The notes below the pieces were generated by a model that was not told the DNA's origin, searched no databases, and saw only the letters and a program-made list of their open reading frames with translations. Made by a program: the position numbers and the translations under genes. This document shows positions 1 through 63,225 of a stretch of 63,225 bases of DNA, piece after piece (positions within the stretch are counted from its first letter, which is position 1; each line of letters begins with the position of its first letter). Origin of the DNA: a virus (Duplodnaviria > Caudoviricetes); IMG/VR virus record IMGVR_UViG_3300049167_000226, positions 1 to 63,225 of that record; one strand, given 5' to 3'.

Positions 1-468
1 TCAGGTGATCTTCCACGCCTCGAATTCCTCAACGACGTGACGCAGGTTCATTCCGTTCGATCGTGTTCGATCGAGATCCGGTAGGCCTTGCACATGGCAG
101 CGCTCCGCCATGACTTTCAGGGCCGCTTCCTCGGTTTTCACTTCCAGAAATGCTCGAAACAGCGGCGTACGGCACAGGCCGCGCGCCTCTTCTTCGCGTG
201 GGCCAGGCTCCGATGGCGGCGCGTCTCCCGGCTGATCGGCTTCCGGCTTCGTGTCGGGTCTGCCTTCGCGGACCTCGTCAGCCGTAGGTTCGCGCTGGCC
301 GACCGGTTGCGCGGCTTGGCGCTCGGCCGGCGCGACGATGTCGATCACGACATAGCCGTCTGCATCAACGCGCAGTTCGATCTCGCGGGCACGGCCGACA
401 TTCGGCAGGACAGCAGCGACCACCTCGTCGACTGAAAACATATATCGCTCGACATGAATTGCTGTCAT
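1..468 (-). CDS. Hypothetical phage protein
   Basis: ORF coupled to upstream gene by 4-bp overlap. Confidence 0.65.
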   Translation of the reverse strand: MTAIHVERYMFSVDEVVAAVLPNVGRAREIELRVDADGYVVIDIVAPAERQAAQPVGQREPTADEVREGRPDTKPEADQPGDAPPSEPGPREEEARGLCRTPLFRAFLEVKTEEAALKVMAERCHVQGLPDLDRTRSNGMNLRHVVEEFEAWKIT

Positions 469-734
469 CGCTTGGCTCCCTTGAAAAGGAAGGCGTCACG
501 CCGGCGCGTCCATTCACCCAGGCGGAAAGCATATTCGCTCGTCTCTGTCGCACCGACCACGCTGCGCGTGCCCGGAGCCTGAAAGATCAGAACAGGGAAG
601 TCGCGGATGAGCGCCTCAGCTTCGACGAGCAGCTCGGCGGTTTCGTCCAGGGTATCGGCGAGCGTGTTCTTGTTGACGAGCCGGTTGATCTTGGCGAGAT
701 CGCGAAGCTTTTGGATAATGACGAGGGCAGTCAA
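465..734 (-). CDS. Hypothetical phage protein
   Basis: Part of overlapping leftward operon. Confidence 0.65.
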   Translation of the reverse strand: MTALVIIQKLRDLAKINRLVNKNTLADTLDETAELLVEAEALIRDFPVLIFQAPGTRSVVGATETSEYAFRLGEWTRRRDAFLFKGAKR

Positions 735-1306
735 TCCGTCGCCCTCCCGACAGTCGCCCGGAGGCGTCGCATGGCTTGGTCATGCTCTGAGGTCTGAACG
801 AGCGACCCGATGAGGTCTTCGGCAGCTTGAAGAAGTTCGATTTCTCCGGCCTCAAGCATATCGGCCGCTTCTTCAATATCGGCTGGAAAATAGTGGCCGG
901 CGCCGTCGATCTTCCCGTCGCGGAGAATGGTCGCATATGAGCGAAGGCATTCCGCGACGAATGACACGTTCACTCCGTAGGCCTGGCGAGCGATGCCGGT
1001 CGGTGGTTCGGGTGATGGCGCGGGAGATGCAGCCATCGCGCGGATGGCAGCTGCGATCGGGGTGCTTAAGAAATAGGGAGTGTGGTTCTCAGCTATCCTC
1101 GCGCATTCCCGTATTGTGGCCATCCTGACGCCTTCCGTTACGGTGGAGTGCTCCTTTAGACGCCTCGCGATCGCGGCGAAGCCTTCCGCCATGACCGCCG
1201 CAACGTCCATCGCGTGACTATTTTGGCGATTGTGAGCCTCTCCGATCGCCGCGTTCCAGAAGCATTCAAGCGCGTCCGCGACAATCGTCGTCGATAGGTC
1301 AGGCAA
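731..1306 (-). CDS. Hypothetical phage protein
   Basis: Overlapping start/stop with neighbours. Confidence 0.65.
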   Translation of the reverse strand: MPDLSTTIVADALECFWNAAIGEAHNRQNSHAMDVAAVMAEGFAAIARRLKEHSTVTEGVRMATIRECARIAENHTPYFLSTPIAAAIRAMAASPAPSPEPPTGIARQAYGVNVSFVAECLRSYATILRDGKIDGAGHYFPADIEEAADMLEAGEIELLQAAEDLIGSLVQTSEHDQAMRRLRATVGRATD

Positions 1307-1628
1307 TGCCGTTCTCCCTGAGAAAGGCCTCGAGGCCGACCGGCTGCTCGGAGACGGTGAAATAGTGCGCGAGTTGAGCTTCGAGCCTGTCCCAGGCCTT
1401 ATTGAAGCGATCGACGACGCGGTTCCAGACAGGGGCTGGGGTGGAGCGCTTGCGCATGCCGCGCTCGACCTTCTTCCACCTCGCCTTCAGTTGCTTCCAG
1501 CGAGCCCGCACCCGGGCTGGTAAGGCACGCCAGCATTTTCCGCAGATGATGTGCGAAGAGCCAGGATATTTCTCCTGGGCCGCGGTGCGCCGGCAGTGTG
1601 GGTTGAGGCAGGAGATCCGATCAGGCAT
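1299..1628 (-). CDS. Hypothetical protein with putative Zn-binding Cys pairs
   Basis: Start moved to MPDRISC; CLNPHC and CGKC motifs. Confidence 0.65.
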   Translation of the reverse strand: MPDRISCLNPHCRRTAAQEKYPGSSHIICGKCWRALPARVRARWKQLKARWKKVERGMRKRSTPAPVWNRVVDRFNKAWDRLEAQLAHYFTVSEQPVGLEAFLRENGIA

Positions 1629-1863
1629 GGCTGGCGGCCTCTGCCCGCATTTTCTGTTCTTCCCGCCTTCGCCAATAGTGAATTTCCCGGTAGGCCAGCG
1701 AATAGCGCTCCCGAACGTCATCAGGCACCGTCAGTTTCTTGCGAAGATATTTCTGGTATTCGTAGAGCGCCTGTCTGAGAGGGCATTTCGACGATGTATC
1801 ATCGCACTCAGGAAGGTGGCAGGTAAGACACGGGTGTCGGCGGTTATCGAGCCTGCTCATCAC
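1621..1863 (-). CDS. Small Cys-rich hypothetical protein
   Basis: CLTC...C...CP; coupled overlaps. Confidence 0.6.
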   Translation of the reverse strand: MMSRLDNRRHPCLTCHLPECDDTSSKCPLRQALYEYQKYLRKKLTVPDDVRERYSLAYREIHYWRRREEQKMRAEAASHA

Positions 1864-2153
1864 TCTGCTCCAACCAGTCTAAAGACCGGCTTCCCCTCGA
1901 CGATCTTCGCGTATTGGGGCTCTCGATAGAGGTGGGGGCCATAGTGCGAGAGGCCTTCGGTTAGCAGAAAGTGGACCAAGGCTCCGTTCTGCGTGTTTTC
2001 AGCTGTCCATCGCCACTGTTTACGGCCGTCCGAACCGGTACCGAACGTTGGCGCTTCGATGATCCGCGCCTCAAGATTCATAAACTGCTCGCATTCGTAG
2101 ATGATGTCGCCGATTGAGAGGTGCCGAATTTCGTCGTCCCGGATCCTGGTCAT
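1860..2153 (-). CDS. Hypothetical phage protein
   Basis: 4-bp overlaps on both sides. Confidence 0.65.
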   Translation of the reverse strand: MTRIRDDEIRHLSIGDIIYECEQFMNLEARIIEAPTFGTGSDGRKQWRWTAENTQNGALVHFLLTEGLSHYGPHLYREPQYAKIVEGKPVFRLVGAE

Positions 2154-2434
2154 GACGCCTTTCCATGCATCAGTGGAGCGTATCTGGTCTCAATTTCTGT
2201 AAGCTCGGCCCGAGAAGCGCGTACTGTCTCCTCCCAGATTGCGGGCCACATGCGGAAGATCGCCTTGGCGACCTCTTCCCCTGCCTCGTATTTCGGATGG
2301 CCGACGAAATTGACCTCGACCTGCAACAGCGATCCGTCGGAATTTTCGCCAACGACCTGAATGGCGGTGCGCAGCGCGCTGGCCCTGCGCGCATCTTTCT
2401 GTGCCTGTTCGGCCATCTCTTGAAGATCAGACAT
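2150..2434 (-). CDS. Hypothetical phage protein
   Basis: Coupled overlaps. Confidence 0.6.
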   Translation of the reverse strand: MSDLQEMAEQAQKDARRASALRTAIQVVGENSDGSLLQVEVNFVGHPKYEAGEEVAKAIFRMWPAIWEETVRASRAELTEIETRYAPLMHGKAS

Positions 2435-2678
2435 CGGGAACGTCTCCGGTATAAATCATGACAGGCGGGTGTCCGGTGCCGAGGATGCGGAGGATGATCG
2501 GGGCGCCGGCGACGATCGCCGCGATCTCGCCGGGATCGGGAATCCATGCTGTTTCCATCGCCGGCGTGTCCGGACCGTTGACGCTATCGTCGACGAGAAC
2601 GTCACGCAGCGGTAGGCCGATATATCCCTGCGACTTGCCGATGGTGCGGGTGTAGCCTTTGATGACGCCGATCTGCAT
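2427..2678 (-). CDS. Hypothetical phage protein
   Basis: Coupled overlaps, protein-like composition. Confidence 0.65.
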   Translation of the reverse strand: MQIGVIKGYTRTIGKSQGYIGLPLRDVLVDDSVNGPDTPAMETAWIPDPGEIAAIVAGAPIILRILGTGHPPVMIYTGDVPDV

Positions 2679-2881
2679 TATCGATCCTTCCCGAATTCAG
2701 CTTCAGCCGCCGCCCGCTTGGCGGGACGCATCTTCACGACGGCAGCAGCCTCATCCAGCCGCCGACGGAACTCCATCGCCTCGTCGTCTCTTTCGAATGG
2801 CAGGGTGAGGTAAGCGCTCCACGCTGCCTCGATCATGCGGGTGACAACCCGCTCGGAAACCGTCAGGTCGCTCATGGTCAC
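2678..2881 (-). CDS. Hypothetical phage protein
   Basis: Coupled overlaps, GGAGG RBS. Confidence 0.6.
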   Translation of the reverse strand: MTMSDLTVSERVVTRMIEAAWSAYLTLPFERDDEAMEFRRRLDEAAAVVKMRPAKRAAAEAEFGKDR

Positions 2882-3408
2882 CTCCAGGACATTTCAAAGG
2901 GGATATCGTCATCGAGATCGCGGGAGAAACTCCCGCCGCTGCCACCGCCGCCAAAGCTGCGGTCGTCGCGGCCGCCGCTCGAGCGGTTGTCGGTGCGGCT
3001 CCGGTTGCGATCGTCATCGCGATCGGCGCGCCGGCTGTTGCCGCTGTCGCCGTTATCCGGACGGCCGTCGAGCATCACGAGCTTCGCGTCGAACTGCAAA
3101 ACCACTTCGGTGGAATATCGGTCGCTTCCATCCTGGTGTTGCCACTTGCGGGTCTGGAGCTTGCCCTCGAGGTAGACCTTGGAGCCCTTCCGAAGATACT
3201 GCTCGGCGACCTTTACAAGGCCCTCGTTCCATATGACGATGTTGTGCCAGTCGGTCTTTTCCTTCTTCTCGCCGCTGTTCCGATCGCGCCAGGACTCGGA
3301 GGTGGCAAGGCTGAAGGACGCGGAGGCGTTGCCGCTCTGGGTGCGTCTGATCTCGGGATCGGCACCGAGATTGCCGAGGAGGGTAACCTTGTTGACGGAT
3401 CCTGCCAT
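2878..3408 (-). CDS. ssb: Single-stranded DNA-binding protein
   Basis: MAGSVNKVTLLGNLGADPE, KVYLEGKLQTRKW, acidic DDDIPF tail. Confidence 0.97.
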   Translation of the reverse strand: MAGSVNKVTLLGNLGADPEIRRTQSGNASASFSLATSESWRDRNSGEKKEKTDWHNIVIWNEGLVKVAEQYLRKGSKVYLEGKLQTRKWQHQDGSDRYSTEVVLQFDAKLVMLDGRPDNGDSGNSRRADRDDDRNRSRTDNRSSGGRDDRSFGGGGSGGSFSRDLDDDIPFEMSWR

Positions 3409-3746
3409 CAGTGAACTCCACCGGTATTCTGGCGAGCGGCGAGCTCGCGCTGGTGCTGCACAATTTCGTTGAAGATCATCCCGGCAAGCCGGGCGCCGCA
3501 GCTCTTGCAGGCATCGCCACCATGCTCGGCCTGCAGAAGCGCCATGCAAAAGCGGGGCAGCATCGTGATCAGGTCGGCTTGCAGATCCAGCGACGGTGTT
3601 CCGGTGGAGCCGGCCGATCGTAGGAACTCGACGAAGCTCAGCTGAAGGAAGGTGCCCTCGGGCGTGATCATCTCCAGAGGATGCTTTTCAGCAAGGTCGG
3701 CGAGATAAAGCAGCCATTCTGCCTGATTTTTGGGGGGCTGGATCAC
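3408..3746 (-). CDS. Hypothetical protein
   Basis: Coupled overlaps with ssb and J-protein gene. Confidence 0.6.
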   Translation of the reverse strand: MIQPPKNQAEWLLYLADLAEKHPLEMITPEGTFLQLSFVEFLRSAGSTGTPSLDLQADLITMLPRFCMALLQAEHGGDACKSCGARLAGMIFNEIVQHQRELAARQNTGGVH

Positions 3747-4330
3747 TGGCTGATCTCCTTCAATGCTTCCTCACGGGCACGGTTCAGCTCAGCCATCTCG
3801 TTCTGCGAGCCACCGGCGACGTCCGGATGAAGTTTCTTGGCGCGATCCCGATACAGGCCGTTGATCGTTTCCGTGTCAGTCGTGAAGAAGCTACCGTCGA
3901 CACCTAGAACCTCGCGCCAAGACCGCTTCGTGTCGGGTGCCGGCAGAGCTTGGAAGCCGGTAAACGTGGCCCGAACGATGTGAAGGCCACCGTGGCGAAG
4001 CTCAGTACGTCGGCCGTCGATGATGTGGTGGATCGCCTGGACATTATCCTCGACCTTGGGATACCGGTCGACGGCGATGCAGACCGACATGCCGTCCCAG
4101 GTAAACCAGACGGCCACGCCGGGGTCGGCCGGCTTATCCTCGCCGAGAGTGACGTTGGATGAAATAACGATCTGGTCGACCTTTTTGCCGCTGTCCGCGG
4201 CGAAGAGCTGCAGCGAGCTTTTCACGTTCTTCAGAGCCGTCGATAGCGCGGTGCGGAAATTCGACTTCGCCGCCGGCTTAGATCGAGGAATATTATGTGG
4301 CCAGGTGAGGGGATAGGCTGTCGGGCTCAT
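3743..4330 (-). CDS. C-terminal J-domain (DnaJ-like) protein
   Basis: WREVLGV...YRDRAKKLHPDVAGG...MAELNRAREEA with intact HPD. Confidence 0.85.
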   Translation of the reverse strand: MSPTAYPLTWPHNIPRSKPAAKSNFRTALSTALKNVKSSLQLFAADSGKKVDQIVISSNVTLGEDKPADPGVAVWFTWDGMSVCIAVDRYPKVEDNVQAIHHIIDGRRTELRHGGLHIVRATFTGFQALPAPDTKRSWREVLGVDGSFFTTDTETINGLYRDRAKKLHPDVAGGSQNEMAELNRAREEALKEISQ

Positions 4331-4333
4331 GGT

Positions 4334-5449
4334 TCACATCACAATCGTCAGAGTTTCGGATGCCCGGGTGATGCCGGTATAGAGATGGCGGCCGCGATCG
4401 GCGCCGAAGGTCGAGCTTTCGTCGAAGAGGCAGACGTTGCTCCACTGGCTGCCCTGGGATTTATGGACGGTTAGCGCGTAGCCGAAATCGAACTGCTGCG
4501 TTCCGCGCAGCTCTTTCCAATCGACTTCATTGCCTCGGCCGCGAAAGAATTCCTCGCGGACGCGCACGTCGATCGGCGCCGCCTGGTCGAAATCGAGCGA
4601 CTTGACGCACATGTGCACGCAGTGATCGTTCTGGGAGCCGCGAGGTCTCTTGTTGAGGTCGAGAACCTTCCAGAGGCCGCCGTTGAAAATACCAAGTTCA
4701 GAATCGTTCTTTAGCGCTACGAGGATGTCGTCGGCCTGCGGGAGGGGACTGTCGAAGCCGGCCAACTCGCGAAGCCGATCATTATAGGCCGTCCTGGTCT
4801 TATTCATCCCGACCAGCACTTGGTCGACCGATCGGACCATCTCGGCATCGACATCGTCGCGGCGCATAATCCGGAGCTTCCCGAAATCGCCGTGCTTCAG
4901 CGGTCGGCCCTCGCGCACGGCTGTTGCCGCACGCAGGATCGGGTTCTCCGCAGCTTGCCGGTGGATCTCGGTCAGCATGATGTCCGGCTCGGCATTGGTG
5001 AAAAAGCCTCCGCCTTTGACCGGCGGCAGCTGCGCCGGATCTCCAAGTACGAGTACCGGGATGCCGAAGGACAGAAGATCGCGGCCTAGGTCCTCGTCGA
5101 CCATCGAGCATTCGTCGACGATGAAGAGCTTCACGCCCTGAAGGTCGAACTTTGGCCGCTTCTTGAACTTGGTCCGGCCGGTCTCTTCGTCGATATCGAC
5201 CTTGTAGATGGTCGAGTGGATCGTGGTTGCGCCATCGCAGCCGTTCTTCCTCATCACCATCGCAGCCTTGCCGGTGAAGGCCGCGTAATGAACGCGGCCG
5301 TCCACCTGATCAGCAAAGTGTCGGGCGAGCGTCGTCTTGCCCGTACCGGCATACCCGAAGATGCGGAACACCGGGCGGTCAGCCGTGGCATAGTAGAACC
5401 AGCCGGCTACCGTATCGATGGCGGACGATTGAACGGCCGAGAACTGCAT
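4334..5449 (-). CDS. RecD/Dda-like SF1B DNA helicase
   Basis: GYAGTGKT, IVDECSMV, GDPAQLPPV, YALTVHKSQGS, YTGITRA; start moved to MQFSAVQ. Confidence 0.93.
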   Translation of the reverse strand: MQFSAVQSSAIDTVAGWFYYATADRPVFRIFGYAGTGKTTLARHFADQVDGRVHYAAFTGKAAMVMRKNGCDGATTIHSTIYKVDIDEETGRTKFKKRPKFDLQGVKLFIVDECSMVDEDLGRDLLSFGIPVLVLGDPAQLPPVKGGGFFTNAEPDIMLTEIHRQAAENPILRAATAVREGRPLKHGDFGKLRIMRRDDVDAEMVRSVDQVLVGMNKTRTAYNDRLRELAGFDSPLPQADDILVALKNDSELGIFNGGLWKVLDLNKRPRGSQNDHCVHMCVKSLDFDQAAPIDVRVREEFFRGRGNEVDWKELRGTQQFDFGYALTVHKSQGSQWSNVCLFDESSTFGADRGRHLYTGITRASETLTIVM

Positions 5450-5450
5450 A

Positions 5451-6191
5451 TCAGAAGCTCCGATCCCAGGAGCTCGATCGCACCGGCCGCACAGCTGGTG
5501 CCGGCCTCTCCGCCGATCGCCGATTGATCTCATTCTGAGCGGCAGTCTTCACGCCCTTGCGAGCTTCGGAACGGAGGAGCCACGACAAGTAGCCATCCGG
5601 GATATCGCTGAAACGCTTTCCCTTATGCTCGCCGTACGGCATCTTCAGCGGCACAGCACCCGGGTCGGAGAGCGCGAGCATCTCATCGATCGTCAGGTGC
5701 TTCAGCAACTGTACGAAGATGCCGGCCGACACTGCTGCATCGTAACCGGCGCGGTGAGCATCGCCCTCGACCGTGATGCCGAGAAATTCCTTCAGCGTTT
5801 CGTTTTTATGGTTTGGTGCGTGGGGCCAGACATGGCGGGCGCATTCGAGTGTGCAGATCCACGGCAAAGCAGATCGGACGAACTGGCGATCAAAGGCAAC
5901 ATTGTGGGCGCCGAGGATGGTCGCACCGCGCGACAGCAAGGCTCTCGCCTCGTTCGGGTCCATGCCGTCGGCTACCATATCGTCGGTTATGCCGTGGATC
6001 TCGGTGCACTTCGATGGGATCGGGTGGCCAGGGTTGACGAACCTGCTCTGGTGCTGGCCTTCAATTCTCCAACCATCCGGATAAAGGACGAAGTCGACCC
6101 ATCCGATTTCGCAGATCTCGGCACGGGGAGGAAAGCCGGTGGTTTCGGTGTCGCAAAGCCGGAAAACGGAGAGGGGGGCGATCTCAAGCAT
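5451..6191 (-). CDS. DEDDh 3'-5' exonuclease (DnaQ/ExoX-like) with C-terminal MPYGxHKG domain
   Basis: DTETTG, AHNVAFD, AHRAGYD motifs; MPYGEHKGKRFSDIPDGYLSWL. Confidence 0.92.
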   Translation of the reverse strand: MLEIAPLSVFRLCDTETTGFPPRAEICEIGWVDFVLYPDGWRIEGQHQSRFVNPGHPIPSKCTEIHGITDDMVADGMDPNEARALLSRGATILGAHNVAFDRQFVRSALPWICTLECARHVWPHAPNHKNETLKEFLGITVEGDAHRAGYDAAVSAGIFVQLLKHLTIDEMLALSDPGAVPLKMPYGEHKGKRFSDIPDGYLSWLLRSEARKGVKTAAQNEINRRSAERPAPAVRPVRSSSWDRSF

Positions 6192-6381
6192 TGATCACCT
6201 CTGCAGCAATCCATGCTTCGTGCGGCGGGAATGTCGCCTGGATGGCGGTCTTCACCTGCCGAAGGAGCTTGAGCTGCTCTTCAAGCTCCACGATCTGCTG
6301 ATCGAGGCTTTTGACGAATGCCACCGCGGCTTCACCGGTGGTTGGAGGAAGGCCGATTTGAAACTGCTTTGCCATGCTCAC
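6184..6381 (-). CDS. Small coiled-coil hypothetical protein
   Basis: Coupled overlaps. Confidence 0.55.
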   Translation of the reverse strand: MSMAKQFQIGLPPTTGEAAVAFVKSLDQQIVELEEQLKLLRQVKTAIQATFPPHEAWIAAEVINA

Positions 6382-7508
6382 TCTCCTTCTGCGTCGAAGC
6401 CTTCCAGCCAGGCGGCCGTCATCGCTTCGTCCTTCTTGAATTCTGCGGGGATTGCCTTGCGGCTCATGCCTTTCGAGCGGGCGTCGCGGCCGGCGCGGTA
6501 TGCGGCGGCTTCCTGCTCAGCGGCATCGTTCTGGTTGTCTTCGCCGCCTTCGCGATCGTTGTCGTGCCGATCGTCATCACGATCCCGATCGCTGTCTTGT
6601 CGGACGTTCCGCTGCTGGCGCTGGTCCTGCTTGCGTGAGCCGCCTTCCTTGCGGTCCGCCGGCTGCTTTTCTTTCTCGCCGACCTTCTCCATCGGCATCG
6701 ATACTCCGGACTGGTCGGAGATGCCGGCGAGGGCGTCGAGGCGATTGGCAAGTCCGCGCGGCCGCTGGGCGGCCGGCGTCACATCGCGGGCTTGGGCGGC
6801 CAGGTCGTAAAGGAAGCTGTCGCGGGACAGGACAGTCTCGAGCTCGCGGGAGATCGGAAGGCGCTTGGCGAGCCGTTTGAAGACGGTCTTCTTTGCCATC
6901 TCCTCGTACCAGTCGACCCAAGGGCCGCTGCCCGCCGTCTTTGATGTGGCTTTGACCTTTTCGATGTCCTGCGGCCACATCTCCTCTACGAAGCCGCCGC
7001 CTTCCTTCATGACGACCTGAGCGAAATACCGGCGGACCAACTGGCGATCCTGCTTATCGGCGGCCTCGTATTGCAGGTGTTCGCCTTCGTCGTCAGTCCA
7101 TGCGCGGAACTGGTCGCCGCCATAAACGATGCCGACGGTTGCGCTTTTCACTAGACCGGTGTTGTAGACCTTGGTGAAAATCCCGCGGATCATCGGGAGC
7201 CACTGAACCTTTTTGATCCAGATTTCCTTCCCGTTCTCCTTGATCTTCGTGTTGTAAACGACCATCGCGCCCTCCTTCTTGTCGGGCATGAGGCCATCGA
7301 TCGCGGCGGCAAGGGCGGCTTCGAAGAACGAAACCCGATCGGCCACCAGTAAGCCCGGGTCAGACATCGCTGCGCGGATCAGGGTCGCCTTGAATTGCTC
7401 CGGCGTGATGCGTGCCGGAAGCGCATCGGCGAAGGTCCCAAGCCGCTGCTCAAGCTGCTCGCGCAGCGTCTGGACCTTCGGGTCGTTGGAAATGGCTACA
7501 TCGTTCAT
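6378..7508 (-). CDS. recT: RecT-family single-strand annealing protein
   Basis: GPWVDWYEEMAKKTVFKRLAKRLP; downstream of YqaJ; start moved to MNDVAIS. Confidence 0.92.
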   Translation of the reverse strand: MNDVAISNDPKVQTLREQLEQRLGTFADALPARITPEQFKATLIRAAMSDPGLLVADRVSFFEAALAAAIDGLMPDKKEGAMVVYNTKIKENGKEIWIKKVQWLPMIRGIFTKVYNTGLVKSATVGIVYGGDQFRAWTDDEGEHLQYEAADKQDRQLVRRYFAQVVMKEGGGFVEEMWPQDIEKVKATSKTAGSGPWVDWYEEMAKKTVFKRLAKRLPISRELETVLSRDSFLYDLAAQARDVTPAAQRPRGLANRLDALAGISDQSGVSMPMEKVGEKEKQPADRKEGGSRKQDQRQQRNVRQDSDRDRDDDRHDNDREGGEDNQNDAAEQEAAAYRAGRDARSKGMSRKAIPAEFKKDEAMTAAWLEGFDAEGE

Positions 7509-7519
7509 GGGAAATCCAA

Positions 7520-8317
7520 TCAGCGGAAGGAGGTCTTGGAGTCGCGGAAGATCCGGACGCCGGGCAGGGGCTTCTTGTCCTGGTGATGCTTCGCGTATGC
7601 GCGGCAAAACTTTTCGAGATCGGCCAGCGTGATGAAGTTGCGGAGATCCTCGAGCGGGATCTTCGTGGCGTCCTCGATCTCGGCCGTCCATCGCCCTGTG
7701 CTGCTGACCGTGCCTGCGCCGGTGCGCATCGGGCCGGTGCCGGCCTTGACTGCCTCCCGGGCAGCTTTCTGAGCTGCATCTTCGAGAACGGCCGCTTCGT
7801 TCATCACGACATCACCGAGCACCGAATGCTCCGCCGCCTGAGCTTCTTCGAGCTTTGCCGCCGCTTCCTCTTGGGCGATGCGCGCCCGCTCGGCGGCTTC
7901 GCGCGCCTCCTGGGCTTTCTTCGCATCGTTGTAGGCGCCGACCTTTTCGGCGAAGGCCGCCTTGATGCGCTCGACGCGAGTCTTCATCACGTTGAAGAAA
8001 CCGTTAATGACCTCAATCTCGTCGCGGCGGCTCTTGGTGGCCGACGTGCGATCGGCGTCGATGCCGCTGCTACCAGTAAGCTTGGTGGCCTTCTTGCCGA
8101 CCTCGACCATCCTCTCGACGATCTCGTCTGTCAGGCCGGGAGCTTTCCCGTCATCGCCTGGCTTTTCGGCATTGTCGACAAGCGCCTTTACCTCGTTGGC
8201 GCTCTTGGCCAAGTCTTCGACCGTGTCCATCAGGTTGCGATAGTCGACGGCAAGCTGCTCGGCGAGGGTGAGGGGTGGGCGGTTATGACCGATGCCGGCC
8301 ACTTCAGAAGCGTCCAT
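7520..8317 (-). CDS. Coiled-coil phage recombination-module protein
   Basis: IGHNRPP N-terminus, long helical body, LPGVRIF C-terminus; lies between yqaJ and recT. Confidence 0.7.
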   Translation of the reverse strand: MDASEVAGIGHNRPPLTLAEQLAVDYRNLMDTVEDLAKSANEVKALVDNAEKPGDDGKAPGLTDEIVERMVEVGKKATKLTGSSGIDADRTSATKSRRDEIEVINGFFNVMKTRVERIKAAFAEKVGAYNDAKKAQEAREAAERARIAQEEAAAKLEEAQAAEHSVLGDVVMNEAAVLEDAAQKAAREAVKAGTGPMRTGAGTVSSTGRWTAEIEDATKIPLEDLRNFITLADLEKFCRAYAKHHQDKKPLPGVRIFRDSKTSFR

Positions 8318-9239
8318 TGCTCTGATCCTTCAGTTTGATGCGGATTTGACGTTGTGTTCCGCCGTCGGCGCGGACGGTGGTCGGCGCCACGATTTCGAAG
8401 CGGCGAGTGGTGGCGATCTCGGCACTGCCCATCGCGTGAAGGATCTGGGCGCGGAACACGTCTTCGCGCTTTTGCAGATCACGTCGGGCAACCCGGGCGT
8501 CCTCGAGATTACTTGCGAAGGTGTCGACCAGCTCGTCACTCGTGAGGTCGATGCGCTTTGCTTCCGCCCACCGGTTGACGTCCAACACCGCCGCGCCGTC
8601 CCGATCCCAGTCGATCGGAGGATGCTCGCCGCGATCCGTTACGCGCCAGAACTCCGAAACCGCCGAAAGAAGCGCGCGCCAGACCTGCGGGTGCAGCGGG
8701 ATGTCGATCGCTTCCATCCGGATGCCGCGGCCGACCACGAGGACAGCGACAGCCGCCCACGCGGAGGCGGTCAGCTTCGCTTCCACGATCGCCTGGACGG
8801 CGATCCACAGCGGCACCTCGACGGATCCCGTTTCAGGATCGAGCCAGCTCGATCGAAATGCCTCTTCGGAAGCCGTCTTGAACTGGACGATTCCGCGGCC
8901 GTCCATATCCGGCCGATAGGCGAATGCGTCCGGCGTGGCACCAAGGCGCAGCGCGCGCTCTGCATAGAAGGCGTTGTCGGCGCGGTAGTCGATCGTCCAG
9001 GTCGGCCGCTCTTCGCGCAGCATCTCGACGGCAACCGGTTCGAGCAGCCGTCCGCGACGCATCGCATCCGTCTCTTCGGTGCTCTCGTCGAGGCGACCGG
9101 TCTTCAGAGCCCAGACCTGGTACGCGGTCGTGTAAGGGTGGCACTGCAGGAGCGCGCCGGCGATTGACGCGGTGACGAAACCCTTGCGGAGTTCGAGCCA
9201 ATCTAATCGGTCGCCGGGAAGAATAAGCTCAACCGACAT
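8304..9239 (-). CDS. YqaJ/lambda-exonuclease-like viral recombinase nuclease
   Basis: WLELRKGFVTAS, GRLLEP, GATPDA, QFKT motifs. Confidence 0.9.
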   Translation of the reverse strand: MSVELILPGDRLDWLELRKGFVTASIAGALLQCHPYTTAYQVWALKTGRLDESTEETDAMRRGRLLEPVAVEMLREERPTWTIDYRADNAFYAERALRLGATPDAFAYRPDMDGRGIVQFKTASEEAFRSSWLDPETGSVEVPLWIAVQAIVEAKLTASAWAAVAVLVVGRGIRMEAIDIPLHPQVWRALLSAVSEFWRVTDRGEHPPIDWDRDGAAVLDVNRWAEAKRIDLTSDELVDTFASNLEDARVARRDLQKREDVFRAQILHAMGSAEIATTRRFEIVAPTTVRADGGTQRQIRIKLKDQSNGRF

Positions 9240-9420
9240 GCGTGGCCTCCTCATCTCGGAAGAGGACCTGGATCATTTCAAGGCGATTGTAGGTGAGGGC
9301 ATCATCGACAAGCTGACGTTCGCGCTCGGATAGCGCTGCGCCGGCGGCCCACTTCCGAATGCATTCGGCGACTGACAGTCGCGAGGCCAAACCTATCGAT
9401 ATCGGAAGGGACGCGATCAT
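9229..9420 (-). CDS. Hypothetical protein
   Basis: Overlaps neighbours in PL operon. Confidence 0.5.
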   Translation of the reverse strand: MIASLPISIGLASRLSVAECIRKWAAGAALSERERQLVDDALTYNRLEMIQVLFRDEEATHVG

Positions 9421-9599
9421 GAAGGCTTCCCTTCACGAACCTGGATCAACGCTGCAGGGCGGCGGCGTTCGTTGCACCAGCGCTCGATGACCTCGCCAAT
9501 GCCCAGCGCGCGGCCGCAGCGGCTACAACCGTCAAACGCTTGATCGGGGAACGTAAGACCACGTCCACCATTGCGGGGGGCTTTCTTGGATACTGACAT
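9417..9599 (-). CDS. Small Zn-ribbon-like protein, first gene of PL transcript
   Basis: CSRC...WC motif; directly downstream of PL. Confidence 0.5.
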   Translation of the reverse strand: MSVSKKAPRNGGRGLTFPDQAFDGCSRCGRALGIGEVIERWCNERRRPAALIQVREGKPS

Positions 9600-9647
9600 C
9601 GACTTATTCCGCTTGAGGTCGCGGCCGCAGTGGCCGGTTGCTTGAGC

Positions 9648-9712
9648 GGATAATTGCGATACTCGCGAATTAAGTCAATAGATAAATCGCGAATCTCGCA
9701 AAATCGCGATTT
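9648..9712 (-). promoter_or_regulatory. PL promoter with OL operators
   Basis: Minus strand TTGACT-N16-CAATTA overlapping GCGA-N3-TCGC palindromes; nearly identical to PR. Confidence 0.75.
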
Positions 9713-9740
9713 CACCTGCCGCGGTTGGCGGCCAATCCTG

Positions 9741-9773
9741 CGCGCTCGCCCGCGCGGTTATTATTATAAATCT
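9741..9773. repeat. 33-bp element, copy 1 (copy 2 at 32746-32778)
   Basis: cgcgctcgcccgcgcggttattattataaatct; 28/33 identical to copy 2. Confidence 0.8.
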
Positions 9774-9968
9774 ATAGGTAATCGCGGGGATATTTTTATT
9801 ACTTATCCGGTTGGGTGGCCCATCAAGGGCCACCCCCTATAGTTCCGGCATGATAGCCGACAGACCGGATATTTAAATTCGTTAAGGCGTCCGTAGCTTT
9901 AGCTCTAGTACGCGGAAAACGAATCACTTTTGACTCGACATTCCGCATGACTCCTGCTTTTTTCGCGT

Positions 9969-9983
9969 GAACGGAATGAGAAC
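9969..9983 (+). promoter_or_regulatory. Alphaproteobacterial LexA (SOS) box
   Basis: GAAC-GGAATGA-GAAC (GAAC-N7-GAAC) just upstream of the AGGAG RBS of ORF 9999; TTGACT at 9930. Confidence 0.75.
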
Positions 9984-9998
9984 GAAGAGGAGAGCATA

Positions 9999-10265
9999 AT
10001 GAAGCGGCCGCCTATTGATCATCCTGACGCGATGAGGCTTGTCGTCGAATTATCAAGCCTTTACGTCGCATGTGATGACTGCGGCCATTCGCGGGTTCTA
10101 GGTCTGCAAAATCTGAGCACCGCCGCAGAGATAGGCGTCCACAACTACATGCAGCTGTGTCGTAAAATTCGTTGCAGCGAATGTCCGAAAACTACGCCGG
10201 CCTTTCGAAACCTGACTATTCGGCCCACTTGGCGCTGTGACGAGCCGCGTTACAGCATGGCGTGA
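9999..10265 (+). CDS. Small Zn-finger protein, putatively SOS-regulated
   Basis: CDDC and CSEC pairs, strong RBS, convergent with cI. Confidence 0.75.
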   Translation: MKRPPIDHPDAMRLVVELSSLYVACDDCGHSRVLGLQNLSTAAEIGVHNYMQLCRKIRCSECPKTTPAFRNLTIRPTWRCDEPRYSMA

Positions 10266-10996
10266 AAAACGACCTTGTGGATGCTGAAAACCTTCCTACG
10301 ATCAAACTCCAGCTCGTGCTCCTCGCCAGCGCCGGGATTGTACTGGTAGAGGCGTAACAGGTCTTTGGTTTCACTTACAAAACGCTTGATGTAGCTGTAA
10401 ATTTCGTCATCGCCATCGCCCATAACCTGGACAATGACGTCGTCACCCTGGCGGTATCGAGCATGAGGATTCACCCATGCGGTCTCGCCGTTGAAGAACC
10501 TCGGCTCACCGGAGGTTCCCTGTACCTGGACGGCATAAGCGCCTTCAACGCCTTCGAGTCCAGGAGGACAAAATACCCGTGCGATGTCTTGGCCGTTCAT
10601 GATGAAGCGACCGTTGGGCCCAGCGGCTATCTGCCCACGAAGCGGTACCGAAGTATCGTCAGGGAATGCCTGGTAGCGAGGAGGGAAGCTCGCGTTTGGC
10701 GCGGGCATCTTCTTCGCTTGCTGTGGCATCGCAACAACATTCGATCCTGCTTGCGATCCCAGCCATTGCGTCATGCCCTCGAAGCCAGGTGGTAGCTCCC
10801 CGAAATAGCGTGCTGCAGTTTCAATTTCAGAGATGTCAAGCTTTCTCCGCTTCTTCGGGTCGTCGCTCTCCAACTCGATCGAGCGGGTGACTTTATCGGG
10901 CGCTATTCCAGTCGCCTTGCTGAACGCGGCCTTCACGCCGCGAGGCTGCAATTTGGAGGCAAGCCACTGTTTTAGTTCGTGTTGCGGGTCGCTCAT
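10250..10996 (-). CDS. cI: CI-like repressor with S24 peptidase domain
   Basis: N-terminal HTH-like region, IAAG cleavage site, VQGTSGEP Ser and YIKR Lys; divergent from cro; start moved to MSDPQ. Confidence 0.9.
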   Translation of the reverse strand: MSDPQHELKQWLASKLQPRGVKAAFSKATGIAPDKVTRSIELESDDPKKRRKLDISEIETAARYFGELPPGFEGMTQWLGSQAGSNVVAMPQQAKKMPAPNASFPPRYQAFPDDTSVPLRGQIAAGPNGRFIMNGQDIARVFCPPGLEGVEGAYAVQVQGTSGEPRFFNGETAWVNPHARYRQGDDVIVQVMGDGDDEIYSYIKRFVSETKDLLRLYQYNPGAGEEHELEFDRRKVFSIHKVVFHAML

Positions 10997-11088
10997 GCGG
11001 CAATACTCGCGAATTGCGCAAAAAATTCCATCGCGAAGATCGCAAAATTTGCTTGACTTAAAATCGCGGCAATCGCAATTATCGCGAC
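10997..11088. promoter_or_regulatory. OR operators and PR promoter (cI/cro switch)
   Basis: Several GCGA-N3-TCGC-like sites; TTGACT(11053)-N17-CAATTA just before cro ATG. Confidence 0.8.
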
Positions 11089-11331
11089 ATGAGCGAAAAA
11101 CACCTTGATCCCGCCAAATCGATCGTTGCCAAAATCGGCGTTCCAAAGTGCGCTGAGGTGACTGGCAAGCACGTGACACGTGTCTACCGCTGGATGGCTC
11201 CGCGCGAGAAGGGTGGCACCGGCGGCGTCATACCTCACGAAGACGCAGTATCGCTGATCGCCTACTTCAAGGCGAACGGGATCGAGTTTTCGCACGAAGA
11301 ATTCTTCACATCTCCTGAGGCAGCCCAATGA
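11089..11331 (+). CDS. cro: Cro-like HTH regulator
   Basis: IGVPKCAEVTGKHVTRVYRW HTH; divergent from cI. Confidence 0.8.
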   Translation: MSEKHLDPAKSIVAKIGVPKCAEVTGKHVTRVYRWMAPREKGGTGGVIPHEDAVSLIAYFKANGIEFSHEEFFTSPEAAQ

Positions 11332-11849
11332 CCGCGCTCGCTTTCGACTTTTTCTCATCTTCACCTCCTTCGCAAGGTCATGCGAAGAGAGTGCCAGCTT
11401 TCGCTTCCAAAGTGCCGGAATCGTTGACCAATCACCTGGAAACGCTTTCCAGCAATGACAATTGGGGATCCTCCCAGGATCCTGCGGGGAAGGGTGCGTC
11501 TGAAGTACCTTCCTCGCAGGCAATGATCCGGGAGCTGGGGGAGTTGATCTCCCCAAACCAGCCGGCGAAGGTGTTGTATCCTCTCCTGCAGACCGACCTT
11601 CGCCGGCATTGCCCCAATATTTCATCGCGTCGTGTCCGATCGATCTACAACGGCGAGGTGTTCAGGCTATGGGATGACGAAGCGCTCGCCCTCCGCCTCG
11701 CTCTGGCGAACCGAAAGAACCAGAAGGCTCGGCGCGATTTTGCGCGCGCCGCCATTGAGATGGCAAAGCAGCTCGCCGCGCATGGCGTTCCGCTTTCCGC
11801 TGATCAGCACCGCATCGTTGAAACGCTTTCGGTCGAGGTCACGATATGA
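11328..11849 (+). CDS. Putative regulator in CII position
   Basis: Follows cro; ISSRRVRSIYNGE helix motif. Confidence 0.55.
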   Translation: MTALAFDFFSSSPPSQGHAKRVPAFASKVPESLTNHLETLSSNDNWGSSQDPAGKGASEVPSSQAMIRELGELISPNQPAKVLYPLLQTDLRRHCPNISSRRVRSIYNGEVFRLWDDEALALRLALANRKNQKARRDFARAAIEMAKQLAAHGVPLSADQHRIVETLSVEVTI

Positions 11850-12370
11850 GTGCGGTCCTCGACTGGAAGACGCTCAGCAAGGACGAAAAATTTGGCATCG
11901 TCCGTAAGCTTGCAGAGGTCGATGGGCTTTCCGGCGGCCAGATCGCCGGCCAGTTCGTAAACGCGAGCCGAAATTCTGTTCTGAGCTTCGTCGATCGATA
12001 CGATATCAAGCTCGCCCGCAAGCACGGGCAGCACGAGGTTGTTCGCGTGAAGACCACGCCGGCCACAACCGTGCGGAAAGGTTCTTCGCCCGCAGGGAAA
12101 TTTGCCTTCGGCAGAACCCATGCGCCACCGGCCAAGCCGGTGCCGGACATTGTTGCTTTGGCACCCATCTCCAAATCCCGCGCCTTTGATCCGATCGACG
12201 GCGTCGATCCTGTTCACCTTGATAGCCTGACTGGCAGACAGTGCCATTGGCCAGTGAGCGGGCTCGAAGGGAATGAGCCGCTCTTCTGCGGCGCTTCAGC
12301 TTCCAACATCTACTGCACCAGCCACGAGCGGCTTGCATACGTGCCGCGCGGACAGAGAGGATCGATTTGA
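11846..12370 (+). CDS. GcrA-family cell-cycle regulator-like protein
   Basis: GLSGGQIA...SRNSVL HTH and CHWP...FCG...YC..H.RLAY C-terminal motif. Confidence 0.85.
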   Translation: MSAVLDWKTLSKDEKFGIVRKLAEVDGLSGGQIAGQFVNASRNSVLSFVDRYDIKLARKHGQHEVVRVKTTPATTVRKGSSPAGKFAFGRTHAPPAKPVPDIVALAPISKSRAFDPIDGVDPVHLDSLTGRQCHWPVSGLEGNEPLFCGASASNIYCTSHERLAYVPRGQRGSI

Positions 12371-12825
12371 TGACCCGCATTCTGGAGGGCCGCAACAGGG
12401 CCAACGCCGATGAAATGGCGTCGTTCGTCGACAAGTACGAGGAGCTCGAGAACGAAAAGCTCCGCGAAAAGATGAGCTACATGGAGCGCTGCCGCAGAAT
12501 TTCCGAGCAGCAGAAGGACCTCCTCGACGACGCCAAAACACAGGGCCTTCCGAAGAACGTCGTCAAAGCCGTCGTCAAGGCTCGCGATCTTGAAAAGAAG
12601 GTCGAAGCTCTCATGGAAGAGCTCGAGGACGACGCCGCACAAATCTTCAAAGACATTCGAGAAGCCCTCGGCGACTACGGCGATCTTCCGCTCGGCAAGG
12701 CTGCGATCTCCCGCGAGGAGCAGGACGACGAACGCACGGCGGCCGTGGTTAAGGCGGTGAAGAACGACCTCACCGAAAAGGAACAGGAAGAATGGGACAA
12801 GGCGGAGCCTGCCGGCAATGCCTGA
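12367..12825 (+). CDS. GapR/DUF2312-like DNA-binding protein
   Basis: SFVDKYEELENEK...KDLLDDAKTQGLPKNVVKAVVKAR resembles the DUF2312 pattern. Confidence 0.6.
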   Translation: MMTRILEGRNRANADEMASFVDKYEELENEKLREKMSYMERCRRISEQQKDLLDDAKTQGLPKNVVKAVVKARDLEKKVEALMEELEDDAAQIFKDIREALGDYGDLPLGKAAISREEQDDERTAAVVKAVKNDLTEKEQEEWDKAEPAGNA

Positions 12826-13017
12826 TCTCTAAATATTGGACGGCGGTCTCTCCTGAACGCCGGCGACGAGCTGCTTCGCGCAACTGGCAGCACGTCGAGG
12901 CCCGGACCTTTCCTCGTTGGAGGTCCGGGCTTCCAGCCCAGGCGGATGAACGGTTTCTGGTGACAGCCGACCCCTGAGACGGCGCGGAACCTTGTTGTTC
13001 ACGACAAGAAGCATCCG

Positions 13018-13617
13018 ATGACCGAAGCCCCCCGCATCCTATCCTTAGACTTGGCGTCGAAATTTGGTTTCGCCATAGGTGCCGCCGGCGAGAAGCCTGT
13101 ATCCGGCTCTCAATATTTCACACGCAGCGGCGGTGCTCCGAAGGGCGGCCCGGTATCGAATGGCGCCAAGTTCTGGCACGCGATGCGTTTTATCAGCGGC
13201 GTGATCGAGGAGCATCGACCAACGCATATCGTCTGCGAGCAGCCGATTGCGCCATCTTCAAAGCAGGGCCAGACATCAACGGACGCCTTCGAGATCCTCT
13301 ACGGCCTGCCAGCTGCGGTACGCGGTATGGCATTTGGCCTCGGCGTCTACGATTGGACGTATGCCACGCCGTCGACGGTCAGGAAGCACTTCATCGGCAA
13401 TGGCGGGATGAAGGGTGAGGAAGCAAAGCCGATCGTATTCCGTAAGTGCGTCGCCCTCGGCTGGATCGATCCCACCACCGAAACCGATCTGGCTTATGAC
13501 CGCTCCGACGCTCTCGCCATCTGGTCTTGGGCGGAAGCAAAGCTGGCGCCGAAGCTAGCTCAGCCGGTCGACGATCTCTTCCTGAAGGCAGCATCGAAAA
13601 AGAGGATGGGCGCATGA
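13018..13617 (+). CDS. RuvC-like Holliday junction resolvase
   Basis: ILSLDLASKFGFA, IVCEQP, TPSTVRKHFIG, DRSDALAI. Confidence 0.8.
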   Translation: MTEAPRILSLDLASKFGFAIGAAGEKPVSGSQYFTRSGGAPKGGPVSNGAKFWHAMRFISGVIEEHRPTHIVCEQPIAPSSKQGQTSTDAFEILYGLPAAVRGMAFGLGVYDWTYATPSTVRKHFIGNGGMKGEEAKPIVFRKCVALGWIDPTTETDLAYDRSDALAIWSWAEAKLAPKLAQPVDDLFLKAASKKRMGA

Positions 13618-14300
13618 CGGCACTGATCAAGTCGACAGCGGCACAGGCGGGACGTGGTGACGATTGGGATCCGTATGCGATCCTCGGCATCAAGCGCCGG
13701 GCCTCGGCGGAACAGATTCGCTCAGCCTATCGGAAGAAGGCCAAGGCGGTACATAGCGACATCACCGGGGATGCTGCTGCGTTTCTTCTGCTGAAGGACG
13801 CCCATGACTTCCTGATGGATGCCGTCGCCCGCGCTCTATGGGACCGAAAGCAGGTCCGGGCGACCGAGTTGGAAGGGAAAAAGGCCCGCGGACTGCTCGA
13901 CCAGATCTGCAACTCTGTCATCGCCGGCATAGCCAGCGGCGGGAAACTGCCCCCAGAGCACGCCAATATCCCTGATCTGATGCGGCAGGTCGTTTGCTCG
14001 CAGCTGGATGACTTCGCAGGCAGCCTGAACGAAACGCGTAAGCGTCTCAGTCGCCTGAAACTGATGAAGGGAACAACGCGTCGGAAGGGGCGGGGTGTCA
14101 ACATCATCGCCCTCGCGATCGATGCCCGGATCGCCGAGTCCGAAGCGATGCTTGAAAAACTGGAGCACGAGATCCGCATCGGCGACGTCATGCTCGCCGA
14201 GCTCGAAGCTTACGAATGCGACCTGCCTCCAGAACCGTACTGGCCGGGCGACGGCTTGTCGTCGTCACACGCTCCCACCTTCACGATCAGGGTATTCTGA
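13614..14300 (+). CDS. N-terminal J-domain protein (HSD variant)
   Basis: DPYAILGI...IRSAYRKKAKAVHSD...F..L.DAH..L.D; start moved to MTALIK. Confidence 0.8.
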   Translation: MTALIKSTAAQAGRGDDWDPYAILGIKRRASAEQIRSAYRKKAKAVHSDITGDAAAFLLLKDAHDFLMDAVARALWDRKQVRATELEGKKARGLLDQICNSVIAGIASGGKLPPEHANIPDLMRQVVCSQLDDFAGSLNETRKRLSRLKLMKGTTRRKGRGVNIIALAIDARIAESEAMLEKLEHEIRIGDVMLAELEAYECDLPPEPYWPGDGLSSSHAPTFTIRVF

Positions 14301-14446
14301 TGGAGACCACGATGCGTCACGTACCGACCGCGCTGATGATGCTGTTGATGTTCGTCTTCCTTGGCCTCGGATTTTACGGCCTGGCGCAGCATGTCAGCAA
14401 GCAGGTGTTCGGACATCGCAGCTCGATCGAGCAGGTGGGCCGCTAG
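14300..14446 (+). CDS. Small single-TM membrane protein
   Basis: TGATG coupling; LMMLLMFVFLGLGFYGL. Confidence 0.55.
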   Translation: METTMRHVPTALMMLLMFVFLGLGFYGLAQHVSKQVFGHRSSIEQVGR

Positions 14447-14447
14447 C

Positions 14448-15041
14448 ATGGATACTCTCTGGTCATACTTCGGCGTGAATTGGCCGTTCGGCGATCTTGA
14501 ACCAGGATCGTACGATTTCATCATGGCAGATCCGCCGTGGGACTTCTCCAACTGGTCATCAAAGGGCGAGCGCAAGAACGCCAAAGCGCACTATCGGTGC
14601 CTGCCGATCGCGGAAATAAAAGCGTTCCCGGTTGCCGAACTGGCTGCACCCAACACGCTCTTATGGATGTGGGCAACGAACCCGATGCTCGATCAGCAGA
14701 TCGACACGTTGAAGGCCTGGGGGTTTGATTTCAAGACCGCCGGCACGTGGGTGAAAACAACCGTCCACGGCAAGATCGCCTTCGGCACTGGCTACATCTT
14801 CCGTTCCTCGTCCGAACCGGTCCTGATCGGCACCAGAGGCAGTCCAAAAACAAGCCGTTCGGTTCGCTCGGTGCTCTTCGGACCGGTGCGTGAGCATTCA
14901 CGCAAGCCGGAGGAAGCGTTCGTGGCGGCCGAAAAGCTCATGCCAAAGGCACGCCGCGTTGAGCTTTTCAGCCGGACGGACCGGTCCGGTTGGGACACTT
15001 GGGGCGACGAAGTTGGAAAGTTCGAGGGAGCGGTAGCATGA
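14448..15041 (+). CDS. MT-A70-family adenine methyltransferase
   Basis: IMADPPW, LLWMWATNP, HSRKPE, VELFSR, WGDE. Confidence 0.93.
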   Translation: MDTLWSYFGVNWPFGDLEPGSYDFIMADPPWDFSNWSSKGERKNAKAHYRCLPIAEIKAFPVAELAAPNTLLWMWATNPMLDQQIDTLKAWGFDFKTAGTWVKTTVHGKIAFGTGYIFRSSSEPVLIGTRGSPKTSRSVRSVLFGPVREHSRKPEEAFVAAEKLMPKARRVELFSRTDRSGWDTWGDEVGKFEGAVA

Positions 15042-15358
15042 CACGAGCGTCTGGTGAAAGCCTTTTCGGTCTGCCGGTCGCCCACGAGCCCGGCCTTAGC
15101 CGCATTCTCGTCGAGCATGGAGACGGCACCTGGTCGCTGGCTCTAATTCGAGATTCGCTGGTGAAGGAATTTCCGGACCGGCCCATCTGGGCCGAGTGCA
15201 CCTTCACGATGGACGAGGCGATCGAGACGGCCAGGCTCGCGTTCAGCAGCGACCCAATCATCCGGGACGACAAGAACGCCGGCAAGAAGCTGGCGGCCGC
15301 AGTGCTGATGTTCGCCCAGGCTACCGGGATGATCCCAAAAGAGGAGGCCAAGCCATGA
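15038..15358 (+). CDS. Hypothetical protein
   Basis: ATGA coupling. Confidence 0.6.
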   Translation: MTRASGESLFGLPVAHEPGLSRILVEHGDGTWSLALIRDSLVKEFPDRPIWAECTFTMDEAIETARLAFSSDPIIRDDKNAGKKLAAAVLMFAQATGMIPKEEAKP

Positions 15359-15684
15359 ACGTTCGGCTGAAGCTCGTCCCGGTTCAAATTCAAATTACCG
15401 AAAAGGCGAAAGCGACCCTTATCCGTCAGGCGGGAGAACGGGGCGTGTCGATGACGCGATGGGCGAACCAGCTTTTCGATGCTGGTTTTGCTGCAGCATG
15501 CGCCCGAGAAAAATCGATGCCGAGCACCGACGCAGATCTCGACGCGATCGTTGGCGCCGTCCTGCTGTTGCGCGAGCGCGAGAAGTGGGACACGCCCACG
15601 CTCGCCCAGGCGCTCGGCGTTCCCGAGGCCACGATCGACCGTATTCTGGACGGCTGGCAGATCTACCGGCTGGAGCAAGCATGA
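15355..15684 (+). CDS. Putative DNA-binding protein (RHH-like N-terminus, HTH-like C-terminus)
   Basis: VQIQITEKAKATLIRQA.ERGVSM; TPTLAQALGVPEATIDRI. Confidence 0.6.
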   Translation: MNVRLKLVPVQIQITEKAKATLIRQAGERGVSMTRWANQLFDAGFAAACAREKSMPSTDADLDAIVGAVLLLREREKWDTPTLAQALGVPEATIDRILDGWQIYRLEQA

Positions 15685-15995
15685 ACGACTTCGACGGTTT
15701 CGCACGCGGGAGGGGAAAACGCTGGTTTGCGATGTTGCGGCTTGCTCGCGATGGCGAGCCCAAGCCGCTTCTGAACAAGGGCGGTTCACCCGTCGTCTTT
15801 GTCGACGAGCTGTCCGCCACCAAAGCCGCGCTCGAGCATGTGCTCGCATATTTCAACGGCCATCTCGTCAGCTCGCGCGATATCGCCGGCGGCAATATCA
15901 GGATCGCAAAGTTTCAGAAAGCCGAACGCCTGCTCTTCAAAAAAGGGCGGGCGATCAAAGTCGAGAATGCAAAGGGCAGCATAATCCGTGAGTGA
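15681..15995 (+). CDS. Hypothetical protein
   Basis: ATGA coupling; overlaps primase start. Confidence 0.6.
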   Translation: MNDFDGFARGRGKRWFAMLRLARDGEPKPLLNKGGSPVVFVDELSATKAALEHVLAYFNGHLVSSRDIAGGNIRIAKFQKAERLLFKKGRAIKVENAKGSIIRE

Positions 15996-18210
15996 CGACT
16001 TCAATGTCTCGATCGAGCCGATTGCTCGCCGGATCCTCGGCGAGGCCCTCGGCGGCGAGCCGAACAAGCATCTGTCGTCTCGCACCGAACTGCGGTGGGG
16101 AACGAACGGCTCGATCGCCGTCGATCTGCAGAAGAACGTCTGGCATGATCATGAGGATCAGATCGGCGGTGGCGTGCTCGAGCTGCTGCGCGCATTCAAG
16201 GGGTTTGACAAGAGCGAAGCGGTCGCCTGGCTTGTCGACAACGGGTATCTCGAAAGCCGCGAGAACCTGATCGCCAAGCCGGTCGATATCCCTGGCGGGT
16301 TTCCCGACTTCATGGATCCAAAGCCGATCGCCTGTTACGAATATCTCGATCATGATGGCCGGCTTGCTTATCAAGTCTTAAAGTTCCCGAAGAGCGCTCC
16401 GCGCCGCTTCATGCAGCGTCGGCCGCACCCAAAGGGCGGCTGGGTTTGGGGATTACAGGCCGGTCGGTACGGCCGCTCCAAGGTAAAGAAGGGCGATGCC
16501 GCCAACTGGTGGAAGGTCAAGGAAGACCGGAAATACGAGGCGGAGGAGGATCTCCCCGACGCTCCTCGATTTCTGTACCAGCGCAAGAAGGTCATCGCGC
16601 TACGTGGTTCCGGCGGGACCGTACTTCTCATGGAAGGCGAGAAGGATGCCGATACCGTCACCGAATGGGGACACGTCGGCACGACCAATGCCGGCGGCGC
16701 AAAATATTGGGAAGATGCCTTCGATGATGACCTGGAAGGGTTGGACGTCGTCATCTGTAACGATAACGATGATGCCGGCCGCAACCGTGCCCAGGTTCGC
16801 GCGGCCGCTCTGCGCGGCAGGGCGTGGAGCGTCAGGATTCTCGATATCTCGAAGCACTGGCCGGAATGCCCGGAAAAGGGCGATGTCTCCGACTGGCGAG
16901 ATCACGGCGGCGGTACCCCTCAGAAGTTCACGGAGCTGGTCGCCTCGGCGCCGCATTGGACGCCGCAGCCGCCACGGTCATCGTTCGGCGCCATGTCATG
17001 GCACGATCTCGACCAGCCCGGTCAGGACATGGAATACCTCGTCCATGGCATGCTGACGGTTGGTGACCGGTCGATGCTGGCGGGGCCATCCGGTTCGGGA
17101 AAAACCTTCCTCGCAACCCATCTGGCTATGTGCGTTGCGCGCGGCCAGGAATTTCTGGGCCGGGCTGTCCTGCAGGGCGGCGTGATCTATCAGGCGGGCG
17201 AGGGCGCCCGCGGCCTGAAGAAACGTATCAAAGCCTACCGCAATCATTTCAATGTGGCGGATACAGAAGACGTTCCGTTCGTGCTGCTGCCGTCCCGGGT
17301 CGACCTATTCTCAAAAGATAACGACGTCCAGAGGCTGATCGACGAGATCAATGCCTGGAAGCCCGTGCTGAGCCACCCTTTGCGGATGGTCGTGATCGAC
17401 ACGTTCTCGAAGGCCACAGCCGGCGCCGACGAGAATAGCGGGAAGGACGTCTCGATCGTCATGGAGAACGTCGATCGCATCGCGACCGAATGCGGCGTAC
17501 ACGTAATGATCGCCCACCACCTCAATGCCGACGGCAAAAAGTTACGTGGCCACACCTCGCTCTACGCCGACGTCGACCAGGTCCTCACCGTCACAAACGA
17601 CGAAGAAACGAAGGTCCGGACGCTCACCCTCACCAAGCAGAAGGACGACGAGGACGGCGTGAAGATCAACTTCTCGCTCGCCCAGGAGATTGTCGGCTTT
17701 GATGCGGTCAACGAGCGAGACATCACTTCCTGCGTGGTGCTTTCGGTCAGCGAGAAAGAGCGTTTGAAGAAAGAGCAGGAGCGGATGGGCGTGAGCGTCA
17801 ATCCGACCGAACGGCGCTTCCTCGTCGAGTTCTTCGAGGCCATCGACAAGTACGGCGAGTTCGTTCTCGACCAGCCGCACCTTCCGCGCAGCGCGCGCGG
17901 CAAGTCCGTGGTGACCTGGGATCATTACGTCGAGGTCGCGATCTCGAAGATGCTAAACGAGGAGGATCCCAAGAAAGCGAAGGACAGGCTGAGGAAGGCC
18001 TTCAATCGGATGACCGACGGCTTGGTCAAGATCGGCGCGATTAAGTTCGAGAAGCCGTACATGTGGTGGACCGGGAAGCCGATCCGCGGGTTCGGCAGGA
18101 CCTTCCCGCGCAAGGAGGCCGATCCGCAGCGCCAAACAGAGATTTTCAACCCGTCAGATGATCCGGAAATAAGCGCGTTCTTGCGGGGCGAAGTGGAGGT
18201 ACCGTTTTGA
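15988..18210 (+). CDS. Primase-helicase (TOPRIM + RepA/AAA_25-like SF4 helicase)
   Basis: LMEGEKDAD, DNDDAG, KGDVSDW; GPSGSGKT, VVIDT, LRGHTSL. Confidence 0.92.
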   Translation: MSDDFNVSIEPIARRILGEALGGEPNKHLSSRTELRWGTNGSIAVDLQKNVWHDHEDQIGGGVLELLRAFKGFDKSEAVAWLVDNGYLESRENLIAKPVDIPGGFPDFMDPKPIACYEYLDHDGRLAYQVLKFPKSAPRRFMQRRPHPKGGWVWGLQAGRYGRSKVKKGDAANWWKVKEDRKYEAEEDLPDAPRFLYQRKKVIALRGSGGTVLLMEGEKDADTVTEWGHVGTTNAGGAKYWEDAFDDDLEGLDVVICNDNDDAGRNRAQVRAAALRGRAWSVRILDISKHWPECPEKGDVSDWRDHGGGTPQKFTELVASAPHWTPQPPRSSFGAMSWHDLDQPGQDMEYLVHGMLTVGDRSMLAGPSGSGKTFLATHLAMCVARGQEFLGRAVLQGGVIYQAGEGARGLKKRIKAYRNHFNVADTEDVPFVLLPSRVDLFSKDNDVQRLIDEINAWKPVLSHPLRMVVIDTFSKATAGADENSGKDVSIVMENVDRIATECGVHVMIAHHLNADGKKLRGHTSLYADVDQVLTVTNDEETKVRTLTLTKQKDDEDGVKINFSLAQEIVGFDAVNERDITSCVVLSVSEKERLKKEQERMGVSVNPTERRFLVEFFEAIDKYGEFVLDQPHLPRSARGKSVVTWDHYVEVAISKMLNEEDPKKAKDRLRKAFNRMTDGLVKIGAIKFEKPYMWWTGKPIRGFGRTFPRKEADPQRQTEIFNPSDDPEISAFLRGEVEVPF

Positions 18211-18533
18211 GGAAGTCAGTTCGTCAGCAGCATGGCGACCCGGTAAGATATGTTGCCTGCGTTCTGTGGCTGATTGGCTACTCCGAGCGCGCGATTGCCA
18301 CGGTCTTGAGCCTGCGCACCAAGCAGGTCGCAGGCCTCATCAGCCGGAGCGAATACGCTGGGCGGTCATTCATGAGCGATGAGCAGCGAACGGAAATGCT
18401 GAAGGAGCTGGAGAGCATCAGGATGGAAGGTGGTGTGCCGATCGACGGCGGGCTGCTGGATCGTGTGCCGTTCTCCATCCTCCACCTCGGGGCCGCCTCC
18501 CGGCCTGGCCCGATGCGGAGACGCTTGGGATGA
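18207..18533 (+). CDS. HTH-containing protein
   Basis: GYSERAIATVLSLRTKQV. Confidence 0.6.
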   Translation: MRKSVRQQHGDPVRYVACVLWLIGYSERAIATVLSLRTKQVAGLISRSEYAGRSFMSDEQRTEMLKELESIRMEGGVPIDGGLLDRVPFSILHLGAASRPGPMRRRLG

Positions 18534-19342
18534 AGAGTTTTAAGGAAAGACTCGATGCGCAGCGCACCGAAAAGAGGGATCTGAGGAAGCGTGTCCTGCC
18601 GCCGGTCGCGTATTACGGCCGCGAGCCGGCGTTTGAGCAGAAGCGTATCGAGTTCTACTCGGCCATGGCCGCAGCGTTCGGATGGAAGGAGTGGAGACTA
18701 AACCCGGAGATCGTGATGGTCACCTCGGCGGGCGGCCGCGATGGTCGGAAAGCTGAATTGGCGAGCATCGGCCGTGAGCGTGCTGTGCCCATCATCACCA
18801 ACACAGCTCCGCTCGAATACATGTTCAGCAAGGGCATGTTGCACGGCAAGGATGATGCGCCAGGCGCATCGCATCGCCGGCTCAACGCGGGCCAACGCCT
18901 TCGCAGCATCTGGGAAGGCGCACAGATCTCGGGTCTGAAGGCCGCGAACCTCGAAGGTTCAAGCGGGGGCGGGATGCCCGGCAGGTTGCCCGGCGAATAT
19001 AAGATGGACTGTATTCGATGGCTCGCGGAGCTACGAGGCGCAAACGAGACGGTGGGGCTTGTCCAAGCGCCATTCTCGATCATCGAGGATCTTGTCTATC
19101 ATGATAAGTGGGTATGGGAGAAAGTGCGGGTAGACCGGCGAGAGCGCTTTATCCTGAAGATACATCGCGCTCTCGACGAGCTGTCAGTGCGGTTTCACAT
19201 GATGACCATGCGGGACTTCAACGCCCGCTGGTACCCTTTGCAGCGGCGCGCAGAAGAGCAAGAATCGCCTGATCCATCTCCGGCTCAGCCGTCTGATCAG
19301 CCCGCGCCTCGGTCGCCAGACGATGCGCCTCCGAGCGAATAA
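18530..19342 (+). CDS. Hypothetical protein; candidate late-gene regulator (Q-like position)
   Basis: Last gene of the replication operon; function inferred from position only. Confidence 0.5.
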   Translation: MKSFKERLDAQRTEKRDLRKRVLPPVAYYGREPAFEQKRIEFYSAMAAAFGWKEWRLNPEIVMVTSAGGRDGRKAELASIGRERAVPIITNTAPLEYMFSKGMLHGKDDAPGASHRRLNAGQRLRSIWEGAQISGLKAANLEGSSGGGMPGRLPGEYKMDCIRWLAELRGANETVGLVQAPFSIIEDLVYHDKWVWEKVRVDRRERFILKIHRALDELSVRFHMMTMRDFNARWYPLQRRAEEQESPDPSPAQPSDQPAPRSPDDAPPSE

Positions 19343-19691
19343 CCGCCCTGATGGTGCGTATTGCTTCCGTTTCCGGTTCCGCGCCAGCCGTCGCTTGGAC
19401 GATCTCAGTTTTCAGCATGGCATAAAGCGTCCGAATTGCTTCTAGCTCCGAGGCCGTTTCGGTGGTCCAAGCGGGGATGCCGGCGGTAGCCGCGGACATA
19501 GCAAGACGTTCGGTCTGTGTCAGTTCCCGTAGGCCACGGCTGGAGTGGCCGGCGAGAGAAGGCGACATGCCGACCACTTCGCCCGCCGCTGAGACCTGCT
19601 TGGCGTTGTAGCCCATGGACTTCATCCACTGGCGGAAATCATTGCTGTCGTCTGTGTCGGCCACGAATGGCACCTCTACGTTCGCGGTCAT
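19218..19691 (-). CDS. Putative HTH regulator
   Basis: FRQWMKSMGYNAKQVSAAGEVVGMS. Confidence 0.6.
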   Translation of the reverse strand: MTANVEVPFVADTDDSNDFRQWMKSMGYNAKQVSAAGEVVGMSPSLAGHSSRGLRELTQTERLAMSAATAGIPAWTTETASELEAIRTLYAMLKTEIVQATAGAEPETEAIRTIRAVIRSEAHRLATEARADQTAEPEMDQAILALLRAAAKGTSGR

Positions 19692-19728
19692 TCACCCTGT
19701 CCTTATCTTGATCCACGATTCGATTGAA

Positions 19729-19763
19729 GGGTAGGGGCGCATCACGCGCCCCTACCCGCTTTT
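19729..19763. terminator. Likely terminator hairpin
   Basis: 12-bp perfect stem gggtaggggcgc/gcgcccctaccc followed by gctttt, overlapping the ParB-like stop. Confidence 0.6.
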
Positions 19764-21562
19764 GTCTTTCGAGGCTTTGCCGGCTTGGCGGAGGTTGGCG
19801 CCTTGTATGAGGATGTCCGAAGTGGTTCCGGCAGCCAGCCTGTCGCCTTCGCGGCGTCGGCTGCCAACTTTGCCATGTCCGCCTTCTTACCATCCTTCAG
19901 ATCCTGACCGCTCATTTCCTTGTATGCGGCCGCGATGATCGGCTTCTTAGAGTTGGCGAAGAAGCTGTCCGCGTCGAAATGCGTGAGCACGGAAACTCCG
20001 AAGGCATCAAGGGCGGCGCGGCGTAGCGCGCCACGCTTTTCGTCTGGAATGTAGCGGTGCTGAAACCACTCTTCAGTGACGTCGGCTGATCCGGCGACAA
20101 GTTTGGCGATCTCGATCTTGATCGTATCGCTATCCATCTCGGCGTACTGCTTGAAGACGGACGAGAACGTCGGCGGTGCATCGCCGGCATGAGAGCCGTA
20201 TCCAACCCGCTCGATGTGGATGCGGCAAGGCCGTTGAGTTCCGAGTGTCATGTCGTTGCCGAGTACGAGCGCCGTGGCGAGGAAGGCCAGCGCAAGGTCT
20301 GGTTTTTCGATCACCGCCTCCGCCAAGGCGGCCGTCGCAGCCTTGGCTAGCTCAGACATCACCGGCGCGGAGAGCTTAAGCGGATCTGCTTCCGGCTTTC
20401 CGGCTGAGCTGCTCGACGATGAGGTTCGGTTTCTGGGAACCTTCCCATATTCGATGCTGTAGTCGCGATCGGTACGAATGATGACGCCAGACGCTGCACG
20501 CTGAGCAGCGGAATGCCGCCCGTTCGCCAACTTTTCGAGTTCGCCGTATTCGGCATCTAGCCCTCGGAATCGCTCCTGCTCTTCTTCGGGCAGATCGTCG
20601 ATATCAACTTCATCGAACTCTTCGAGCGCTGACTGCAGCTCGTCAAAGCGTTCCTGCGCCTCGGCGGGAAGCCCGTTTTCTTCCGGCTGGAGACGGTCCA
20701 TATACCAGACGTCGTCGCCCAGTTCTTCAGCCGTCTTAACCCACGCCCAGCCGGCGTCGAGCATTTCCTTCGTGATCTCCTCGATGCGCTGTGCTTTAAG
20801 CTTCTCGACGATATCGCCACTAGTCCAGTAACTGTGATCTTCGAAAAGGTCATTGGTGATCTTCCCGCCGGCGATAATGTAGCGTGTCTCGCCGATAAAC
20901 TTCGCAACGGCCCCATTCGATTTCGTGCCGGTGCCGGCGATAGCCTCTTTGATGTAGGTTGAGGACGTCTTTTGCCAGCCGGGCAGGTTATTGTAGACTT
21001 CCATCTGCCGCTCAGGATCAGGCTCCAAGGTATAAGCCTTGGCCGTTTCAAAGCTGATTTCTTCCTTGTCGAGCATTTCCAGAAGAACAGGATGCAGTCT
21101 TCCCAAGGCCATGCGGCCCTGCACGAACCGGAGCGTCTGGCCGAAACGCAGTGCGATATCGTCAGCGGTCGCTCCTTGTTCGGCTAAGCGGGCGAACGCC
21201 TTAAACTCGTCCACCGGTCGCATGGCGCGGCGGAGGATGTTTTCGGCGAGGCTCATTTCCTCGGCCGCGGCGTCTACGGCGATCGTACGGAGAAGGGCCG
21301 GGATCGGGTAGGATGCCGGAAGCTTCCCTTCCGTGATCAGTTCGGATACGGCCTGGTGACGGCGGGCACCGGCGAACACACGATAGCGATCGCCTTCGAG
21401 ATCCGCATCATTCGCTTCCGGCGGCCGGACTGTGATCGCCTGAATGATGCCGTGCTCGAGGATGGACGCCTTCAAGGAGGCGAGCGAATCCTTGTCGCGC
21501 ATCCTGCGCGCGTTGCTGCGATCCAGCACGATTCGGTCGGCGGTGAGAGATAGCTGTTCCAT
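19742..21562 (-). CDS. Large ParB/RepB/Spo0J-family protein
   Basis: LKASILEHGIIQAITVR, VFAGARR, SLAENILR, HTH; start moved to MEQLSL. Confidence 0.9.
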   Translation of the reverse strand: MEQLSLTADRIVLDRSNARRMRDKDSLASLKASILEHGIIQAITVRPPEANDADLEGDRYRVFAGARRHQAVSELITEGKLPASYPIPALLRTIAVDAAAEEMSLAENILRRAMRPVDEFKAFARLAEQGATADDIALRFGQTLRFVQGRMALGRLHPVLLEMLDKEEISFETAKAYTLEPDPERQMEVYNNLPGWQKTSSTYIKEAIAGTGTKSNGAVAKFIGETRYIIAGGKITNDLFEDHSYWTSGDIVEKLKAQRIEEITKEMLDAGWAWVKTAEELGDDVWYMDRLQPEENGLPAEAQERFDELQSALEEFDEVDIDDLPEEEQERFRGLDAEYGELEKLANGRHSAAQRAASGVIIRTDRDYSIEYGKVPRNRTSSSSSSAGKPEADPLKLSAPVMSELAKAATAALAEAVIEKPDLALAFLATALVLGNDMTLGTQRPCRIHIERVGYGSHAGDAPPTFSSVFKQYAEMDSDTIKIEIAKLVAGSADVTEEWFQHRYIPDEKRGALRRAALDAFGVSVLTHFDADSFFANSKKPIIAAAYKEMSGQDLKDGKKADMAKLAADAAKATGWLPEPLRTSSYKAPTSAKPAKPRKTKAGRGA

Positions 21563-21642
21563 TGCGATAGAACCTCTTGAGTTGTGATTTCGGATAGCGG
21601 TGAAAGGAAGGCCGGCGCGCACGGCGCCGGCGAGCTGCTTGG

Positions 21643-22026
21643 TCACGCGGCATTGGCTACCTGCTGGCGGCCGAGCGACTTGACCAAGCCGCGCACGGAA
21701 AGCCGCACGTTCGGGTCGGTTATCGCCTCGAAGTCAGCAGCGAGCGTGATCGCCTCTCGACTCATTGCAGGCAGCACGTCGCCTTTGCCAGTTTCGGTGC
21801 CGTCGATACCGGCAAAGAGCACATCGATGCGGACAGCGAAGACTTCGGCCATCTTCACCAGCCGGCTTGCGCTCACGCGGTTGGTGCCCTTCTCGTATTT
21901 CTGGATTTGCTGGAACGTGATGCCGAGGGCATCGCCGAGTGTCTCCTGGCTCATGTTACGCAAGGCGCGCAGCCGGCGGATGTTGGCGCCGACCTGGATA
22001 TCGGCAGCTTCTGGTGCGTCTTTCAT
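21643..22026 (-). CDS. XRE-family HTH regulator
   Basis: MSQETLGDALGITFQQIQKYEKGTNRVSASRL. Confidence 0.92.
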   Translation of the reverse strand: MKDAPEAADIQVGANIRRLRALRNMSQETLGDALGITFQQIQKYEKGTNRVSASRLVKMAEVFAVRIDVLFAGIDGTETGKGDVLPAMSREAITLAADFEAITDPNVRLSVRGLVKSLGRQQVANAA

Positions 22027-22043
22027 TCTGTTCTCCTGAAATG

Positions 22044-22066
22044 AAAAAGGCCGCGTCGGGCGGCCT
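22044..22066 (-). terminator. Rho-independent terminator
   Basis: ggccgc-ccgac-gcggcc followed by TTTTT on minus strand. Confidence 0.55.
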
Positions 22067-22102
22067 GCAGGTTGATTAATGGAAGCTAGTGGATGGTAGT
22101 GG

Positions 22103-23281
22103 TTATGTGCGGCTGGGCATCAGCACGCCGGTCCACCCGCCGATCGAGCCGGAGACAAGGGCCGGCGAGATGGCATCAGCCATGCGGATCCTCATATTGC
22201 GACCATCGGGGCTGGCCGCTTCGATGGCAGAGCGGAGGCTGCGAGCGGCGAAAGCGATTTCCAAAGGATCTCCCGTGTAATCGCACTCAATCTGGGTGGC
22301 GCCGGTGCCGATATCGCCACTGGCCAGCACCGCTACCGCGGCGGGGGAGAACGTGAGGTGGATGGTCCCTGCGCCGGTGCATTCGACGAGTGATGCAACA
22401 GCCCCGGCGAGCGTGCTCCCGGCTACCGTCGCCACTTTGTCCGGCTCAGCAGGAATGACACGCTGGTAGTCGGGGAACGTACCGTCCAGCAGCTTCACCG
22501 TAACGGCGACATCGCGGAAGACGAAGACGGCGACCGTCGACGAGATTTCAACCTTGACCAGGTCAGCACCAGCATGACCGTCCAGCAGCGACGCCACGAA
22601 CTTCGCACCTTCTGTGGGGAGGATCACGTTCAGTTCCGCCTTGCCAGCCTGAGCGTTGGTATCCTGGATGTACAAACGGTGCCCATCCGTGGCGACGAAA
22701 CGCAGGCGGCCGTTGTGATTGTGGATGTTGATGCCATTCAAGTAGGGGCGGGTCTCGTCCGTCGAGACCGCGTCGACGGTACCGTCGATCGCGTTCCAGA
22801 GCACCGCACTTGCGATCGAGAACCGGTGTACCTTTGCACCATCCTCGTGTCGGATGGGCTGAGGGAAATCGTCGCTCGGCATCGCATCGAGGACAAACCT
22901 GGTACCGGATAGCTGGATCGCGCACTTGTTGGCGACAATCCGCTCCCCTTGGGTCTCGACATCATCAGCCAGCAGCTCGAGTATCGCGGTTCCGCTCGGG
23001 GTTCCCTTCTTCATAAGCTTGAGAAGCGTTGCGGCCGGAAGGGCCGTCGAGAAACGGGCATCGACGTCCGCAGCGATCGCTGTCTCGGCCTGAATGTCGA
23101 TGTTGGTTGCCGTAATGGCGATTCCACCCGGCTCCGATGCCATGCGAATGTGATTGAGGATGGGCAGCGGCTGTCTGCCGCCGCAGAGCTTGGCGAGCAA
23201 TGCCACGCATTCGGTGAGCTCGGCGCGATCGACCAAGGCGGACGGATTCTCGGGGACAAAGAGTTGAACGACGTTCTGCAT
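22103..23281 (-). CDS. dnaN: DNA polymerase III beta sliding clamp
   Basis: PILNHI, ATNIDI, STDETRPYLNGI, VATDGHRL, LLDGTFPDYQRVIP, VLMPSR. Confidence 0.93.
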   Translation of the reverse strand: MQNVVQLFVPENPSALVDRAELTECVALLAKLCGGRQPLPILNHIRMASEPGGIAITATNIDIQAETAIAADVDARFSTALPAATLLKLMKKGTPSGTAILELLADDVETQGERIVANKCAIQLSGTRFVLDAMPSDDFPQPIRHEDGAKVHRFSIASAVLWNAIDGTVDAVSTDETRPYLNGINIHNHNGRLRFVATDGHRLYIQDTNAQAGKAELNVILPTEGAKFVASLLDGHAGADLVKVEISSTVAVFVFRDVAVTVKLLDGTFPDYQRVIPAEPDKVATVAGSTLAGAVASLVECTGAGTIHLTFSPAAVAVLASGDIGTGATQIECDYTGDPLEIAFAARSLRSAIEAASPDGRNMRIRMADAISPALVSGSIGGWTGVLMPSRT

Positions 23282-23306
23282 GCCTGTTTCTCCTGATGTT
23301 AGGCAC

Positions 23307-23328
23307 AAAAAAACCGCCTCTCGGCGGG
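23307..23328 (-). terminator. Rho-independent terminator
   Basis: ccgcc-gaga-ggcgg followed by T7 on minus strand. Confidence 0.65.
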
Positions 23329-23337
23329 GGTGATCGG

Positions 23338-24150
23338 TCACAGACCGAAGTCGAACAGCGATGGCCCAGCAGGTTCCTTGACCTGGGGCCGTCGCTTGGT
23401 CACCGCGCGAGGCGGTGGCTGTGGCGGAATTGGTTGAGTAGGCGGCGGCGGGGCCGCTGCAGCGTCCGCAGCGCGATCCGCGGCCAGGCGACCAGACCAG
23501 AATCCCATGACGTGGGCCGGCGTGTACCAATCCTCTCGGAATTCCAGCCGTAGCGTATCGCCGACGATCACGTGGGCTGGGATATGCATCAGCGAGAACT
23601 GGACATAGGCCATGTGAACGGCCCGAGGGTCGATATCAATCGCAGTCACATGTAGATGCTGCTGATAGTTGATGCCAAGATCCTTGATCGCCTCGGCCAG
23701 GGCGATGACCGTTGCACCGGCGCCGACGGCCGGTTCCTGGGCGGTGACATAACCGTGCTTGCCGAGAGTGGCTTGCAGTTCCTCGGCGCTGCCGATCGTC
23801 ATCTTCGCCATCATCCTGCAGAGCTCATAGGGTGTGAAGAACTGGCCGCGTGCTGTGTTGTGCAGCTCGAGTTCGTGGAAGGTGGCTCCAAGGATATCCT
23901 GTGGTCCGCTTTCCAGCGCCATGACGACTTCGCCGAGGATCTTCGGGAAAGTGCCGACGACGTCACGCTCATAGCGCCCGATGATCTCCATGTAGCGGGA
24001 TTCCCGTTTCTCCCGCTGCCGAATATCCATTGCATTGCTGAGGGAGATGGCGGCGCATTCGCACCAATCGGAGAACACGGTGTAAAGATCGTGCCGGTAT
24101 CGGCAGGACTCGAATAGCTTTACGATGCTCTTCAGGTGACGGGTGCTCAT
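23338..24150 (-). CDS. HsdM/N-6 DNA methylase-like protein lacking the NPPY/F catalytic motif
   Basis: GQFFTP, EPAVGAG, AIDID, GDTL present; no NPP motif before the Pro-rich tail. Confidence 0.85.
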   Translation of the reverse strand: MSTRHLKSIVKLFESCRYRHDLYTVFSDWCECAAISLSNAMDIRQREKRESRYMEIIGRYERDVVGTFPKILGEVVMALESGPQDILGATFHELELHNTARGQFFTPYELCRMMAKMTIGSAEELQATLGKHGYVTAQEPAVGAGATVIALAEAIKDLGINYQQHLHVTAIDIDPRAVHMAYVQFSLMHIPAHVIVGDTLRLEFREDWYTPAHVMGFWSGRLAADRAADAAAAPPPPTQPIPPQPPPRAVTKRRPQVKEPAGPSLFDFGL

Positions 24151-25214
24151 TGGCCCGCACCTTTCCGACGCTTCAGCTCCAGGAGCTCGGCGTAGCGCGC
24201 GTGGATGTCATCCACATGGATGAAACTCGGATCGAGCTGATAGAGATCGATGATGGCCCGGCGTACGGTAACAAGCGTCGTCGCCTCGGCATCCGTCAGC
24301 ATGCGGGTAGGCCAGCCTTTGACGTAGAGCATAGGCTTCGTGAGCATGCCTTCGAATTGCCGACGTAAAAGAGCGCGTTCTTTGCCGAGGCGGAAACGGG
24401 CGGTAAGATCGGCCGGAAGAAGATGGGGGGCGACGTCGCCCAGCCATCTGGCGCCCTGAAAGGCAAAACCACTGTCCGCCTCAAGCCCAACCATACGACG
24501 ATAGATATCGTGCGCTTCTTTCTGGACAGTGGCGGCGATCATGTCGGCTATGCTCTGCATGATGCAGAAGCGACACGAGACTCGGCTCATACCAAAGACG
24601 CGATAAGCGGGGTGAGGATGAAGCCCACTACTATCGATCATCATGAAGACATCGTCGACAGTCAGGTCGATGATCGGGCGCCAGTTCCAGATCCTACCCG
24701 TGCTTTCCAGGTCGGCGATGGGCATGCGTGCTCGGTTGCTGCTCTCTTCACGCCGCACGCCCGTGACGTTGATGATCTGGTGCCCTTTGAACCGGCGCTT
24801 CAACTCGGCCATGATGACGTGCGTCTTTTGCTCTGAGGTGCAGAAGCGCATGTCCGGTGTCGACCAGCAGGGAACAAGCGTGACGGTGCTCAGCATCTCG
24901 TAGCGGGTTTTGCTGGAAAGCCAGCGGCTTTCCCACCGCTCCATGAGGCCGCCACCATTCCGGCTGACCATGACGAGATCGCACTCGAGATGGTCGGCCA
25001 AATCCCGGCAGACCCGGCCACTGTCGTCCCATTCAACGGAACCCAGGTCAGCGTGGACAAGAATGCGGGGTCCGGTGTGGCCGATGGCGTTGAGGTGGCG
25101 GAAGGTCGCGAGAGCTGCCGCTTGACTGTCCTTGCCGCCCGATACGCCGACGGCCACGGGAGCGCCTTCGCGGAGGAGGGCATCCACCGCGTCGTGCGTC
25201 GCAATGTGGGGCAA
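24147..25214 (-). CDS. PAPS reductase-family (PP-loop, probable Fe-S) protein
   Basis: VSGGKDS, RFCTSEQK, GVRREESSNR, SRVSCRFC; TTG start after GGAG. Confidence 0.9.
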   Translation of the reverse strand: MPHIATHDAVDALLREGAPVAVGVSGGKDSQAAALATFRHLNAIGHTGPRILVHADLGSVEWDDSGRVCRDLADHLECDLVMVSRNGGGLMERWESRWLSSKTRYEMLSTVTLVPCWSTPDMRFCTSEQKTHVIMAELKRRFKGHQIINVTGVRREESSNRARMPIADLESTGRIWNWRPIIDLTVDDVFMMIDSSGLHPHPAYRVFGMSRVSCRFCIMQSIADMIAATVQKEAHDIYRRMVGLEADSGFAFQGARWLGDVAPHLLPADLTARFRLGKERALLRRQFEGMLTKPMLYVKGWPTRMLTDAEATTLVTVRRAIIDLYQLDPSFIHVDDIHARYAELLELKRRKGAGQ

Positions 25215-25216
25215 AA

Positions 25217-26044
25217 CTATTCTCCGGCTATGAGGAGGATGAATGAGACCTTGTCGACCTTGCGCAGGTCGACCTGATCGATGTTGTCGAGGATCCACTG
25301 TCGTAGATCTGCAGGCTTGATGTCCCAGGAACTGCCACCCTGCTGCGCGCGACGCTTGTCGTCTCGCTTCGTCGCCGGCAGATCGCCGGAGAAAACCAAG
25401 CGCGTGATGGTCTTGCCATCCACGCCGAGAATGCTTGCTGCTTTCGTGGCGGACAGCTCCTCTCGTGCGTCCCGGCGCGACAGGCTCAGGCGTTTAGCCC
25501 TAACCACGATCGCGGTTGGCGACCGGCTGAAGCCGTGCTCGCGGAACATCTGCGCCGCCTTGTCCGGCATGTGCAGTGGGGCTTTCTGCATCAGCGCGTC
25601 CTCTGCAGGCGTCCACGGCGGCTCTTTCTTGTGGCGAATGCTCAAGCCGAGAGCCAGCACCCGATCCGACAGCCACCAGCGCGGGACGCCAAGACGCTCG
25701 GCCAGCTCCCGGACCTCGCCCCTCTTCCTTCCGCTGAGTTGAGCCCATTCCTCGCGGATTCGCTCGTCCATCTCCGGTGATGCTTCGAACTTGCCCCGGT
25801 GCGGCGATTGAGCCGTGGAGGTGATGCCCATGGTCCGCGCCCGATTGTAGACGCCGGCGGGTGTGCGGTGAGGCGGCAACCGGGTGAGGCAAGCCGCCGC
25901 GCCACCGGTCGGGAAATACTCGCGGATAATAGCCTTCTCTTCCTCCGTCCAGAACCGGGCATCGTGCTTGCCCGGAATGCGCGGCGCCGATATGCGCGGA
26001 TCGTGTCCGCGCTGCTTGCTGAAGGATACGGGCTTCAGGCTCAT
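25217..26044 (-). CDS. Multi-HTH protein (Myb-like repeats + excisionase-like HTH)
   Basis: FWTEEEKAII and PWTPAEDALM repeats; LSATKAASILGV...GDLPA. Confidence 0.7.
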   Translation of the reverse strand: MSLKPVSFSKQRGHDPRISAPRIPGKHDARFWTEEEKAIIREYFPTGGAAACLTRLPPHRTPAGVYNRARTMGITSTAQSPHRGKFEASPEMDERIREEWAQLSGRKRGEVRELAERLGVPRWWLSDRVLALGLSIRHKKEPPWTPAEDALMQKAPLHMPDKAAQMFREHGFSRSPTAIVVRAKRLSLSRRDAREELSATKAASILGVDGKTITRLVFSGDLPATKRDDKRRAQQGGSSWDIKPADLRQWILDNIDQVDLRKVDKVSFILLIAGE

Positions 26045-27339
26045 GCGTTCATTCCCTTTCCAAGTCGGACAGCCCGGCCTTCGCCCAAGTCGCTGATCTC
26101 GATGGCTCCATAGCTGTCGAGCAGTGCGAGGGCGGCAGACACACGGCTGACGTCGATCGAGAGATAGTCGGCTAGGTCGGCGACTGCGGCGCCCTGCGGG
26201 GCGAGCGGCTTCAGGACCTCCCAGATACGGCCGGCATCTGCGAAAGCTGGTTCGCGGATGAACGCCCTGATGGACCGATACGCCGGCGGAATGATGGACT
26301 CCGAGCGGATTTCCTCGTCGCCGGCCGTTGCCGCATGCAACTGGTCGAGATCGAGAAGAGAAGCGGCGCCAGCGGCGTCGATCGCTGTCGGCGCTACGAT
26401 CTCCGGACGAGCGCCGATGTGTTTCGTCGCCACCATTCCGATGTGGAGCGTGGCTGGTGCCTGCGAGAAGGCAGGTCCGGACGCAACGAAATCGCCCGGC
26501 TGCAGCATCGGCAGGCGATCGAACCCCTTGCTTGCATCCCAGCCGATCGTCTCGGCCGCGCGGCGGATGTCGATGTCGAGGGTGTTGAGGCCGATCAGGA
26601 AGTTGAGGATCTCGGCGGAGACGGATTTTGCCAGCTTCGCAATACGCTGCGTGGCAAGGACACCGGCGAGGCCGCGCTTGCGGCCGCGGCTCATCAGGTC
26701 GGTGATCGTCTGCGTTGCTGCCTGCCGGACAGATGTTGCCGCCAGACCGCCGCCGCCGAACGGTGCGAACAGGTGTGCCTCGTCGATGACGATCAGGGCA
26801 GGGTGCCAGTTCTCACGAGGCGCTGAGATGAGGGCACCGACGAAGGCTGTCACCGCCTGCATCTGCGATTCTCGGTCGAGCTGCGACAGATCAAGCAGGA
26901 CGGACAGCCGATGCTCACGGACTCGGCCGGCGGCGACCGCCAAGGCGGCGGCATCGAGCCTGGTGCCATCGAGGATCGGGAAATCGAAGTGTGAGGCAAG
27001 GGAGCCGAACTCGCCCTCAGGGTCGATAATGATCTGTTGGACGAGGCCGTGCGTCTGCTCAAGGATTCGGCGCAGCGTCCAGCTCTTCCCCGCGCCCGAC
27101 GTGCCCTGGACAAGCAAGCGGCCATCGAGCAGCTTTTCAGTGTCAATGTAGATCGACCTTCCGAACTCCGATCGACCGAGATCGATGCCGCCGGCGGGCG
27201 GTTGCTCGATCGGCGTCGGCTTGGCAGAGATTGCGGTCCCCATCTCGGCAGCCAGCGCTTTCGCCAGCCTCTGTTGCACCGGCGGCATGCGCTTGAGCTC
27301 ATCGGTTGATAACATGACTTTCCCGAATGTCATGGCCAT
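26041..27339 (-). CDS. HerA/DUF87-like P-loop ATPase with C-terminal winged helix
   Basis: GTSGAGKS, IIDPEGEF, IVIDEAH, RGRKRG, ATQR. Confidence 0.9.
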   Translation of the reverse strand: MAMTFGKVMLSTDELKRMPPVQQRLAKALAAEMGTAISAKPTPIEQPPAGGIDLGRSEFGRSIYIDTEKLLDGRLLVQGTSGAGKSWTLRRILEQTHGLVQQIIIDPEGEFGSLASHFDFPILDGTRLDAAALAVAAGRVREHRLSVLLDLSQLDRESQMQAVTAFVGALISAPRENWHPALIVIDEAHLFAPFGGGGLAATSVRQAATQTITDLMSRGRKRGLAGVLATQRIAKLAKSVSAEILNFLIGLNTLDIDIRRAAETIGWDASKGFDRLPMLQPGDFVASGPAFSQAPATLHIGMVATKHIGARPEIVAPTAIDAAGAASLLDLDQLHAATAGDEEIRSESIIPPAYRSIRAFIREPAFADAGRIWEVLKPLAPQGAAVADLADYLSIDVSRVSAALALLDSYGAIEISDLGEGRAVRLGKGMNA

Positions 27340-27626
27340 CTCTCCATTGTTGAAATTGCTTGCTTGGTGCGGTCGACTGCAGTGTCCACCGGCTTGATGT
27401 AGTCGGGAACTCCCGAGAACTTACGGTTCGCAAGCTCTTCGTCGAGCAGTTTGAGGTTAATGCGAAGGGTCGCGAGAACCTCGTCGCGGATCTGGACGAA
27501 GGCGGCGACGGTCACCGCATCCTCCTCATTCGAGAATTTCGCCACCGGGTGCTTGTGGTCGGGTTTGCCGTTGCGCTCGCCAACCAGACTTCGGCCGAAC
27601 CGAAGCCAGGGGAAGGGCGTCTTCAT
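27330..27626 (-). CDS. Hypothetical protein
   Basis: AAGGAG RBS; overlaps ATPase start. Confidence 0.6.
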   Translation of the reverse strand: MKTPFPWLRFGRSLVGERNGKPDHKHPVAKFSNEEDAVTVAAFVQIRDEVLATLRINLKLLDEELANRKFSGVPDYIKPVDTAVDRTKQAISTMERWP

Positions 27627-27733
27627 GTTTGCTCCTTAAATGAGTTGGTTGCAGTCGCCGGCTTGCCTAACGTTGTGCGAATCTCAGTTTCCGATAAATT
27701 GCCTCAGCACAGGGGCCAGCTTAGTCAGGACGA

Positions 27734-28951
27734 TTGATGGAAAAATTGAGAGTGGGAACGGTTGGTCTGTTTGACGTGGGCCCATTCACGGACCTGACGA
27801 TTGAATTTCCTAAGGACGCTGGTCTCAGCCTAATCTGCGGTGATAACGGAATAGGAAAAACCTCCATTCTTGAGGCCATTGCTGCTGTTTTCTCTCGAGG
27901 TCAGCTGACGAGGTTGAAGCGCCGTCAAGGCGCGGTCTCTGGCCGGGTAAACTTAGAATACGAGCTTCACGACAGGCTGGAGACAGCCGAGATCACGCTA
28001 AAGGCTTTTGAGCCAGATCAGTCGGATCACATGAACGTCCAAATTCCTGAAGCCGCCGCAAGGGTTATCAATGTCAGAGCAGCACGTGATTTCGTTTATC
28101 AACGTCAAGATGCTATCTCCCGTGACCCTACACTTATGGAGAGGCAGGTGGGTGACAGGGTCATGACTGGCCTAGTTGCTACAGAGATCAAATCCTGGTT
28201 CTCGAACCGATTTCTACTAAGTCCGCATTCAGAGACGAGCGGTTGGACTGACGAGATGCTGCAAAATCTCGACGCGGCGGTTTCTTACTTCTCAATACTT
28301 GATCCGAGTGTGAAGCTTGATCGGGTTGACGTTAGGACATTTGACATAATTGTCTCAACTCCGAGTGGTCCGATCCCGTTCGAGTACCTGTCGTCAGGAT
28401 TTCGCTCTGCGTACATTTTGCTTTTGGGGATCATTAAAGAGATTGAATTCCGTGGATTAGGCGTAGCCGCAACGGATTTCGCAGGCGTGATCTTAATCGA
28501 TGAGATTGATCTTCACCTGCACCCTGTCTGGCAGCGAGAGATCGGAACTGCTTTGAAGAAGGCGTTCCCAAGCGCGCAGATAATAGCGACGACCCATAGT
28601 CCCCATGTCATTCAGGCTGCTCAAGCGTCGGAGGTAGTTGCACTTATACGTGAGCCTGGCGGCGGCGTACGACCACGGCCGGTGCCGTCGAGTAAGTACG
28701 GGTACGCCGGCTGGACACTTGAGGAGGTTCTTGAGGACATTATGGGGGTAGAAGATACTAAAACTCCAGTCTTCAGGCAGGCCATGCAAAATTTTGACGA
28801 CGCAATCGACCGAGAGGACGCGGACGTCGTGATCGCGTCAATTGAAGTTCTTCGAGAAATGCTACACCCTAATAGTTCTACCCGGAAACTGTTAGAAATT
28901 CAGGCTGCGCCGTATCTTGGAGCGGTTTCCTCCAATGGGGACGACCGGTGA
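27734..28951 (+). CDS. ptuA: Septu-type ABC/AAA ATPase (PtuA-like)
   Basis: GDNGIGKT, LSSG, ILIDEIDLHLHP.WQR, TTHSPHVI; AT-richer codon usage. Confidence 0.85.
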   Translation: MMEKLRVGTVGLFDVGPFTDLTIEFPKDAGLSLICGDNGIGKTSILEAIAAVFSRGQLTRLKRRQGAVSGRVNLEYELHDRLETAEITLKAFEPDQSDHMNVQIPEAAARVINVRAARDFVYQRQDAISRDPTLMERQVGDRVMTGLVATEIKSWFSNRFLLSPHSETSGWTDEMLQNLDAAVSYFSILDPSVKLDRVDVRTFDIIVSTPSGPIPFEYLSSGFRSAYILLLGIIKEIEFRGLGVAATDFAGVILIDEIDLHLHPVWQREIGTALKKAFPSAQIIATTHSPHVIQAAQASEVVALIREPGGGVRPRPVPSSKYGYAGWTLEEVLEDIMGVEDTKTPVFRQAMQNFDDAIDREDADVVIASIEVLREMLHPNSSTRKLLEIQAAPYLGAVSSNGDDR

Positions 28952-29691
28952 TACGTCTTTTCCGAGGCAACGCTCCACAGGAACTTGATCAGCAGACGAT
29001 CGACGAACTAACAGCAGAATTCTCAGCGACTGCCAAATCAGTCTGGGCGAAACCATTCATAAAAGAGGCGCTTTTAGCCTCATCTCATTCAAAGTGTGCC
29101 TATTGCGAGACGAGGATCGACGAAGAATCAAAGTACATGGAGGTTGAGCATTTCAGATGCAAAGACGACTTCCCCTCACTCGTGGTCCAGTGGGACAACC
29201 TTTTGCCCGCTTGCAAGCATTGCAACGGGCAGAAAAGCACCCATAACGTCGATACACAGGGCATGCTTGTAGATCCGTTCGCTGATGAACCGCGCGCCCA
29301 CATCTTCTTTCAAAATTATCGGCTCCGGTGGCGTGACGAAAAAGGGCGCCGCACCATTGATACCCTCTACCTCAACGACACTACGCGTCTGGTGAGCGTA
29401 AGGTTGCGTATTGGAGAAGCTATCGCGGAAGCTCTTGAGACGTTGCTGACCTTACTGGAGGGTTACCTCGCTGGGGAAAATTCAACTCTCCGACGTAACC
29501 GCATTACGCGTGGGGTGAGAAAGCTCCTAGAGGAGGCACAGCCAGCTTCAGAGTACAGCGCGCTGGCCGCGACTGTGCTTTTAAGTGATCCGAATTATGA
29601 ATGGATTCGGCATAAGCTTATTGATCTCGATCTTTGGGGTGAATTGGAGGCGCTAGAGACGTCTGCGGCTGCGTTAACGCTTCATCCGTAG
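28948..29691 (+). CDS. ptuB: Septu-type HNH endonuclease (PtuB-like)
   Basis: KCAYCE, VEHF, WDNLLPACKHCN; GTGA-coupled to the ATPase. Confidence 0.85.
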   Translation: MIRLFRGNAPQELDQQTIDELTAEFSATAKSVWAKPFIKEALLASSHSKCAYCETRIDEESKYMEVEHFRCKDDFPSLVVQWDNLLPACKHCNGQKSTHNVDTQGMLVDPFADEPRAHIFFQNYRLRWRDEKGRRTIDTLYLNDTTRLVSVRLRIGEAIAEALETLLTLLEGYLAGENSTLRRNRITRGVRKLLEEAQPASEYSALAATVLLSDPNYEWIRHKLIDLDLWGELEALETSAAALTLHP

Positions 29692-29747
29692 TGTTAACCT
29701 CGGAACGCCTCGTTGGAGAGGCTAGGTGGTTTCGCGTCCCCCTGTTC

Positions 29748-30074
29748 TCACTGTATAACCTCTTCGTACCCGGTTTCGGAAACCCAAAGCCCGTCGTTGG
29801 TGCGGACGGTGATCAGGGTGTAGGTCGCGGGTGGCGGATCGTGAGGCGTGGCGTGAACGTCGCTGATGAAGCTGCCTAGGCCGCGACGAGCGGCGGCGAG
29901 GGCGACTTTCCGGCCGTCTATCCCGTCCATTTCGCCGGAGTACATGGCGAAATGCAGGGCGGCAGTGACCAGCCGGGACACGATGGTTTCAGCATCGTGG
30001 TTCATCAGCTCGTTGTGCTCGGCAAACTGGCGGACGATATCGGCCACGCCGCCGGCGCGTTGGGTGTTGGGCAT
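29748..30074 (-). CDS. Hypothetical protein
   Basis: AAAGGA RBS. Confidence 0.6.
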   Translation of the reverse strand: MPNTQRAGGVADIVRQFAEHNELMNHDAETIVSRLVTAALHFAMYSGEMDGIDGRKVALAAARRGLGSFISDVHATPHDPPPATYTLITVRTNDGLWVSETGYEEVIQ

Positions 30075-30088
30075 GTGGGATTGTCCTT

Positions 30089-30184
30089 TCAGCGGGCGAA
30101 TGCGTCGGCGATTGAGGGCGCCCAGACGCAGAGGAAGAGAATGAAGTACGACATGGCGGCCAGCGCCCAGAGATCCTTGAGCAT
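30089..30184 (-). CDS. 31-aa hydrophobic peptide (not in ORF track)
   Basis: MLKDLWALAAMSYFILFLCVWAPSIADAFAR; GAGG upstream; fills the operon gap. Confidence 0.5.
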   Translation of the reverse strand: MLKDLWALAAMSYFILFLCVWAPSIADAFAR

Positions 30185-30186
30185 AG

Positions 30187-30594
30187 TCAAAGCCTCTCGG
30201 GGTCGGTGGATTGGGCGATGAAATCGGTCAGGTCATTGGTAACGTCCTGAACAGCCGTCAGGTAGGCGCGACGCTTTCCGGTGTCGTCGAGGTCGAAATT
30301 CCGGTTCGCCTCGAGCAGCTCGTCGCGAGCCTTCGCCATCGGAGCGAGGATCGCGTTCATCACCGCAAAGGCGTCATCCTTCTCGGAGAAATCGCCGATC
30401 GCCATAGCGAGGAACTGGCCTCCATCGTCGAGGTAACGGCCGTAAATCGTCCACGTGGTAGAGAAAACGGCGTCGTTGGATGCAAGACGGACACGTTCCT
30501 TTTCGAATTCCGCGTCGCTGGTGAATGACCAGTATTCGCCCTCGTCGTCGATGATGCAGTGCTGGATTTCCAAATATTCAAAGGCCATGGGCAT
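30187..30594 (-). CDS. Acidic hypothetical protein
   Basis: AAAGGA RBS before MPMAFEY; D/E-rich. Confidence 0.6.
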   Translation of the reverse strand: MPMAFEYLEIQHCIIDDEGEYWSFTSDAEFEKERVRLASNDAVFSTTWTIYGRYLDDGGQFLAMAIGDFSEKDDAFAVMNAILAPMAKARDELLEANRNFDLDDTGKRRAYLTAVQDVTNDLTDFIAQSTDPERL

Positions 30595-30695
30595 GGCGGG
30601 TCCTTTCGAGGAAATGTCGCCGGAAGGCCGCACGCTTAGGGGGCGGGAGCGTGCGGCCGCGCAAGCGACATCGAGGGCTAGCGACTTGCTTGCGC

Positions 30696-30950
30696 TCACC
30701 GACTGGGGCAGGGGGAACCCGGGTCGGCGATCTCTAATTCGTCTGTCAATGCGAGATAAGAGCGCGCCAACTGATAGCGGCAGTCCTCATTGCACAGCCA
30801 AGCGCGATACATGGCGGCGCGCAGGTCATTGGCCGTCCACTTTTCGTATTGCGCCTTCTCCGCCGCTGCATAGGCAGGATCAAGGCTCGCTGTGAGGGCA
30901 TGGAAAGCGGCGAGATCGTCAGGGGTAAGTATTTCCGTCCACCTAGACAT
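30696..30950 (-). CDS. Hypothetical protein
   Basis: MSRWTEILT start overlapping upstream stop. Confidence 0.5.
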   Translation of the reverse strand: MSRWTEILTPDDLAAFHALTASLDPAYAAAEKAQYEKWTANDLRAAMYRAWLCNEDCRYQLARSYLALTDELEIADPGSPCPSR

Positions 30951-31110
30951 TGCTGGCCTCGATAACGCGGGAGCATGCGAGGCGAACGCGCAGCGCATCA
31001 GCCTTGGCGAGGTAGGCCGCCAGTTCTTCGGCTGCCTGTTCCTGATGGCGCTGACGTGCCGTCTCCCAATCGGAGGGCATGCGCATGCGAGTGGAATGCT
31101 GGCTGGGCAT
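30943..31110 (-). CDS. Small hypothetical protein
   Basis: GGAG RBS before MPSQH. Confidence 0.5.
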   Translation of the reverse strand: MPSQHSTRMRMPSDWETARQRHQEQAAEELAAYLAKADALRVRLACSRVIEASNV

Positions 31111-31132
31111 GGTGAAATCTCCATGGGTGGAA

Positions 31133-31165
31133 ATGCAAAAGCCCGGCGCGATGGCCGGGCTTGCA
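31133..31165 (-). terminator. Rho-independent terminator
   Basis: gcccggc stem followed by TTTTGCATTT on minus strand. Confidence 0.6.
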
Positions 31166-31187
31166 TGTCGTCGAGTGGAGGGGTGAA

Positions 31188-31784
31188 TCAGGCGGCAATG
31201 CCGTTGGCGGCGGGAGCCTGCATCGGATCCTTCTTGGCGGACTTTTTCGGCGCTGCCTTCTTCTCGGCGACAGCCGGGAGCGGCTTCTGGTTGCGGACGA
31301 CGAGGACCGGGCCGGCAGCAACCTTCAGCGCGCCTTCCACGGCGCGGATGACGCGGATATCGGCACCTTCGTCCGTCAGCTTCTTGACGACCTTCGTCAG
31401 ATAGTCGGCGGCGCTGAACGCCTTCGTCTCGCTGGTTGCTTCCTTGGCGGCCTTCTCGAAATTCGCCGGTGCGACCTTCATGGCGCCATCGATGTCCGAC
31501 GGCTTGCCCTTGGCATAGACGAACGTGCCGCCCTGGCCTTTTTCGCCGGCCTTGAAGGTGCACTTACCGAACTCGCAGAACCACAGGCGCAGACCGGTGC
31601 GGTAGTTGGCAGGCGACATGTCATAGAGGGCCTGAACATAGATGATGTCGTTATGTTCGCCGAGATGGGCGAGCGCCGACACAGCGAGCTGATGCTCGCG
31701 CTCGGTGAAGGTCGAGATCTGCTGGCCGCGGCCGGCGATTGCGTTCTTGAGGGCCTTGCCGGTGATGATTGCGAAGTGTGCCAT
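31188..31784 (-). CDS. Basic Lys/Ala-rich protein, first gene of accessory operon
   Basis: AGGAG RBS before MAHFAII; strongly biased codons; KKAAPKKSAKK tail. Confidence 0.75.
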   Translation of the reverse strand: MAHFAIITGKALKNAIAGRGQQISTFTEREHQLAVSALAHLGEHNDIIYVQALYDMSPANYRTGLRLWFCEFGKCTFKAGEKGQGGTFVYAKGKPSDIDGAMKVAPANFEKAAKEATSETKAFSAADYLTKVVKKLTDEGADIRVIRAVEGALKVAAGPVLVVRNQKPLPAVAEKKAAPKKSAKKDPMQAPAANGIAA

Positions 31785-32404
31785 TGTCGTATTCTCCTGA
31801 TTGGTGCCCCTCGCGCAGGGGCGGGTTGACGGCCAAATGCCGGGAAATCGCCAGTTGGTGACGGCGATTTCCAAGCACGTGGTATGAGGGGCAAGTGATT
31901 GCTTGCCCTTCAGATTTTCCGTTGTGATTTTGTGCTTGAGATATCCCGACATGCGGGGGGCTAGCTTTTCGGGGGCGGCAACCTTTCGGTTTTCAAAGGA
32001 CCTCAGTCCACCGCGCATTGCCCCGCGCGCTTTGTCTTCGCTCCACCACACACACGGTTTTCATTCGGCCTTCCCGGCCACCGTGCCCTGTATCTTCACA
32101 AGTCGCCGCCATTGCTGGCTGCTTATGCTGGAACACCTCGACAACCCTTCCTTTTTGATAAGTCAGCGCGGAAGGGAGCGCCCGATTGGCTGTAGAGGCG
32201 TCACCCTCTCCAATCACCGATAATGCTGATCCGCGATGGCCCTGAAACCCGCCGTTCAATCGAGGCGTTGCCCGCTTTCGCGAGTGTGTTGCCCCAACCT
32301 TGCGGCTGATAACCAGACCGTTCGCCAGCTTTTCTAAGAACCTTGCGGAGGCGCTTGGCCGTCTCGCAATCCCGAAGTGATTTCGTTTTCGCTTCGGTGA
32401 TTGA

Positions 32405-32450
32405 GAGAATATCGATTTCATTTCGTTATGCAATGCGATTTTCTCGCATA
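32405..32450 (-). promoter_or_regulatory. Putative leftward promoter with adjacent operator-like palindrome
   Basis: Minus strand TTGCAT-N16-TATTCT; ATGCGA-N5-TCGCAT at 32433-32449. Confidence 0.45.
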
Positions 32451-32605
32451 TCGATGCGAAAACCGCTAAGGCATTGATTTTGAAATCGCATTAATTTTCG
32501 AATTGGCCCGCAAGCTGCCAAACTTGGCCGCTTCGAAAATATTTTTTGCCGCCTCATCGCAGGTTGAAAATCGGCCTGCTTACAGGCGCTTCGCCTGGGG
32601 ACTAC

Positions 32606-32733
32606 TTCTGGAAAACCTGTGGAAATCTGCGGGAAAAACCATGGAATATCGCGGAAACAATCCTTGCAGTTGTAGGTGTTCCGGGCCTGTGGAAATTACC
32701 GCTGCGGAAAAAGCGCGGAATTTTGCGGAATTT
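32606..32733 (+). repeat. Helically phased GGAA(A/T) repeats (iteron-like)
   Basis: GGAA at 32610, 32621, 32632, 32643, 32653 and 32691, 32706, 32717, 32727. Confidence 0.7.
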
Positions 32734-32745
32734 CAGGTCCGACCT

Positions 32746-32778
32746 CGCGCGTGCCCACGCGGAGATTATTATAAATCT
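32746..32778. repeat. 33-bp element, copy 2
   Basis: cgcgcgtgcccacgcggagattattataaatct. Confidence 0.8.
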
Positions 32779-32869
32779 TTGATGGAGAGGCCTCTCAGGC
32801 CCTTCTCCCTTCTCCAACACTATTCAGGATTTGATATCCGCGAGGCAGAGGGCTTGCTGTCACCCCCTG

Positions 32870-32899
32870 TTGACAAATCAGCGCGGGACGAGTCATCTA
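32870..32899 (+). promoter_or_regulatory. Putative late promoter
   Basis: TTGACA -35 upstream of the packaging operon; -10 is weak. Confidence 0.45.
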
Positions 32900-32929
32900 C
32901 CCCCGGATGCTTGATTTGCGTCCTCAAAC

Positions 32930-32964
32930 AGGCGGTCGCCCTTCCGGGTTGGACCGCCTTTTTC
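32930..32964 (+). terminator. Terminator immediately after the putative late promoter
   Basis: aggcggtc...gaccgcct stem followed by TTTT. Confidence 0.65.
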
Positions 32965-32986
32965 GTTCCAGCTTTGGAGATCCCTC

Positions 32987-33136
32987 ATGATCGGCATGCG
33001 CCTCTCTCATGCGCCATCCGGCACCATCGGCCTCGTCGATGCTGTCTCGGTTGATCCTGCTGGCCTCGGCCTCGTCCGCATCCATGACATGTGGTTCATG
33101 GCGGATGATTGTGGCCCGGTGCTTCGGCACCATTGA
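32987..33136 (+). CDS. 49-aa hypothetical protein (not in ORF track)
   Basis: GGAG RBS; MIGMRLSHAPSGTIGLVDAV... Confidence 0.5.
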   Translation: MIGMRLSHAPSGTIGLVDAVSVDPAGLGLVRIHDMWFMADDCGPVLRHH

Positions 33137-33145
33137 GGACAACTT

Positions 33146-33274
33146 TCAATCTCGCCTTCTGCGGAATGCGACGGCTACGAGGATCAACAGCAGCGCTACA
33201 ATGGCGAACTGTCCGTTCGCGCTGGCTTCGATGCCGAGAACAGTGATTGTAAGGCTGTCATTTGTGGATTGCAC
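33146..33274 (-). CDS. 42-aa single-TM peptide (not in ORF track)
   Basis: GAGG RBS + GTG; MQSTNDSLTITVLGIEASANGQFAIVALLLILVAVAFRRRRD. Confidence 0.55.
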   Translation of the reverse strand: MQSTNDSLTITVLGIEASANGQFAIVALLLILVAVAFRRRRD

Positions 33275-33433
33275 GGCGCACCTCTCGCTAAAGTTTGGTG
33301 CGCTGCCCGCTGCCGCACTATGCACCGCCGATTTGCTTGTGCAAGTTTTCTCTGAACTCGTGCGATGAAAGAAATTCGATCATCAATCGAACTCGCTCTC
33401 CATGTTGATTTTCTGACATCAGGTGGAAGCAGG

Positions 33434-33763
33434 ATGGCACGAAACCGTTACTATTGGTCACCGCACTGGAAGGCGCTGAAGCGCGCCACCCATGAGCGCG
33501 ACGGCTGGCGTTGCGTTGTGCCTGGCTGCGGTTCTACGCTCGCCGTCGTCTGCGACCACATCAAGACGCGGCCGAACGTCGACCATCCCACGCCGCTGGA
33601 TGTGATCTCCAACACCCGCACACTCTGCGGCACTCATGACCGGCAGGTGAAAGAGCAACGTGGCGGAGCTCGTCGACGAGACGGCAGGCCGGTGGTGCAG
33701 GGCTGCACCGTGGACGGTGCGCCGCTCGATCCTCGCCACCCTTGGCACAGGAGCAAGCAATGA
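33434..33763 (+). CDS. Packaging-associated HNH endonuclease
   Basis: W..LKRATHERDGWRCVVPGC...VCDHIK...NTRTLCGTH; lies before cos/terS. Confidence 0.85.
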   Translation: MARNRYYWSPHWKALKRATHERDGWRCVVPGCGSTLAVVCDHIKTRPNVDHPTPLDVISNTRTLCGTHDRQVKEQRGGARRRDGRPVVQGCTVDGAPLDPRHPWHRSKQ

Positions 33764-33906
33764 GCGACGAGAAGCGCCGTGAGACAAAGCCCGATCTGCA
33801 GAAGGGTAAACAGACTACTATTGCTCCGCCCAAGGGTGAGACTGCTGTTGATCGTCGTCCCTATGAGAAGGCGGTTGATCGTCAGCCGTATGAGCGGAAG
33901 GGCTGA
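33760..33906 (+). CDS. 48-aa charged peptide with AVDRxPYE duplication (not in ORF track)
   Basis: ATGA-coupled to HNH gene. Confidence 0.45.
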   Translation: MSDEKRRETKPDLQKGKQTTIAPPKGETAVDRRPYEKAVDRQPYERKG

Positions 33907-33907
33907 C

Positions 33908-34111
33908 GTGCTCGTCTCGGTCCATCTGGGCTGGTGGCTGCTGCCGACCGCCATCACTGGTGCGTCGCTCATCATCGCTTTGTGGATGGCCAAACCGAGC
34001 GGGCGAGGGGATTACGCGGCTATTGCCGATGGCTTTGTCTGGTTGGTCATCATGATGGCCGCGCTCATCGTTTCGCTCGTCGCTTGGCTTCTCTGGGCGT
34101 TGTTCGGCTGA
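33908..34111 (+). CDS. Small two-TM membrane protein
   Basis: GTG start after upstream stop; two hydrophobic segments. Confidence 0.55.
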   Translation: MLVSVHLGWWLLPTAITGASLIIALWMAKPSGRGDYAAIADGFVWLVIMMAALIVSLVAWLLWALFG

Positions 34112-34200
34112 CCCCGGGGGGGCCTCGAATGTCTGCGACCCCCGGGGGCCACACCGTCCGGGGCCTTCGTTCGCAGTGAGAGCAAAATAAACACCCCCCC
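34112..34200. other. Putative cos/packaging region
   Basis: G/C-run motifs (ccccggggggg, cccccggggg) in non-coding DNA between HNH and terS, as in HK97-like phages. Confidence 0.55.
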
Positions 34201-34230
34201 TTAAAGTAAGCGGCCGGGGAAAAGTGGATC

Positions 34231-34620
34231 TTATCCTATTGATGCACCGGTGGTGGTAAGTTTGATTTCCTTGCCAGAAGTGGTGAGCTTCTTCCTCTTC
34301 GACATCGCCATTCCGCCTGCACCAAAACACAGGAGGAACAGGATAACGGTGAACATCAGGAAGGGGACAGCCAAGTCGCCGTTCGAACGAAACTCTTGAA
34401 GGCACGGAACAAGGAAGCCAATCGCCGCTCCAAAAAGAAGGGAAGCCGCGATCACGTGATATTCGTAATCAGCCAAACCGCTGGCATCTACCATCCTGAT
34501 CGATATCTGTTCCGGTACCAAAACCGTCACGTTAAAAGCTGAAGGTGCTGGGTTAACGCCTACAGGGACGGCCGGATTCGGCTCTACCTGCTCAGGAGGA
34601 TCGAGGTCGATGTTACTCAT
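34231..34620 (-). CDS. Two-TM membrane protein (moron)
   Basis: Two hydrophobic helices; ATGA-coupled to upstream gene; antisense to late operon. Confidence 0.7.
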   Translation of the reverse strand: MSNIDLDPPEQVEPNPAVPVGVNPAPSAFNVTVLVPEQISIRMVDASGLADYEYHVIAASLLFGAAIGFLVPCLQEFRSNGDLAVPFLMFTVILFLLCFGAGGMAMSKRKKLTTSGKEIKLTTTGASIG

Positions 34621-34919
34621 ACCGACCTCGTATTGAGCTCTGGCCAAAGGTTCTGCGGCAGCACTCCGTTGTACTGTCCCCCGACCATGCCTGGACTGAC
34701 TAAGATGTGGATCAGGCTGTTGGCCTGGGTAGAAACATTCTGCAGCCCTTGGATGATTGTCTGCCGCGTCGCTTCATTAACGACGTACACAACGTAAACG
34801 GTGTTCAGCGGCCGGACCCACGAATAAGGTTTAAGGACTTCTTTCAGCCGCTCGTTCCACATGTTCCAGGCACCAGGTTCGGGCTGGTTTGTTATGTCCC
34901 ACGAAACCACTATGTGCAC
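34617..34919 (-). CDS. Small protein with Cas2/VapD-like N-terminus (moron)
   Basis: MHIVVSWDI start, AGGAG RBS, AT-richer codons. Confidence 0.65.
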   Translation of the reverse strand: MHIVVSWDITNQPEPGAWNMWNERLKEVLKPYSWVRPLNTVYVVYVVNEATRQTIIQGLQNVSTQANSLIHILVSPGMVGGQYNGVLPQNLWPELNTRSV

Positions 34920-35033
34920 GTCGCACTTCTCCTATGCAGTTGCATCGCCAATCGATCATGCCTGTGGGTGAGTCTGCAATGGCGCGTAACGCCAGATTGT
35001 GTTTCCCGCAGCTATCCACAGGTTGAATAACTC

Positions 35034-35522
35034 ATGAGAGGCAGAAAGCCGAACCCTACCCCGGCATCAAATGTGGTGGAAGGGGCGTTCCCCGGCATCG
35101 ATGCGCCGGCGATCGAGATCGAGGAGCCGAACTGGCTGCTCACGGTCAACGTCAAGCAGTGGGGCGCCCGGCGCGCGAAGATCGCCAGCGAGCGCTGGAA
35201 AACCCTGACCACCAGCCTTGCCCGCAAAGGCCTCTTGGACGTTGACAACGATGTGCTGATCGAGATGGCCGCCGGTGCCTATGCCGACTGGAAGCTCGCG
35301 GAGGCCCATGTCGCGCGGAACGGCGTCATGATCCAGGCTCCGAAGACGAAGGTCATGATGCATAATCCGTACAAGGCGATAGCCGACGCCGCGATGAAGC
35401 GTGTCATGGCCGCCGAGCGCGAACTCGGCATTCCGCCGACCGAACGCGGGCGCGCCGAGAAGGCGCCGCCGAGATCCGGAAGGAAGAAACGCGCCGCCGA
35501 TGAGTACCTTAGAAACAAGTGA
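35034..35522 (+). CDS. terS: Terminase small subunit (P27 family)
   Basis: MRGRKP start, HNPY, ELGIPPTER. Confidence 0.9.
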   Translation: MRGRKPNPTPASNVVEGAFPGIDAPAIEIEEPNWLLTVNVKQWGARRAKIASERWKTLTTSLARKGLLDVDNDVLIEMAAGAYADWKLAEAHVARNGVMIQAPKTKVMMHNPYKAIADAAMKRVMAAERELGIPPTERGRAEKAPPRSGRKKRAADEYLRNK

Positions 35523-37368
35523 CCCCGTCACGCACTGGGCGCAGGAAGTCGTCGACGGCTGGATCACATCAGGGCACTTTGGTCGCCTTGCATGCCAGCG
35601 ACACTTGCGCGATCTTGAATCCGCCCATCAGCGCGGGCTGGAATGGCGGCCCGAAGCAGCGCTGAAAGCGCTAAACTTCTTCCCGTCCGTGCTGATGGTC
35701 ACCGCGGGCGCAATGGCAAACACGCCTTTCTACCTGCCGAGCTACACCACCTTCGTGGTTGGCTCTCTGTTCGGCTGGTACCGCAAAGACAGCGGACGTC
35801 TCCGCTTCCGTAGCTCATGGGTAGAGGCTGGAAAAGGCCAGATCAAGTCTCCGGTGGCAGCGGCTCTCGGCCTCTATACGATGGGTTTCCGCGGCATCCC
35901 TCGCGCCGAGTGCTACGCGATCGCGAAGGACCGCAACCAGGCGAACGTTCTGTTCGGTGACGCCGTCGCGATGGCGAACGCCGAAATGCCGGAAGCCGAG
36001 TTCGACGGCGAAAGCCTCGTGTCGCGCGGCACGATCATCACGCGCGGTACCGGCGACATGACCTGGATGCTCGAGCATCCGGCTAGCGGATCGAAGTTCC
36101 GGTCACTTGCCGGTGACGAGAAGGTCAACGGGCCGCGGCCGTCTTATGTCGCTGCCGACGAGATTCACGAATGGAAGTCGGACGGCGCTCTGAAGACTTG
36201 GAAATCGGCCGGCGCAAAGATGCCGGGAGACTTCCTGCTCTGGATGTCGACGAACACGCCGGCCGCTGACCAGCCGGTCGCGACCGAGTGGAGCCAACTT
36301 CATCAGCGCATCTTGCGCGGCGAGGCCGAAGACGACTCCGCATTCGCGTTCATCGCCCGCGTCGATCCTGGTGACAAGCCGTTCGAGGACGAGAGCTGCT
36401 GGCAGAAGTCGATGCCCTGCCTGGGAATCACGTTCCCGATCGAGAACGTCCGGATCGAGGTGAATTCTGCCCGCAACTCGGTGGGCATGCGGTTAAGCAC
36501 CGAACGCCTCTATTTCGGGGTGCCGGTCGGATCGTCGGAATATTGGATCGACCTCGATTTCTGGGAAGCGGTTCAGGGCAAGGTCGATATCGAGAATGCC
36601 GGCGACGCCGACCTCTACCTGACCCTCGACCTCTCGAAGAAAAACGACCTGACCGCCCTCGGGATGGGCTGGAAGGATAGCAAGGACGTGCTTCATGCGG
36701 CGGTTCAATACTGGAAGCCGTCGGAGAAGCTGAAAGAAAAGTCGGAAGAGGACCACGCCCAGTATGTCGAGTGGGCTGCTGCGGTGCCGCCGCTCCTCAA
36801 CCTCGTCCGCGGCCGCTCGATCGAATACGAATTCATCGCGGTAATGATTCAGCGGCTGGTTGCCAGCCACAACGTTGCCGCGCTGATCGTCGACCCCGCA
36901 TACCTGACCGATTTCCGGAAGGCGTGCGACAATGTCGGGCTGGAGACGTGGGTCTGGGAGCCGGACGGCGAAGTCGGGTCCGGCCTGAAGATCATGATCC
37001 ACGGTCAGGGCCGGCTTGGAATGCAGTCGAAAAAGGCGTTGTGGATGCCGCGGTCCCTGACGAAGTTCGAAGATCGCATCCTGCAGCGTCGAATTGTTAT
37101 CGACGAGAACCCAATCACCAAGTGGTGCTCGGGCAACGCGGCGATCGAACCAGACGCGCAAAACAACCGCTTCTTCATCAAGAAGCACCAGCGCGGTCGC
37201 ATCGACGGCATGACGGTGCTGGCGATGCTTTCCGGCGCTGCCGACCTGGTCGAGGTCGGCGAGCGCTCGTTCTGGGAATCCGACGACGACCAGGACATCG
37301 ACGACATTGAAGCCGGCATCGAGGCCGAGCTCGCCGCGCTCGAGCGCGAGGCGCCGAACTTCTACTGA
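35500..37368 (+). CDS. terL: Terminase large subunit
   Basis: ACQRHLRDL, RLRFR, GKGQIKS, ADEIHE, LDLSKKNDLTA, RIDG; start moved to MSTLETS. Confidence 0.95.
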   Translation: MSTLETSDPVTHWAQEVVDGWITSGHFGRLACQRHLRDLESAHQRGLEWRPEAALKALNFFPSVLMVTAGAMANTPFYLPSYTTFVVGSLFGWYRKDSGRLRFRSSWVEAGKGQIKSPVAAALGLYTMGFRGIPRAECYAIAKDRNQANVLFGDAVAMANAEMPEAEFDGESLVSRGTIITRGTGDMTWMLEHPASGSKFRSLAGDEKVNGPRPSYVAADEIHEWKSDGALKTWKSAGAKMPGDFLLWMSTNTPAADQPVATEWSQLHQRILRGEAEDDSAFAFIARVDPGDKPFEDESCWQKSMPCLGITFPIENVRIEVNSARNSVGMRLSTERLYFGVPVGSSEYWIDLDFWEAVQGKVDIENAGDADLYLTLDLSKKNDLTALGMGWKDSKDVLHAAVQYWKPSEKLKEKSEEDHAQYVEWAAAVPPLLNLVRGRSIEYEFIAVMIQRLVASHNVAALIVDPAYLTDFRKACDNVGLETWVWEPDGEVGSGLKIMIHGQGRLGMQSKKALWMPRSLTKFEDRILQRRIVIDENPITKWCSGNAAIEPDAQNNRFFIKKHQRGRIDGMTVLAMLSGAADLVEVGERSFWESDDDQDIDDIEAGIEAELAALEREAPNFY

Positions 37369-37379
37369 TTGGAGCACCC

Positions 37380-37592
37380 ATGCGCTTGCTGAGGTTCGCC
37401 GGCCGCTGCGTGCAGACGGTCCGGTCATTCGTGACCAATGTCGTGCCGTCGCTTATCATTGACGGAGTAGGGCTCTTGGGCGCTACGGCCATCTCATATG
37501 GCGCCTGGGAAATCTACCGGCCTGTAGGCTTCATTGTCGCGGGCATCCTGATGCTCGCATTCGCGTTCATGATCGCGGGCCGCTCACGATGA
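37380..37592 (+). CDS. Small membrane protein between terL and portal
   Basis: Two hydrophobic segments, GGAG RBS. Confidence 0.65.
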   Translation: MRLLRFAGRCVQTVRSFVTNVVPSLIIDGVGLLGATAISYGAWEIYRPVGFIVAGILMLAFAFMIAGRSR

Positions 37593-38893
37593 GGGGGCTT
37601 TTCGGTGCGCTGGTCGGCGGTGGGGAGCGGAAAGACGAGAGCCGGTACGGCATAGTCGAGCAGATGTGGGCCGACTTCTTCGGCGGGATGGCGACGTCGA
37701 AGACCGGGATTTCGGTCAACTGGAAGTCAGCGCTCAGCGTAACGACGGTATTGGCTTGCTGCCGCGTGCGCGCCGATGGTCTGGCGACGGTGCCATGGAA
37801 GCTCTACCAGCGGGTGGAGAAGTCGCAGAACGGAAAAACGATCGTCGAGCGCCAGGAGGCGCGCAAGCATCCGCTCTATGACCTTCTGACGACCGCGCCG
37901 AACGAGTGGATGACGAGCCTCGAATTCCGGGAAACCTTGAATTTCCACGTCGATCTCACCGGAAATGCGATCGCATTCCTGAACAAGGTCCGGGGCAACA
38001 TCGTCGAGATGATCTTGCTCGATCCAGGCCGCGTCACATGGAAGGTCAACCCGGATTATAGCCGCGTCTACACCTTGACCGGCCTCGACGGCTCGACCGC
38101 AACTGTGACCGGCAATGAAATATGGCATGTGAAAGGCCCGTCGTGGGACACGATCGAGGGGCTCAACATCGTAAAATATGCGGCCGAGGCAATCGGCTTG
38201 GCGCTCGCGACCGAAGAAACGCACGCGCACTTCCATCGCAATGGCGCACGGCCGAGCGGTATTCTCGCGGTCGACCCAGCGATCGGCGATGCGAGCATGA
38301 AAAAGCTCGCTGCCTGGGTGCGCCACCACTTTGGAGGCGCCCAAAACGCCGGCAAGATCATGGTTATGGACCGGGCTGCGAAGTATTCGCCCGTTCAGAT
38401 GACCGGCGTCGATTCTGAACATCTGGCGACGAGGAAATTTCAGGTCGAGCGCATTTGCGAAGTCCTCCGGGTGATGCCCATCATGATCGGATTCTCCGGC
38501 GACAAAAATGCGACCTTCGCCTCGGCCGAGCAGATGTTCCTTGCGCACCTGGTTCACACGATCAGGCCAATCCATCGTCGGGTCGGCGGGTCGGGCGATC
38601 TGTTCTTGCTCACGAAAAAGGAGCGGGCAGAAGGATATTATACCGGCTTTGTCGATGCTGATTTCTTGAGCGCGGCGATGAAGGATAAGGGCGAGTATAA
38701 CCAGAAGGCGCTTGGCAATAGCAGCGCCGGCTGGGTCACGCCCAACGAGGTCCGCGCATGGGACGAGCTGCCGCCGATCGCGGGCGGCGATCGTCTTTAC
38801 GTCCCGGCCAACATGGTCGCCATCGACGAGGATGGAAAACCTATCTTGTTAGCGCCGCCGAAGGCGCCAACCCCGACGCCATCTGGAGAATAG
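37589..38893 (+). CDS. HK97-family portal protein
   Basis: HPLYDLL..APNEWMT, NGARPSGIL, VTPNEVRAW.ELPPI.GGD. Confidence 0.95.
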   Translation: MRGLFGALVGGGERKDESRYGIVEQMWADFFGGMATSKTGISVNWKSALSVTTVLACCRVRADGLATVPWKLYQRVEKSQNGKTIVERQEARKHPLYDLLTTAPNEWMTSLEFRETLNFHVDLTGNAIAFLNKVRGNIVEMILLDPGRVTWKVNPDYSRVYTLTGLDGSTATVTGNEIWHVKGPSWDTIEGLNIVKYAAEAIGLALATEETHAHFHRNGARPSGILAVDPAIGDASMKKLAAWVRHHFGGAQNAGKIMVMDRAAKYSPVQMTGVDSEHLATRKFQVERICEVLRVMPIMIGFSGDKNATFASAEQMFLAHLVHTIRPIHRRVGGSGDLFLLTKKERAEGYYTGFVDADFLSAAMKDKGEYNQKALGNSSAGWVTPNEVRAWDELPPIAGGDRLYVPANMVAIDEDGKPILLAPPKAPTPTPSGE

Positions 38894-38895
38894 GC

Positions 38896-39594
38896 ATGGA
38901 TCATCTTGAGACCGGGCTGATCGAGGTCAAGTTCGAAGACAACGCCTCGAAAGCTGGCATTTTCTCCGGGTACGGCGCCATCTTCGGCAATATCGACTCG
39001 CATGGCGATATCATCGAGAAGGGCGCCTTCAAAAACAGCCTCCGCGAATGGGAAGGCAAGGGCAAGCTTCCGAAGATGCTTCTCCAGCACGGCGGTTTCT
39101 TCGGTCCGGTCGACGACATGCTCCCTGTCGGCAAATGGCTCTCCATGGAAGAGAACAGCAAGGGCCTCAAGGTCGAGGGCCAGCTGTTCGCGCTCGAAAC
39201 CGACCGCGGCGCGCTAATCTACGAGGGCCTGAAGAGCGGCGAGCTCGACGGTTTGTCGATCGGTTATCGCGCCAAAAAGCACCGCATGGGCACGAAGCCC
39301 AAGGATCCGACTCGCTGGCTCGAGGAAGTTGACCTGAAAGAGGTCAGCATCGTGACATGGGGCTCCAATGATCGCGCCCTGATCAGCCAGGTCAAGGCGC
39401 TCGACCTGTTCAACCCGCGCGAACTGGAGCGGGATTTGAAAACCATTCTATCAGGTGGCGACGCCGTGAAGGCCGTCGCCATCGTGAAGAAGCACCTTCA
39501 GCGTGAGGCTGAGGGCCAACCCACGACGTCTTCTCGTGACGAAGAAGCGGCGGTGGAACTGCTCGAAGAGCTCAAGAAGCTCCGGGCGGGTTGA
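38896..39594 (+). CDS. HK97 prohead protease
   Basis: FSGYGAIFGNID, LLQH, GLSIGY, EVSIVT. Confidence 0.95.
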   Translation: MDHLETGLIEVKFEDNASKAGIFSGYGAIFGNIDSHGDIIEKGAFKNSLREWEGKGKLPKMLLQHGGFFGPVDDMLPVGKWLSMEENSKGLKVEGQLFALETDRGALIYEGLKSGELDGLSIGYRAKKHRMGTKPKDPTRWLEEVDLKEVSIVTWGSNDRALISQVKALDLFNPRELERDLKTILSGGDAVKAVAIVKKHLQREAEGQPTTSSRDEEAAVELLEELKKLRAG

Positions 39595-39620
39595 CCAACC
39601 TTACGCACTAGGAGGGCAAA

Positions 39621-41000
39621 ATGCCCGAACTGAAGGACGTGCTGGACGATGTCCAGCGCGAGGTGAAGCGAGTCGGCGAGGACTATAAATCGCTCCAGTC
39701 CAGCATGGAAAAGGACCTGAAAGCGGTCCGCGAGCTGGCCGAAAAGGCCGGCAAGGATGCCGGCGTCGGCACGCAGCTGAAGAACGACTTGGATGCCCTC
39801 ACGCGCGGTGTCGAAGAAAAACATGCCGCGATCGAGCTCAAGGTCAAGGAGATCCTCGATAAGGCCGATGCTGAAGCCAAGGCCATTCTGGAAATCGAGA
39901 AGAAGCTGAACCGCCCGAACGGCGGTAACGGCGGCGACCAGGCCAAGCTCATCCTGGAAGCGACCGAATTCAAGCGAACCGTGATGTCTCGTCGCGGCGA
40001 GCTTAAGGCGACGACCAACCTCAAGCCCGAGGAAACAAACCTCGAAGAATACAAGGGCTACGAGGACGCCTTCAAAATGTCGCTCCGTCGCGAGGTGCAA
40101 TTCCTCTCGGCGGACGAGCAGAAGGCCATGATGGTCGGTTCCGATCCGGACGGCGGCTATCTGGTGCCGACCGCGACCAGCTCGCGGATCATCACCAAGG
40201 TCTACGAGACTTCGCCGCTCGACGAACTCGCCTACCACGAGACGATCTCGACGGATGCGATCGAAATCGCGATCGACACCGATGAGGCCGGTGCCGGATG
40301 GGTCGGCGAGACCGAGGCGCGGCCGGAAACGTCGACCCCGCAGGTCGGCAATCAGCGTATTCCGGTTTTCGAGATCTATGCGAAGCCGAAAGCAACGCAG
40401 CAGCTGCTCGAAGATGCCGGTATCGATGTCGAGGCCTGGCTCGAGCGCAAGGTCGCCGAGAAATTCGCTCGCATGCGCGCGCTGGCGTTCATTTCGGGGA
40501 ATGGCATCAAGAAGCCGCGCGGCATCCTGACCTATCCGGCTGGTTCGAACGGCGTTCGCGGCACCATCATGCAGGTTCCGACCGGCAACGCCACGTTGCT
40601 CACTCCGGACGGCCTCGTGACCCTGACCTTCTCCCTGAAGGACAAGTATCTCGCCAACGCTACCTGGCTGATGAAGCGCGGCAGTGTCGGCGCTGTCATG
40701 CTCTTCAAGGACAACCAGGGCCAGTACATCTGGCGGCCGGGTCTCGAAGCCGGCAAGCCCTCCATCCTGCTCGGCTATAATATCCGCCGCGCGGATGACA
40801 TGCCCTCCGTAGGTGCCGGCGCGCTTCCGATCGCCTTCGGTGATTTCCGTGCCGGCTACACGATCGTCGATCGTCTGGGTATCCGCACTCTGCGGGACCC
40901 ATATTCCTCGAAACCGTTCGTCGAATTCTACACGCGCCAGCGTGTCGGCGGCGACGTCGTCGATTTCGAGGCTTACGCCCTGCAGGTCGTGTCGGCCTAA
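39621..41000 (+). CDS. HK97-family major capsid protein
   Basis: Coiled-coil delta domain, DGGYLVP, FGDF..GY.IVDR. Confidence 0.96.
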   Translation: MPELKDVLDDVQREVKRVGEDYKSLQSSMEKDLKAVRELAEKAGKDAGVGTQLKNDLDALTRGVEEKHAAIELKVKEILDKADAEAKAILEIEKKLNRPNGGNGGDQAKLILEATEFKRTVMSRRGELKATTNLKPEETNLEEYKGYEDAFKMSLRREVQFLSADEQKAMMVGSDPDGGYLVPTATSSRIITKVYETSPLDELAYHETISTDAIEIAIDTDEAGAGWVGETEARPETSTPQVGNQRIPVFEIYAKPKATQQLLEDAGIDVEAWLERKVAEKFARMRALAFISGNGIKKPRGILTYPAGSNGVRGTIMQVPTGNATLLTPDGLVTLTFSLKDKYLANATWLMKRGSVGAVMLFKDNQGQYIWRPGLEAGKPSILLGYNIRRADDMPSVGAGALPIAFGDFRAGYTIVDRLGIRTLRDPYSSKPFVEFYTRQRVGGDVVDFEAYALQVVSA

Positions 41001-41020
41001 GCGATCTGGCTCCCCGGTGG

Positions 41021-41046
41021 GGCGCGGTTTCGGCCGCGCCTCTTTC
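41021..41046 (+). terminator. Terminator after capsid gene
   Basis: ggcgcggt-ttcg-gccgcgcc-tcttt. Confidence 0.55.
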
Positions 41047-41095
41047 GTCATTCGTCCGGTGACGCGCTGCGCGCCGGCTTCTCATGGAGGCTCCC

Positions 41096-41521
41096 ATGCG
41101 GGACCTGATCAATAATATCGACTTCAAGCGGGCGATCTCGCCGGCAGCGGCCGTTACGGACAATTCCGCCATCGTCACGCAGATCCTGAACCGGTTGGGC
41201 GTTGAGGCCGTGGCGCTCGCCATCATCCTGGGTGACCTCGCTGATACCGACGCCACCTTCGCGGTGACGATGGAGCACGGTGACGCTCCCAACCTCTCAG
41301 ACGCGACGGCTGTGCCGGCAGACCAGATGAACGGTTCCCTGGCGCTCGCTGGCTTTACCTTCGCGACCGACAATGGCGTGCGGAAAATCGGATACGTCGG
41401 CGGGAAACAGTATGTCCGCGCGACGATCACGCCCTCAGGCAACACCGGCAACGTCTTCGTGTCAGCGCTGTGGGTTCTCGGCAAGACGAACATGACGCCG
41501 ACGCCCAACCCGCCGTCGTAA
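41096..41521 (+). CDS. Putative head decoration/cement protein
   Basis: Follows capsid gene; beta-rich, IGYVGGKQYVR; GGAGG RBS. Confidence 0.65.
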   Translation: MRDLINNIDFKRAISPAAAVTDNSAIVTQILNRLGVEAVALAIILGDLADTDATFAVTMEHGDAPNLSDATAVPADQMNGSLALAGFTFATDNGVRKIGYVGGKQYVRATITPSGNTGNVFVSALWVLGKTNMTPTPNPPS

Positions 41522-41604
41522 GAAACGCGAATTCTCTAGGGGCGGGCACATAGCCGGCGCGTTCAGCGCCGGTTTTACATCAACAATCCAAGAGGATATC
41601 CGCC

Positions 41605-42318
41605 ATGAAAGGCACCGTTAAGCAGGCCTTCCCGTTCGCGTTCGACGGGACGAACTTTTTGCACCTCAAAGCTGGCGACGACTTCCCGCCCGCTGGATAT
41701 TCGGTCCAGGACAAAACCTTTGCTGGTCTCGAGACGGCGGGGTTCATCGAAGCTGCGAACGGCCGATCCACCACGCCGGTGGACGAAGATCTGAACCGCC
41801 GTATCATCGACGCTCTCGACAAGAAGCTGTCGGCCGCCTCCGACGAGGAGCTGAAGGCCATCATCGCGCGCCGCGGTACTCCATTTTCCGGCAACATGGT
41901 GCACGCGGTCCTGGTCGCTGAGGCGAAGGCCCAGATGCTGGCCGAACTCGAAGGGAATGCGCCGATCGTCGGCGTCAATCCGAATGCCGGCGTCACTGAA
42001 CAGCCGCTCGCGGCGCCCGGCGCGCCCACTCCGCCGTCTGCGGCCTCTGCGATCGAACAGCAGAAGGTCGAGCAGGAAACCATCCAGCAGAACCAGGCCG
42101 GTGCGGGCGAGAATAAGGCCACCAACCAGTTCGGCGAACCGCTTCCCGCCACCGTGAAGAACCCGTCCTCGGAACCCGAGAAGAAGGCTTTGACCGAGGC
42201 TGAGCTCAGCAAAATGAACAAGGCCGACCTCGAGGCCTATGCAGCCGAGCAGAAGGTCGATCTGTCGAACGCCAAGACCAAGGACGATTACATCGAGGCT
42301 CTCAAACCGAAGTCCTGA
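41605..42318 (+). CDS. Head-region protein with C-terminal helix-extension-helix (Rho-N/LEM-like) motif
   Basis: LSKMNKADLEAYAAEQKVDLSNAKTKDDYIEAL. Confidence 0.6.
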   Translation: MKGTVKQAFPFAFDGTNFLHLKAGDDFPPAGYSVQDKTFAGLETAGFIEAANGRSTTPVDEDLNRRIIDALDKKLSAASDEELKAIIARRGTPFSGNMVHAVLVAEAKAQMLAELEGNAPIVGVNPNAGVTEQPLAAPGAPTPPSAASAIEQQKVEQETIQQNQAGAGENKATNQFGEPLPATVKNPSSEPEKKALTEAELSKMNKADLEAYAAEQKVDLSNAKTKDDYIEALKPKS

Positions 42319-42360
42319 TCCGCAGCGCGGCAATGTGATCGCAAAACCAGGGAGGCCGAC

Positions 42361-43014
42361 GTGCGCCAGTCATTCTCGGTTATATCGCCGGCCTCCCAAC
42401 TTTCTATTCTCACTGATGCCCAGCTTCGGGCGGCAGCCGGTCTCGACGCTGATGACGACAGCCGTGATACCGAGCTGCGCGCCCTCGGCGCCGCGCTCTC
42501 CTCTGATATCGCCGTTGCCTGTAACGTCGTCGACGATGGCGTAAATCCGCCGACGCTTCTCCAGGAAACCGTCACGGAGACGTTTTGGGTGTGCGATCGT
42601 CCACCGGAGCTATTCCTATCGCGGCGGTTCGTGTCGAGCGTCACCTCAGTTACCGAGGCTGGTTCCACCCTGACGTCGTCGGATCACGTCCTCGATGCCG
42701 GCGCCGGACTCCTGAACCGTGTTTCGGGCGGTCGACCATGGTCGTGGTATACGGGCGAGGTTTCGCTCACTTATATCGCCGGCTTCGCAGCCGCGCCGCC
42801 AGATCTTGCCGCCGCTGCGTTCGATCTCGCGAAGATCCGGCTTTCCTATGGGTCGCGGGACCCGCTCGTGAAGTCGGAGAGCATTGAGGTACCCGACATT
42901 GAGACCCGACGCCTAGATTTCTGGGTCGGCGCGCTTCCCGGCGCCGCCGCCAGCCCGGTGCCGCCGGAAATCCTTTCGCGCTTGTCTCGCTACATGAACG
43001 TGTTCATCGCATGA
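42361..43014 (+). CDS. Head-tail adaptor (gp6-like)
   Basis: Position; TYIAGF..PPDL motif. Confidence 0.75.
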   Translation: MRQSFSVISPASQLSILTDAQLRAAAGLDADDDSRDTELRALGAALSSDIAVACNVVDDGVNPPTLLQETVTETFWVCDRPPELFLSRRFVSSVTSVTEAGSTLTSSDHVLDAGAGLLNRVSGGRPWSWYTGEVSLTYIAGFAAAPPDLAAAAFDLAKIRLSYGSRDPLVKSESIEVPDIETRRLDFWVGALPGAAASPVPPEILSRLSRYMNVFIA

Positions 43015-43355
43015 TGACGCCGGCGGAAGTCATAGCCGATCTCGATCGAGCGATCGAGCGGACCGGCCAGGATGTGATCTGGCGCCGGTATACCGCATCG
43101 ACCGGAAGCCCGCGGCCGAAGATCGAACTTCCAGTACGGGCTTTCGTCCGTCCGCTCGAAGCCGAGGACCTGGTGGGCAATATCGACAGCACCTTTTCGA
43201 AGGTCATCATGAGCGCCACGGGCAAGTCATCGATGCTGCCGATCGTCAAGGGGGACAAGATCGTCATCGATGGTCGTGAGCGCAACGTGGAGATCCCGAA
43301 GCCCTACCGGTACCAGAACGAGCTGATTAGGATCGTCGCAGTGGTGGGTGGTTGA
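43011..43355 (+). CDS. Head-closure protein (putative)
   Basis: Position and size. Confidence 0.6.
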   Translation: MMTPAEVIADLDRAIERTGQDVIWRRYTASTGSPRPKIELPVRAFVRPLEAEDLVGNIDSTFSKVIMSATGKSSMLPIVKGDKIVIDGRERNVEIPKPYRYQNELIRIVAVVGG

Positions 43356-44005
43356 TGGCGACGTTCGCTCAGTTCGACCATGAGATCCGGATGGCCTCGG
43401 CAGGGTTCGATCCGGAGGCGATCAATAAGGCACTGGCAGATTTTGCTCGCGCCGAGCTGCGCAAAGCCCAGACCGCAGGCGCGAGCCGGACATACCAGCT
43501 CTATGTGAACGGCCGGCCGGCGGCATCAGAATACGAGGTCGTGGCGCCTGGTCCGATCGTCTACCAGTTCTCGCTCTGGTCTGAGATCATCGCTTACGCG
43601 CTGAGCGAGCTGCAGCGCCGATCGCCCGTTCGCAGCGGCCGATTCCGCAATTCATTCATCGTCCTAGTCGACGGAAAGACCTTCGATCCCGCGCGCGACG
43701 TGCCGGCAACGTCGGAAGTGATCATCACCAACTTCCAGCCTTACATTCGCAAGGCGGAGGCGGGGCTTCTTGGCACCAAGCGGTTTGCGATCTTCGACGG
43801 GACCAAGCGAGCGCTCGCCCGCCGCTTCGGAAATGAAGGCCGTTCGTCGTTCGGCTATCTGTTCGAGACCAAGTGGTTGAACATCGCTAACGGCGTTCAT
43901 CCGCAGATCCCGTACATCCTGAAGCGCAGCGCTGGGCGGCGAAAGGATCGGCAGGCAGGTATTCCGATCACGTATCCGGCTGTGATCATGTCCATGGTGA
44001 TTTGA
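43352..44005 (+). CDS. Neck/tail-completion protein (HK97 gp10-like)
   Basis: RSPVRSGRFRNS motif; position. Confidence 0.65.
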   Translation: MMATFAQFDHEIRMASAGFDPEAINKALADFARAELRKAQTAGASRTYQLYVNGRPAASEYEVVAPGPIVYQFSLWSEIIAYALSELQRRSPVRSGRFRNSFIVLVDGKTFDPARDVPATSEVIITNFQPYIRKAEAGLLGTKRFAIFDGTKRALARRFGNEGRSSFGYLFETKWLNIANGVHPQIPYILKRSAGRRKDRQAGIPITYPAVIMSMVI

Positions 44006-44421
44006 TGTCGAGCCCTGAAGCCTTTGATGCAATTCAGGACGTCCTCTTCCAATCCTGGAGTGAGACCGACGTGCTCTACGAGAATGACGCGATCGAGGAT
44101 CCGGATTCGCAGACCGCATTCGTCTACGCCGAGATCGTGGGAGACCTTTTCGAACAGGACACCTTCGGTGCGCCCGGTCAGAACGAATGGGTCGAGGATG
44201 GTGCCATCTATCTGCATGTGATGGTGCCCAACGGGACAGGATCCCGGGAGGCGCGGTCGATCGCTAAGCGCCTTAGCGACCTTTTTCGGGAGCGGCCGGC
44301 GGCCGGCGTTAACTTCGGCAGGATGTCGATCGGAAGCGGCGACCCCGGGCGGTCTTTCCCGAATTTCTATGCGATGACGCTGACGATCGGCTTCGATCGG
44401 CGCGACATCACCGGATCTTAG
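44002..44421 (+). CDS. Tail terminator protein (putative)
   Basis: Acidic, precedes tail tube; VMVP.GTG motif. Confidence 0.65.
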   Translation: MMSSPEAFDAIQDVLFQSWSETDVLYENDAIEDPDSQTAFVYAEIVGDLFEQDTFGAPGQNEWVEDGAIYLHVMVPNGTGSREARSIAKRLSDLFRERPAAGVNFGRMSIGSGDPGRSFPNFYAMTLTIGFDRRDITGS

Positions 44422-44516
44422 AGTTTCCGGCCCTGTCCGGACGCCGAACACGCGCCTTCGGCAAGCGCGCACTGGCCCGTCGTGAGGACGCGCCCTTCCC
44501 ATAGATGGAGCCCAAC

Positions 44517-45449
44517 ATGTCTGTAGCCCAAGGTTCAGAAACCAGGCTGGCATATATCATCGAGGATACGCCTGGCGTCATTCCCGATGAGCCAGCTTGG
44601 CAGGTTGCTCGTTACGTCACCGAGGGCCTCACGCTGGATAAGCAGACGGTCTCGTCGGACGAAGTCCGGCCGGACCGCAATCGGACGGACATCACTGATG
44701 TCGGTCGGCAGGTCAACGGGCCGATCAATACGCTGCTTTCTTACGGCACGTTCGACGACTGGCTGGCCGCATTGCTTTGCGGCGACTGGTCGACCAATGT
44801 TCTGAAGAACGGCATCATCAAGAAGACCCTGGCATTCGAAAAGACGTTCGAACTCGGCGCTACCGACGTATTCACGCGGTATGTGGGATGCCGGTTCAAC
44901 ACGCTCGATCTGCAGCTCAATGCCAAGCAGAATGTTACAGCAAACTGGGGCGTGATGGGCACTGGCAGCCCCGCGGCGGCCACCGCCATCATTACGGATG
45001 CCACCTATACTGATCCGACCACTACGCCGGTCATGAACGCGGCCCTGAACGTCGGCAGCCTGGCAATCACCGGCGTCACGGCGACGCCCAAGCTGCAGGC
45101 ACTGTCCCTGCGGATCAACAACAACATCTCGGCGGTCGATGTCATCGGCCAGTATGAGACCTACGATTTCGTCTACGGTCTCTTCGACGTGTCCGGCTCG
45201 ATGACCGCGGTTTTCGAGAACAAGGATCTCTACGACGCGGTCGTGAACCATTCCGACCTCTCGCTGTCTTTTACCATCGGCGTGACGACGGGGGCAAAGT
45301 ACAGCTTCTCCATCCCCAAGATCAAAGCAATGAACGGCTCGCCGGTCGGCCCGGGCAACGGCCGGGCTGTGGTGATGGAAGTTCCCTTCCAGGCCAAGTT
45401 CGACGCGACGCTCGGTGCCACATTGGGGATCACGAGGGCGGTAGCCTGA
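44517..45449 (+). CDS. Major tail tube protein
   Basis: E.TPG..P N-terminus, SDEVRPDR; position. Confidence 0.85.
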   Translation: MSVAQGSETRLAYIIEDTPGVIPDEPAWQVARYVTEGLTLDKQTVSSDEVRPDRNRTDITDVGRQVNGPINTLLSYGTFDDWLAALLCGDWSTNVLKNGIIKKTLAFEKTFELGATDVFTRYVGCRFNTLDLQLNAKQNVTANWGVMGTGSPAAATAIITDATYTDPTTTPVMNAALNVGSLAITGVTATPKLQALSLRINNNISAVDVIGQYETYDFVYGLFDVSGSMTAVFENKDLYDAVVNHSDLSLSFTIGVTTGAKYSFSIPKIKAMNGSPVGPGNGRAVVMEVPFQAKFDATLGATLGITRAVA

Positions 45450-45655
45450 TGACCGGAGCAAAGAAATCCTCGGGTGAGGGGCATCCCATCACCTTCGTGC
45501 CGGCCATCTCTTTCACCGGATATCCAAGAGGCAAGAAGACGAAGTTCACGGCCGGCGAAGAGAGTGCACCGGTACCGGCCGGTTTTCTGGAAATGGTGCG
45601 CACCAAGGGGTTCGTCCGAAAGGAGGGCGGATCCAATCACGAAGAAAGGGCGTAA
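45449..45655 (+). CDS. Small hypothetical protein
   Basis: TGATG coupling. Confidence 0.55.
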   Translation: MTGAKKSSGEGHPITFVPAISFTGYPRGKKTKFTAGEESAPVPAGFLEMVRTKGFVRKEGGSNHEERA

Positions 45656-45660
45656 CGTCA

Positions 45661-46086
45661 ATGGCCGAAAAGGTTCTGCTTTCCAGCTTGAGGGCTGATC
45701 TCGACCGCGAGAAGAACGGAGACTGGATACCCTATCCAGGCTGGAAAGGTGTTTCCTTCAACGTCTCGGCTCTTACGATTCCTGAATACGAAACCGCTCG
45801 CGACCTGATGTTCAAGCGGTTGGCGCAGACCTACAAGGACACCGTCATCCCGAAGGACGTTCTCTCTGCGGAGCTTGGTGCTCTCTACGCGGAATTCATC
45901 CTACACGACTGGCGCGGCCTCGATATCGATTACACGCCTGAGGTCGCCAAGCAGACTCTCGCCGACCCGGCCTACCGCGCGGTCGTAGCGGCTGTCGAAT
46001 TCTGCGCCGCCAAGATTTCCGAAATCGACGCGAAATTCACCAAGGCCGAGGAGGGAAATTCCTCGCCGCCTTCCGCGCTCGGCTAG
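45661..46086 (+). CDS. Tail assembly chaperone (gpG-like)
   Basis: ILHDWRGL motif; slippery site near 3' end. Confidence 0.85.
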   Translation: MAEKVLLSSLRADLDREKNGDWIPYPGWKGVSFNVSALTIPEYETARDLMFKRLAQTYKDTVIPKDVLSAELGALYAEFILHDWRGLDIDYTPEVAKQTLADPAYRAVVAAVEFCAAKISEIDAKFTKAEEGNSSPPSALG

Positions 46087-46439
46087 CGCGGGAAAAGGCG
46101 GCTGGTTACTCCTCCTGGCTCGATGAGCTTGCGGAGGAATATCCCAAAGAAGCCTGGCTGCGGCCGACGGAGGGCCAGGAAATCGAGTATGAGCCCCGGC
46201 ATTGGCACGGGCTCTACTTCCGGGCATTCGACGCTCTTCGATACGATCGGTTCTACGGCGCCCTCGGCGGTCAGATGCCGATCAGCTACGTGGCGCTCAG
46301 CACCTATGCTCGCGATCATGGAATTGCCGGCAAGGATTTTGGCGATTTTCTACGCACAATGAACAAGCTGGATAGCGTCTTTCTCCAGGTCGAGGCCGAA
46401 AGGGAGAAAGCCAGCAAAGAGCGCGGAGCGCCGGCTTAG
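46053..46439 (+). CDS. gpT-like extension reached by -1 frameshift
   Basis: G GGA AAT at 46053-46059; -1 frame open to TAG at 46437-46439 (..FDALRYDRFYG..PISY..). Confidence 0.8.
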   Translation, partial: GKFLAAFRARLAREKAAGYSSWLDELAEEYPKEAWLRPTEGQEIEYEPRHWHGLYFRAFDALRYDRFYGALGGQMPISYVALSTYARDHGIAGKDFGDFLRTMNKLDSVFLQVEAEREKASKERGAPA

Positions 46440-46484
46440 GCTCTCCGCCAATCTTTTCACTCTTTTTCCGAAAGGTCCGCACGC

Positions 46485-49400
46485 ATGGTCGTTGAACTGC
46501 GCACTCTGCGCATCACCTCGGACTTTAATGCCGCGTCCTATGTCGCGGGCATGAATCAAAAAGTCGAGGCCGACAGAGCAGGTGCGCAGTCCAGCAAGGC
46601 GGCCGGTGCCGCGGTGGATGACCTGAAGATCAAGGTCTCCTCGGCCGTGCCGCTGATCGAGCGCCTAAGCCGGACCTACATCGACGGCTATGGCTCCGCC
46701 GCAAAATTCAATACCGAGATCACGCGGCTTGCCCGTTCCCAGGACACGAATGCGGCCTCCGCTGAGCACCTCGAGCTGATTTATACGGGTCTTACCAAGA
46801 AGTTCGGCTTGGCCGCAGACGCCACGGCTCTCGCGCAGAAGGGCTATACCGGCTTAGCTACGGCTATCGAGAACGTCAACGCCCGTCTGAGCCGCGACAA
46901 CGGGGCGACCGAGCACGCGACTGCCCTAGCCGCGCGCATGGATCAGCTTCGCCAGACTTTCGATCCGGCTTATGTCGCGTCGCAGCGCCTTTCCTCCGAA
47001 CTGGGTGAGCTCGCCGAAGCAGAACGCCTTGGCGTCCAGATCACTGGCGGCTACGAGCGCGCCCTCGAGTCGATCATCCTGAAACACGATGCCGTGGCGG
47101 CCGCCGCGAAGCGTCAGCGCGAGGAGTACACACGGCTTGCCCAAGAAGGTCGAGATGCCGCTGCCGCCGATCGGGCCCAGTCGGAATTCAACAGTCGCCT
47201 CGGTCTGTCAGGGGGCGCTGGTCTCCGCGCGTCGGACTCGGCCGCTGTATTCTCGGAGCAGCTCGGCCGACAGGAGGAGATTGCGCGTCTTCGGGCCCAA
47301 CAGCAGGCCGAGCAGTTCGCTGCGGATCTTCGCCAGCGTTTCTCGACCGATGGCAGCGGAACGTCCGCACGCGACTCTGCTTCCGTTTTCTCAGCGGAGT
47401 TTGCCCGCCAAGACGAGATAAATCGCCTCCGGGCCCAGCAACAGGGATCTGCTTTCTCTTCTGATCTCAATGCGCGGTTGGGCGTTAACGGGTTTGGCAC
47501 GTCTGCGAAAGCTTCCGCGACGGCATTCGAGGAAGCGGCCCGGGCGGCCGAGGAGCTTGATCGCAAGACAACCATGCTCCGCGCCCAGATTGACCCGCTC
47601 GGCGCCGCCCAGGCTCGGCTGAACGCCGAGATGGCCGATTATGAGGATCTCGCACGTCGGAACGCAATCTCTTCCGATGAACTCGCCAAGGCGCAGATCA
47701 TGGCGCGCCAGCGTTATGACGCCTCGACGAAAGAGATCGAGCGGCAGGGCAAAAGAGGCGTGAGTGGCCTGCCTTCTTACCAGCTCACCAACCTAATGTA
47801 TCAGGGTACGGACGTCGTTCAGTCGTTGGCTCTGGGAATGCCCGCGATGCAGATCATTTTGCAGCAGGGCCCCCAGGTAGCACAGATATTCGCCGCCAAT
47901 AGCGAGGCGATGACAGCCATGCTCGGCGCGCTCACGCCCGTCAACATCGCCCTTGGCGGCGTGGCGGCGGCAGCTCTCATCGGCGCAAAGGCCTGGAACG
48001 ACTATCTGAAGTCTATCAAGGAAGTCGAAACCGCTGCCAGCGGCATTGGTCGTGCGACTGCAGGTACCCCTGGCCAGATGGAAGAAGCGGCCCGTGCCGG
48101 TGCCGCAGCTGCCGGTATCACTGTAGCGTCCGCCCGCTCCATGGAAGCGCAGTTTCTCCGGACTGGTCGGATTGGCTCTGAGCAATTTGAAGACCTGATC
48201 GGACTATCGAAGAATTTCGCTGCCACCGTCGGCATCGATGCGTCTTCGGCTGGCGGCGCTCTCGCCGACATGTTCTCGGATCCCGCCAAGGCTGCGCAGA
48301 TCCTGTACCAGCAATACGTTCTCATCAATGCAGCGACCGCGCGACAGGCGACGAATCTCGCTGCCCAGAACCGTCAGTCAGAGGCGCAGGCACTCCTTAT
48401 TGATGCGCTGCCGGCGCGCTTGGCAAGCGCTGCAGAGGCAACGACTGCCCTCGGCCGTGCCTGGAACTTCGTCTCGACGAGCGCCGGCAATGCGATGGAC
48501 TCCATCGGCAGCACGATAGACCGAGCGCTTTCTGGCCCATCCCTCGACGAACGCTTGGCAGAAGCACAGAAGACGAGACAACAGCTCTCCTCCGGACCAT
48601 TCTCACTGCTGCAATTTCTGTCTCCCGGAAACGCGCTCAAGCTCCCGGGCATTGGCGAGGAAGCCGATCTGAATGAGCAGATCAGGCGGCGAAATGCACA
48701 GCAGTTCCGCGAGCAGCAGCGAGCCCAGGATATCGCGCGAAGCCGAGTGACCACCGGTTACGCCGACAGCTCCGGCGCGAATGCTGACGCGGTCCGCGCG
48801 CAGAACCTCCGTAACGAGATCGAGGCGCTGCGCATCGGCCGCGATGCCGATGGCATAGATACGGGCAGGGTAGATGCCGCGATCGAGGCGAAGACCCGCG
48901 TCCTCGACGCTCTGATCAATCGCCAGCAGCGTTCGACCGAGCTCGATCGTCTCGACATCCAGATCCAGAACGAGCGCAACCCCCTGTATAGGGCTGAACT
49001 TGAGGCTCGTCGTGCAGCCCTGCAGATGGCTGATCAGGAAATCAGCGCCTCCAAGATCTCGGAAGAAGCGGCACGCGCGCGTAATCGTGTCATCGAAGAG
49101 ACGATCGCAGGCGCCTCTGCCCAGGCAAAGGACATGCAGGTCGAGCTCGATGCGCGAACGCGGCTGAACACGCAGGTTGCCGCCGGGACCATCACCACCG
49201 CCGACGCCAATCGCATGCTCCAGGAGGAGCTTTCACTTCGTCCCCTGGTCATCGCTGCGGCGGCGGCCGAGGGTCAAGAGAAGGCGCGGCTGCAAACCGT
49301 CATCCGTGAATTGCGCGATGGCTATGCAGGCCTCGCCGCTCAGCAGAAGGAGGAAGCGGCCCTCGGCATCGTCAAGGGCCAGAACGAAAAGTTGGAAAGC

Positions 49401-51059
49401 CTGCGTGCTGAAATCATGCTCGTCGGGGAATCGGACGAGGTACGCCGCCGCTCGATCGCATTGCTCCAGGCTGAACAACAGATCCGGCGGGAGGGTATTG
49501 CCGGAACCAGTCGTGCGGATGAGATCCGGAAGAACGCGATTGCGCTTGCGGACGAGACCGCAGCCTTGGAACGGATGCGCGATGCGTGGGGCGAGGTGAA
49601 GAACGCCGTCGACGGCGTCGTCAACTCCGGCGTCGACAAGCTGATCGAAGGTGACTGGTCGGGTGCTCTAAAGGACGTCAGCAAGGAAATCACCGGAATG
49701 CTGACCACGATCGGCATAAAGAACCCGATTGCGAATGGGATCGATGGCGGAAACCGAGGCACGATCGCAGACGTCGGCGGCCTGGGTGGCATCGTTTCGC
49801 GATTGTTCGGCGGGGCAGGCGGGGATCCGGCTTCGATCGCTGGGCGGGCTATGGGGCAGTCGGTCGGCGCCATGAACGTTACTGCCGGCACGGTGACGAT
49901 CACGGGCGGCATTGGCGGCGTCGCGGGTAGCCTGTTGGGCGGAAAGACCGGAAGCCCATTCGATGCGATCCTCGGCGGTGCCAATGATAACAAAGTTGGC
50001 GGCTATTCGGGTCTCTCCTCGTATGCCGCGGCCATTAAGTCGATCGAGAGCGCGGGCAGCGGTGGCTATTCCGCTCTTGGCCCGATCACGCGAACCGGTG
50101 ATCGTGCCTACGGGGCCTACCAGATCATGGGAGCTAATATCGGTCCTTGGTCAAAGGAAGCGCTTGGCCGCAGCATTTCGTCGGACGAGTTTCTTCGGAA
50201 CCCCGCTCTTCAGGATCAGATTTTCAATTCCAAGTTCGGGTCGTATGTCAGCAGGTATGGCCCTTCCGGCGCTGCCCAGGCTTGGTTTGGCGGTCCCGGC
50301 TCGGTCGGCGGTAGCGGCCGTGCGGCCGACATGCTTGGAACCACCGGCAACGCATATGTCGAGAAGTTCAACACGGCTCTCGGAAAGATGGCTGCGAACA
50401 CTGATGTCGCAGCTGGCGGACTGGGCACCCTCGGGTCTGGGTTCGATCAGTTCGGCAAGTCGCTGACTGGCATGTTCCCTGCCGCGCCCTCTGCACCATC
50501 TGGGGGCGGGGGAGGCGGTCTCTTCGGCTGGCTTGGAAGCCTCTTCGGTGGGGCGACGCTCAACTCCGCCCTTTCCGCATCACCGCAGTTCGCTTCCGCG
50601 TGGGCTAGCGGCGGGATTGGCCTATACGCTGGCGGCGGTTACACGGGGCCTGGTGCTCAGAACCAGCCGCGCGGCGTCGTTCACGCCGGCGAAGTCGTCT
50701 GGTCGCAAAGTGACATTGCCCGCGCGGGCGGTGTCGCCACCGTCGAAGCGATGCGGCTGGGCCTCACCGGTTACGCTCGTGGTGGTGCCGTGGACTGGAA
50801 CGCTCCAGCTCGGATGCCGGTACCGGCAAACGTGAACTTTGCCGCTCCCGCGTCTCCGTCCTCTGCAGATCGCATCACTATCAACAACTATGGGCGTGAA
50901 GAGGTTAGGACCGAGGAGTCAACCGACCAATACGGCCGCCGGCAGACAGTCATCACCGTTGGCGAGATGACAGCCGCGGCCGTCTCGCAACGTGGCAATC
51001 CGCTTCGTCGATCGCTGCAGTCCGAGTTCGGTATGGCGCCGAGAAAGATCGCCCGATGA
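46485..51059 (+). CDS. Tape measure protein with lysozyme-like domain
   Basis: 1524 aa, Ala-rich; lambda-TMP motif (YQ.TDVVQSL...QQGPQ); IESAGSG...GAYQIM. Confidence 0.93.
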   Translation: MVVELRTLRITSDFNAASYVAGMNQKVEADRAGAQSSKAAGAAVDDLKIKVSSAVPLIERLSRTYIDGYGSAAKFNTEITRLARSQDTNAASAEHLELIYTGLTKKFGLAADATALAQKGYTGLATAIENVNARLSRDNGATEHATALAARMDQLRQTFDPAYVASQRLSSELGELAEAERLGVQITGGYERALESIILKHDAVAAAAKRQREEYTRLAQEGRDAAAADRAQSEFNSRLGLSGGAGLRASDSAAVFSEQLGRQEEIARLRAQQQAEQFAADLRQRFSTDGSGTSARDSASVFSAEFARQDEINRLRAQQQGSAFSSDLNARLGVNGFGTSAKASATAFEEAARAAEELDRKTTMLRAQIDPLGAAQARLNAEMADYEDLARRNAISSDELAKAQIMARQRYDASTKEIERQGKRGVSGLPSYQLTNLMYQGTDVVQSLALGMPAMQIILQQGPQVAQIFAANSEAMTAMLGALTPVNIALGGVAAAALIGAKAWNDYLKSIKEVETAASGIGRATAGTPGQMEEAARAGAAAAGITVASARSMEAQFLRTGRIGSEQFEDLIGLSKNFAATVGIDASSAGGALADMFSDPAKAAQILYQQYVLINAATARQATNLAAQNRQSEAQALLIDALPARLASAAEATTALGRAWNFVSTSAGNAMDSIGSTIDRALSGPSLDERLAEAQKTRQQLSSGPFSLLQFLSPGNALKLPGIGEEADLNEQIRRRNAQQFREQQRAQDIARSRVTTGYADSSGANADAVRAQNLRNEIEALRIGRDADGIDTGRVDAAIEAKTRVLDALINRQQRSTELDRLDIQIQNERNPLYRAELEARRAALQMADQEISASKISEEAARARNRVIEETIAGASAQAKDMQVELDARTRLNTQVAAGTITTADANRMLQEELSLRPLVIAAAAAEGQEKARLQTVIRELRDGYAGLAAQQKEEAALGIVKGQNEKLESLRAEIMLVGESDEVRRRSIALLQAEQQIRREGIAGTSRADEIRKNAIALADETAALERMRDAWGEVKNAVDGVVNSGVDKLIEGDWSGALKDVSKEITGMLTTIGIKNPIANGIDGGNRGTIADVGGLGGIVSRLFGGAGGDPASIAGRAMGQSVGAMNVTAGTVTITGGIGGVAGSLLGGKTGSPFDAILGGANDNKVGGYSGLSSYAAAIKSIESAGSGGYSALGPITRTGDRAYGAYQIMGANIGPWSKEALGRSISSDEFLRNPALQDQIFNSKFGSYVSRYGPSGAAQAWFGGPGSVGGSGRAADMLGTTGNAYVEKFNTALGKMAANTDVAAGGLGTLGSGFDQFGKSLTGMFPAAPSAPSGGGGGGLFGWLGSLFGGATLNSALSASPQFASAWASGGIGLYAGGGYTGPGAQNQPRGVVHAGEVVWSQSDIARAGGVATVEAMRLGLTGYARGGAVDWNAPARMPVPANVNFAAPASPSSADRITINNYGREEVRTEESTDQYGRRQTVITVGEMTAAAVSQRGNPLRRSLQSEFGMAPRKIAR

Positions 51060-51487
51060 TCCCGGACTGGCCTATCGAGCTGCCGCGGCCGGAACGAAAT
51101 ACATGGAGCGCGCAGCCGCAGGAAGCGCGACTGCGCCGCCGCTCTGATGCCGGCCCGGCCGGCTACCGTCGCCGCTTTTCTAATTCATCGAAGGCGGTGA
51201 GCCTGTCGGTTTTTCTGGATGCCGATCAGCGCGCCATTTTTGATAACTTCTATGAGTACGACACCAAGAAGGGATCCTTGCTCTTCTGGATGCCAGACCC
51301 GAGCGTGGACGAATGGTCGCTGCTTTTGAGCGACGGATCGCCCGTCTTGATCGCCGGTGGCGACGATGACGGAAAGCCGATCCTGCTCGGTTCTTATTGG
51401 CTCTGCACCTTCGGCGACACCCTGCCGTCGGAAACGATCATCGGCCTGTATTTCCGCAAGACGTTCCAGATCGAGGTGATGCCATGA
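51056..51487 (+). CDS. Distal tail protein (putative)
   Basis: WP.ELP, F.WMPDP; follows TMP. Confidence 0.7.
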   Translation: MIPDWPIELPRPERNTWSAQPQEARLRRRSDAGPAGYRRRFSNSSKAVSLSVFLDADQRAIFDNFYEYDTKKGSLLFWMPDPSVDEWSLLLSDGSPVLIAGGDDDGKPILLGSYWLCTFGDTLPSETIIGLYFRKTFQIEVMP

Positions 51488-52008
51488 GGCGGGTATCGTT
51501 GAACGCGAGGCTCATGCAGGACGCGGAAGCAACGGACGAGATCCCTGTCGTACTTTTCGAGATCATGCACCCGTCGCTCGAAAAGCCAATCCGCCTTTCG
51601 ACCGACAATACCGAGCGGCTGTCGTCGGACCCGCTCTATTACGGCACCCGCTCGAGTTGGCGCGGTGCCGACCCGGTCACAGATCCGTATCTGTGGATCG
51701 TAGCGTCAACGCTTCTGCCATCCGATCAGGAGGACTCGCCGGCTACAGGCACACTCGTCATCGAAAACCTTGACGCCGAGATAGTCAACTTGGTCCGATC
51801 CTACACCGATATCGCCACCATCAGCCTCGCAGTCGTCCTGGCGTCCTCACCGGATCTTGTCGAGGACGAATACACCGATCTGGAAATCCTCTCCGCCGAC
51901 ATCAACGCTGGCGAGATCTCGCTGTCCTTCTCTCGCGAGGAGATCGAACAGGAATATTTCCCGGCCGGGCGGACGAGCCGCGACCGATTTCCTGGGCTGC
52001 ACCTATGA
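51484..52008 (+). CDS. Tail tip protein (DUF1833-like)
   Basis: HPSLEKPIRL, FPGL C-terminus. Confidence 0.7.
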   Translation: MRRVSLNARLMQDAEATDEIPVVLFEIMHPSLEKPIRLSTDNTERLSSDPLYYGTRSSWRGADPVTDPYLWIVASTLLPSDQEDSPATGTLVIENLDAEIVNLVRSYTDIATISLAVVLASSPDLVEDEYTDLEILSADINAGEISLSFSREEIEQEYFPAGRTSRDRFPGLHL

Positions 52009-52430
52009 GCGGGCTCTGGGTCAACCGCTACGTCGGTCTGCCATACGCGCCGAAGGGCCGGGATCGCGCCGGCTGTGATTGCTGGGGCCTCGCCATGATC
52101 ATCTACCATGAGGAGCTTCATATTCGTTTGCCAGCCTATCGCGACTATACATCGGACGTAGAGCAGGCGGAGATCGCGGCACTCGTCGCCGGCGCGACCA
52201 CATCGCCGCTCTGGCTGCCGGTCGAGGCCGCAGCATCACCTTTTGATATCGCGATCTTCCGTCGCGGGCGAATGGACACTCATGTCGGCGTTATCATCCA
52301 GGACGGCACGATGATCCACCTCGCCGGCGAGGATTGCTCCAAGATCGAGAATTATACGATGGGCAGCTGGTCGCATCGTCTGACGGGCATTTATCGGCAT
52401 GCCGAAATGGCATCGAGGGTGGCGAGGTGA
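52005..52430 (+). CDS. NlpC/P60 tail-associated protein
   Basis: YVGLPY...GRD..GCDCWGL, HVGV, MIH. Confidence 0.9.
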   Translation: MSGLWVNRYVGLPYAPKGRDRAGCDCWGLAMIIYHEELHIRLPAYRDYTSDVEQAEIAALVAGATTSPLWLPVEAAASPFDIAIFRRGRMDTHVGVIIQDGTMIHLAGEDCSKIENYTMGSWSHRLTGIYRHAEMASRVAR

Positions 52431-55400
52431 CGGTCGAAACGGGTATGGTACCCGTTCTCGCAGCCTCCGCGATCGACCCCGGCAATGGAAGGATCAAGAT
52501 CGAGGTTCCCTTCGGCTTGACCATCGCTGAGATCATCGACCAGGTGATGCCCGAGCGGACGATAGCCAACGAATATCTTCGAGTTGCACTGGTAACGAAA
52601 GAAGGCTCTCAGATCGTCCCACCAGCCGTTTGGCATCGTGCGCGCCCACATGCCGGCGTGCACGTTGTTATTCGAGTGATCCCTGGCAAAGATGCGCTGC
52701 GTTCAATCTTGCAGATCGTCGTAGCCGTCGCGGCTGTGGCCCTCGGCCAGTACTGGGCGCTCAGCCTCGGATTCGTCGCCGGCACAACCGGCTATGCCTT
52801 GGCATCCGGCCTGATCGGCCTCGGTGTCACCGTAGTCGGGAACCTGCTGATCAACGCGTTGATTCCGCCGGTTAAGCCAACCAGTGCCGACCGTGAAAAG
52901 CAGAACCGCTACGCCATCAGCGGTTGGCGCAATCGCCTTGAACTGGATGGCGCTGTACCTGTCCCACTCGGCACAATGCGTTACGCGCCGCCGTTTGCGG
53001 CGTTGTCGTGGAGCGAGATTGTTGGCGACTGGCTCTATATCCGATCGCTGTTCAATTTCGGGTACGGCAGGCTTTCGATTGACGACATGCGCATCGGCGA
53101 GACTTCATTGGCCGAATACGATGAGGTCGAAATCGAGGCCCGCGACGGCGTGTCTGGCGACGCACCGATTTCGCTCTTTCCGCGCCAAGTCGCCGAAGAG
53201 ACGATCGGTGCGGAGCTCGTCATGCCGTATCCACGAGATGACCTCGGCAATGTAGTTTCTGGCAGCAGCCCCATAGAAACGCCCGTGACCAGGACCACAG
53301 GCGCCGATGCCTCCGGGGCCTCGGTTATCTTTGCATGGCCTGCAGGCCTCTTCTCCACGAACAAAAAGGGCGAGACCCAAAACGCTGGAGTGGTCGTAAA
53401 GATTCAGCAGCGTCTGGCGAGCGCTGATGAGGATGATGATTGGCAAGATGTCGAGACGCTGACTATCGTCGCCAGCAAGCTTGAAGCTTTTTATCGTCAG
53501 CACACCTGGGATTTCCCGACGCGGGCGCGATGGCAGATCAGGGTCACCATGATGACCCCTGAAACCTTCGATCTTCAGGTGCAACGCCGGACGTCATGGG
53601 CCGTGCTTCAGACGATCAGGCCTGAATACCCGATAAATTTCGGAGAAGCGCTTGCGTTGGTCGCGCTCCGGATCAAGGCGACACATCAGCTGCAAGGGCA
53701 GTTGGATAATTTCAACGCGCAGGTAACTCGCATCTGCTTGGACTACGACCATTTGAGTGGAACCTGGATCGAGCGTGAGACCAGCAACCCGGCGTCCCTC
53801 TATCGCTACGTTCTGCAGAGCAACGCAAACCCGCGGCCGGTTGCGGACGCTGGGATCGACATCGAACAGCTCGAAGACTGGCATAATTTCTGTCGCATCA
53901 AGGGCCTGAAATACGATCGCGTAGTCGATGACGCTGCGACCTCATTGAGCGACATTCTCGCCGAGGTCACGGCTGCCGGCCGCGCCAGCAAGCGTCATGA
54001 CGGCCGGAAATGGGGAGTCGTCATCGACCGCCCGCAGGAACTGGTCGTCGACCACGTCAACCCGCGGAATTCGTACGGCTTCAGCTCGCGGCGGTCATAT
54101 GTCCGGCCGCCCGATGGGCTCCGCGTCAAATTTCTCGACGCCACAAACGACTACCAGTCCGCGGAGCGTTTGGTGCCGTGGCCGGGCCACACTGGTAGCA
54201 TCGTACTCACCGAGGCGCTCGATCTGCCAGGTAAGACGGATCCCGCCGAGATATTCCGCGAAGCGACGCGGCGAATGTTTGAGACAATCCACCGTCCCGA
54301 CGTTCATCAGGCCTCGCAGGACGGCCCCGTGCGGGTGGCAACCCGCGGCGATCTTCTGATGATGAACACCGATGTGCTCTATCGAACGCAGGTGTCTGCC
54401 CGCGTTCGATCCGCTTCCGGAGCGATTGTCGAAATTACCGATCCGGTGACCATGGAAAAAGATCAATCCTACGGTATCCGGTTTCGCGTCTTCACCGACG
54501 AGGAAGACACGATCGGGGCATCGATTGTTCGGCTTCTGGTAAACAATCCCGGTGAGACGTCCGTCCTGTTGTTGAGCAGTGGGGGGCAGTTGCCGGCCGC
54601 CGGTGACATCGTGCATTTCGGTATCGCCGGCACCGACAGCTTTCCGGTCGTTGTGAACGGAATCGAAGCCGGGGAAGATTTCTCAGTTCACTATCGACTT
54701 CTCGATGCCGCGCCGATTATTGACGAACTGACCGACGCGCTGATTATTCCAGCCTGGAACGGTCGCGTCGGCGGCGAGATCGACGACAGTTTGCTCCAGC
54801 CGCCGGCGCCGCGGTTCACGTCAATTTCGAGCGGTGTATCCGGGGCGGGGGAAGCAGGTCTCATCACCTATTTGATCGTCCCGGGATCCGGGCCGATACC
54901 GACCTCAAAGTACGTCGTTGAGCACCGCCTCGTCGGGGCGCCGACGTGGCAGACTATCACGATTCCAGCGGCCAACGGCGGCGGAGATATCCCGGGATAT
55001 TCCAATGGCAATGCTGTCCAGATCAGAGCTTATGCGAAATCTTCCACCGATATCAACGGTCCGGTCTCTCCGACAGTCGCAATAACCGTTGGCGCAGCAG
55101 ACTTGGCGATACCGATCGCCCTCGATGCAGGCATGATCACCGTCGGTGCCTTGCTTGGTGGTGCAGTCGTACAGTTCGCCACCAGCGCCGACGCGGCAAC
55201 CACCCAAATCCAGATATACCGATCGACAGGGGGCGTGGTCGATCGAACGACTGACGCTGTGGGCGAACCTATCCTCGTCGAGTTATCGAGGTCTTATTCC
55301 CAGGGGGTAGGGGACACAACGCGCGAAAACCTATTGGTCAACGGCAATATGGATAGTGGCGGCACTTGGGCGCTCGGTACCGGTTGGTCCATCAGCAGCG

Positions 55401-55786
55401 GCACGGCAAACCATTCGGCCGGGACCGGCAGCGCAATCGGCCAGCCGCTCGCAGCGCAGTCCGGAAAGTTCTATCGGATCTCCTTCGACCTCTCGACGGT
55501 CACCGCCGGCGATTTGACGCCAAGGCTCACGGGTGGCTCCACCCGTTCCGGCACGGCACGCTCCGCCAACGGCAGCTATGTGGACCGAATCCAGGCCGTG
55601 ACCGGGAACAATAGCTTCGAGTTGGCTGCATCTAGCACATTCGTCGGATCAGTCGACAACGCAGTTGCTTACCTCGAGACGTCGACCTGCCTTGCGCAGG
55701 GCACCCATAATTTCTGGCTTGAACCCCAAAATGACGATGGCGTGCCTGGCCCCATGGCCGGCCCGTTCAGCGTCACCATCCGCTGA
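52427..55786 (+). CDS. Central tail fibre/host-specificity protein (gpJ-like)
   Basis: TSNPA, large size, C-terminal FN3/CBM-like beta domains; GTG start. Confidence 0.88.
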   Translation: MTVETGMVPVLAASAIDPGNGRIKIEVPFGLTIAEIIDQVMPERTIANEYLRVALVTKEGSQIVPPAVWHRARPHAGVHVVIRVIPGKDALRSILQIVVAVAAVALGQYWALSLGFVAGTTGYALASGLIGLGVTVVGNLLINALIPPVKPTSADREKQNRYAISGWRNRLELDGAVPVPLGTMRYAPPFAALSWSEIVGDWLYIRSLFNFGYGRLSIDDMRIGETSLAEYDEVEIEARDGVSGDAPISLFPRQVAEETIGAELVMPYPRDDLGNVVSGSSPIETPVTRTTGADASGASVIFAWPAGLFSTNKKGETQNAGVVVKIQQRLASADEDDDWQDVETLTIVASKLEAFYRQHTWDFPTRARWQIRVTMMTPETFDLQVQRRTSWAVLQTIRPEYPINFGEALALVALRIKATHQLQGQLDNFNAQVTRICLDYDHLSGTWIERETSNPASLYRYVLQSNANPRPVADAGIDIEQLEDWHNFCRIKGLKYDRVVDDAATSLSDILAEVTAAGRASKRHDGRKWGVVIDRPQELVVDHVNPRNSYGFSSRRSYVRPPDGLRVKFLDATNDYQSAERLVPWPGHTGSIVLTEALDLPGKTDPAEIFREATRRMFETIHRPDVHQASQDGPVRVATRGDLLMMNTDVLYRTQVSARVRSASGAIVEITDPVTMEKDQSYGIRFRVFTDEEDTIGASIVRLLVNNPGETSVLLLSSGGQLPAAGDIVHFGIAGTDSFPVVVNGIEAGEDFSVHYRLLDAAPIIDELTDALIIPAWNGRVGGEIDDSLLQPPAPRFTSISSGVSGAGEAGLITYLIVPGSGPIPTSKYVVEHRLVGAPTWQTITIPAANGGGDIPGYSNGNAVQIRAYAKSSTDINGPVSPTVAITVGAADLAIPIALDAGMITVGALLGGAVVQFATSADAATTQIQIYRSTGGVVDRTTDAVGEPILVELSRSYSQGVGDTTRENLLVNGNMDSGGTWALGTGWSISSGTANHSAGTGSAIGQPLAAQSGKFYRISFDLSTVTAGDLTPRLTGGSTRSGTARSANGSYVDRIQAVTGNNSFELAASSTFVGSVDNAVAYLETSTCLAQGTHNFWLEPQNDDGVPGPMAGPFSVTIR

Positions 55787-55793
55787 GGCAAAG

Positions 55794-58271
55794 ATGACTG
55801 CACTCCCAGGCGTTAGATCTCCAAACATCACGAGCCGTCCCGCCGTCAGCGACGACATCGTCGTCAACCGCGACCGGACTACAGGGCTGCAGTCGGTCGA
55901 GAATTTGGCTCGGCAGCTGGCAGGGACGGCCCCGATCCGGTACCTCAACGGCGCGGCCCCCATTTTCGAGACAGCCGAAGAGTTGCTCGCAACAGATATC
56001 GAGAATCCAGTCTCCGCCTGGGTTATAGGCGATCCAGACATAAACAAGATCGGGATCTGGGGATACGACGGGTCCGACTGGGCGTGGGCGTTGCCACTGC
56101 CTTATGATTGGATAGTAGCCATTGATGAAGGTGCTGGTAGTCCGAACGCCATCCAAGCGACGACCAAAGTCCCCGTCTTTGATACGGCGATGATCCATAT
56201 GGAGGTTGCGGACACTAATACTGGTTCGCCTGTGACGGTCTCTTTCAATGGGGGTACGGCAAAGACCATCAAGACCAACAGCGGCAACAATATATCGGCC
56301 GGCGGCCTTGTGGCTGGCATGGTGGTGATGGGTATCCTGTCGGGTTCGATCTTCCGGCTGCTGAGCGATCAGGTAGCTGAAGCCATCGTCGCTGCCGCGG
56401 AAGATGCTGCAGCCAGGGCCGAGGCGGCCGCGGCCAGTGTTGAGAACCAGATTTCAAACTTCGACACCGAAGCCGTGGTAACCGCAGCTCAGGTTCCGGC
56501 GGCAGTGCACTCCATTCGCCTCAGCGGCGGCGTATCTCCTGGCGATGGTCTAGGCGGCCTGTACGTAGACGAGCCAAATGGAAAGCCAGCCTCATTCACG
56601 TCTGGCGGTACCACCGCGCGAAGCTGGTACAAGGCAAGGGACGTCAGAGGTGATAGCCGTGAAGGGCAAGTCGCCACGCGCTGCGTCATCCCGGGTTTTT
56701 CAAACACGACGAACAAGCAGATCCTGTCGCGCACCCGACACTTTGCCCGTGACATCCTCACAGGTCTTCGTCTTATCTACCCAAACTGGTTCCACAACGG
56801 TGACACGGAAACCGGGATCGACGGCACCATCACAGTCTCGGCGTCGGTTGAGTATCCAGAAGGCCAGCTCAATCAGGTGAAGTGGGCGGGTTCCGCCAGT
56901 ATTGTCATCGCAGACAGAACCAGTTCAGCGCCATCCGACCTATTGGCAATCGAGATACCGGACGGCGCCGAGTTCTTTGTCAGAACATACTCGACAAGCG
57001 CGGCCGGCATCCTTTTCTCTGCGACCGAGGACACGATCCACGGTGAGGGCTCGGAGTTCGGCCCGTCTGGCATCACCGACAAGACGATGAGCGGCACGAT
57101 TTCCGACAATGGGAACAATGCCGTCTATGGACCTTGTGCCATCATCGGAGCGACCACGAAACCTTCGGTGTTCGTTGTTGGCGACAGCAGAGAGAGCGCG
57201 GCTGGGTTCGATATACCTAATTCGCTCTCGGCCGTGGGGCATGTCGCGCGGGCGGTATCGCCTATGTGCGCCTATATCGATGTCTCGCGTGGCGGCGAAA
57301 GGCTAGCTGAGTTTGTTGCCGCTCATTCGAGGCGGGTAGCTCTCGCGCAATATTGCAGCCATGCGGTCATCCACATGGGCATCAACGACTTTACGGCCGG
57401 TCAGACCTCCGCATCGGCGTTGGCGAACCTTGCGACAATCATTGGATATTTCCCCACTATTGAGGTCTGGTTAGCAACGATTGAACCGGTCACCACCTCC
57501 TCTGATGGGTGGATTACGGGCGCGAACCAAACCATCGACGCTACGTCCAACAGCAACCGTATCGCCTTCAATGATGCTATCCGGGCGGGCGTGGCTGGGG
57601 TCGCGGGCTTTTTCGACATCGCAGATGTTTTTGAGAGCGCGCGCAACAGCGGCAAGTGGAAGGCGCCGGCCGGCGTCGCACTCACCAGTGATGGCACTCA
57701 CGAGACCCTCGCAGGATACGAGTGGGGAGAGCAGAGTAGGGTAATCGACCCTAACCGGTTCATTGAGTTGGGAGTGTGGCGGCCGCGCTTCGCAACCAGG
57801 AAAGAGGTTCTTGCGGGGAAGGCCTCGGGCGTGATGATAGATCCCGCTGGCCTTGGTGTGAGGGCCGCTTTTCGTTCCACCAAGAATGGAGTGGACCAGA
57901 CGGTGACGTCGGCTTCAAGCACGAAGATCACCTGGACCACGAAGGTGTTCGATACCCTGAATGGCTATGACGTTGTCAATTCACGGTGGGTGCCGCCGGC
58001 GGGCCAGTGTCGCATTCACGGACAGCTCTACGTTACTGCTGGTGTGGTTGATGCTGCGCAATTCCAAGTGCGAATTGCGAAAAATGGAGCGACGGTTGCC
58101 GAGTTTACTCTCCGCCCCAGCGGGACAGCGGCTCATTCGCTTTGTGTCGACGCCGTCCTACAGGCGGACGGCGACGACTACTTCGAGATATGGGTCAACC
58201 TTGGTGGTGCGGGTGACAAGACGGTTTCAGGGGATGCCACACGAACCTATTTCGAGGGGTATTCCCTCTAA
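55794..58271 (+). CDS. Tail spike/fibre with SGNH hydrolase domain
   Basis: VVGDS, GGE, GINDF, DGTH blocks; start moved to MTALPG. Confidence 0.82.
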   Translation: MTALPGVRSPNITSRPAVSDDIVVNRDRTTGLQSVENLARQLAGTAPIRYLNGAAPIFETAEELLATDIENPVSAWVIGDPDINKIGIWGYDGSDWAWALPLPYDWIVAIDEGAGSPNAIQATTKVPVFDTAMIHMEVADTNTGSPVTVSFNGGTAKTIKTNSGNNISAGGLVAGMVVMGILSGSIFRLLSDQVAEAIVAAAEDAAARAEAAAASVENQISNFDTEAVVTAAQVPAAVHSIRLSGGVSPGDGLGGLYVDEPNGKPASFTSGGTTARSWYKARDVRGDSREGQVATRCVIPGFSNTTNKQILSRTRHFARDILTGLRLIYPNWFHNGDTETGIDGTITVSASVEYPEGQLNQVKWAGSASIVIADRTSSAPSDLLAIEIPDGAEFFVRTYSTSAAGILFSATEDTIHGEGSEFGPSGITDKTMSGTISDNGNNAVYGPCAIIGATTKPSVFVVGDSRESAAGFDIPNSLSAVGHVARAVSPMCAYIDVSRGGERLAEFVAAHSRRVALAQYCSHAVIHMGINDFTAGQTSASALANLATIIGYFPTIEVWLATIEPVTTSSDGWITGANQTIDATSNSNRIAFNDAIRAGVAGVAGFFDIADVFESARNSGKWKAPAGVALTSDGTHETLAGYEWGEQSRVIDPNRFIELGVWRPRFATRKEVLAGKASGVMIDPAGLGVRAAFRSTKNGVDQTVTSASSTKITWTTKVFDTLNGYDVVNSRWVPPAGQCRIHGQLYVTAGVVDAAQFQVRIAKNGATVAEFTLRPSGTAAHSLCVDAVLQADGDDYFEIWVNLGGAGDKTVSGDATRTYFEGYSL

Positions 58272-58924
58272 TCGCCTTGTAGCCTCTGCTGGAAGGCCGA
58301 CAGGTATCGCTTCGCCTCGGATGGGTTCCAGTCAGCAGGTTTTTCGAATATGCCGACAGTATCTCCCCAGGCCCCCTCTGCAAACTTGCCCTTTCTAGGG
58401 ATCGCCTCCCAGATTTTCGGACGCTTCTCCTTGAGGAAATCCAGATCGGCATTTGTGAAATCGGTTGTGGCCTCAATGCACTTGAGGCCACTCCACGCGC
58501 CTAGAGCAGTCATTCCGTCCCGGTAAAATCTCCAGCAATCGGTCGGAACCCTGTGTTCATATCCTCTTGAAGGGGCGATATGGAACATGATCCCACCTGG
58601 CTTCAACACCCGGCCCATCTCTAGGAACGTCAACCAAAACATGGAGTTGTGTTCCATCATTTGGCCACTGATGATGCAGTCGTAGGAATTGTTTTCGATG
58701 GGCCAGATGAACGGATCTTGTGCGATAATATCGACGTTGTGACCCGGCCCGAGGTCCAGGCCGACATATTCCCAACCGAGATCAAGGAACATTTTCTTGT
58801 ACGGCGGGACGACATTGGGGTCTCCGATGCCAGATCCGATTTCGAGGACTTTGCCCGCCGGCCGTTTGTTTATGATATGCCTATTTAGGCAGTCCTGCAT
58901 GTGCCAGATGGAACTCTGATGCAT
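58268..58924 (-). CDS. Class I SAM-dependent methyltransferase (moron)
   Basis: VLEIGSG, YVGLD, SGQMMEH, RVLKPGG, DCWRF. Confidence 0.88.
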   Translation of the reverse strand: MHQSSIWHMQDCLNRHIINKRPAGKVLEIGSGIGDPNVVPPYKKMFLDLGWEYVGLDLGPGHNVDIIAQDPFIWPIENNSYDCIISGQMMEHNSMFWLTFLEMGRVLKPGGIMFHIAPSRGYEHRVPTDCWRFYRDGMTALGAWSGLKCIEATTDFTNADLDFLKEKRPKIWEAIPRKGKFAEGAWGDTVGIFEKPADWNPSEAKRYLSAFQQRLQGD

Positions 58925-58927
58925 GGG

Positions 58928-59116
58928 TCACCCCCTCTCTCTAGATTGTAAAATAGTGTCCGCCAACTGCTCGATGGCGGTTTGGAGTTCGTCTGATGAA
59001 CCGTTTTTGAGGTTGATGACGAATTGGCCTAAGGCATATAAAAGAGCTTCTCGGGCGATGCCGCCGCTGTTTTTGACCGAAGCTGGCCGCTCTTCTAAAA
59101 CGGGTGGTGTTTGCAT
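58928..59116 (-). CDS. Small hypothetical protein
   Basis: Directly upstream of the methyltransferase. Confidence 0.35.
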   Translation of the reverse strand: MQTPPVLEERPASVKNSGGIAREALLYALGQFVINLKNGSSDELQTAIEQLADTILQSRERG

Positions 59117-59527
59117 GGAGGGTTCTTTCGATTGCCGAGATACGTTCCGCTAGAAATTGAGCCGGTATACAGCGCACTTGACTGGAAACTAGCAAGAGTG
59201 ATGTTGACCAGCTTCGCTTTTTTCGCCGAATTTTCGAACCCGCACATGCTGGGGGTGTTGAGGATTTCATTCAAAAAGGCGGAAATCTACCGGGTTGTGG
59301 ACTCTCTGGCTATGTTGGATGTCGAGACTACCCCGATCGACGGCAAGGTCGAGACTTATCATTTTGGGTACACGGTCGAGAATGCGGCCTTTGCTCTTCA
59401 ATTCGGCGAGAAGATTTTCGCGAGCGAAAAGCCAATGACGCACTACCGTTTTATAACTGGCGATTCGTGTTTGGATGTGATCACGAGTTCCCCGATCCAC
59501 ATGCGGGTTCACGATCGAGAGACATAA
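59111..59527 (+). CDS. Hypothetical protein (moron); start uncertain
   Basis: Protein-like ORF, HYRFITGDSCLDVI. Confidence 0.55.
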   Translation: MHGGFFRLPRYVPLEIEPVYSALDWKLARVMLTSFAFFAEFSNPHMLGVLRISFKKAEIYRVVDSLAMLDVETTPIDGKVETYHFGYTVENAAFALQFGEKIFASEKPMTHYRFITGDSCLDVITSSPIHMRVHDRET

Positions 59528-59655
59528 TCCGCTCGCGCGTGGTGACATCACCCATGACCGAATTCAACGGTTTCAAGGGCCAGGCTGTGGGCCTGGATGA
59601 TATCGACATTCCGCGCATAGGATCAGAGATCGTCGCGAAGGCTGCTCCAGTCGGA

Positions 59656-59868
59656 TCAAGCTACATTGGACGGTCCGTCGTCGGTTGGCGCTACGCTTGC
59701 GGTAGCCTCCTGTGTCGAAGTCAGATCGTCTAGGGTTTGGTCATCATCGCGGAGTTCGCCAAGTGCGAAGCTTAATGACACGATACACACCGCTATGCTC
59801 GCCGCAAACGTGACGGTGCCGAAGCCGAACACTTCCAATATCAGCCGCAGAATATGGTGCACTTTCAT
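59656..59868 (-). CDS. Small single-TM protein
   Basis: GGAGG RBS before MKVHHIL; hydrophobic segment, acidic tail. Confidence 0.5.
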   Translation of the reverse strand: MKVHHILRLILEVFGFGTVTFAASIAVCIVSLSFALGELRDDDQTLDDLTSTQEATASVAPTDDGPSNVA

Positions 59869-60192
59869 AAGGCAAGGCCTCCGTACCAGCGCTTGTATTG
59901 CAAAACACGCCTGCTCGTAAACCCCAAAGGACATCGCCATGACTGCGATGCGTACCAGCGCCGCGGGTGCTCTGGATGGGCCGGCACGGCATCACATGCA
60001 AGAGGCCTGGCACACACGCGCTCGTGTGATCCGCCGTGCCAGGCCTCCTGCCGCGCCAAGGGGGATCGGTCGCGACAGGGGCACTTTTCTCCCCTGATCT
60101 GAATGGTTCCACTTCCGTTAGCGGACGTACTTAACCACTCGTAAATACCCACAGCACCCGCATCAAAACGGGACAACTTCAGGACATCACCC

Positions 60193-61164
60193 ATGAGCGT
60201 CATCACTGCCGCGCAAGTGCGAGCGGCTGCAAAATCGCGCGTCAATGAAGCCAATATGAATTCCGTCCTGGTCGCGCTCGACAAGTTCGGGATCGAGCTA
60301 GGAATGAATCGGCCGCATCGCGTGGCGCAGTACTTTGCGCAGCTGATGCACGAGAGCGGCGCATTCCGCTTCGATCAGGAGGTTTGGGGGCCGACGCCGG
60401 CGCAGGCCCGCTATGATGTCCGCACCGATCTCGGCAACACACCGGAAGCGGATGGCGACGGCTATCTTTACCGCGGCCGCGCCGGCGTTCAGATCACGGG
60501 CAAGGCGAACTATGCGGCCTTCCGCGATTGGTGTCGGGCGAAGGGCTTCAATCCCCCTGACTTCGTGGCGCAGCCGGATCTCGTCAACACCGATCCGTGG
60601 GAAGGCCTTGCGCCACTCTGGTATTGGTCGACGCGTAACCTGAACGCCTATGCCGATCGCAACGACATCGAGACGATCACCAAGAAGATCAATGGCGGCA
60701 AGAACGGGCTCGCCGACCGGATCGACTATTACGGTCGCATTGCCCTCGTCGTCCTCGGCTACCAGCCAACGGAAGCGGACATTCGGCGCTACCAGTCCGA
60801 GCGAGGCCTCGGCGTCGACGGGGACGTCGGTCCGAGGACCAGGGCGGCTTTGCACGAGGATCTGCTCGCCATGTCCGGAGCGTCGGTCAAGATGGCGGCT
60901 TTCTCGTCCTCACCGGTTACCGAAGAAAAGGCCGTCGTGCCGGTCGCCGTTGAGACGCAGGTCAAGCGCAAGTTCAACCTCTTCGGTCTCTTCGGTGGCG
61001 GCGGATCGTTCGGCGGCCTCGGTCTGGCGGCGTTCGCCGGTATGGATTGGCAGGTGGTCGCGGTGATTGCGGGCGTGCTCCTCGTCACGCTGATCCTTGG
61101 CCTTCTGCTTCAGAACTCGGTCGTCTCGGCGATCGGCAAGATCCGGGCGGCAGTCGAACCATGA
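60193..61164 (+). CDS. Endolysin: GH19 + peptidoglycan-binding domain + C-terminal TM segments
   Basis: FAQLMHESG, YRGR..QITGK.NY, ITKKINGG.NG, VDGDVGPRT. Confidence 0.92.
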   Translation: MSVITAAQVRAAAKSRVNEANMNSVLVALDKFGIELGMNRPHRVAQYFAQLMHESGAFRFDQEVWGPTPAQARYDVRTDLGNTPEADGDGYLYRGRAGVQITGKANYAAFRDWCRAKGFNPPDFVAQPDLVNTDPWEGLAPLWYWSTRNLNAYADRNDIETITKKINGGKNGLADRIDYYGRIALVVLGYQPTEADIRRYQSERGLGVDGDVGPRTRAALHEDLLAMSGASVKMAAFSSSPVTEEKAVVPVAVETQVKRKFNLFGLFGGGGSFGGLGLAAFAGMDWQVVAVIAGVLLVTLILGLLLQNSVVSAIGKIRAAVEP

Positions 61165-61448
61165 TCACCGACAAGATCAGCATGGCGATTGGGGCGGCCG
61201 GAGGGCTGGCCCTCGGCTTCGCCGTCTTCACCACCATCAACGCCGTGTGGTGGCTTCCCACCGCCAAGAGCGAGGCGCGTGCAGTCGAGCGCGCCACCAT
61301 GCAGGCAGCAACCGACAAGGCCGTAGGAGAACTGAGCAATGAGGCTGACAAGGCTCGCTTTAACCGTCGCATGTGCCGTGAGCGCGGCGGCGTGTACCTC
61401 AACTCAACAGGTCAGTGCCTCGAAGGGGCAGCTGTCCCGCACAGCTAG
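61161..61448 (+). CDS. i-spanin (Rz-like)
   Basis: N-terminal TM followed by helix with Cys; follows endolysin. Confidence 0.7.
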   Translation: MITDKISMAIGAAGGLALGFAVFTTINAVWWLPTAKSEARAVERATMQAATDKAVGELSNEADKARFNRRMCRERGGVYLNSTGQCLEGAAVPHS

Positions 61449-61602
61449 GGCGATTGTCGGGACGGCGCTGATCGGCGCGCGAGGCGCGACGCCGGCCGAT
61501 CAGGACGGCATTGACGACACGGTCGCCGGGATCTGCGGGGCGGGCGTCTGGACGCAAGCCGAGTGCCTGGCCCATGATCAGAAGGCTGGCAAGCCACGCT
61601 AG
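61339..61602 (+). CDS. o-spanin (Rz1-like lipoprotein)
   Basis: Signal peptide with lipobox SAAAC; overlaps i-spanin. Confidence 0.75.
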   Translation: MRLTRLALTVACAVSAAACTSTQQVSASKGQLSRTARAIVGTALIGARGATPADQDGIDDTVAGICGAGVWTQAECLAHDQKAGKPR

Positions 61603-61640
61603 AAAAAGGAAGGTCCGACCGTTTTTCCCGTTCGGACCTT
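61603..61640 (-). terminator. Terminator for the antisense gene pair
   Basis: aaggtccga/tcggacctt stem next to an A5 run. Confidence 0.5.
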
Positions 61641-61736
61641 CATCAGTCTGTTTTGGCAGCGGGATGCAACCATGAAGGGGAATGCTGAGTCAATTGCGCG
61701 CTGATGCTTGTCCGCGGGACGACGATCACGTTCGTG

Positions 61737-61946
61737 TCAGTTTACCTTCTTGCCAGCGACGTGGGTGACGGACTTGAACACCTTCGAATGATCTGGAGGC
61801 CTGTCCCATGCGAGTTGCGGCGAGCATCTGGGGCAGGGCATGCCCGCCGCGCCGCATCCGCAACCATGCGTTCCTGTGAAGGGTTTTGTCGGGTGAGCCT
61901 CGCATACCCAGCCCGTATCTCGGCAGTCTTTGCATTGCCGGGTCAT
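61737..61946 (-). CDS. Small Cys-rich Zn-binding protein
   Basis: CKDC..GWVCEAHP...CGCG..GMPCPRC. Confidence 0.65.
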   Translation of the reverse strand: MTRQCKDCRDTGWVCEAHPTKPFTGTHGCGCGAAGMPCPRCSPQLAWDRPPDHSKVFKSVTHVAGKKVN

Positions 61947-62143
61947 ATTACCATCGCGGTCAATTGCCTCTCGGTGAGGACTCCGTGCTGGTAGAGGGAG
62001 ACAATGAGGATGGCGACCTCGACCGCTTCGGGTGTCTGCTTCTGAAGACCACGAGCCATGCATGCCTGGTCAAATACCCGCTGCAGCATGGACAGTTCCT
62101 CTGGCTCGATCGGATCGAGCACATGAACGTGCTTGATCAGCAT
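61943..62143 (-). CDS. Small hypothetical protein
   Basis: PEELSMLQRVFD...LYQHGV; coupled to downstream gene. Confidence 0.6.
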   Translation of the reverse strand: MLIKHVHVLDPIEPEELSMLQRVFDQACMARGLQKQTPEAVEVAILIVSLYQHGVLTERQLTAMVI

Positions 62144-62214
62144 TCGTTCACCCCAAAGCATCCCCGATGCATCATCGTAATTCAAAGGGTTCCCGATTGC
62201 TACCAGACGAAACC

Positions 62215-62469
62215 GTGATCAGCGCCAGCAAGAGCTTCATCGACGTCGGCGTCGTCGGCACGGTGGCGCTGCTTGCCATTGTGGCGCTGTACCTGATCAC
62301 CAAGAAGCTCTTCTCGGTTCAAGATCAGCTCTTGGCCGCAGTCGAGTCCCACAAGAACGATGCCGTCAAATGGGCCGGCATGACCGAGATCCTGAAAAAC
62401 CAGATGGAAGATCAGGCCGACCTCATGAAAACGACGATTGAGATTGTTCGTGAAAGGGGGAAGGCATGA
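62215..62469 (+). CDS. Single-TM coiled-coil protein, holin-like candidate (start uncertain)
   Basis: GVVGTVALLAIVALYLI followed by coiled coil. Confidence 0.5.
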   Translation: MISASKSFIDVGVVGTVALLAIVALYLITKKLFSVQDQLLAAVESHKNDAVKWAGMTEILKNQMEDQADLMKTTIEIVRERGKA

Positions 62470-62672
62470 CGCTGTCGTCCATCTTCTCGCGCTTGGTCAA
62501 GGGAAACCCTCATGCTGATCGGCTCGCAGAGGCCGGTCGCGAGATATCCGAAGCTCGAGAAAAGACCCGACTGAACACCGTCGTCATCGATTCCGGAGAC
62601 AGGGCGCTTCGGCGAATGACGGGGATGATGCGCATGCTGCAGGAGAATAATGGTGGCAAGGTTGAAAGGTAA
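62466..62672 (+). CDS. Hypothetical protein
   Basis: ATGA coupling. Confidence 0.55.
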   Translation: MTLSSIFSRLVKGNPHADRLAEAGREISEAREKTRLNTVVIDSGDRALRRMTGMMRMLQENNGGKVER

Positions 62673-63225
62673 TCATTTGCTCGTCTGGACGCTCCTGGCG
62701 AACGTCGTCTATTGGCTGGTTGGGATCTCGACGCCGAACCCGTATATCTCGAGCGCGTCGTCGCTGGCTCTGTTGGTGACGAGCGCCGGCATGTTCCTGC
62801 GCTATGCCCCGCACGCCTTCGATGTCGTGGTCAACGGACTTCGAGATCAGAGTGAAGGCGGGCAGGGCAGCCACCTGGCGCTCTATGGCGCCACGCTGAT
62901 CGCCGCGGGGTCTTGCTATGTCGGCCTGTTCGGCTTCTTGTGGATCATGGCCGACCAGCCGGAAACATGGCTCGGCACTCCCATGTCCGGTTACGGGCGG
63001 GCTGTGATGGCCGCCGGGTTCACGCTGATGGCGCTGAGCCCGGACACGACGCCGGCGGGCGTGAAGATGCCGAACTTCTTCCTGATCCTGCTACTGATCA
63101 TCGCTGTGGCTGTGGGATCATTCTTCGCCGGCAGGAAGGCAGCGCCGCCGGAGCAGGCGACTTATTGGCGATCGATCCAAGGCACGTCTACCGCTATTGG
63201 CAGTTTACGGGCGAGGCCACACTGA
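62650..63225 (+). CDS. Multi-pass membrane protein
   Basis: About five hydrophobic segments; AGGAG RBS. Confidence 0.7.
   Translation: MVARLKGNHLLVWTLLANVVYWLVGISTPNPYISSASSLALLVTSAGMFLRYAPHAFDVVVNGLRDQSEGGQGSHLALYGATLIAAGSCYVGLFGFLWIMADQPETWLGTPMSGYGRAVMAAGFTLMALSPDTTPAGVKMPNFFLILLLIIAVAVGSFFAGRKAAPPEQATYWRSIQGTSTAIGSLRARPH

What the first reader, a model, noticed from the sequence alone, without database searches (positions are those of the whole stretch)
22103..27339. Candidate uncharacterised DNA-modification or anti-defence module: HerA ATPase, Myb/HTH protein, PAPS reductase-like protein, motif-IV-less N6-MTase, beta clamp
Seen: four tightly coupled genes (4-bp overlaps or a 2-bp gap) encoding a HerA/DUF87 ATPase, a multi-HTH protein, a PP-loop Cys-cluster PAPS-reductase-family enzyme and an HsdM-like protein, followed after a terminator by dnaN. 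Known: PAPS-reductase-family enzymes (DndC, SspD) and ATPases are core parts of phosphorothioate systems, and HerA ATPases occur in several defence systems. Inference: a phage-encoded module that modifies phage DNA or disarms host RM/Dnd/BREX systems. No cysteine desulfurase or nuclease is present, so it matches no canonical system I recognise.
Basis: partly seen in the sequence, partly recalled or inferred. Interest (0 to 1): 0.75.

Follow-up and report, generated by a model that had tools for sequence, protein, structure and literature searches.

The report
Mosaic phage accessory genes, not one module
The four tightly packed genes are real, but they are three separately travelling accessory cassettes of the kind that phages and plasmids carry to establish themselves in a new cell, and one of them is a cut-down methylase look-alike that seems to hook onto the DNA sliding clamp.

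Summary
In detail: on the minus strand of a complete Rhizobiales-type provirus lie orf98, a HerA/FtsK-type ATPase, a multi-HTH protein, a PAPS-reductase-like PP-loop enzyme and a motif-IV-less HsdM-like protein, coupled by 4-bp overlaps or a 2-bp gap, then a terminator and a phage beta clamp.

The interpretation as one module fails its own test. Of 159 other loci with the PAPS-like gene, 1 has the ATPase and HTH gene, not adjacent to it. The closest relative keeps ATPase-HTH-MTase-like-clamp without the PAPS-like gene, and another keeps only MTase-like-clamp.

Three units emerge. (i) ATPase plus HTH is a fixed pair, 15 of 24 loci. (ii) The PAPS-like enzyme is solitary and often lies next to ParB-like proteins and DNA methylases. 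(iii) The MTase-like protein belongs to a large family of short proteins found in 2135 plasmid records, including a conjugative leading region. In 58 of 150 representatives it ends in a QLxLF-type clamp-binding motif.

Functions are inferred: separate establishment or anti-defence roles. Other first readers in this scan noted the MTase-like protein and a ParB-methylase-PAPS cluster on other DNA.

The parts
27330..27626 (-). orf98, small first gene whose stop overlaps the HerA-like start; no family
   Evidence: no Pfam, PHROG or NCBIfam hit. Relatives were found only in the two closest proviruses (L087/L176 and L178).
26041..27339 (-). HerA/FtsK-type P-loop ATPase, 432 aa: Walker A GTSGAGKS, Walker B IDEAH, weak C-terminal winged-helix-like hit; first half of a fixed gene pair
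   Evidence: DUF87 E 9.8e-9. PADLOC mad8 E 6e-15 over the whole model, and HerA models in part. 531 homologues of about 430 aa. Invariant motifs in alignment A6.
25217..26044 (-). 275-aa multi-HTH DNA-binding protein (HTH_17 at residues 197-252, weaker HTH signals upstream); obligate downstream partner of the ATPase
   Evidence: A relative lies directly downstream of the ATPase in 15 of 24 loci.
24147..25214 (-). Solitary PAPS-reductase-like PP-loop enzyme, 355 aa, with SGGKD and invariant Cys125, Cys214, Cys217 (candidate Fe-S ligands) plus a helical C-terminal half
   Evidence: AlphaFold2 model mean pLDDT 93. Foldseek best hits are PAPS/APS reductases and TtuA.
23338..24150 (-). Short HsdM-like SAM-binding protein, 270 aa: helical N-domain, motifs X, I, II, III, four strands only, no NPPY/F, Pro-rich linker
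   Evidence: (phrog_5696 E 7e-73).
23341..23364 (-). C-terminal PSLFDFGL, this clade's version of the family's clamp-binding-like end (QLxLF in most relatives)
   Evidence: Complex prediction with the phage clamp gave weak support, 0.55 against a best control of 0.00.
23314..23327 (-). Terminator-like hairpin plus T-run between the MTase-like gene and the clamp gene
22103..23281 (-). Phage-encoded beta sliding clamp (DnaN), 392 aa from ATG 23281
   Evidence: Three DNA_pol3_beta domains. TIGR00663 169 bits against cut-off 137.65..
21643..22026 (-). XRE-type HTH protein, 127 aa
   Evidence: HTH_3 E 7e-15.
19742..21646 (-). Large ParB-like protein (ParB_N + HTH_ParB + long C-terminal part), full-length relative of the ParB-like protein of plasmid leading regions
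   Evidence: It aligns over residues 53-606 with the ParB gene between ssb and psiB of an IncF plasmid, and over 42-613 with a Rhizobium plasmid protein next to an MTase-like gene.

Best explanation
The stretch is not one system. It is a mosaic of three independently exchangeable accessory cassettes set in one early, leftward operon of a temperate Rhizobiales phage. All three are drawn from the gene pool that conjugative plasmids keep in their leading regions and phages keep in anti-defence or establishment regions.

(1) A HerA/FtsK-type ATPase with intact Walker motifs always travels with a multi-HTH protein. I infer an ATP-driven DNA motor targeted by a sequence-binding adaptor; its role is unknown.

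(2) A stand-alone PP-loop enzyme with three invariant cysteines is distantly like DndC, SspD and BrxP. I infer that it adenylates and probably thiolates a nucleic-acid substrate, using a host sulfur donor. In that way it would either mark the element's DNA or interfere with phosphorothioate-based or other restriction. It does not need the neighbouring genes.

(3) The third cassette is a short HsdM-like protein. It keeps the SAM-binding half of an N6-adenine methylase, lacks the catalytic half, and carries a clamp-binding-type motif at the end of a flexible tail. I infer a SAM-binding, non-methylating factor tethered to the sliding clamp at replicating DNA, here placed directly before the phage's own clamp gene.

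Shown: the gene anatomy, the family memberships, the conserved motifs and the lack of co-occurrence. Inferred: every biochemical activity and the anti-defence or establishment role.
For: Co-occurrence of the PAPS-like gene. Relatives were collected in 79 genome loci and 80 viral loci. HerA+HTH relatives occur in 1 of 79 (L030, about 1.9 kb away from it) and 0 of 80. The MTase-like gene occurs in 9 of 79, lying about 0.6 to 5.5 kb away, and in 1 of 80, adjacent.

A natural deletion series among relatives. L087/L176 has orf98-HerA-HTH-(small antisense ORF)-MTase-like-clamp-XRE-ParB and no PAPS-like gene. L178 has orf98-MTase-like-clamp only. L177 has PAPS then MTase-like, again with a 4-bp overlap, in a different arrangement.

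The HerA/HTH pair. An HTH275 relative lies directly downstream of HerA in 15 of 24 loci. These 15 include every locus in which the HerA match runs on to the C-terminal part of the protein. The PAPS-like and MTase-like genes each occur in 1 of the 24. The other flanking genes are heterogeneous.

Partners of the PAPS-like gene. A ParB_N protein is present in 33 of 79 genome loci, and within 3.3 kb in 27 of them. In 8 of 52 cases the upstream neighbour is an MT-A70 protein, shown to be a ParB_N fusion in L007. Of 143 flanking ORFs in the viral loci, 22 hit DNA methylase families: MT-A70 10, C5 8, DUF4942 2, N6_N4 2.

Fold and motifs. The PAPS-like model has pLDDT 93, and its best PDB matches are PAPS/APS reductases and TtuA. 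SGGKD, C125, C214 and C217 are invariant in 36 sequences. The MTase-like model has pLDDT 85, a helical domain plus four strands, and weak HsdM/PacII-M matches.

The MTase-like family. It has 3723 clusters at E <= 1e-3, and 145 of the best 150 representatives are at most 350 aa. Of those 150, 58 have Q[LIVMAF]x[LIMF][FLW] in the last 15 residues, against about 3% expected from the rate elsewhere in the same proteins. The complex prediction scored 0.55 against a best control of 0.00, which the tool rates as weak support. In its calibration the mark was reached by 58 of 80 solved complexes and 2 of 110 mismatched pairs. The runs agreed in at least 54% of contacts, and the partner's pLDDT was at least 41. 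Clamp-peptide complexes are solved, so the pass may reflect likeness.

Plasmid parallels. The MTase-like gene is in 2135 plasmid records, 1483 of them conjugative. In an IncF plasmid it lies between psiA and traM. PAPS-family genes are in 1418 plasmid records. ParB-like relatives are in at least 5000. Both the PAPS-like gene (51% identity) and the MTase-like gene (48%) lie on one Pseudomonas plasmid, alongside Lar, a C5 methylase and ArdR.
Against: Tight translational coupling in one operon usually signals joint function, and here it links all four genes. The PAPS to MTase-like coupling, with the same 4-bp overlap, recurs in a second provirus at 67-69% identity, so those two may cooperate in this lineage.

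The tblastn and BLASTP screens (E 1e-3 to 1e-8) can miss fast-evolving small partners. My gene calling in the loci was crude (longest ORFs). Loci were capped at 80 per scan, and some are the same contig fetched twice or near-identical to each other (L210-L213).

No activity was measured for any protein. The window's own tail reads PSLFDFGL, not QLxLF, and the complex prediction gave only weak support. Several family members lack the motif: the Klebsiella IncF plasmid copy, the Dulem virus copy, and the Vibrio and Flavobacterium phage copies.
Confidence: 0.7

Rival explanations
1. One reading: one integrated, Dnd-like DNA-modification system. The HerA ATPase would stand in for DndD, the HTH protein for DndE, the PAPS-like enzyme for DndC and the ParB-like protein for DndB. 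The MTase-like protein would be an extra subunit, and the host would supply the desulfurase.
For: The cast of domains is superficially parallel, and all four genes are translationally coupled. No desulfurase is encoded in the provirus, so a host donor would be needed in any case.
Against: The four genes do not co-occur: 1 of 79 and 0 of 80 PAPS loci carry HerA/HTH, and 1 of 24 HerA loci carries a PAPS-like gene. The nearest relative lacks the PAPS-like gene. PADLOC DndC models match only 45-73 residues at E 1e-4 to 7e-4, and no DndD or DndE model matched.
Confidence: 0.05
2. The PAPS-like enzyme and the MTase-like protein form a two-gene functional unit in this lineage. The SAM-binding half-methylase would serve the Fe-S PP-loop enzyme, or target it to clamps on replicating DNA. 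The result would be a DNA modification or an anti-Dnd-type activity, as in the Vibrio phage PAPS-domain/Dam fusion.
For: The same 4-bp overlap joins PAPS to MTase-like in a second, rearranged provirus (L177). Both genes lie within 9 kb of each other in 9 of 79 genome loci, and both are on one Pseudomonas plasmid. Relatives of the PAPS-like gene often adjoin methylases. A PAPS-Dam fusion was linked to anti-Dnd activity (passages, bioRxiv 10.1101/2021.05.05.442762). DndC has been reported to bind SAM (introduction of PMC10853773).
Against: Each gene usually occurs without the other. The MTase-like gene is absent from 70 of 79 and 79 of 80 PAPS loci, and the PAPS-like gene is in 1 of 28 MTase-like viral loci. 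Close relatives keep the MTase-like gene and clamp without PAPS (L176, L178). I did not test any interaction between the two proteins.
Confidence: 0.2
3. The genes serve replication, segregation or host reprogramming rather than defence evasion. The clamp-bound MTase-like protein would be a replisome accessory or regulator, HerA+HTH a DNA translocase or partition device, and the ParB-like protein a HerB-type host reprogrammer.
For: The genes sit among a clamp, a primase-helicase and a ParB-like gene. The clamp-binding-type tail points the same way. The F-plasmid ParB-like leading-region protein HerB reprograms host transcription rather than blocking defence (abstract and sections of PMC13370423).
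Against: The cassettes are optional among close relatives, which is unlike core replication genes. The company kept by the PAPS-like and MTase-like genes is methylases, ArdC, Lar and ArdR.
Confidence: 0.15
4. The PAPS-like gene is an auxiliary metabolic gene: a true PAPS/APS reductase boosting host sulfate assimilation.
For: Database names, the Pfam PAPS_reduct hit and the closest solved folds point this way.
Against: NCBIfam cysH and PAPS/APS reductase models score 23-31 bits against cut-offs of 154-254. Only about 80 residues match the Pfam model. The protein has an extra 130-residue helical half. By my reading it lacks a C-terminal ECG(L/I)H-type catalytic cysteine motif (motif recalled, not from a call). 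Its genomic company is DNA enzymes.
Confidence: 0.03

Closest known systems
DndC / SspD / BrxP (PP-loop, Fe-S enzymes of DNA phosphorothioation: Dnd, Ssp, BREX type 4)
   Same: PAPS-reductase-type PP-loop fold and SGGxDS loop. Three invariant cysteines, as reported for the 4Fe-4S site of DndC (introduction of PMC10853773). A ParB-like gene is often nearby, as DndB is to DndC. PADLOC hits to BrxP (8.5e-9), SspD (1e-6) and DndC (1e-4).
   Different: The hits cover only 45-130 residues. There is no desulfurase, DndD/SspC-type ATPase, DndE, PglZ or restriction partner. The gene is solitary in most loci. DndD is above cut-off in only 2 of 50 host genomes that carry a relative. There is no adjacent cysteine pair of the kind described as unique to DndC (read).
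Vibrio phage PAPS-domain/Dam-methylase fusion with anti-Dnd effect (Piel et al., bioRxiv 10.1101/2021.05.05.442762; passages seen)
   Same: A phage-borne PAPS-reductase-type domain physically joined to an adenine-methylase-type module, in a variable region.
   Different: Here there are two separate genes, and the methylase-like partner lacks the catalytic half. tblastn of the window's enzyme against 50,697 phage records returned 46 records. The phage named in the paper (44E38.1) is not among the 40 listed, and 6 records were not shown. Homology to that protein was not tested directly.
[quoted passage not shown]
   Same: The pairing of a PAPS-reductase-like protein with a ParB_N protein recurs in 33 of 79 loci.
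   Different: The relationship to IbrA itself was not tested. What IbrA/IbrB are is recalled, plus one table legend (PMC4490671). In the window the ParB-like gene lies 2.5 kb away, behind three other genes.
HsdM-type gamma-class N6-adenine methyltransferases and orphan methylases of plasmid leading regions
   Same: Motifs X (GQFFTP), I (EPAVGAG), II (DID) and III (GDTL), and an HsdM-like helical N-domain. It lies in the leading region of an IncF plasmid. Orphan methylases are a prominent leading-region class (passages of PMC11541004).
   Different: The chain stops where motif IV should be (TPAH instead of NPPY/F). Motifs V-VIII and a target-recognition domain are absent, and there are only four strands. 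Many members add a clamp-binding-type C-terminus.
HerA/FtsK ATPases of defence systems (Sir2-HerA, DUF4297-HerA, MADS mad8) and of mobile elements
   Same: P-loop core with Walker A/B and DUF87. The PADLOC mad8 model is matched end to end.
   Different: NCBIfam anti-phage HerA models score 22-26 bits against cut-offs of 800-850. There is no effector gene, only about 55 residues precede the P-loop, and the partner is an HTH protein. Of the MADS genes, the 10 proteins scanned gave only weak mad1 and mad2 hits besides mad8.
HerB (YfjB), ParB-like leading-region protein of F-type plasmids (PMC13370423)
   Same: The window's 634-aa ParB-like protein has ParB_N and HTH_ParB domains. It aligns nearly end to end with the ParB gene between ssb and psiB of an IncF plasmid.
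   Different: Identity is about 25%. It was not compared with F-plasmid HerB itself. The paper found homologues mainly on plasmids and only three in cyanophages (section 10).

Membership tests
Dnd phosphorothioation system (DndABCDE) | DndC orthologue | tested here: not met
   PADLOC DndC models matched at E 1.2e-4 and 7.3e-4 over 45-73 residues only.
Dnd phosphorothioation system (DndABCDE) | Cysteine desulfurase, DndD ATPase and DndE in the locus | tested here: not met
   No PF00266 match in the whole provirus. No DndD or DndE model hit among the 10 proteins scanned. DndD is above cut-off in 2 of 50 host genomes that carry a PAPS-like relative.
Ssp system / BREX type 4 | SspD or BrxP orthologue with its partner genes (SspABC; PglZ, BrxC, BrxL) | tested here: not met
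   SspD E 1e-6 and BrxP E 8.5e-9, both partial matches. No partner models hit among the 10 proteins scanned. The rest of the window was not scanned with PADLOC.
Assimilatory PAPS/APS reductase (CysH) | Score above the curated family cut-off | tested here: not met
   23-31 bits against cut-offs of 154-254. The fold of the PP-loop domain is shared.
PP-loop ATP pyrophosphatase superfamily | SGGxDS loop and Rossmann-like alpha/beta fold | tested here: met
   SGGKD is invariant in 36 sequences. The model has pLDDT 93, with PAPS reductase, TtuA and GMP synthetase matches at Foldseek probability 1.00.
Gamma-class N6-adenine DNA methyltransferase (N6_Mtase) | SAM-binding motifs X, I, II, III | tested here: met
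   GQFFTP, EPAxGxG, D(I/V)D and G(D/N)(S/T)L are conserved in 21 sequences. Pfam N6_Mtase positions 23-118 matched.
Gamma-class N6-adenine DNA methyltransferase (N6_Mtase) | Catalytic motif IV (D/N/S)PP(Y/F/W), motifs V-VIII and a target-recognition domain | tested here: not met
   The chain reads W-x-T-x-A-H and then a disordered linker. The model has four strands only. The short length is the family norm: 145 of the best 150 representatives are at most 350 aa.
Beta-clamp-binding proteins | QL[SD]LF-type motif on an accessible terminus (consensus recalled) | tested here: inconclusive
   At family level, 58 of 150 have the motif in the last 15 residues against about 3% expected, and 15 of 28 viral copies do. 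The window's copy ends PSLFDFGL. The complex prediction gave weak support, 0.55 against a best control of 0.00. Binding was not measured.
MADS defence system | Full mad1-mad8 gene set | tested here: not met
   Only mad8 (6e-15), a partial mad2 (4.6e-7) and a weak mad1 (1.3e-3) hit among the 10 proteins scanned.
Anti-phage HerA systems (Sir2-HerA, DUF4297-HerA) | HerA above the family cut-off plus an effector gene | tested here: not met
   22-26 bits against cut-offs of 800-850. The neighbour is an HTH protein.
DnaN beta sliding clamp | Three clamp domains and a score above cut-off | tested here: met
   All three DNA_pol3_beta domains. TIGR00663 169.4 bits against 137.65.
HerB/YfjB-type ParB-like leading-region proteins | ParB_N, HTH and the two C-terminal domains, each covered at 80% or more (criterion from PMC13370423 section 10) | tested here: inconclusive
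   ParB_N and HTH_ParB are present. The protein aligns over residues 53-606 of 634 with an IncF leading-region ParB at 25% identity. It was not compared with HerB itself.

The most novel reading that the evidence does not exclude
The short HsdM-like protein defines an unrecognised class of mobile-element factors: SAM-binding half-methylases tethered to the beta sliding clamp. Plasmids would express them from their leading regions, and phages early, so that they act at the first replication forks. They might blind SAM-dependent surveillance (type I R-M, BREX-like systems) to newly made DNA. Or, where the gene is coupled to the PAPS-like Fe-S enzyme as here, they might bring SAM and clamp targeting to a new replication-coupled DNA modification.
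Probability: 0.2. Interest if true: 0.8.

Novelty: new variant of a known kind. Interest (0 to 1): 0.45.

Why it matters
The result removes a tempting but false 'new four-gene system'. It replaces it with three separable, testable units that phages and conjugative plasmids share.

The MTase-like family is very common: 2135 plasmid records, many from clinical Enterobacterales, and 3723 clusters at 50% identity. It is annotated everywhere as 'N-6 DNA methylase', yet it cannot be a complete methylase. Its clamp-binding-type tail gives a concrete handle for experiments on how incoming DNA is established.

The solitary PAPS-like enzyme is a frequent phage and plasmid gene, often labelled a sulfur-metabolism gene. 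Its steady company of methylases and ParB-like proteins points to a role on DNA.

Tried and rejected
**Single conserved module.** Rejected by co-occurrence.

**Known defence systems.** Membership in Dnd, Ssp, BREX-4, MADS or HerA defence systems was tested with PADLOC and NCBIfam and not met.

**Dependence on host Dnd.** DndD is above cut-off in only 2 of 50 host genomes. This makes general dependence on host Dnd partners unlikely. Ssp and BREX-4 partners in hosts were not tested.

**A universal neighbour of the PAPS-like gene.** All-against-all clustering of ORFs in 79 loci found none. The clusters seen in 15 to 68 loci were ORFs overlapping the PAPS-like gene itself, and every other cluster was in at most 14.

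**A consistent neighbour of the HerA/HTH pair.** None was found among 108 flanking ORFs of 12 loci.

**Other searches that gave nothing.**
- The ESM Atlas search of the ATPase gave only DUF87 clusters and no structure.
- Rfam found no RNA family in 19000-33000.
- No informative repeats flank the Septu cassette.
- No tRNA gene is in the window.
- The sigma-70 promoter scan was at chance level: 3 found, 3.8 expected.

**Literature.** Searches for a clamp-binding, truncated leading-region methylase found no description of it (and passages). This covers only the held open-access library. The first IbrA/IbrB search returned unrelated retina papers.

**Supplements I could not see.** Supplementary tables are closed. 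Supplementary Table 1 of PMC11541004 may already list the MTase-like family among leading-region families. Supplementary Figure S10 of the anti-CRISPR-associated paper may show related PAPS genes.

**Model coordinates.** Whether C125, C214 and C217 cluster in space was therefore not checked.

Full report
**What is there.** The window is a whole provirus record of 63,225 bases, estimated 97% complete. GC content is about 0.60, and tailed-phage-sized structural ORFs lie at 35-58 kb. I did not scan the structural ORFs against families.

On the minus strand, between 27.6 and 19.7 kb, lie the following genes in order:
- orf98;
- a 432-aa DUF87/HerA-type ATPase;
- a 275-aa HTH protein;
- a PAPS-reductase-like protein;
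- a 270-aa N6_Mtase-like protein;
- a terminator-like hairpin;
- a three-domain beta clamp;
- a second hairpin;
- an XRE-type HTH protein;
- a 634-aa ParB-like protein.

Reading the junctions corrects two starts. The PAPS-like gene starts at TTG 25214, 2 bp after the HTH stop and behind GGAGAA, giving 355 aa. The clamp starts at ATG 23281. A Septu pair (PtuA E 2e-124, PtuB E 1e-84) lies on the other strand at 27734-29691 in a low-GC patch.

**Is it one module?** I collected relatives of the PAPS-like protein in 79 loci from one-genome-per-species contigs. They come from Alpha-, Beta- and Gammaproteobacteria, Acidobacteria and others. I collected a further 80 loci from viral contigs, the best 80 of 211 confirmed. 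I then searched all loci with the window's 17 neighbouring proteins by tblastn.

| Gene found beside the PAPS-like gene | Genome loci (of 79) | Viral loci (of 80) |
|---|---|---|
| HerA and HTH relatives together | 1 (L030, about 1.9 kb away from it) | 0 |
| MTase-like | 9 (about 0.6 to 5.5 kb away) | 1 (adjacent) |
| Clamp | 10 | 11 |

Three close relatives form a natural deletion series:
- The closest provirus (L087 = L176 = L204; ATPase 86%, MTase-like 84%, clamp 74% identity) has orf98-ATPase-HTH-MTase-like-clamp-XRE-ParB in the same order. About 330 bp holding a small antisense ORF stands where the PAPS-like gene is in the window, and there is no Septu cassette.
- L178 has orf98, then small ORFs, then MTase-like and clamp, with no ATPase, HTH or PAPS-like gene.
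- L177 (= L109) has PAPS then MTase-like with the same 4-bp overlap, but in another arrangement.

So the ATPase-HTH unit and the PAPS-like gene are each optional inserts beside a constant MTase-like/clamp core. For the four-gene set, that result is what I found.

**Unit 1: ATPase plus HTH.** The ATPase family has 531 homologues of about 430 aa, mostly Rhizobiales. Walker A (GTSGAGKS), Walker B (IDEAH) and further motifs are invariant.

I examined 24 loci: 18 from a profile scan, 5 from the first scan and L030. Four of them are near-identical to each other, and several are contigs already seen. An HTH275 relative lies immediately downstream of the ATPase in 15. The 9 without it are loci where only the ATPase core aligned, at 40-50% identity. 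The other neighbours of the pair are ordinary early-region genes with no constant member.

The protein scores far below the curated cut-offs of anti-phage HerA models, and no effector gene is present. The end-to-end match to the PADLOC mad8 model (E 6e-15) shows a related ATPase core, not a MADS system. I infer a DNA motor guided by a DNA-binding partner. What it does for the phage is unknown.

**Unit 2: the PAPS-like enzyme.** At least 1216 homologues exist at near length. SGGKD and Cys125, Cys214 and Cys217 are invariant across 36 sequences down to 36% identity. The AlphaFold2 model is confident (pLDDT 93). It matches PAPS/APS reductases over about 210 residues and TtuA-type sulfurtransferases more loosely. 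The rest is a helical half with no match.

It is not a CysH: it scores 23-31 bits against cut-offs of 154-254. It is not an orthologue of DndC, SspD or BrxP, because those hits are partial.

Its company is informative:
- A ParB_N protein lies in 33 of 79 genome loci, and within 3.3 kb in 27.
- In one Rhizobium/Agrobacterium arrangement a ParB_N/MT-A70 fusion overlaps its start.
- In another arrangement a DUF6884-like gene and a 715-aa ParB-like gene follow it.
- Among 143 flanking ORFs in the viral loci, 22 hit DNA methylase families. That DUF4942 is a methylase domain is recalled.
- ArdC-type genes also occur.

PAPS-family genes are in 1418 plasmid records, 1021 of them conjugative, and in 46 cultured-phage records.

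Passages in the literature support a DNA-level, anti-defence reading for such phage genes. A Vibrio phage PAPS-domain/Dam fusion, together with an adjacent phage-specific gene of unknown function, conferred infection of a Dnd-carrying host (bioRxiv 10.1101/2021.05.05.442762). A 2026 study lists PAPS reductases in Aca-regulated operons as candidate anti-defence genes (bioRxiv 10.64898/2026.07.27.740549).

Only 2 of 50 host genomes with a relative have DndD above cut-off, so the enzyme cannot generally rely on host Dnd partners. My best guess is a self-sufficient adenylating, sulfur-transferring enzyme acting on nucleic acid with a host sulfur donor. This is inference.

**Unit 3: the MTase-like protein.** Its best family match is phrog_5696 (E 7e-73, unknown function). 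It has 904 near-length homologues. In the 50%-identity library it has 3723 clusters at E <= 1e-3 and 626 at <= 1e-30. Of the best 150 representatives, 145 are at most 350 aa, so the short form is the norm and not decay.

The alignment keeps motifs X, I, II and III and several histidines. It then reads W-x-T-x-A-H where NPPY/F should stand, and continues into a variable Pro-rich linker. The model (pLDDT 85) shows a helical domain, four strands and a disordered tail. The best PDB matches are PacII M and HsdM subunits, at E about 1e-3.

The new point is the C-terminus. Most relatives end in GQLRLF, QLSLF, QLDLF, QMSLF, QADIF and the like. These match the beta-clamp-binding consensus QL[SD]LF (consensus recalled).
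- 58 of 150 representatives have Q[LIVMAF]x[LIMF][FLW] in the last 15 residues, against about 3% expected from the rate in the rest of the same proteins.
- 15 of 28 viral copies have it. Four more share the window-type GLPLFDF ending, and one reads QSDIF.
- The motif is also present in a Rhizobium plasmid copy, a Pseudomonas plasmid copy (QLALL) and Faecalibacterium phage Taranis (QLTFF).
- It is absent from the Klebsiella IncF plasmid copy, the Dulem virus copy and the Vibrio and Flavobacterium phage copies.

A complex prediction of the window's tail (residues 226-270) with the phage clamp scored 0.55 against 0.00 for the best of three controls. The tool rates this as weak support. In its calibration the mark was reached by 58 of 80 solved complexes and 2 of 110 mismatched pairs. 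The runs agreed in at least 54% of contacts, and the partner's pLDDT was at least 41. Because clamp-peptide complexes are solved, the pass may reflect likeness only.

In the window, and in L176 and L178, the gene sits directly before the phage clamp gene.

**Link to plasmid leading regions.** The MTase-like gene occurs in 2135 plasmid records, 1483 of them conjugative. In a Klebsiella IncF plasmid it lies between psiA and traM, downstream of ssb and a 669-aa ParB-like gene. On a Pseudomonas plasmid it lies in a block with a PAPS-family gene (51% identical to the window's), Lar, a C5 methylase and ArdR. On a Rhizobium plasmid it follows a 650-aa protein that aligns with the window's ParB-like protein over residues 42-613.

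The window's ParB-like protein also aligns over residues 53-606 with the IncF leading-region ParB, and it has relatives in at least 5000 plasmid records. A 2026 preprint shows that the F-plasmid protein at that position, HerB/YfjB, is a CTP-binding ParB-like protein that reprograms the recipient (PMC13370423: abstract, passages and section 10). Orphan methylases are a leading class of leading-region genes (PMC11541004, passages).

The phage's leftward accessory operon therefore looks like the counterpart of a plasmid leading region.

**Verdict.** The finding is real as anatomy and wrong as a single system. It is a mosaic of three accessory units with unknown biochemistry. The most interesting is the clamp-motif-bearing half-methylase. 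I found no description of that feature in the held literature. Supplements were closed and may bear on this.

Earlier first-reader notes of this scan had flagged related items:
- the MTase-like protein, on this window and on three others;
- a possible clamp motif;
- a ParB-MT-A70/PAPS cluster elsewhere.

My tests agree with those notes and extend them.

Noticed in passing
window 27734-29691 (+): A Septu cassette (PtuA E 2e-124, PtuB E 1e-84 in PADLOC) lies in a low-GC patch (0.53 against about 0.61), antisense between orf98 and the upstream minus-strand genes. It is absent from the closest relative provirus L087, which keeps the flanking genes.
   Followed up: partly
window 19742-21646 (-): The 634-aa ParB-like protein is a near full-length relative (25-27% identity) of the ParB-like protein of plasmid leading regions, the position of HerB/YfjB in F-type plasmids. 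The HerB preprint reports phage homologues only in three cyanophages, so prophage copies in Rhizobiales may widen that family's range.
   Followed up: partly
L087 10133-10440 (minus strand): Where the window has the PAPS-like gene, the closest relative has a roughly 100-codon antisense ORF of unknown family. The slot between the HTH gene and the MTase-like gene therefore behaves as a variable cargo site.
   Followed up: partly
L007 7463-8980, with the same arrangement in L008, L009, L016, L018, L020, L022 and L023: In Rhizobium and Agrobacterium genomes, a roughly 505-aa ParB_N/MT-A70 fusion protein overlaps the start of the PAPS-like gene. An HTH_36 protein and a NusG-like protein follow.
   Followed up: partly
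L026, L028, L034, L036, L038-L040, L069: In Shinella and Rhizobium loci, the PAPS-like gene lies just downstream of an ImuB-like and DnaE2-like (error-prone polymerase) gene pair. A DUF6884-like gene and a 715-aa ParB-like gene follow it.
   Followed up: no
window 15988-18210 (+): A 740-aa protein has a strong AAA_25 ATPase domain (E 5e-41) and a weak Toprim-like signal. It is probably the phage's primase-helicase, transcribed divergently from the accessory operon.
   Followed up: no
L002 (Faecalibacterium phage Taranis) 5248-8767: In this Firmicutes phage the MTase-like gene, ending QLTFF, lies between an FtsK-DNA-binding-domain protein and a ParB-like protein. This echoes the ATPase, MTase-like and ParB company seen in the window.
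   Followed up: no
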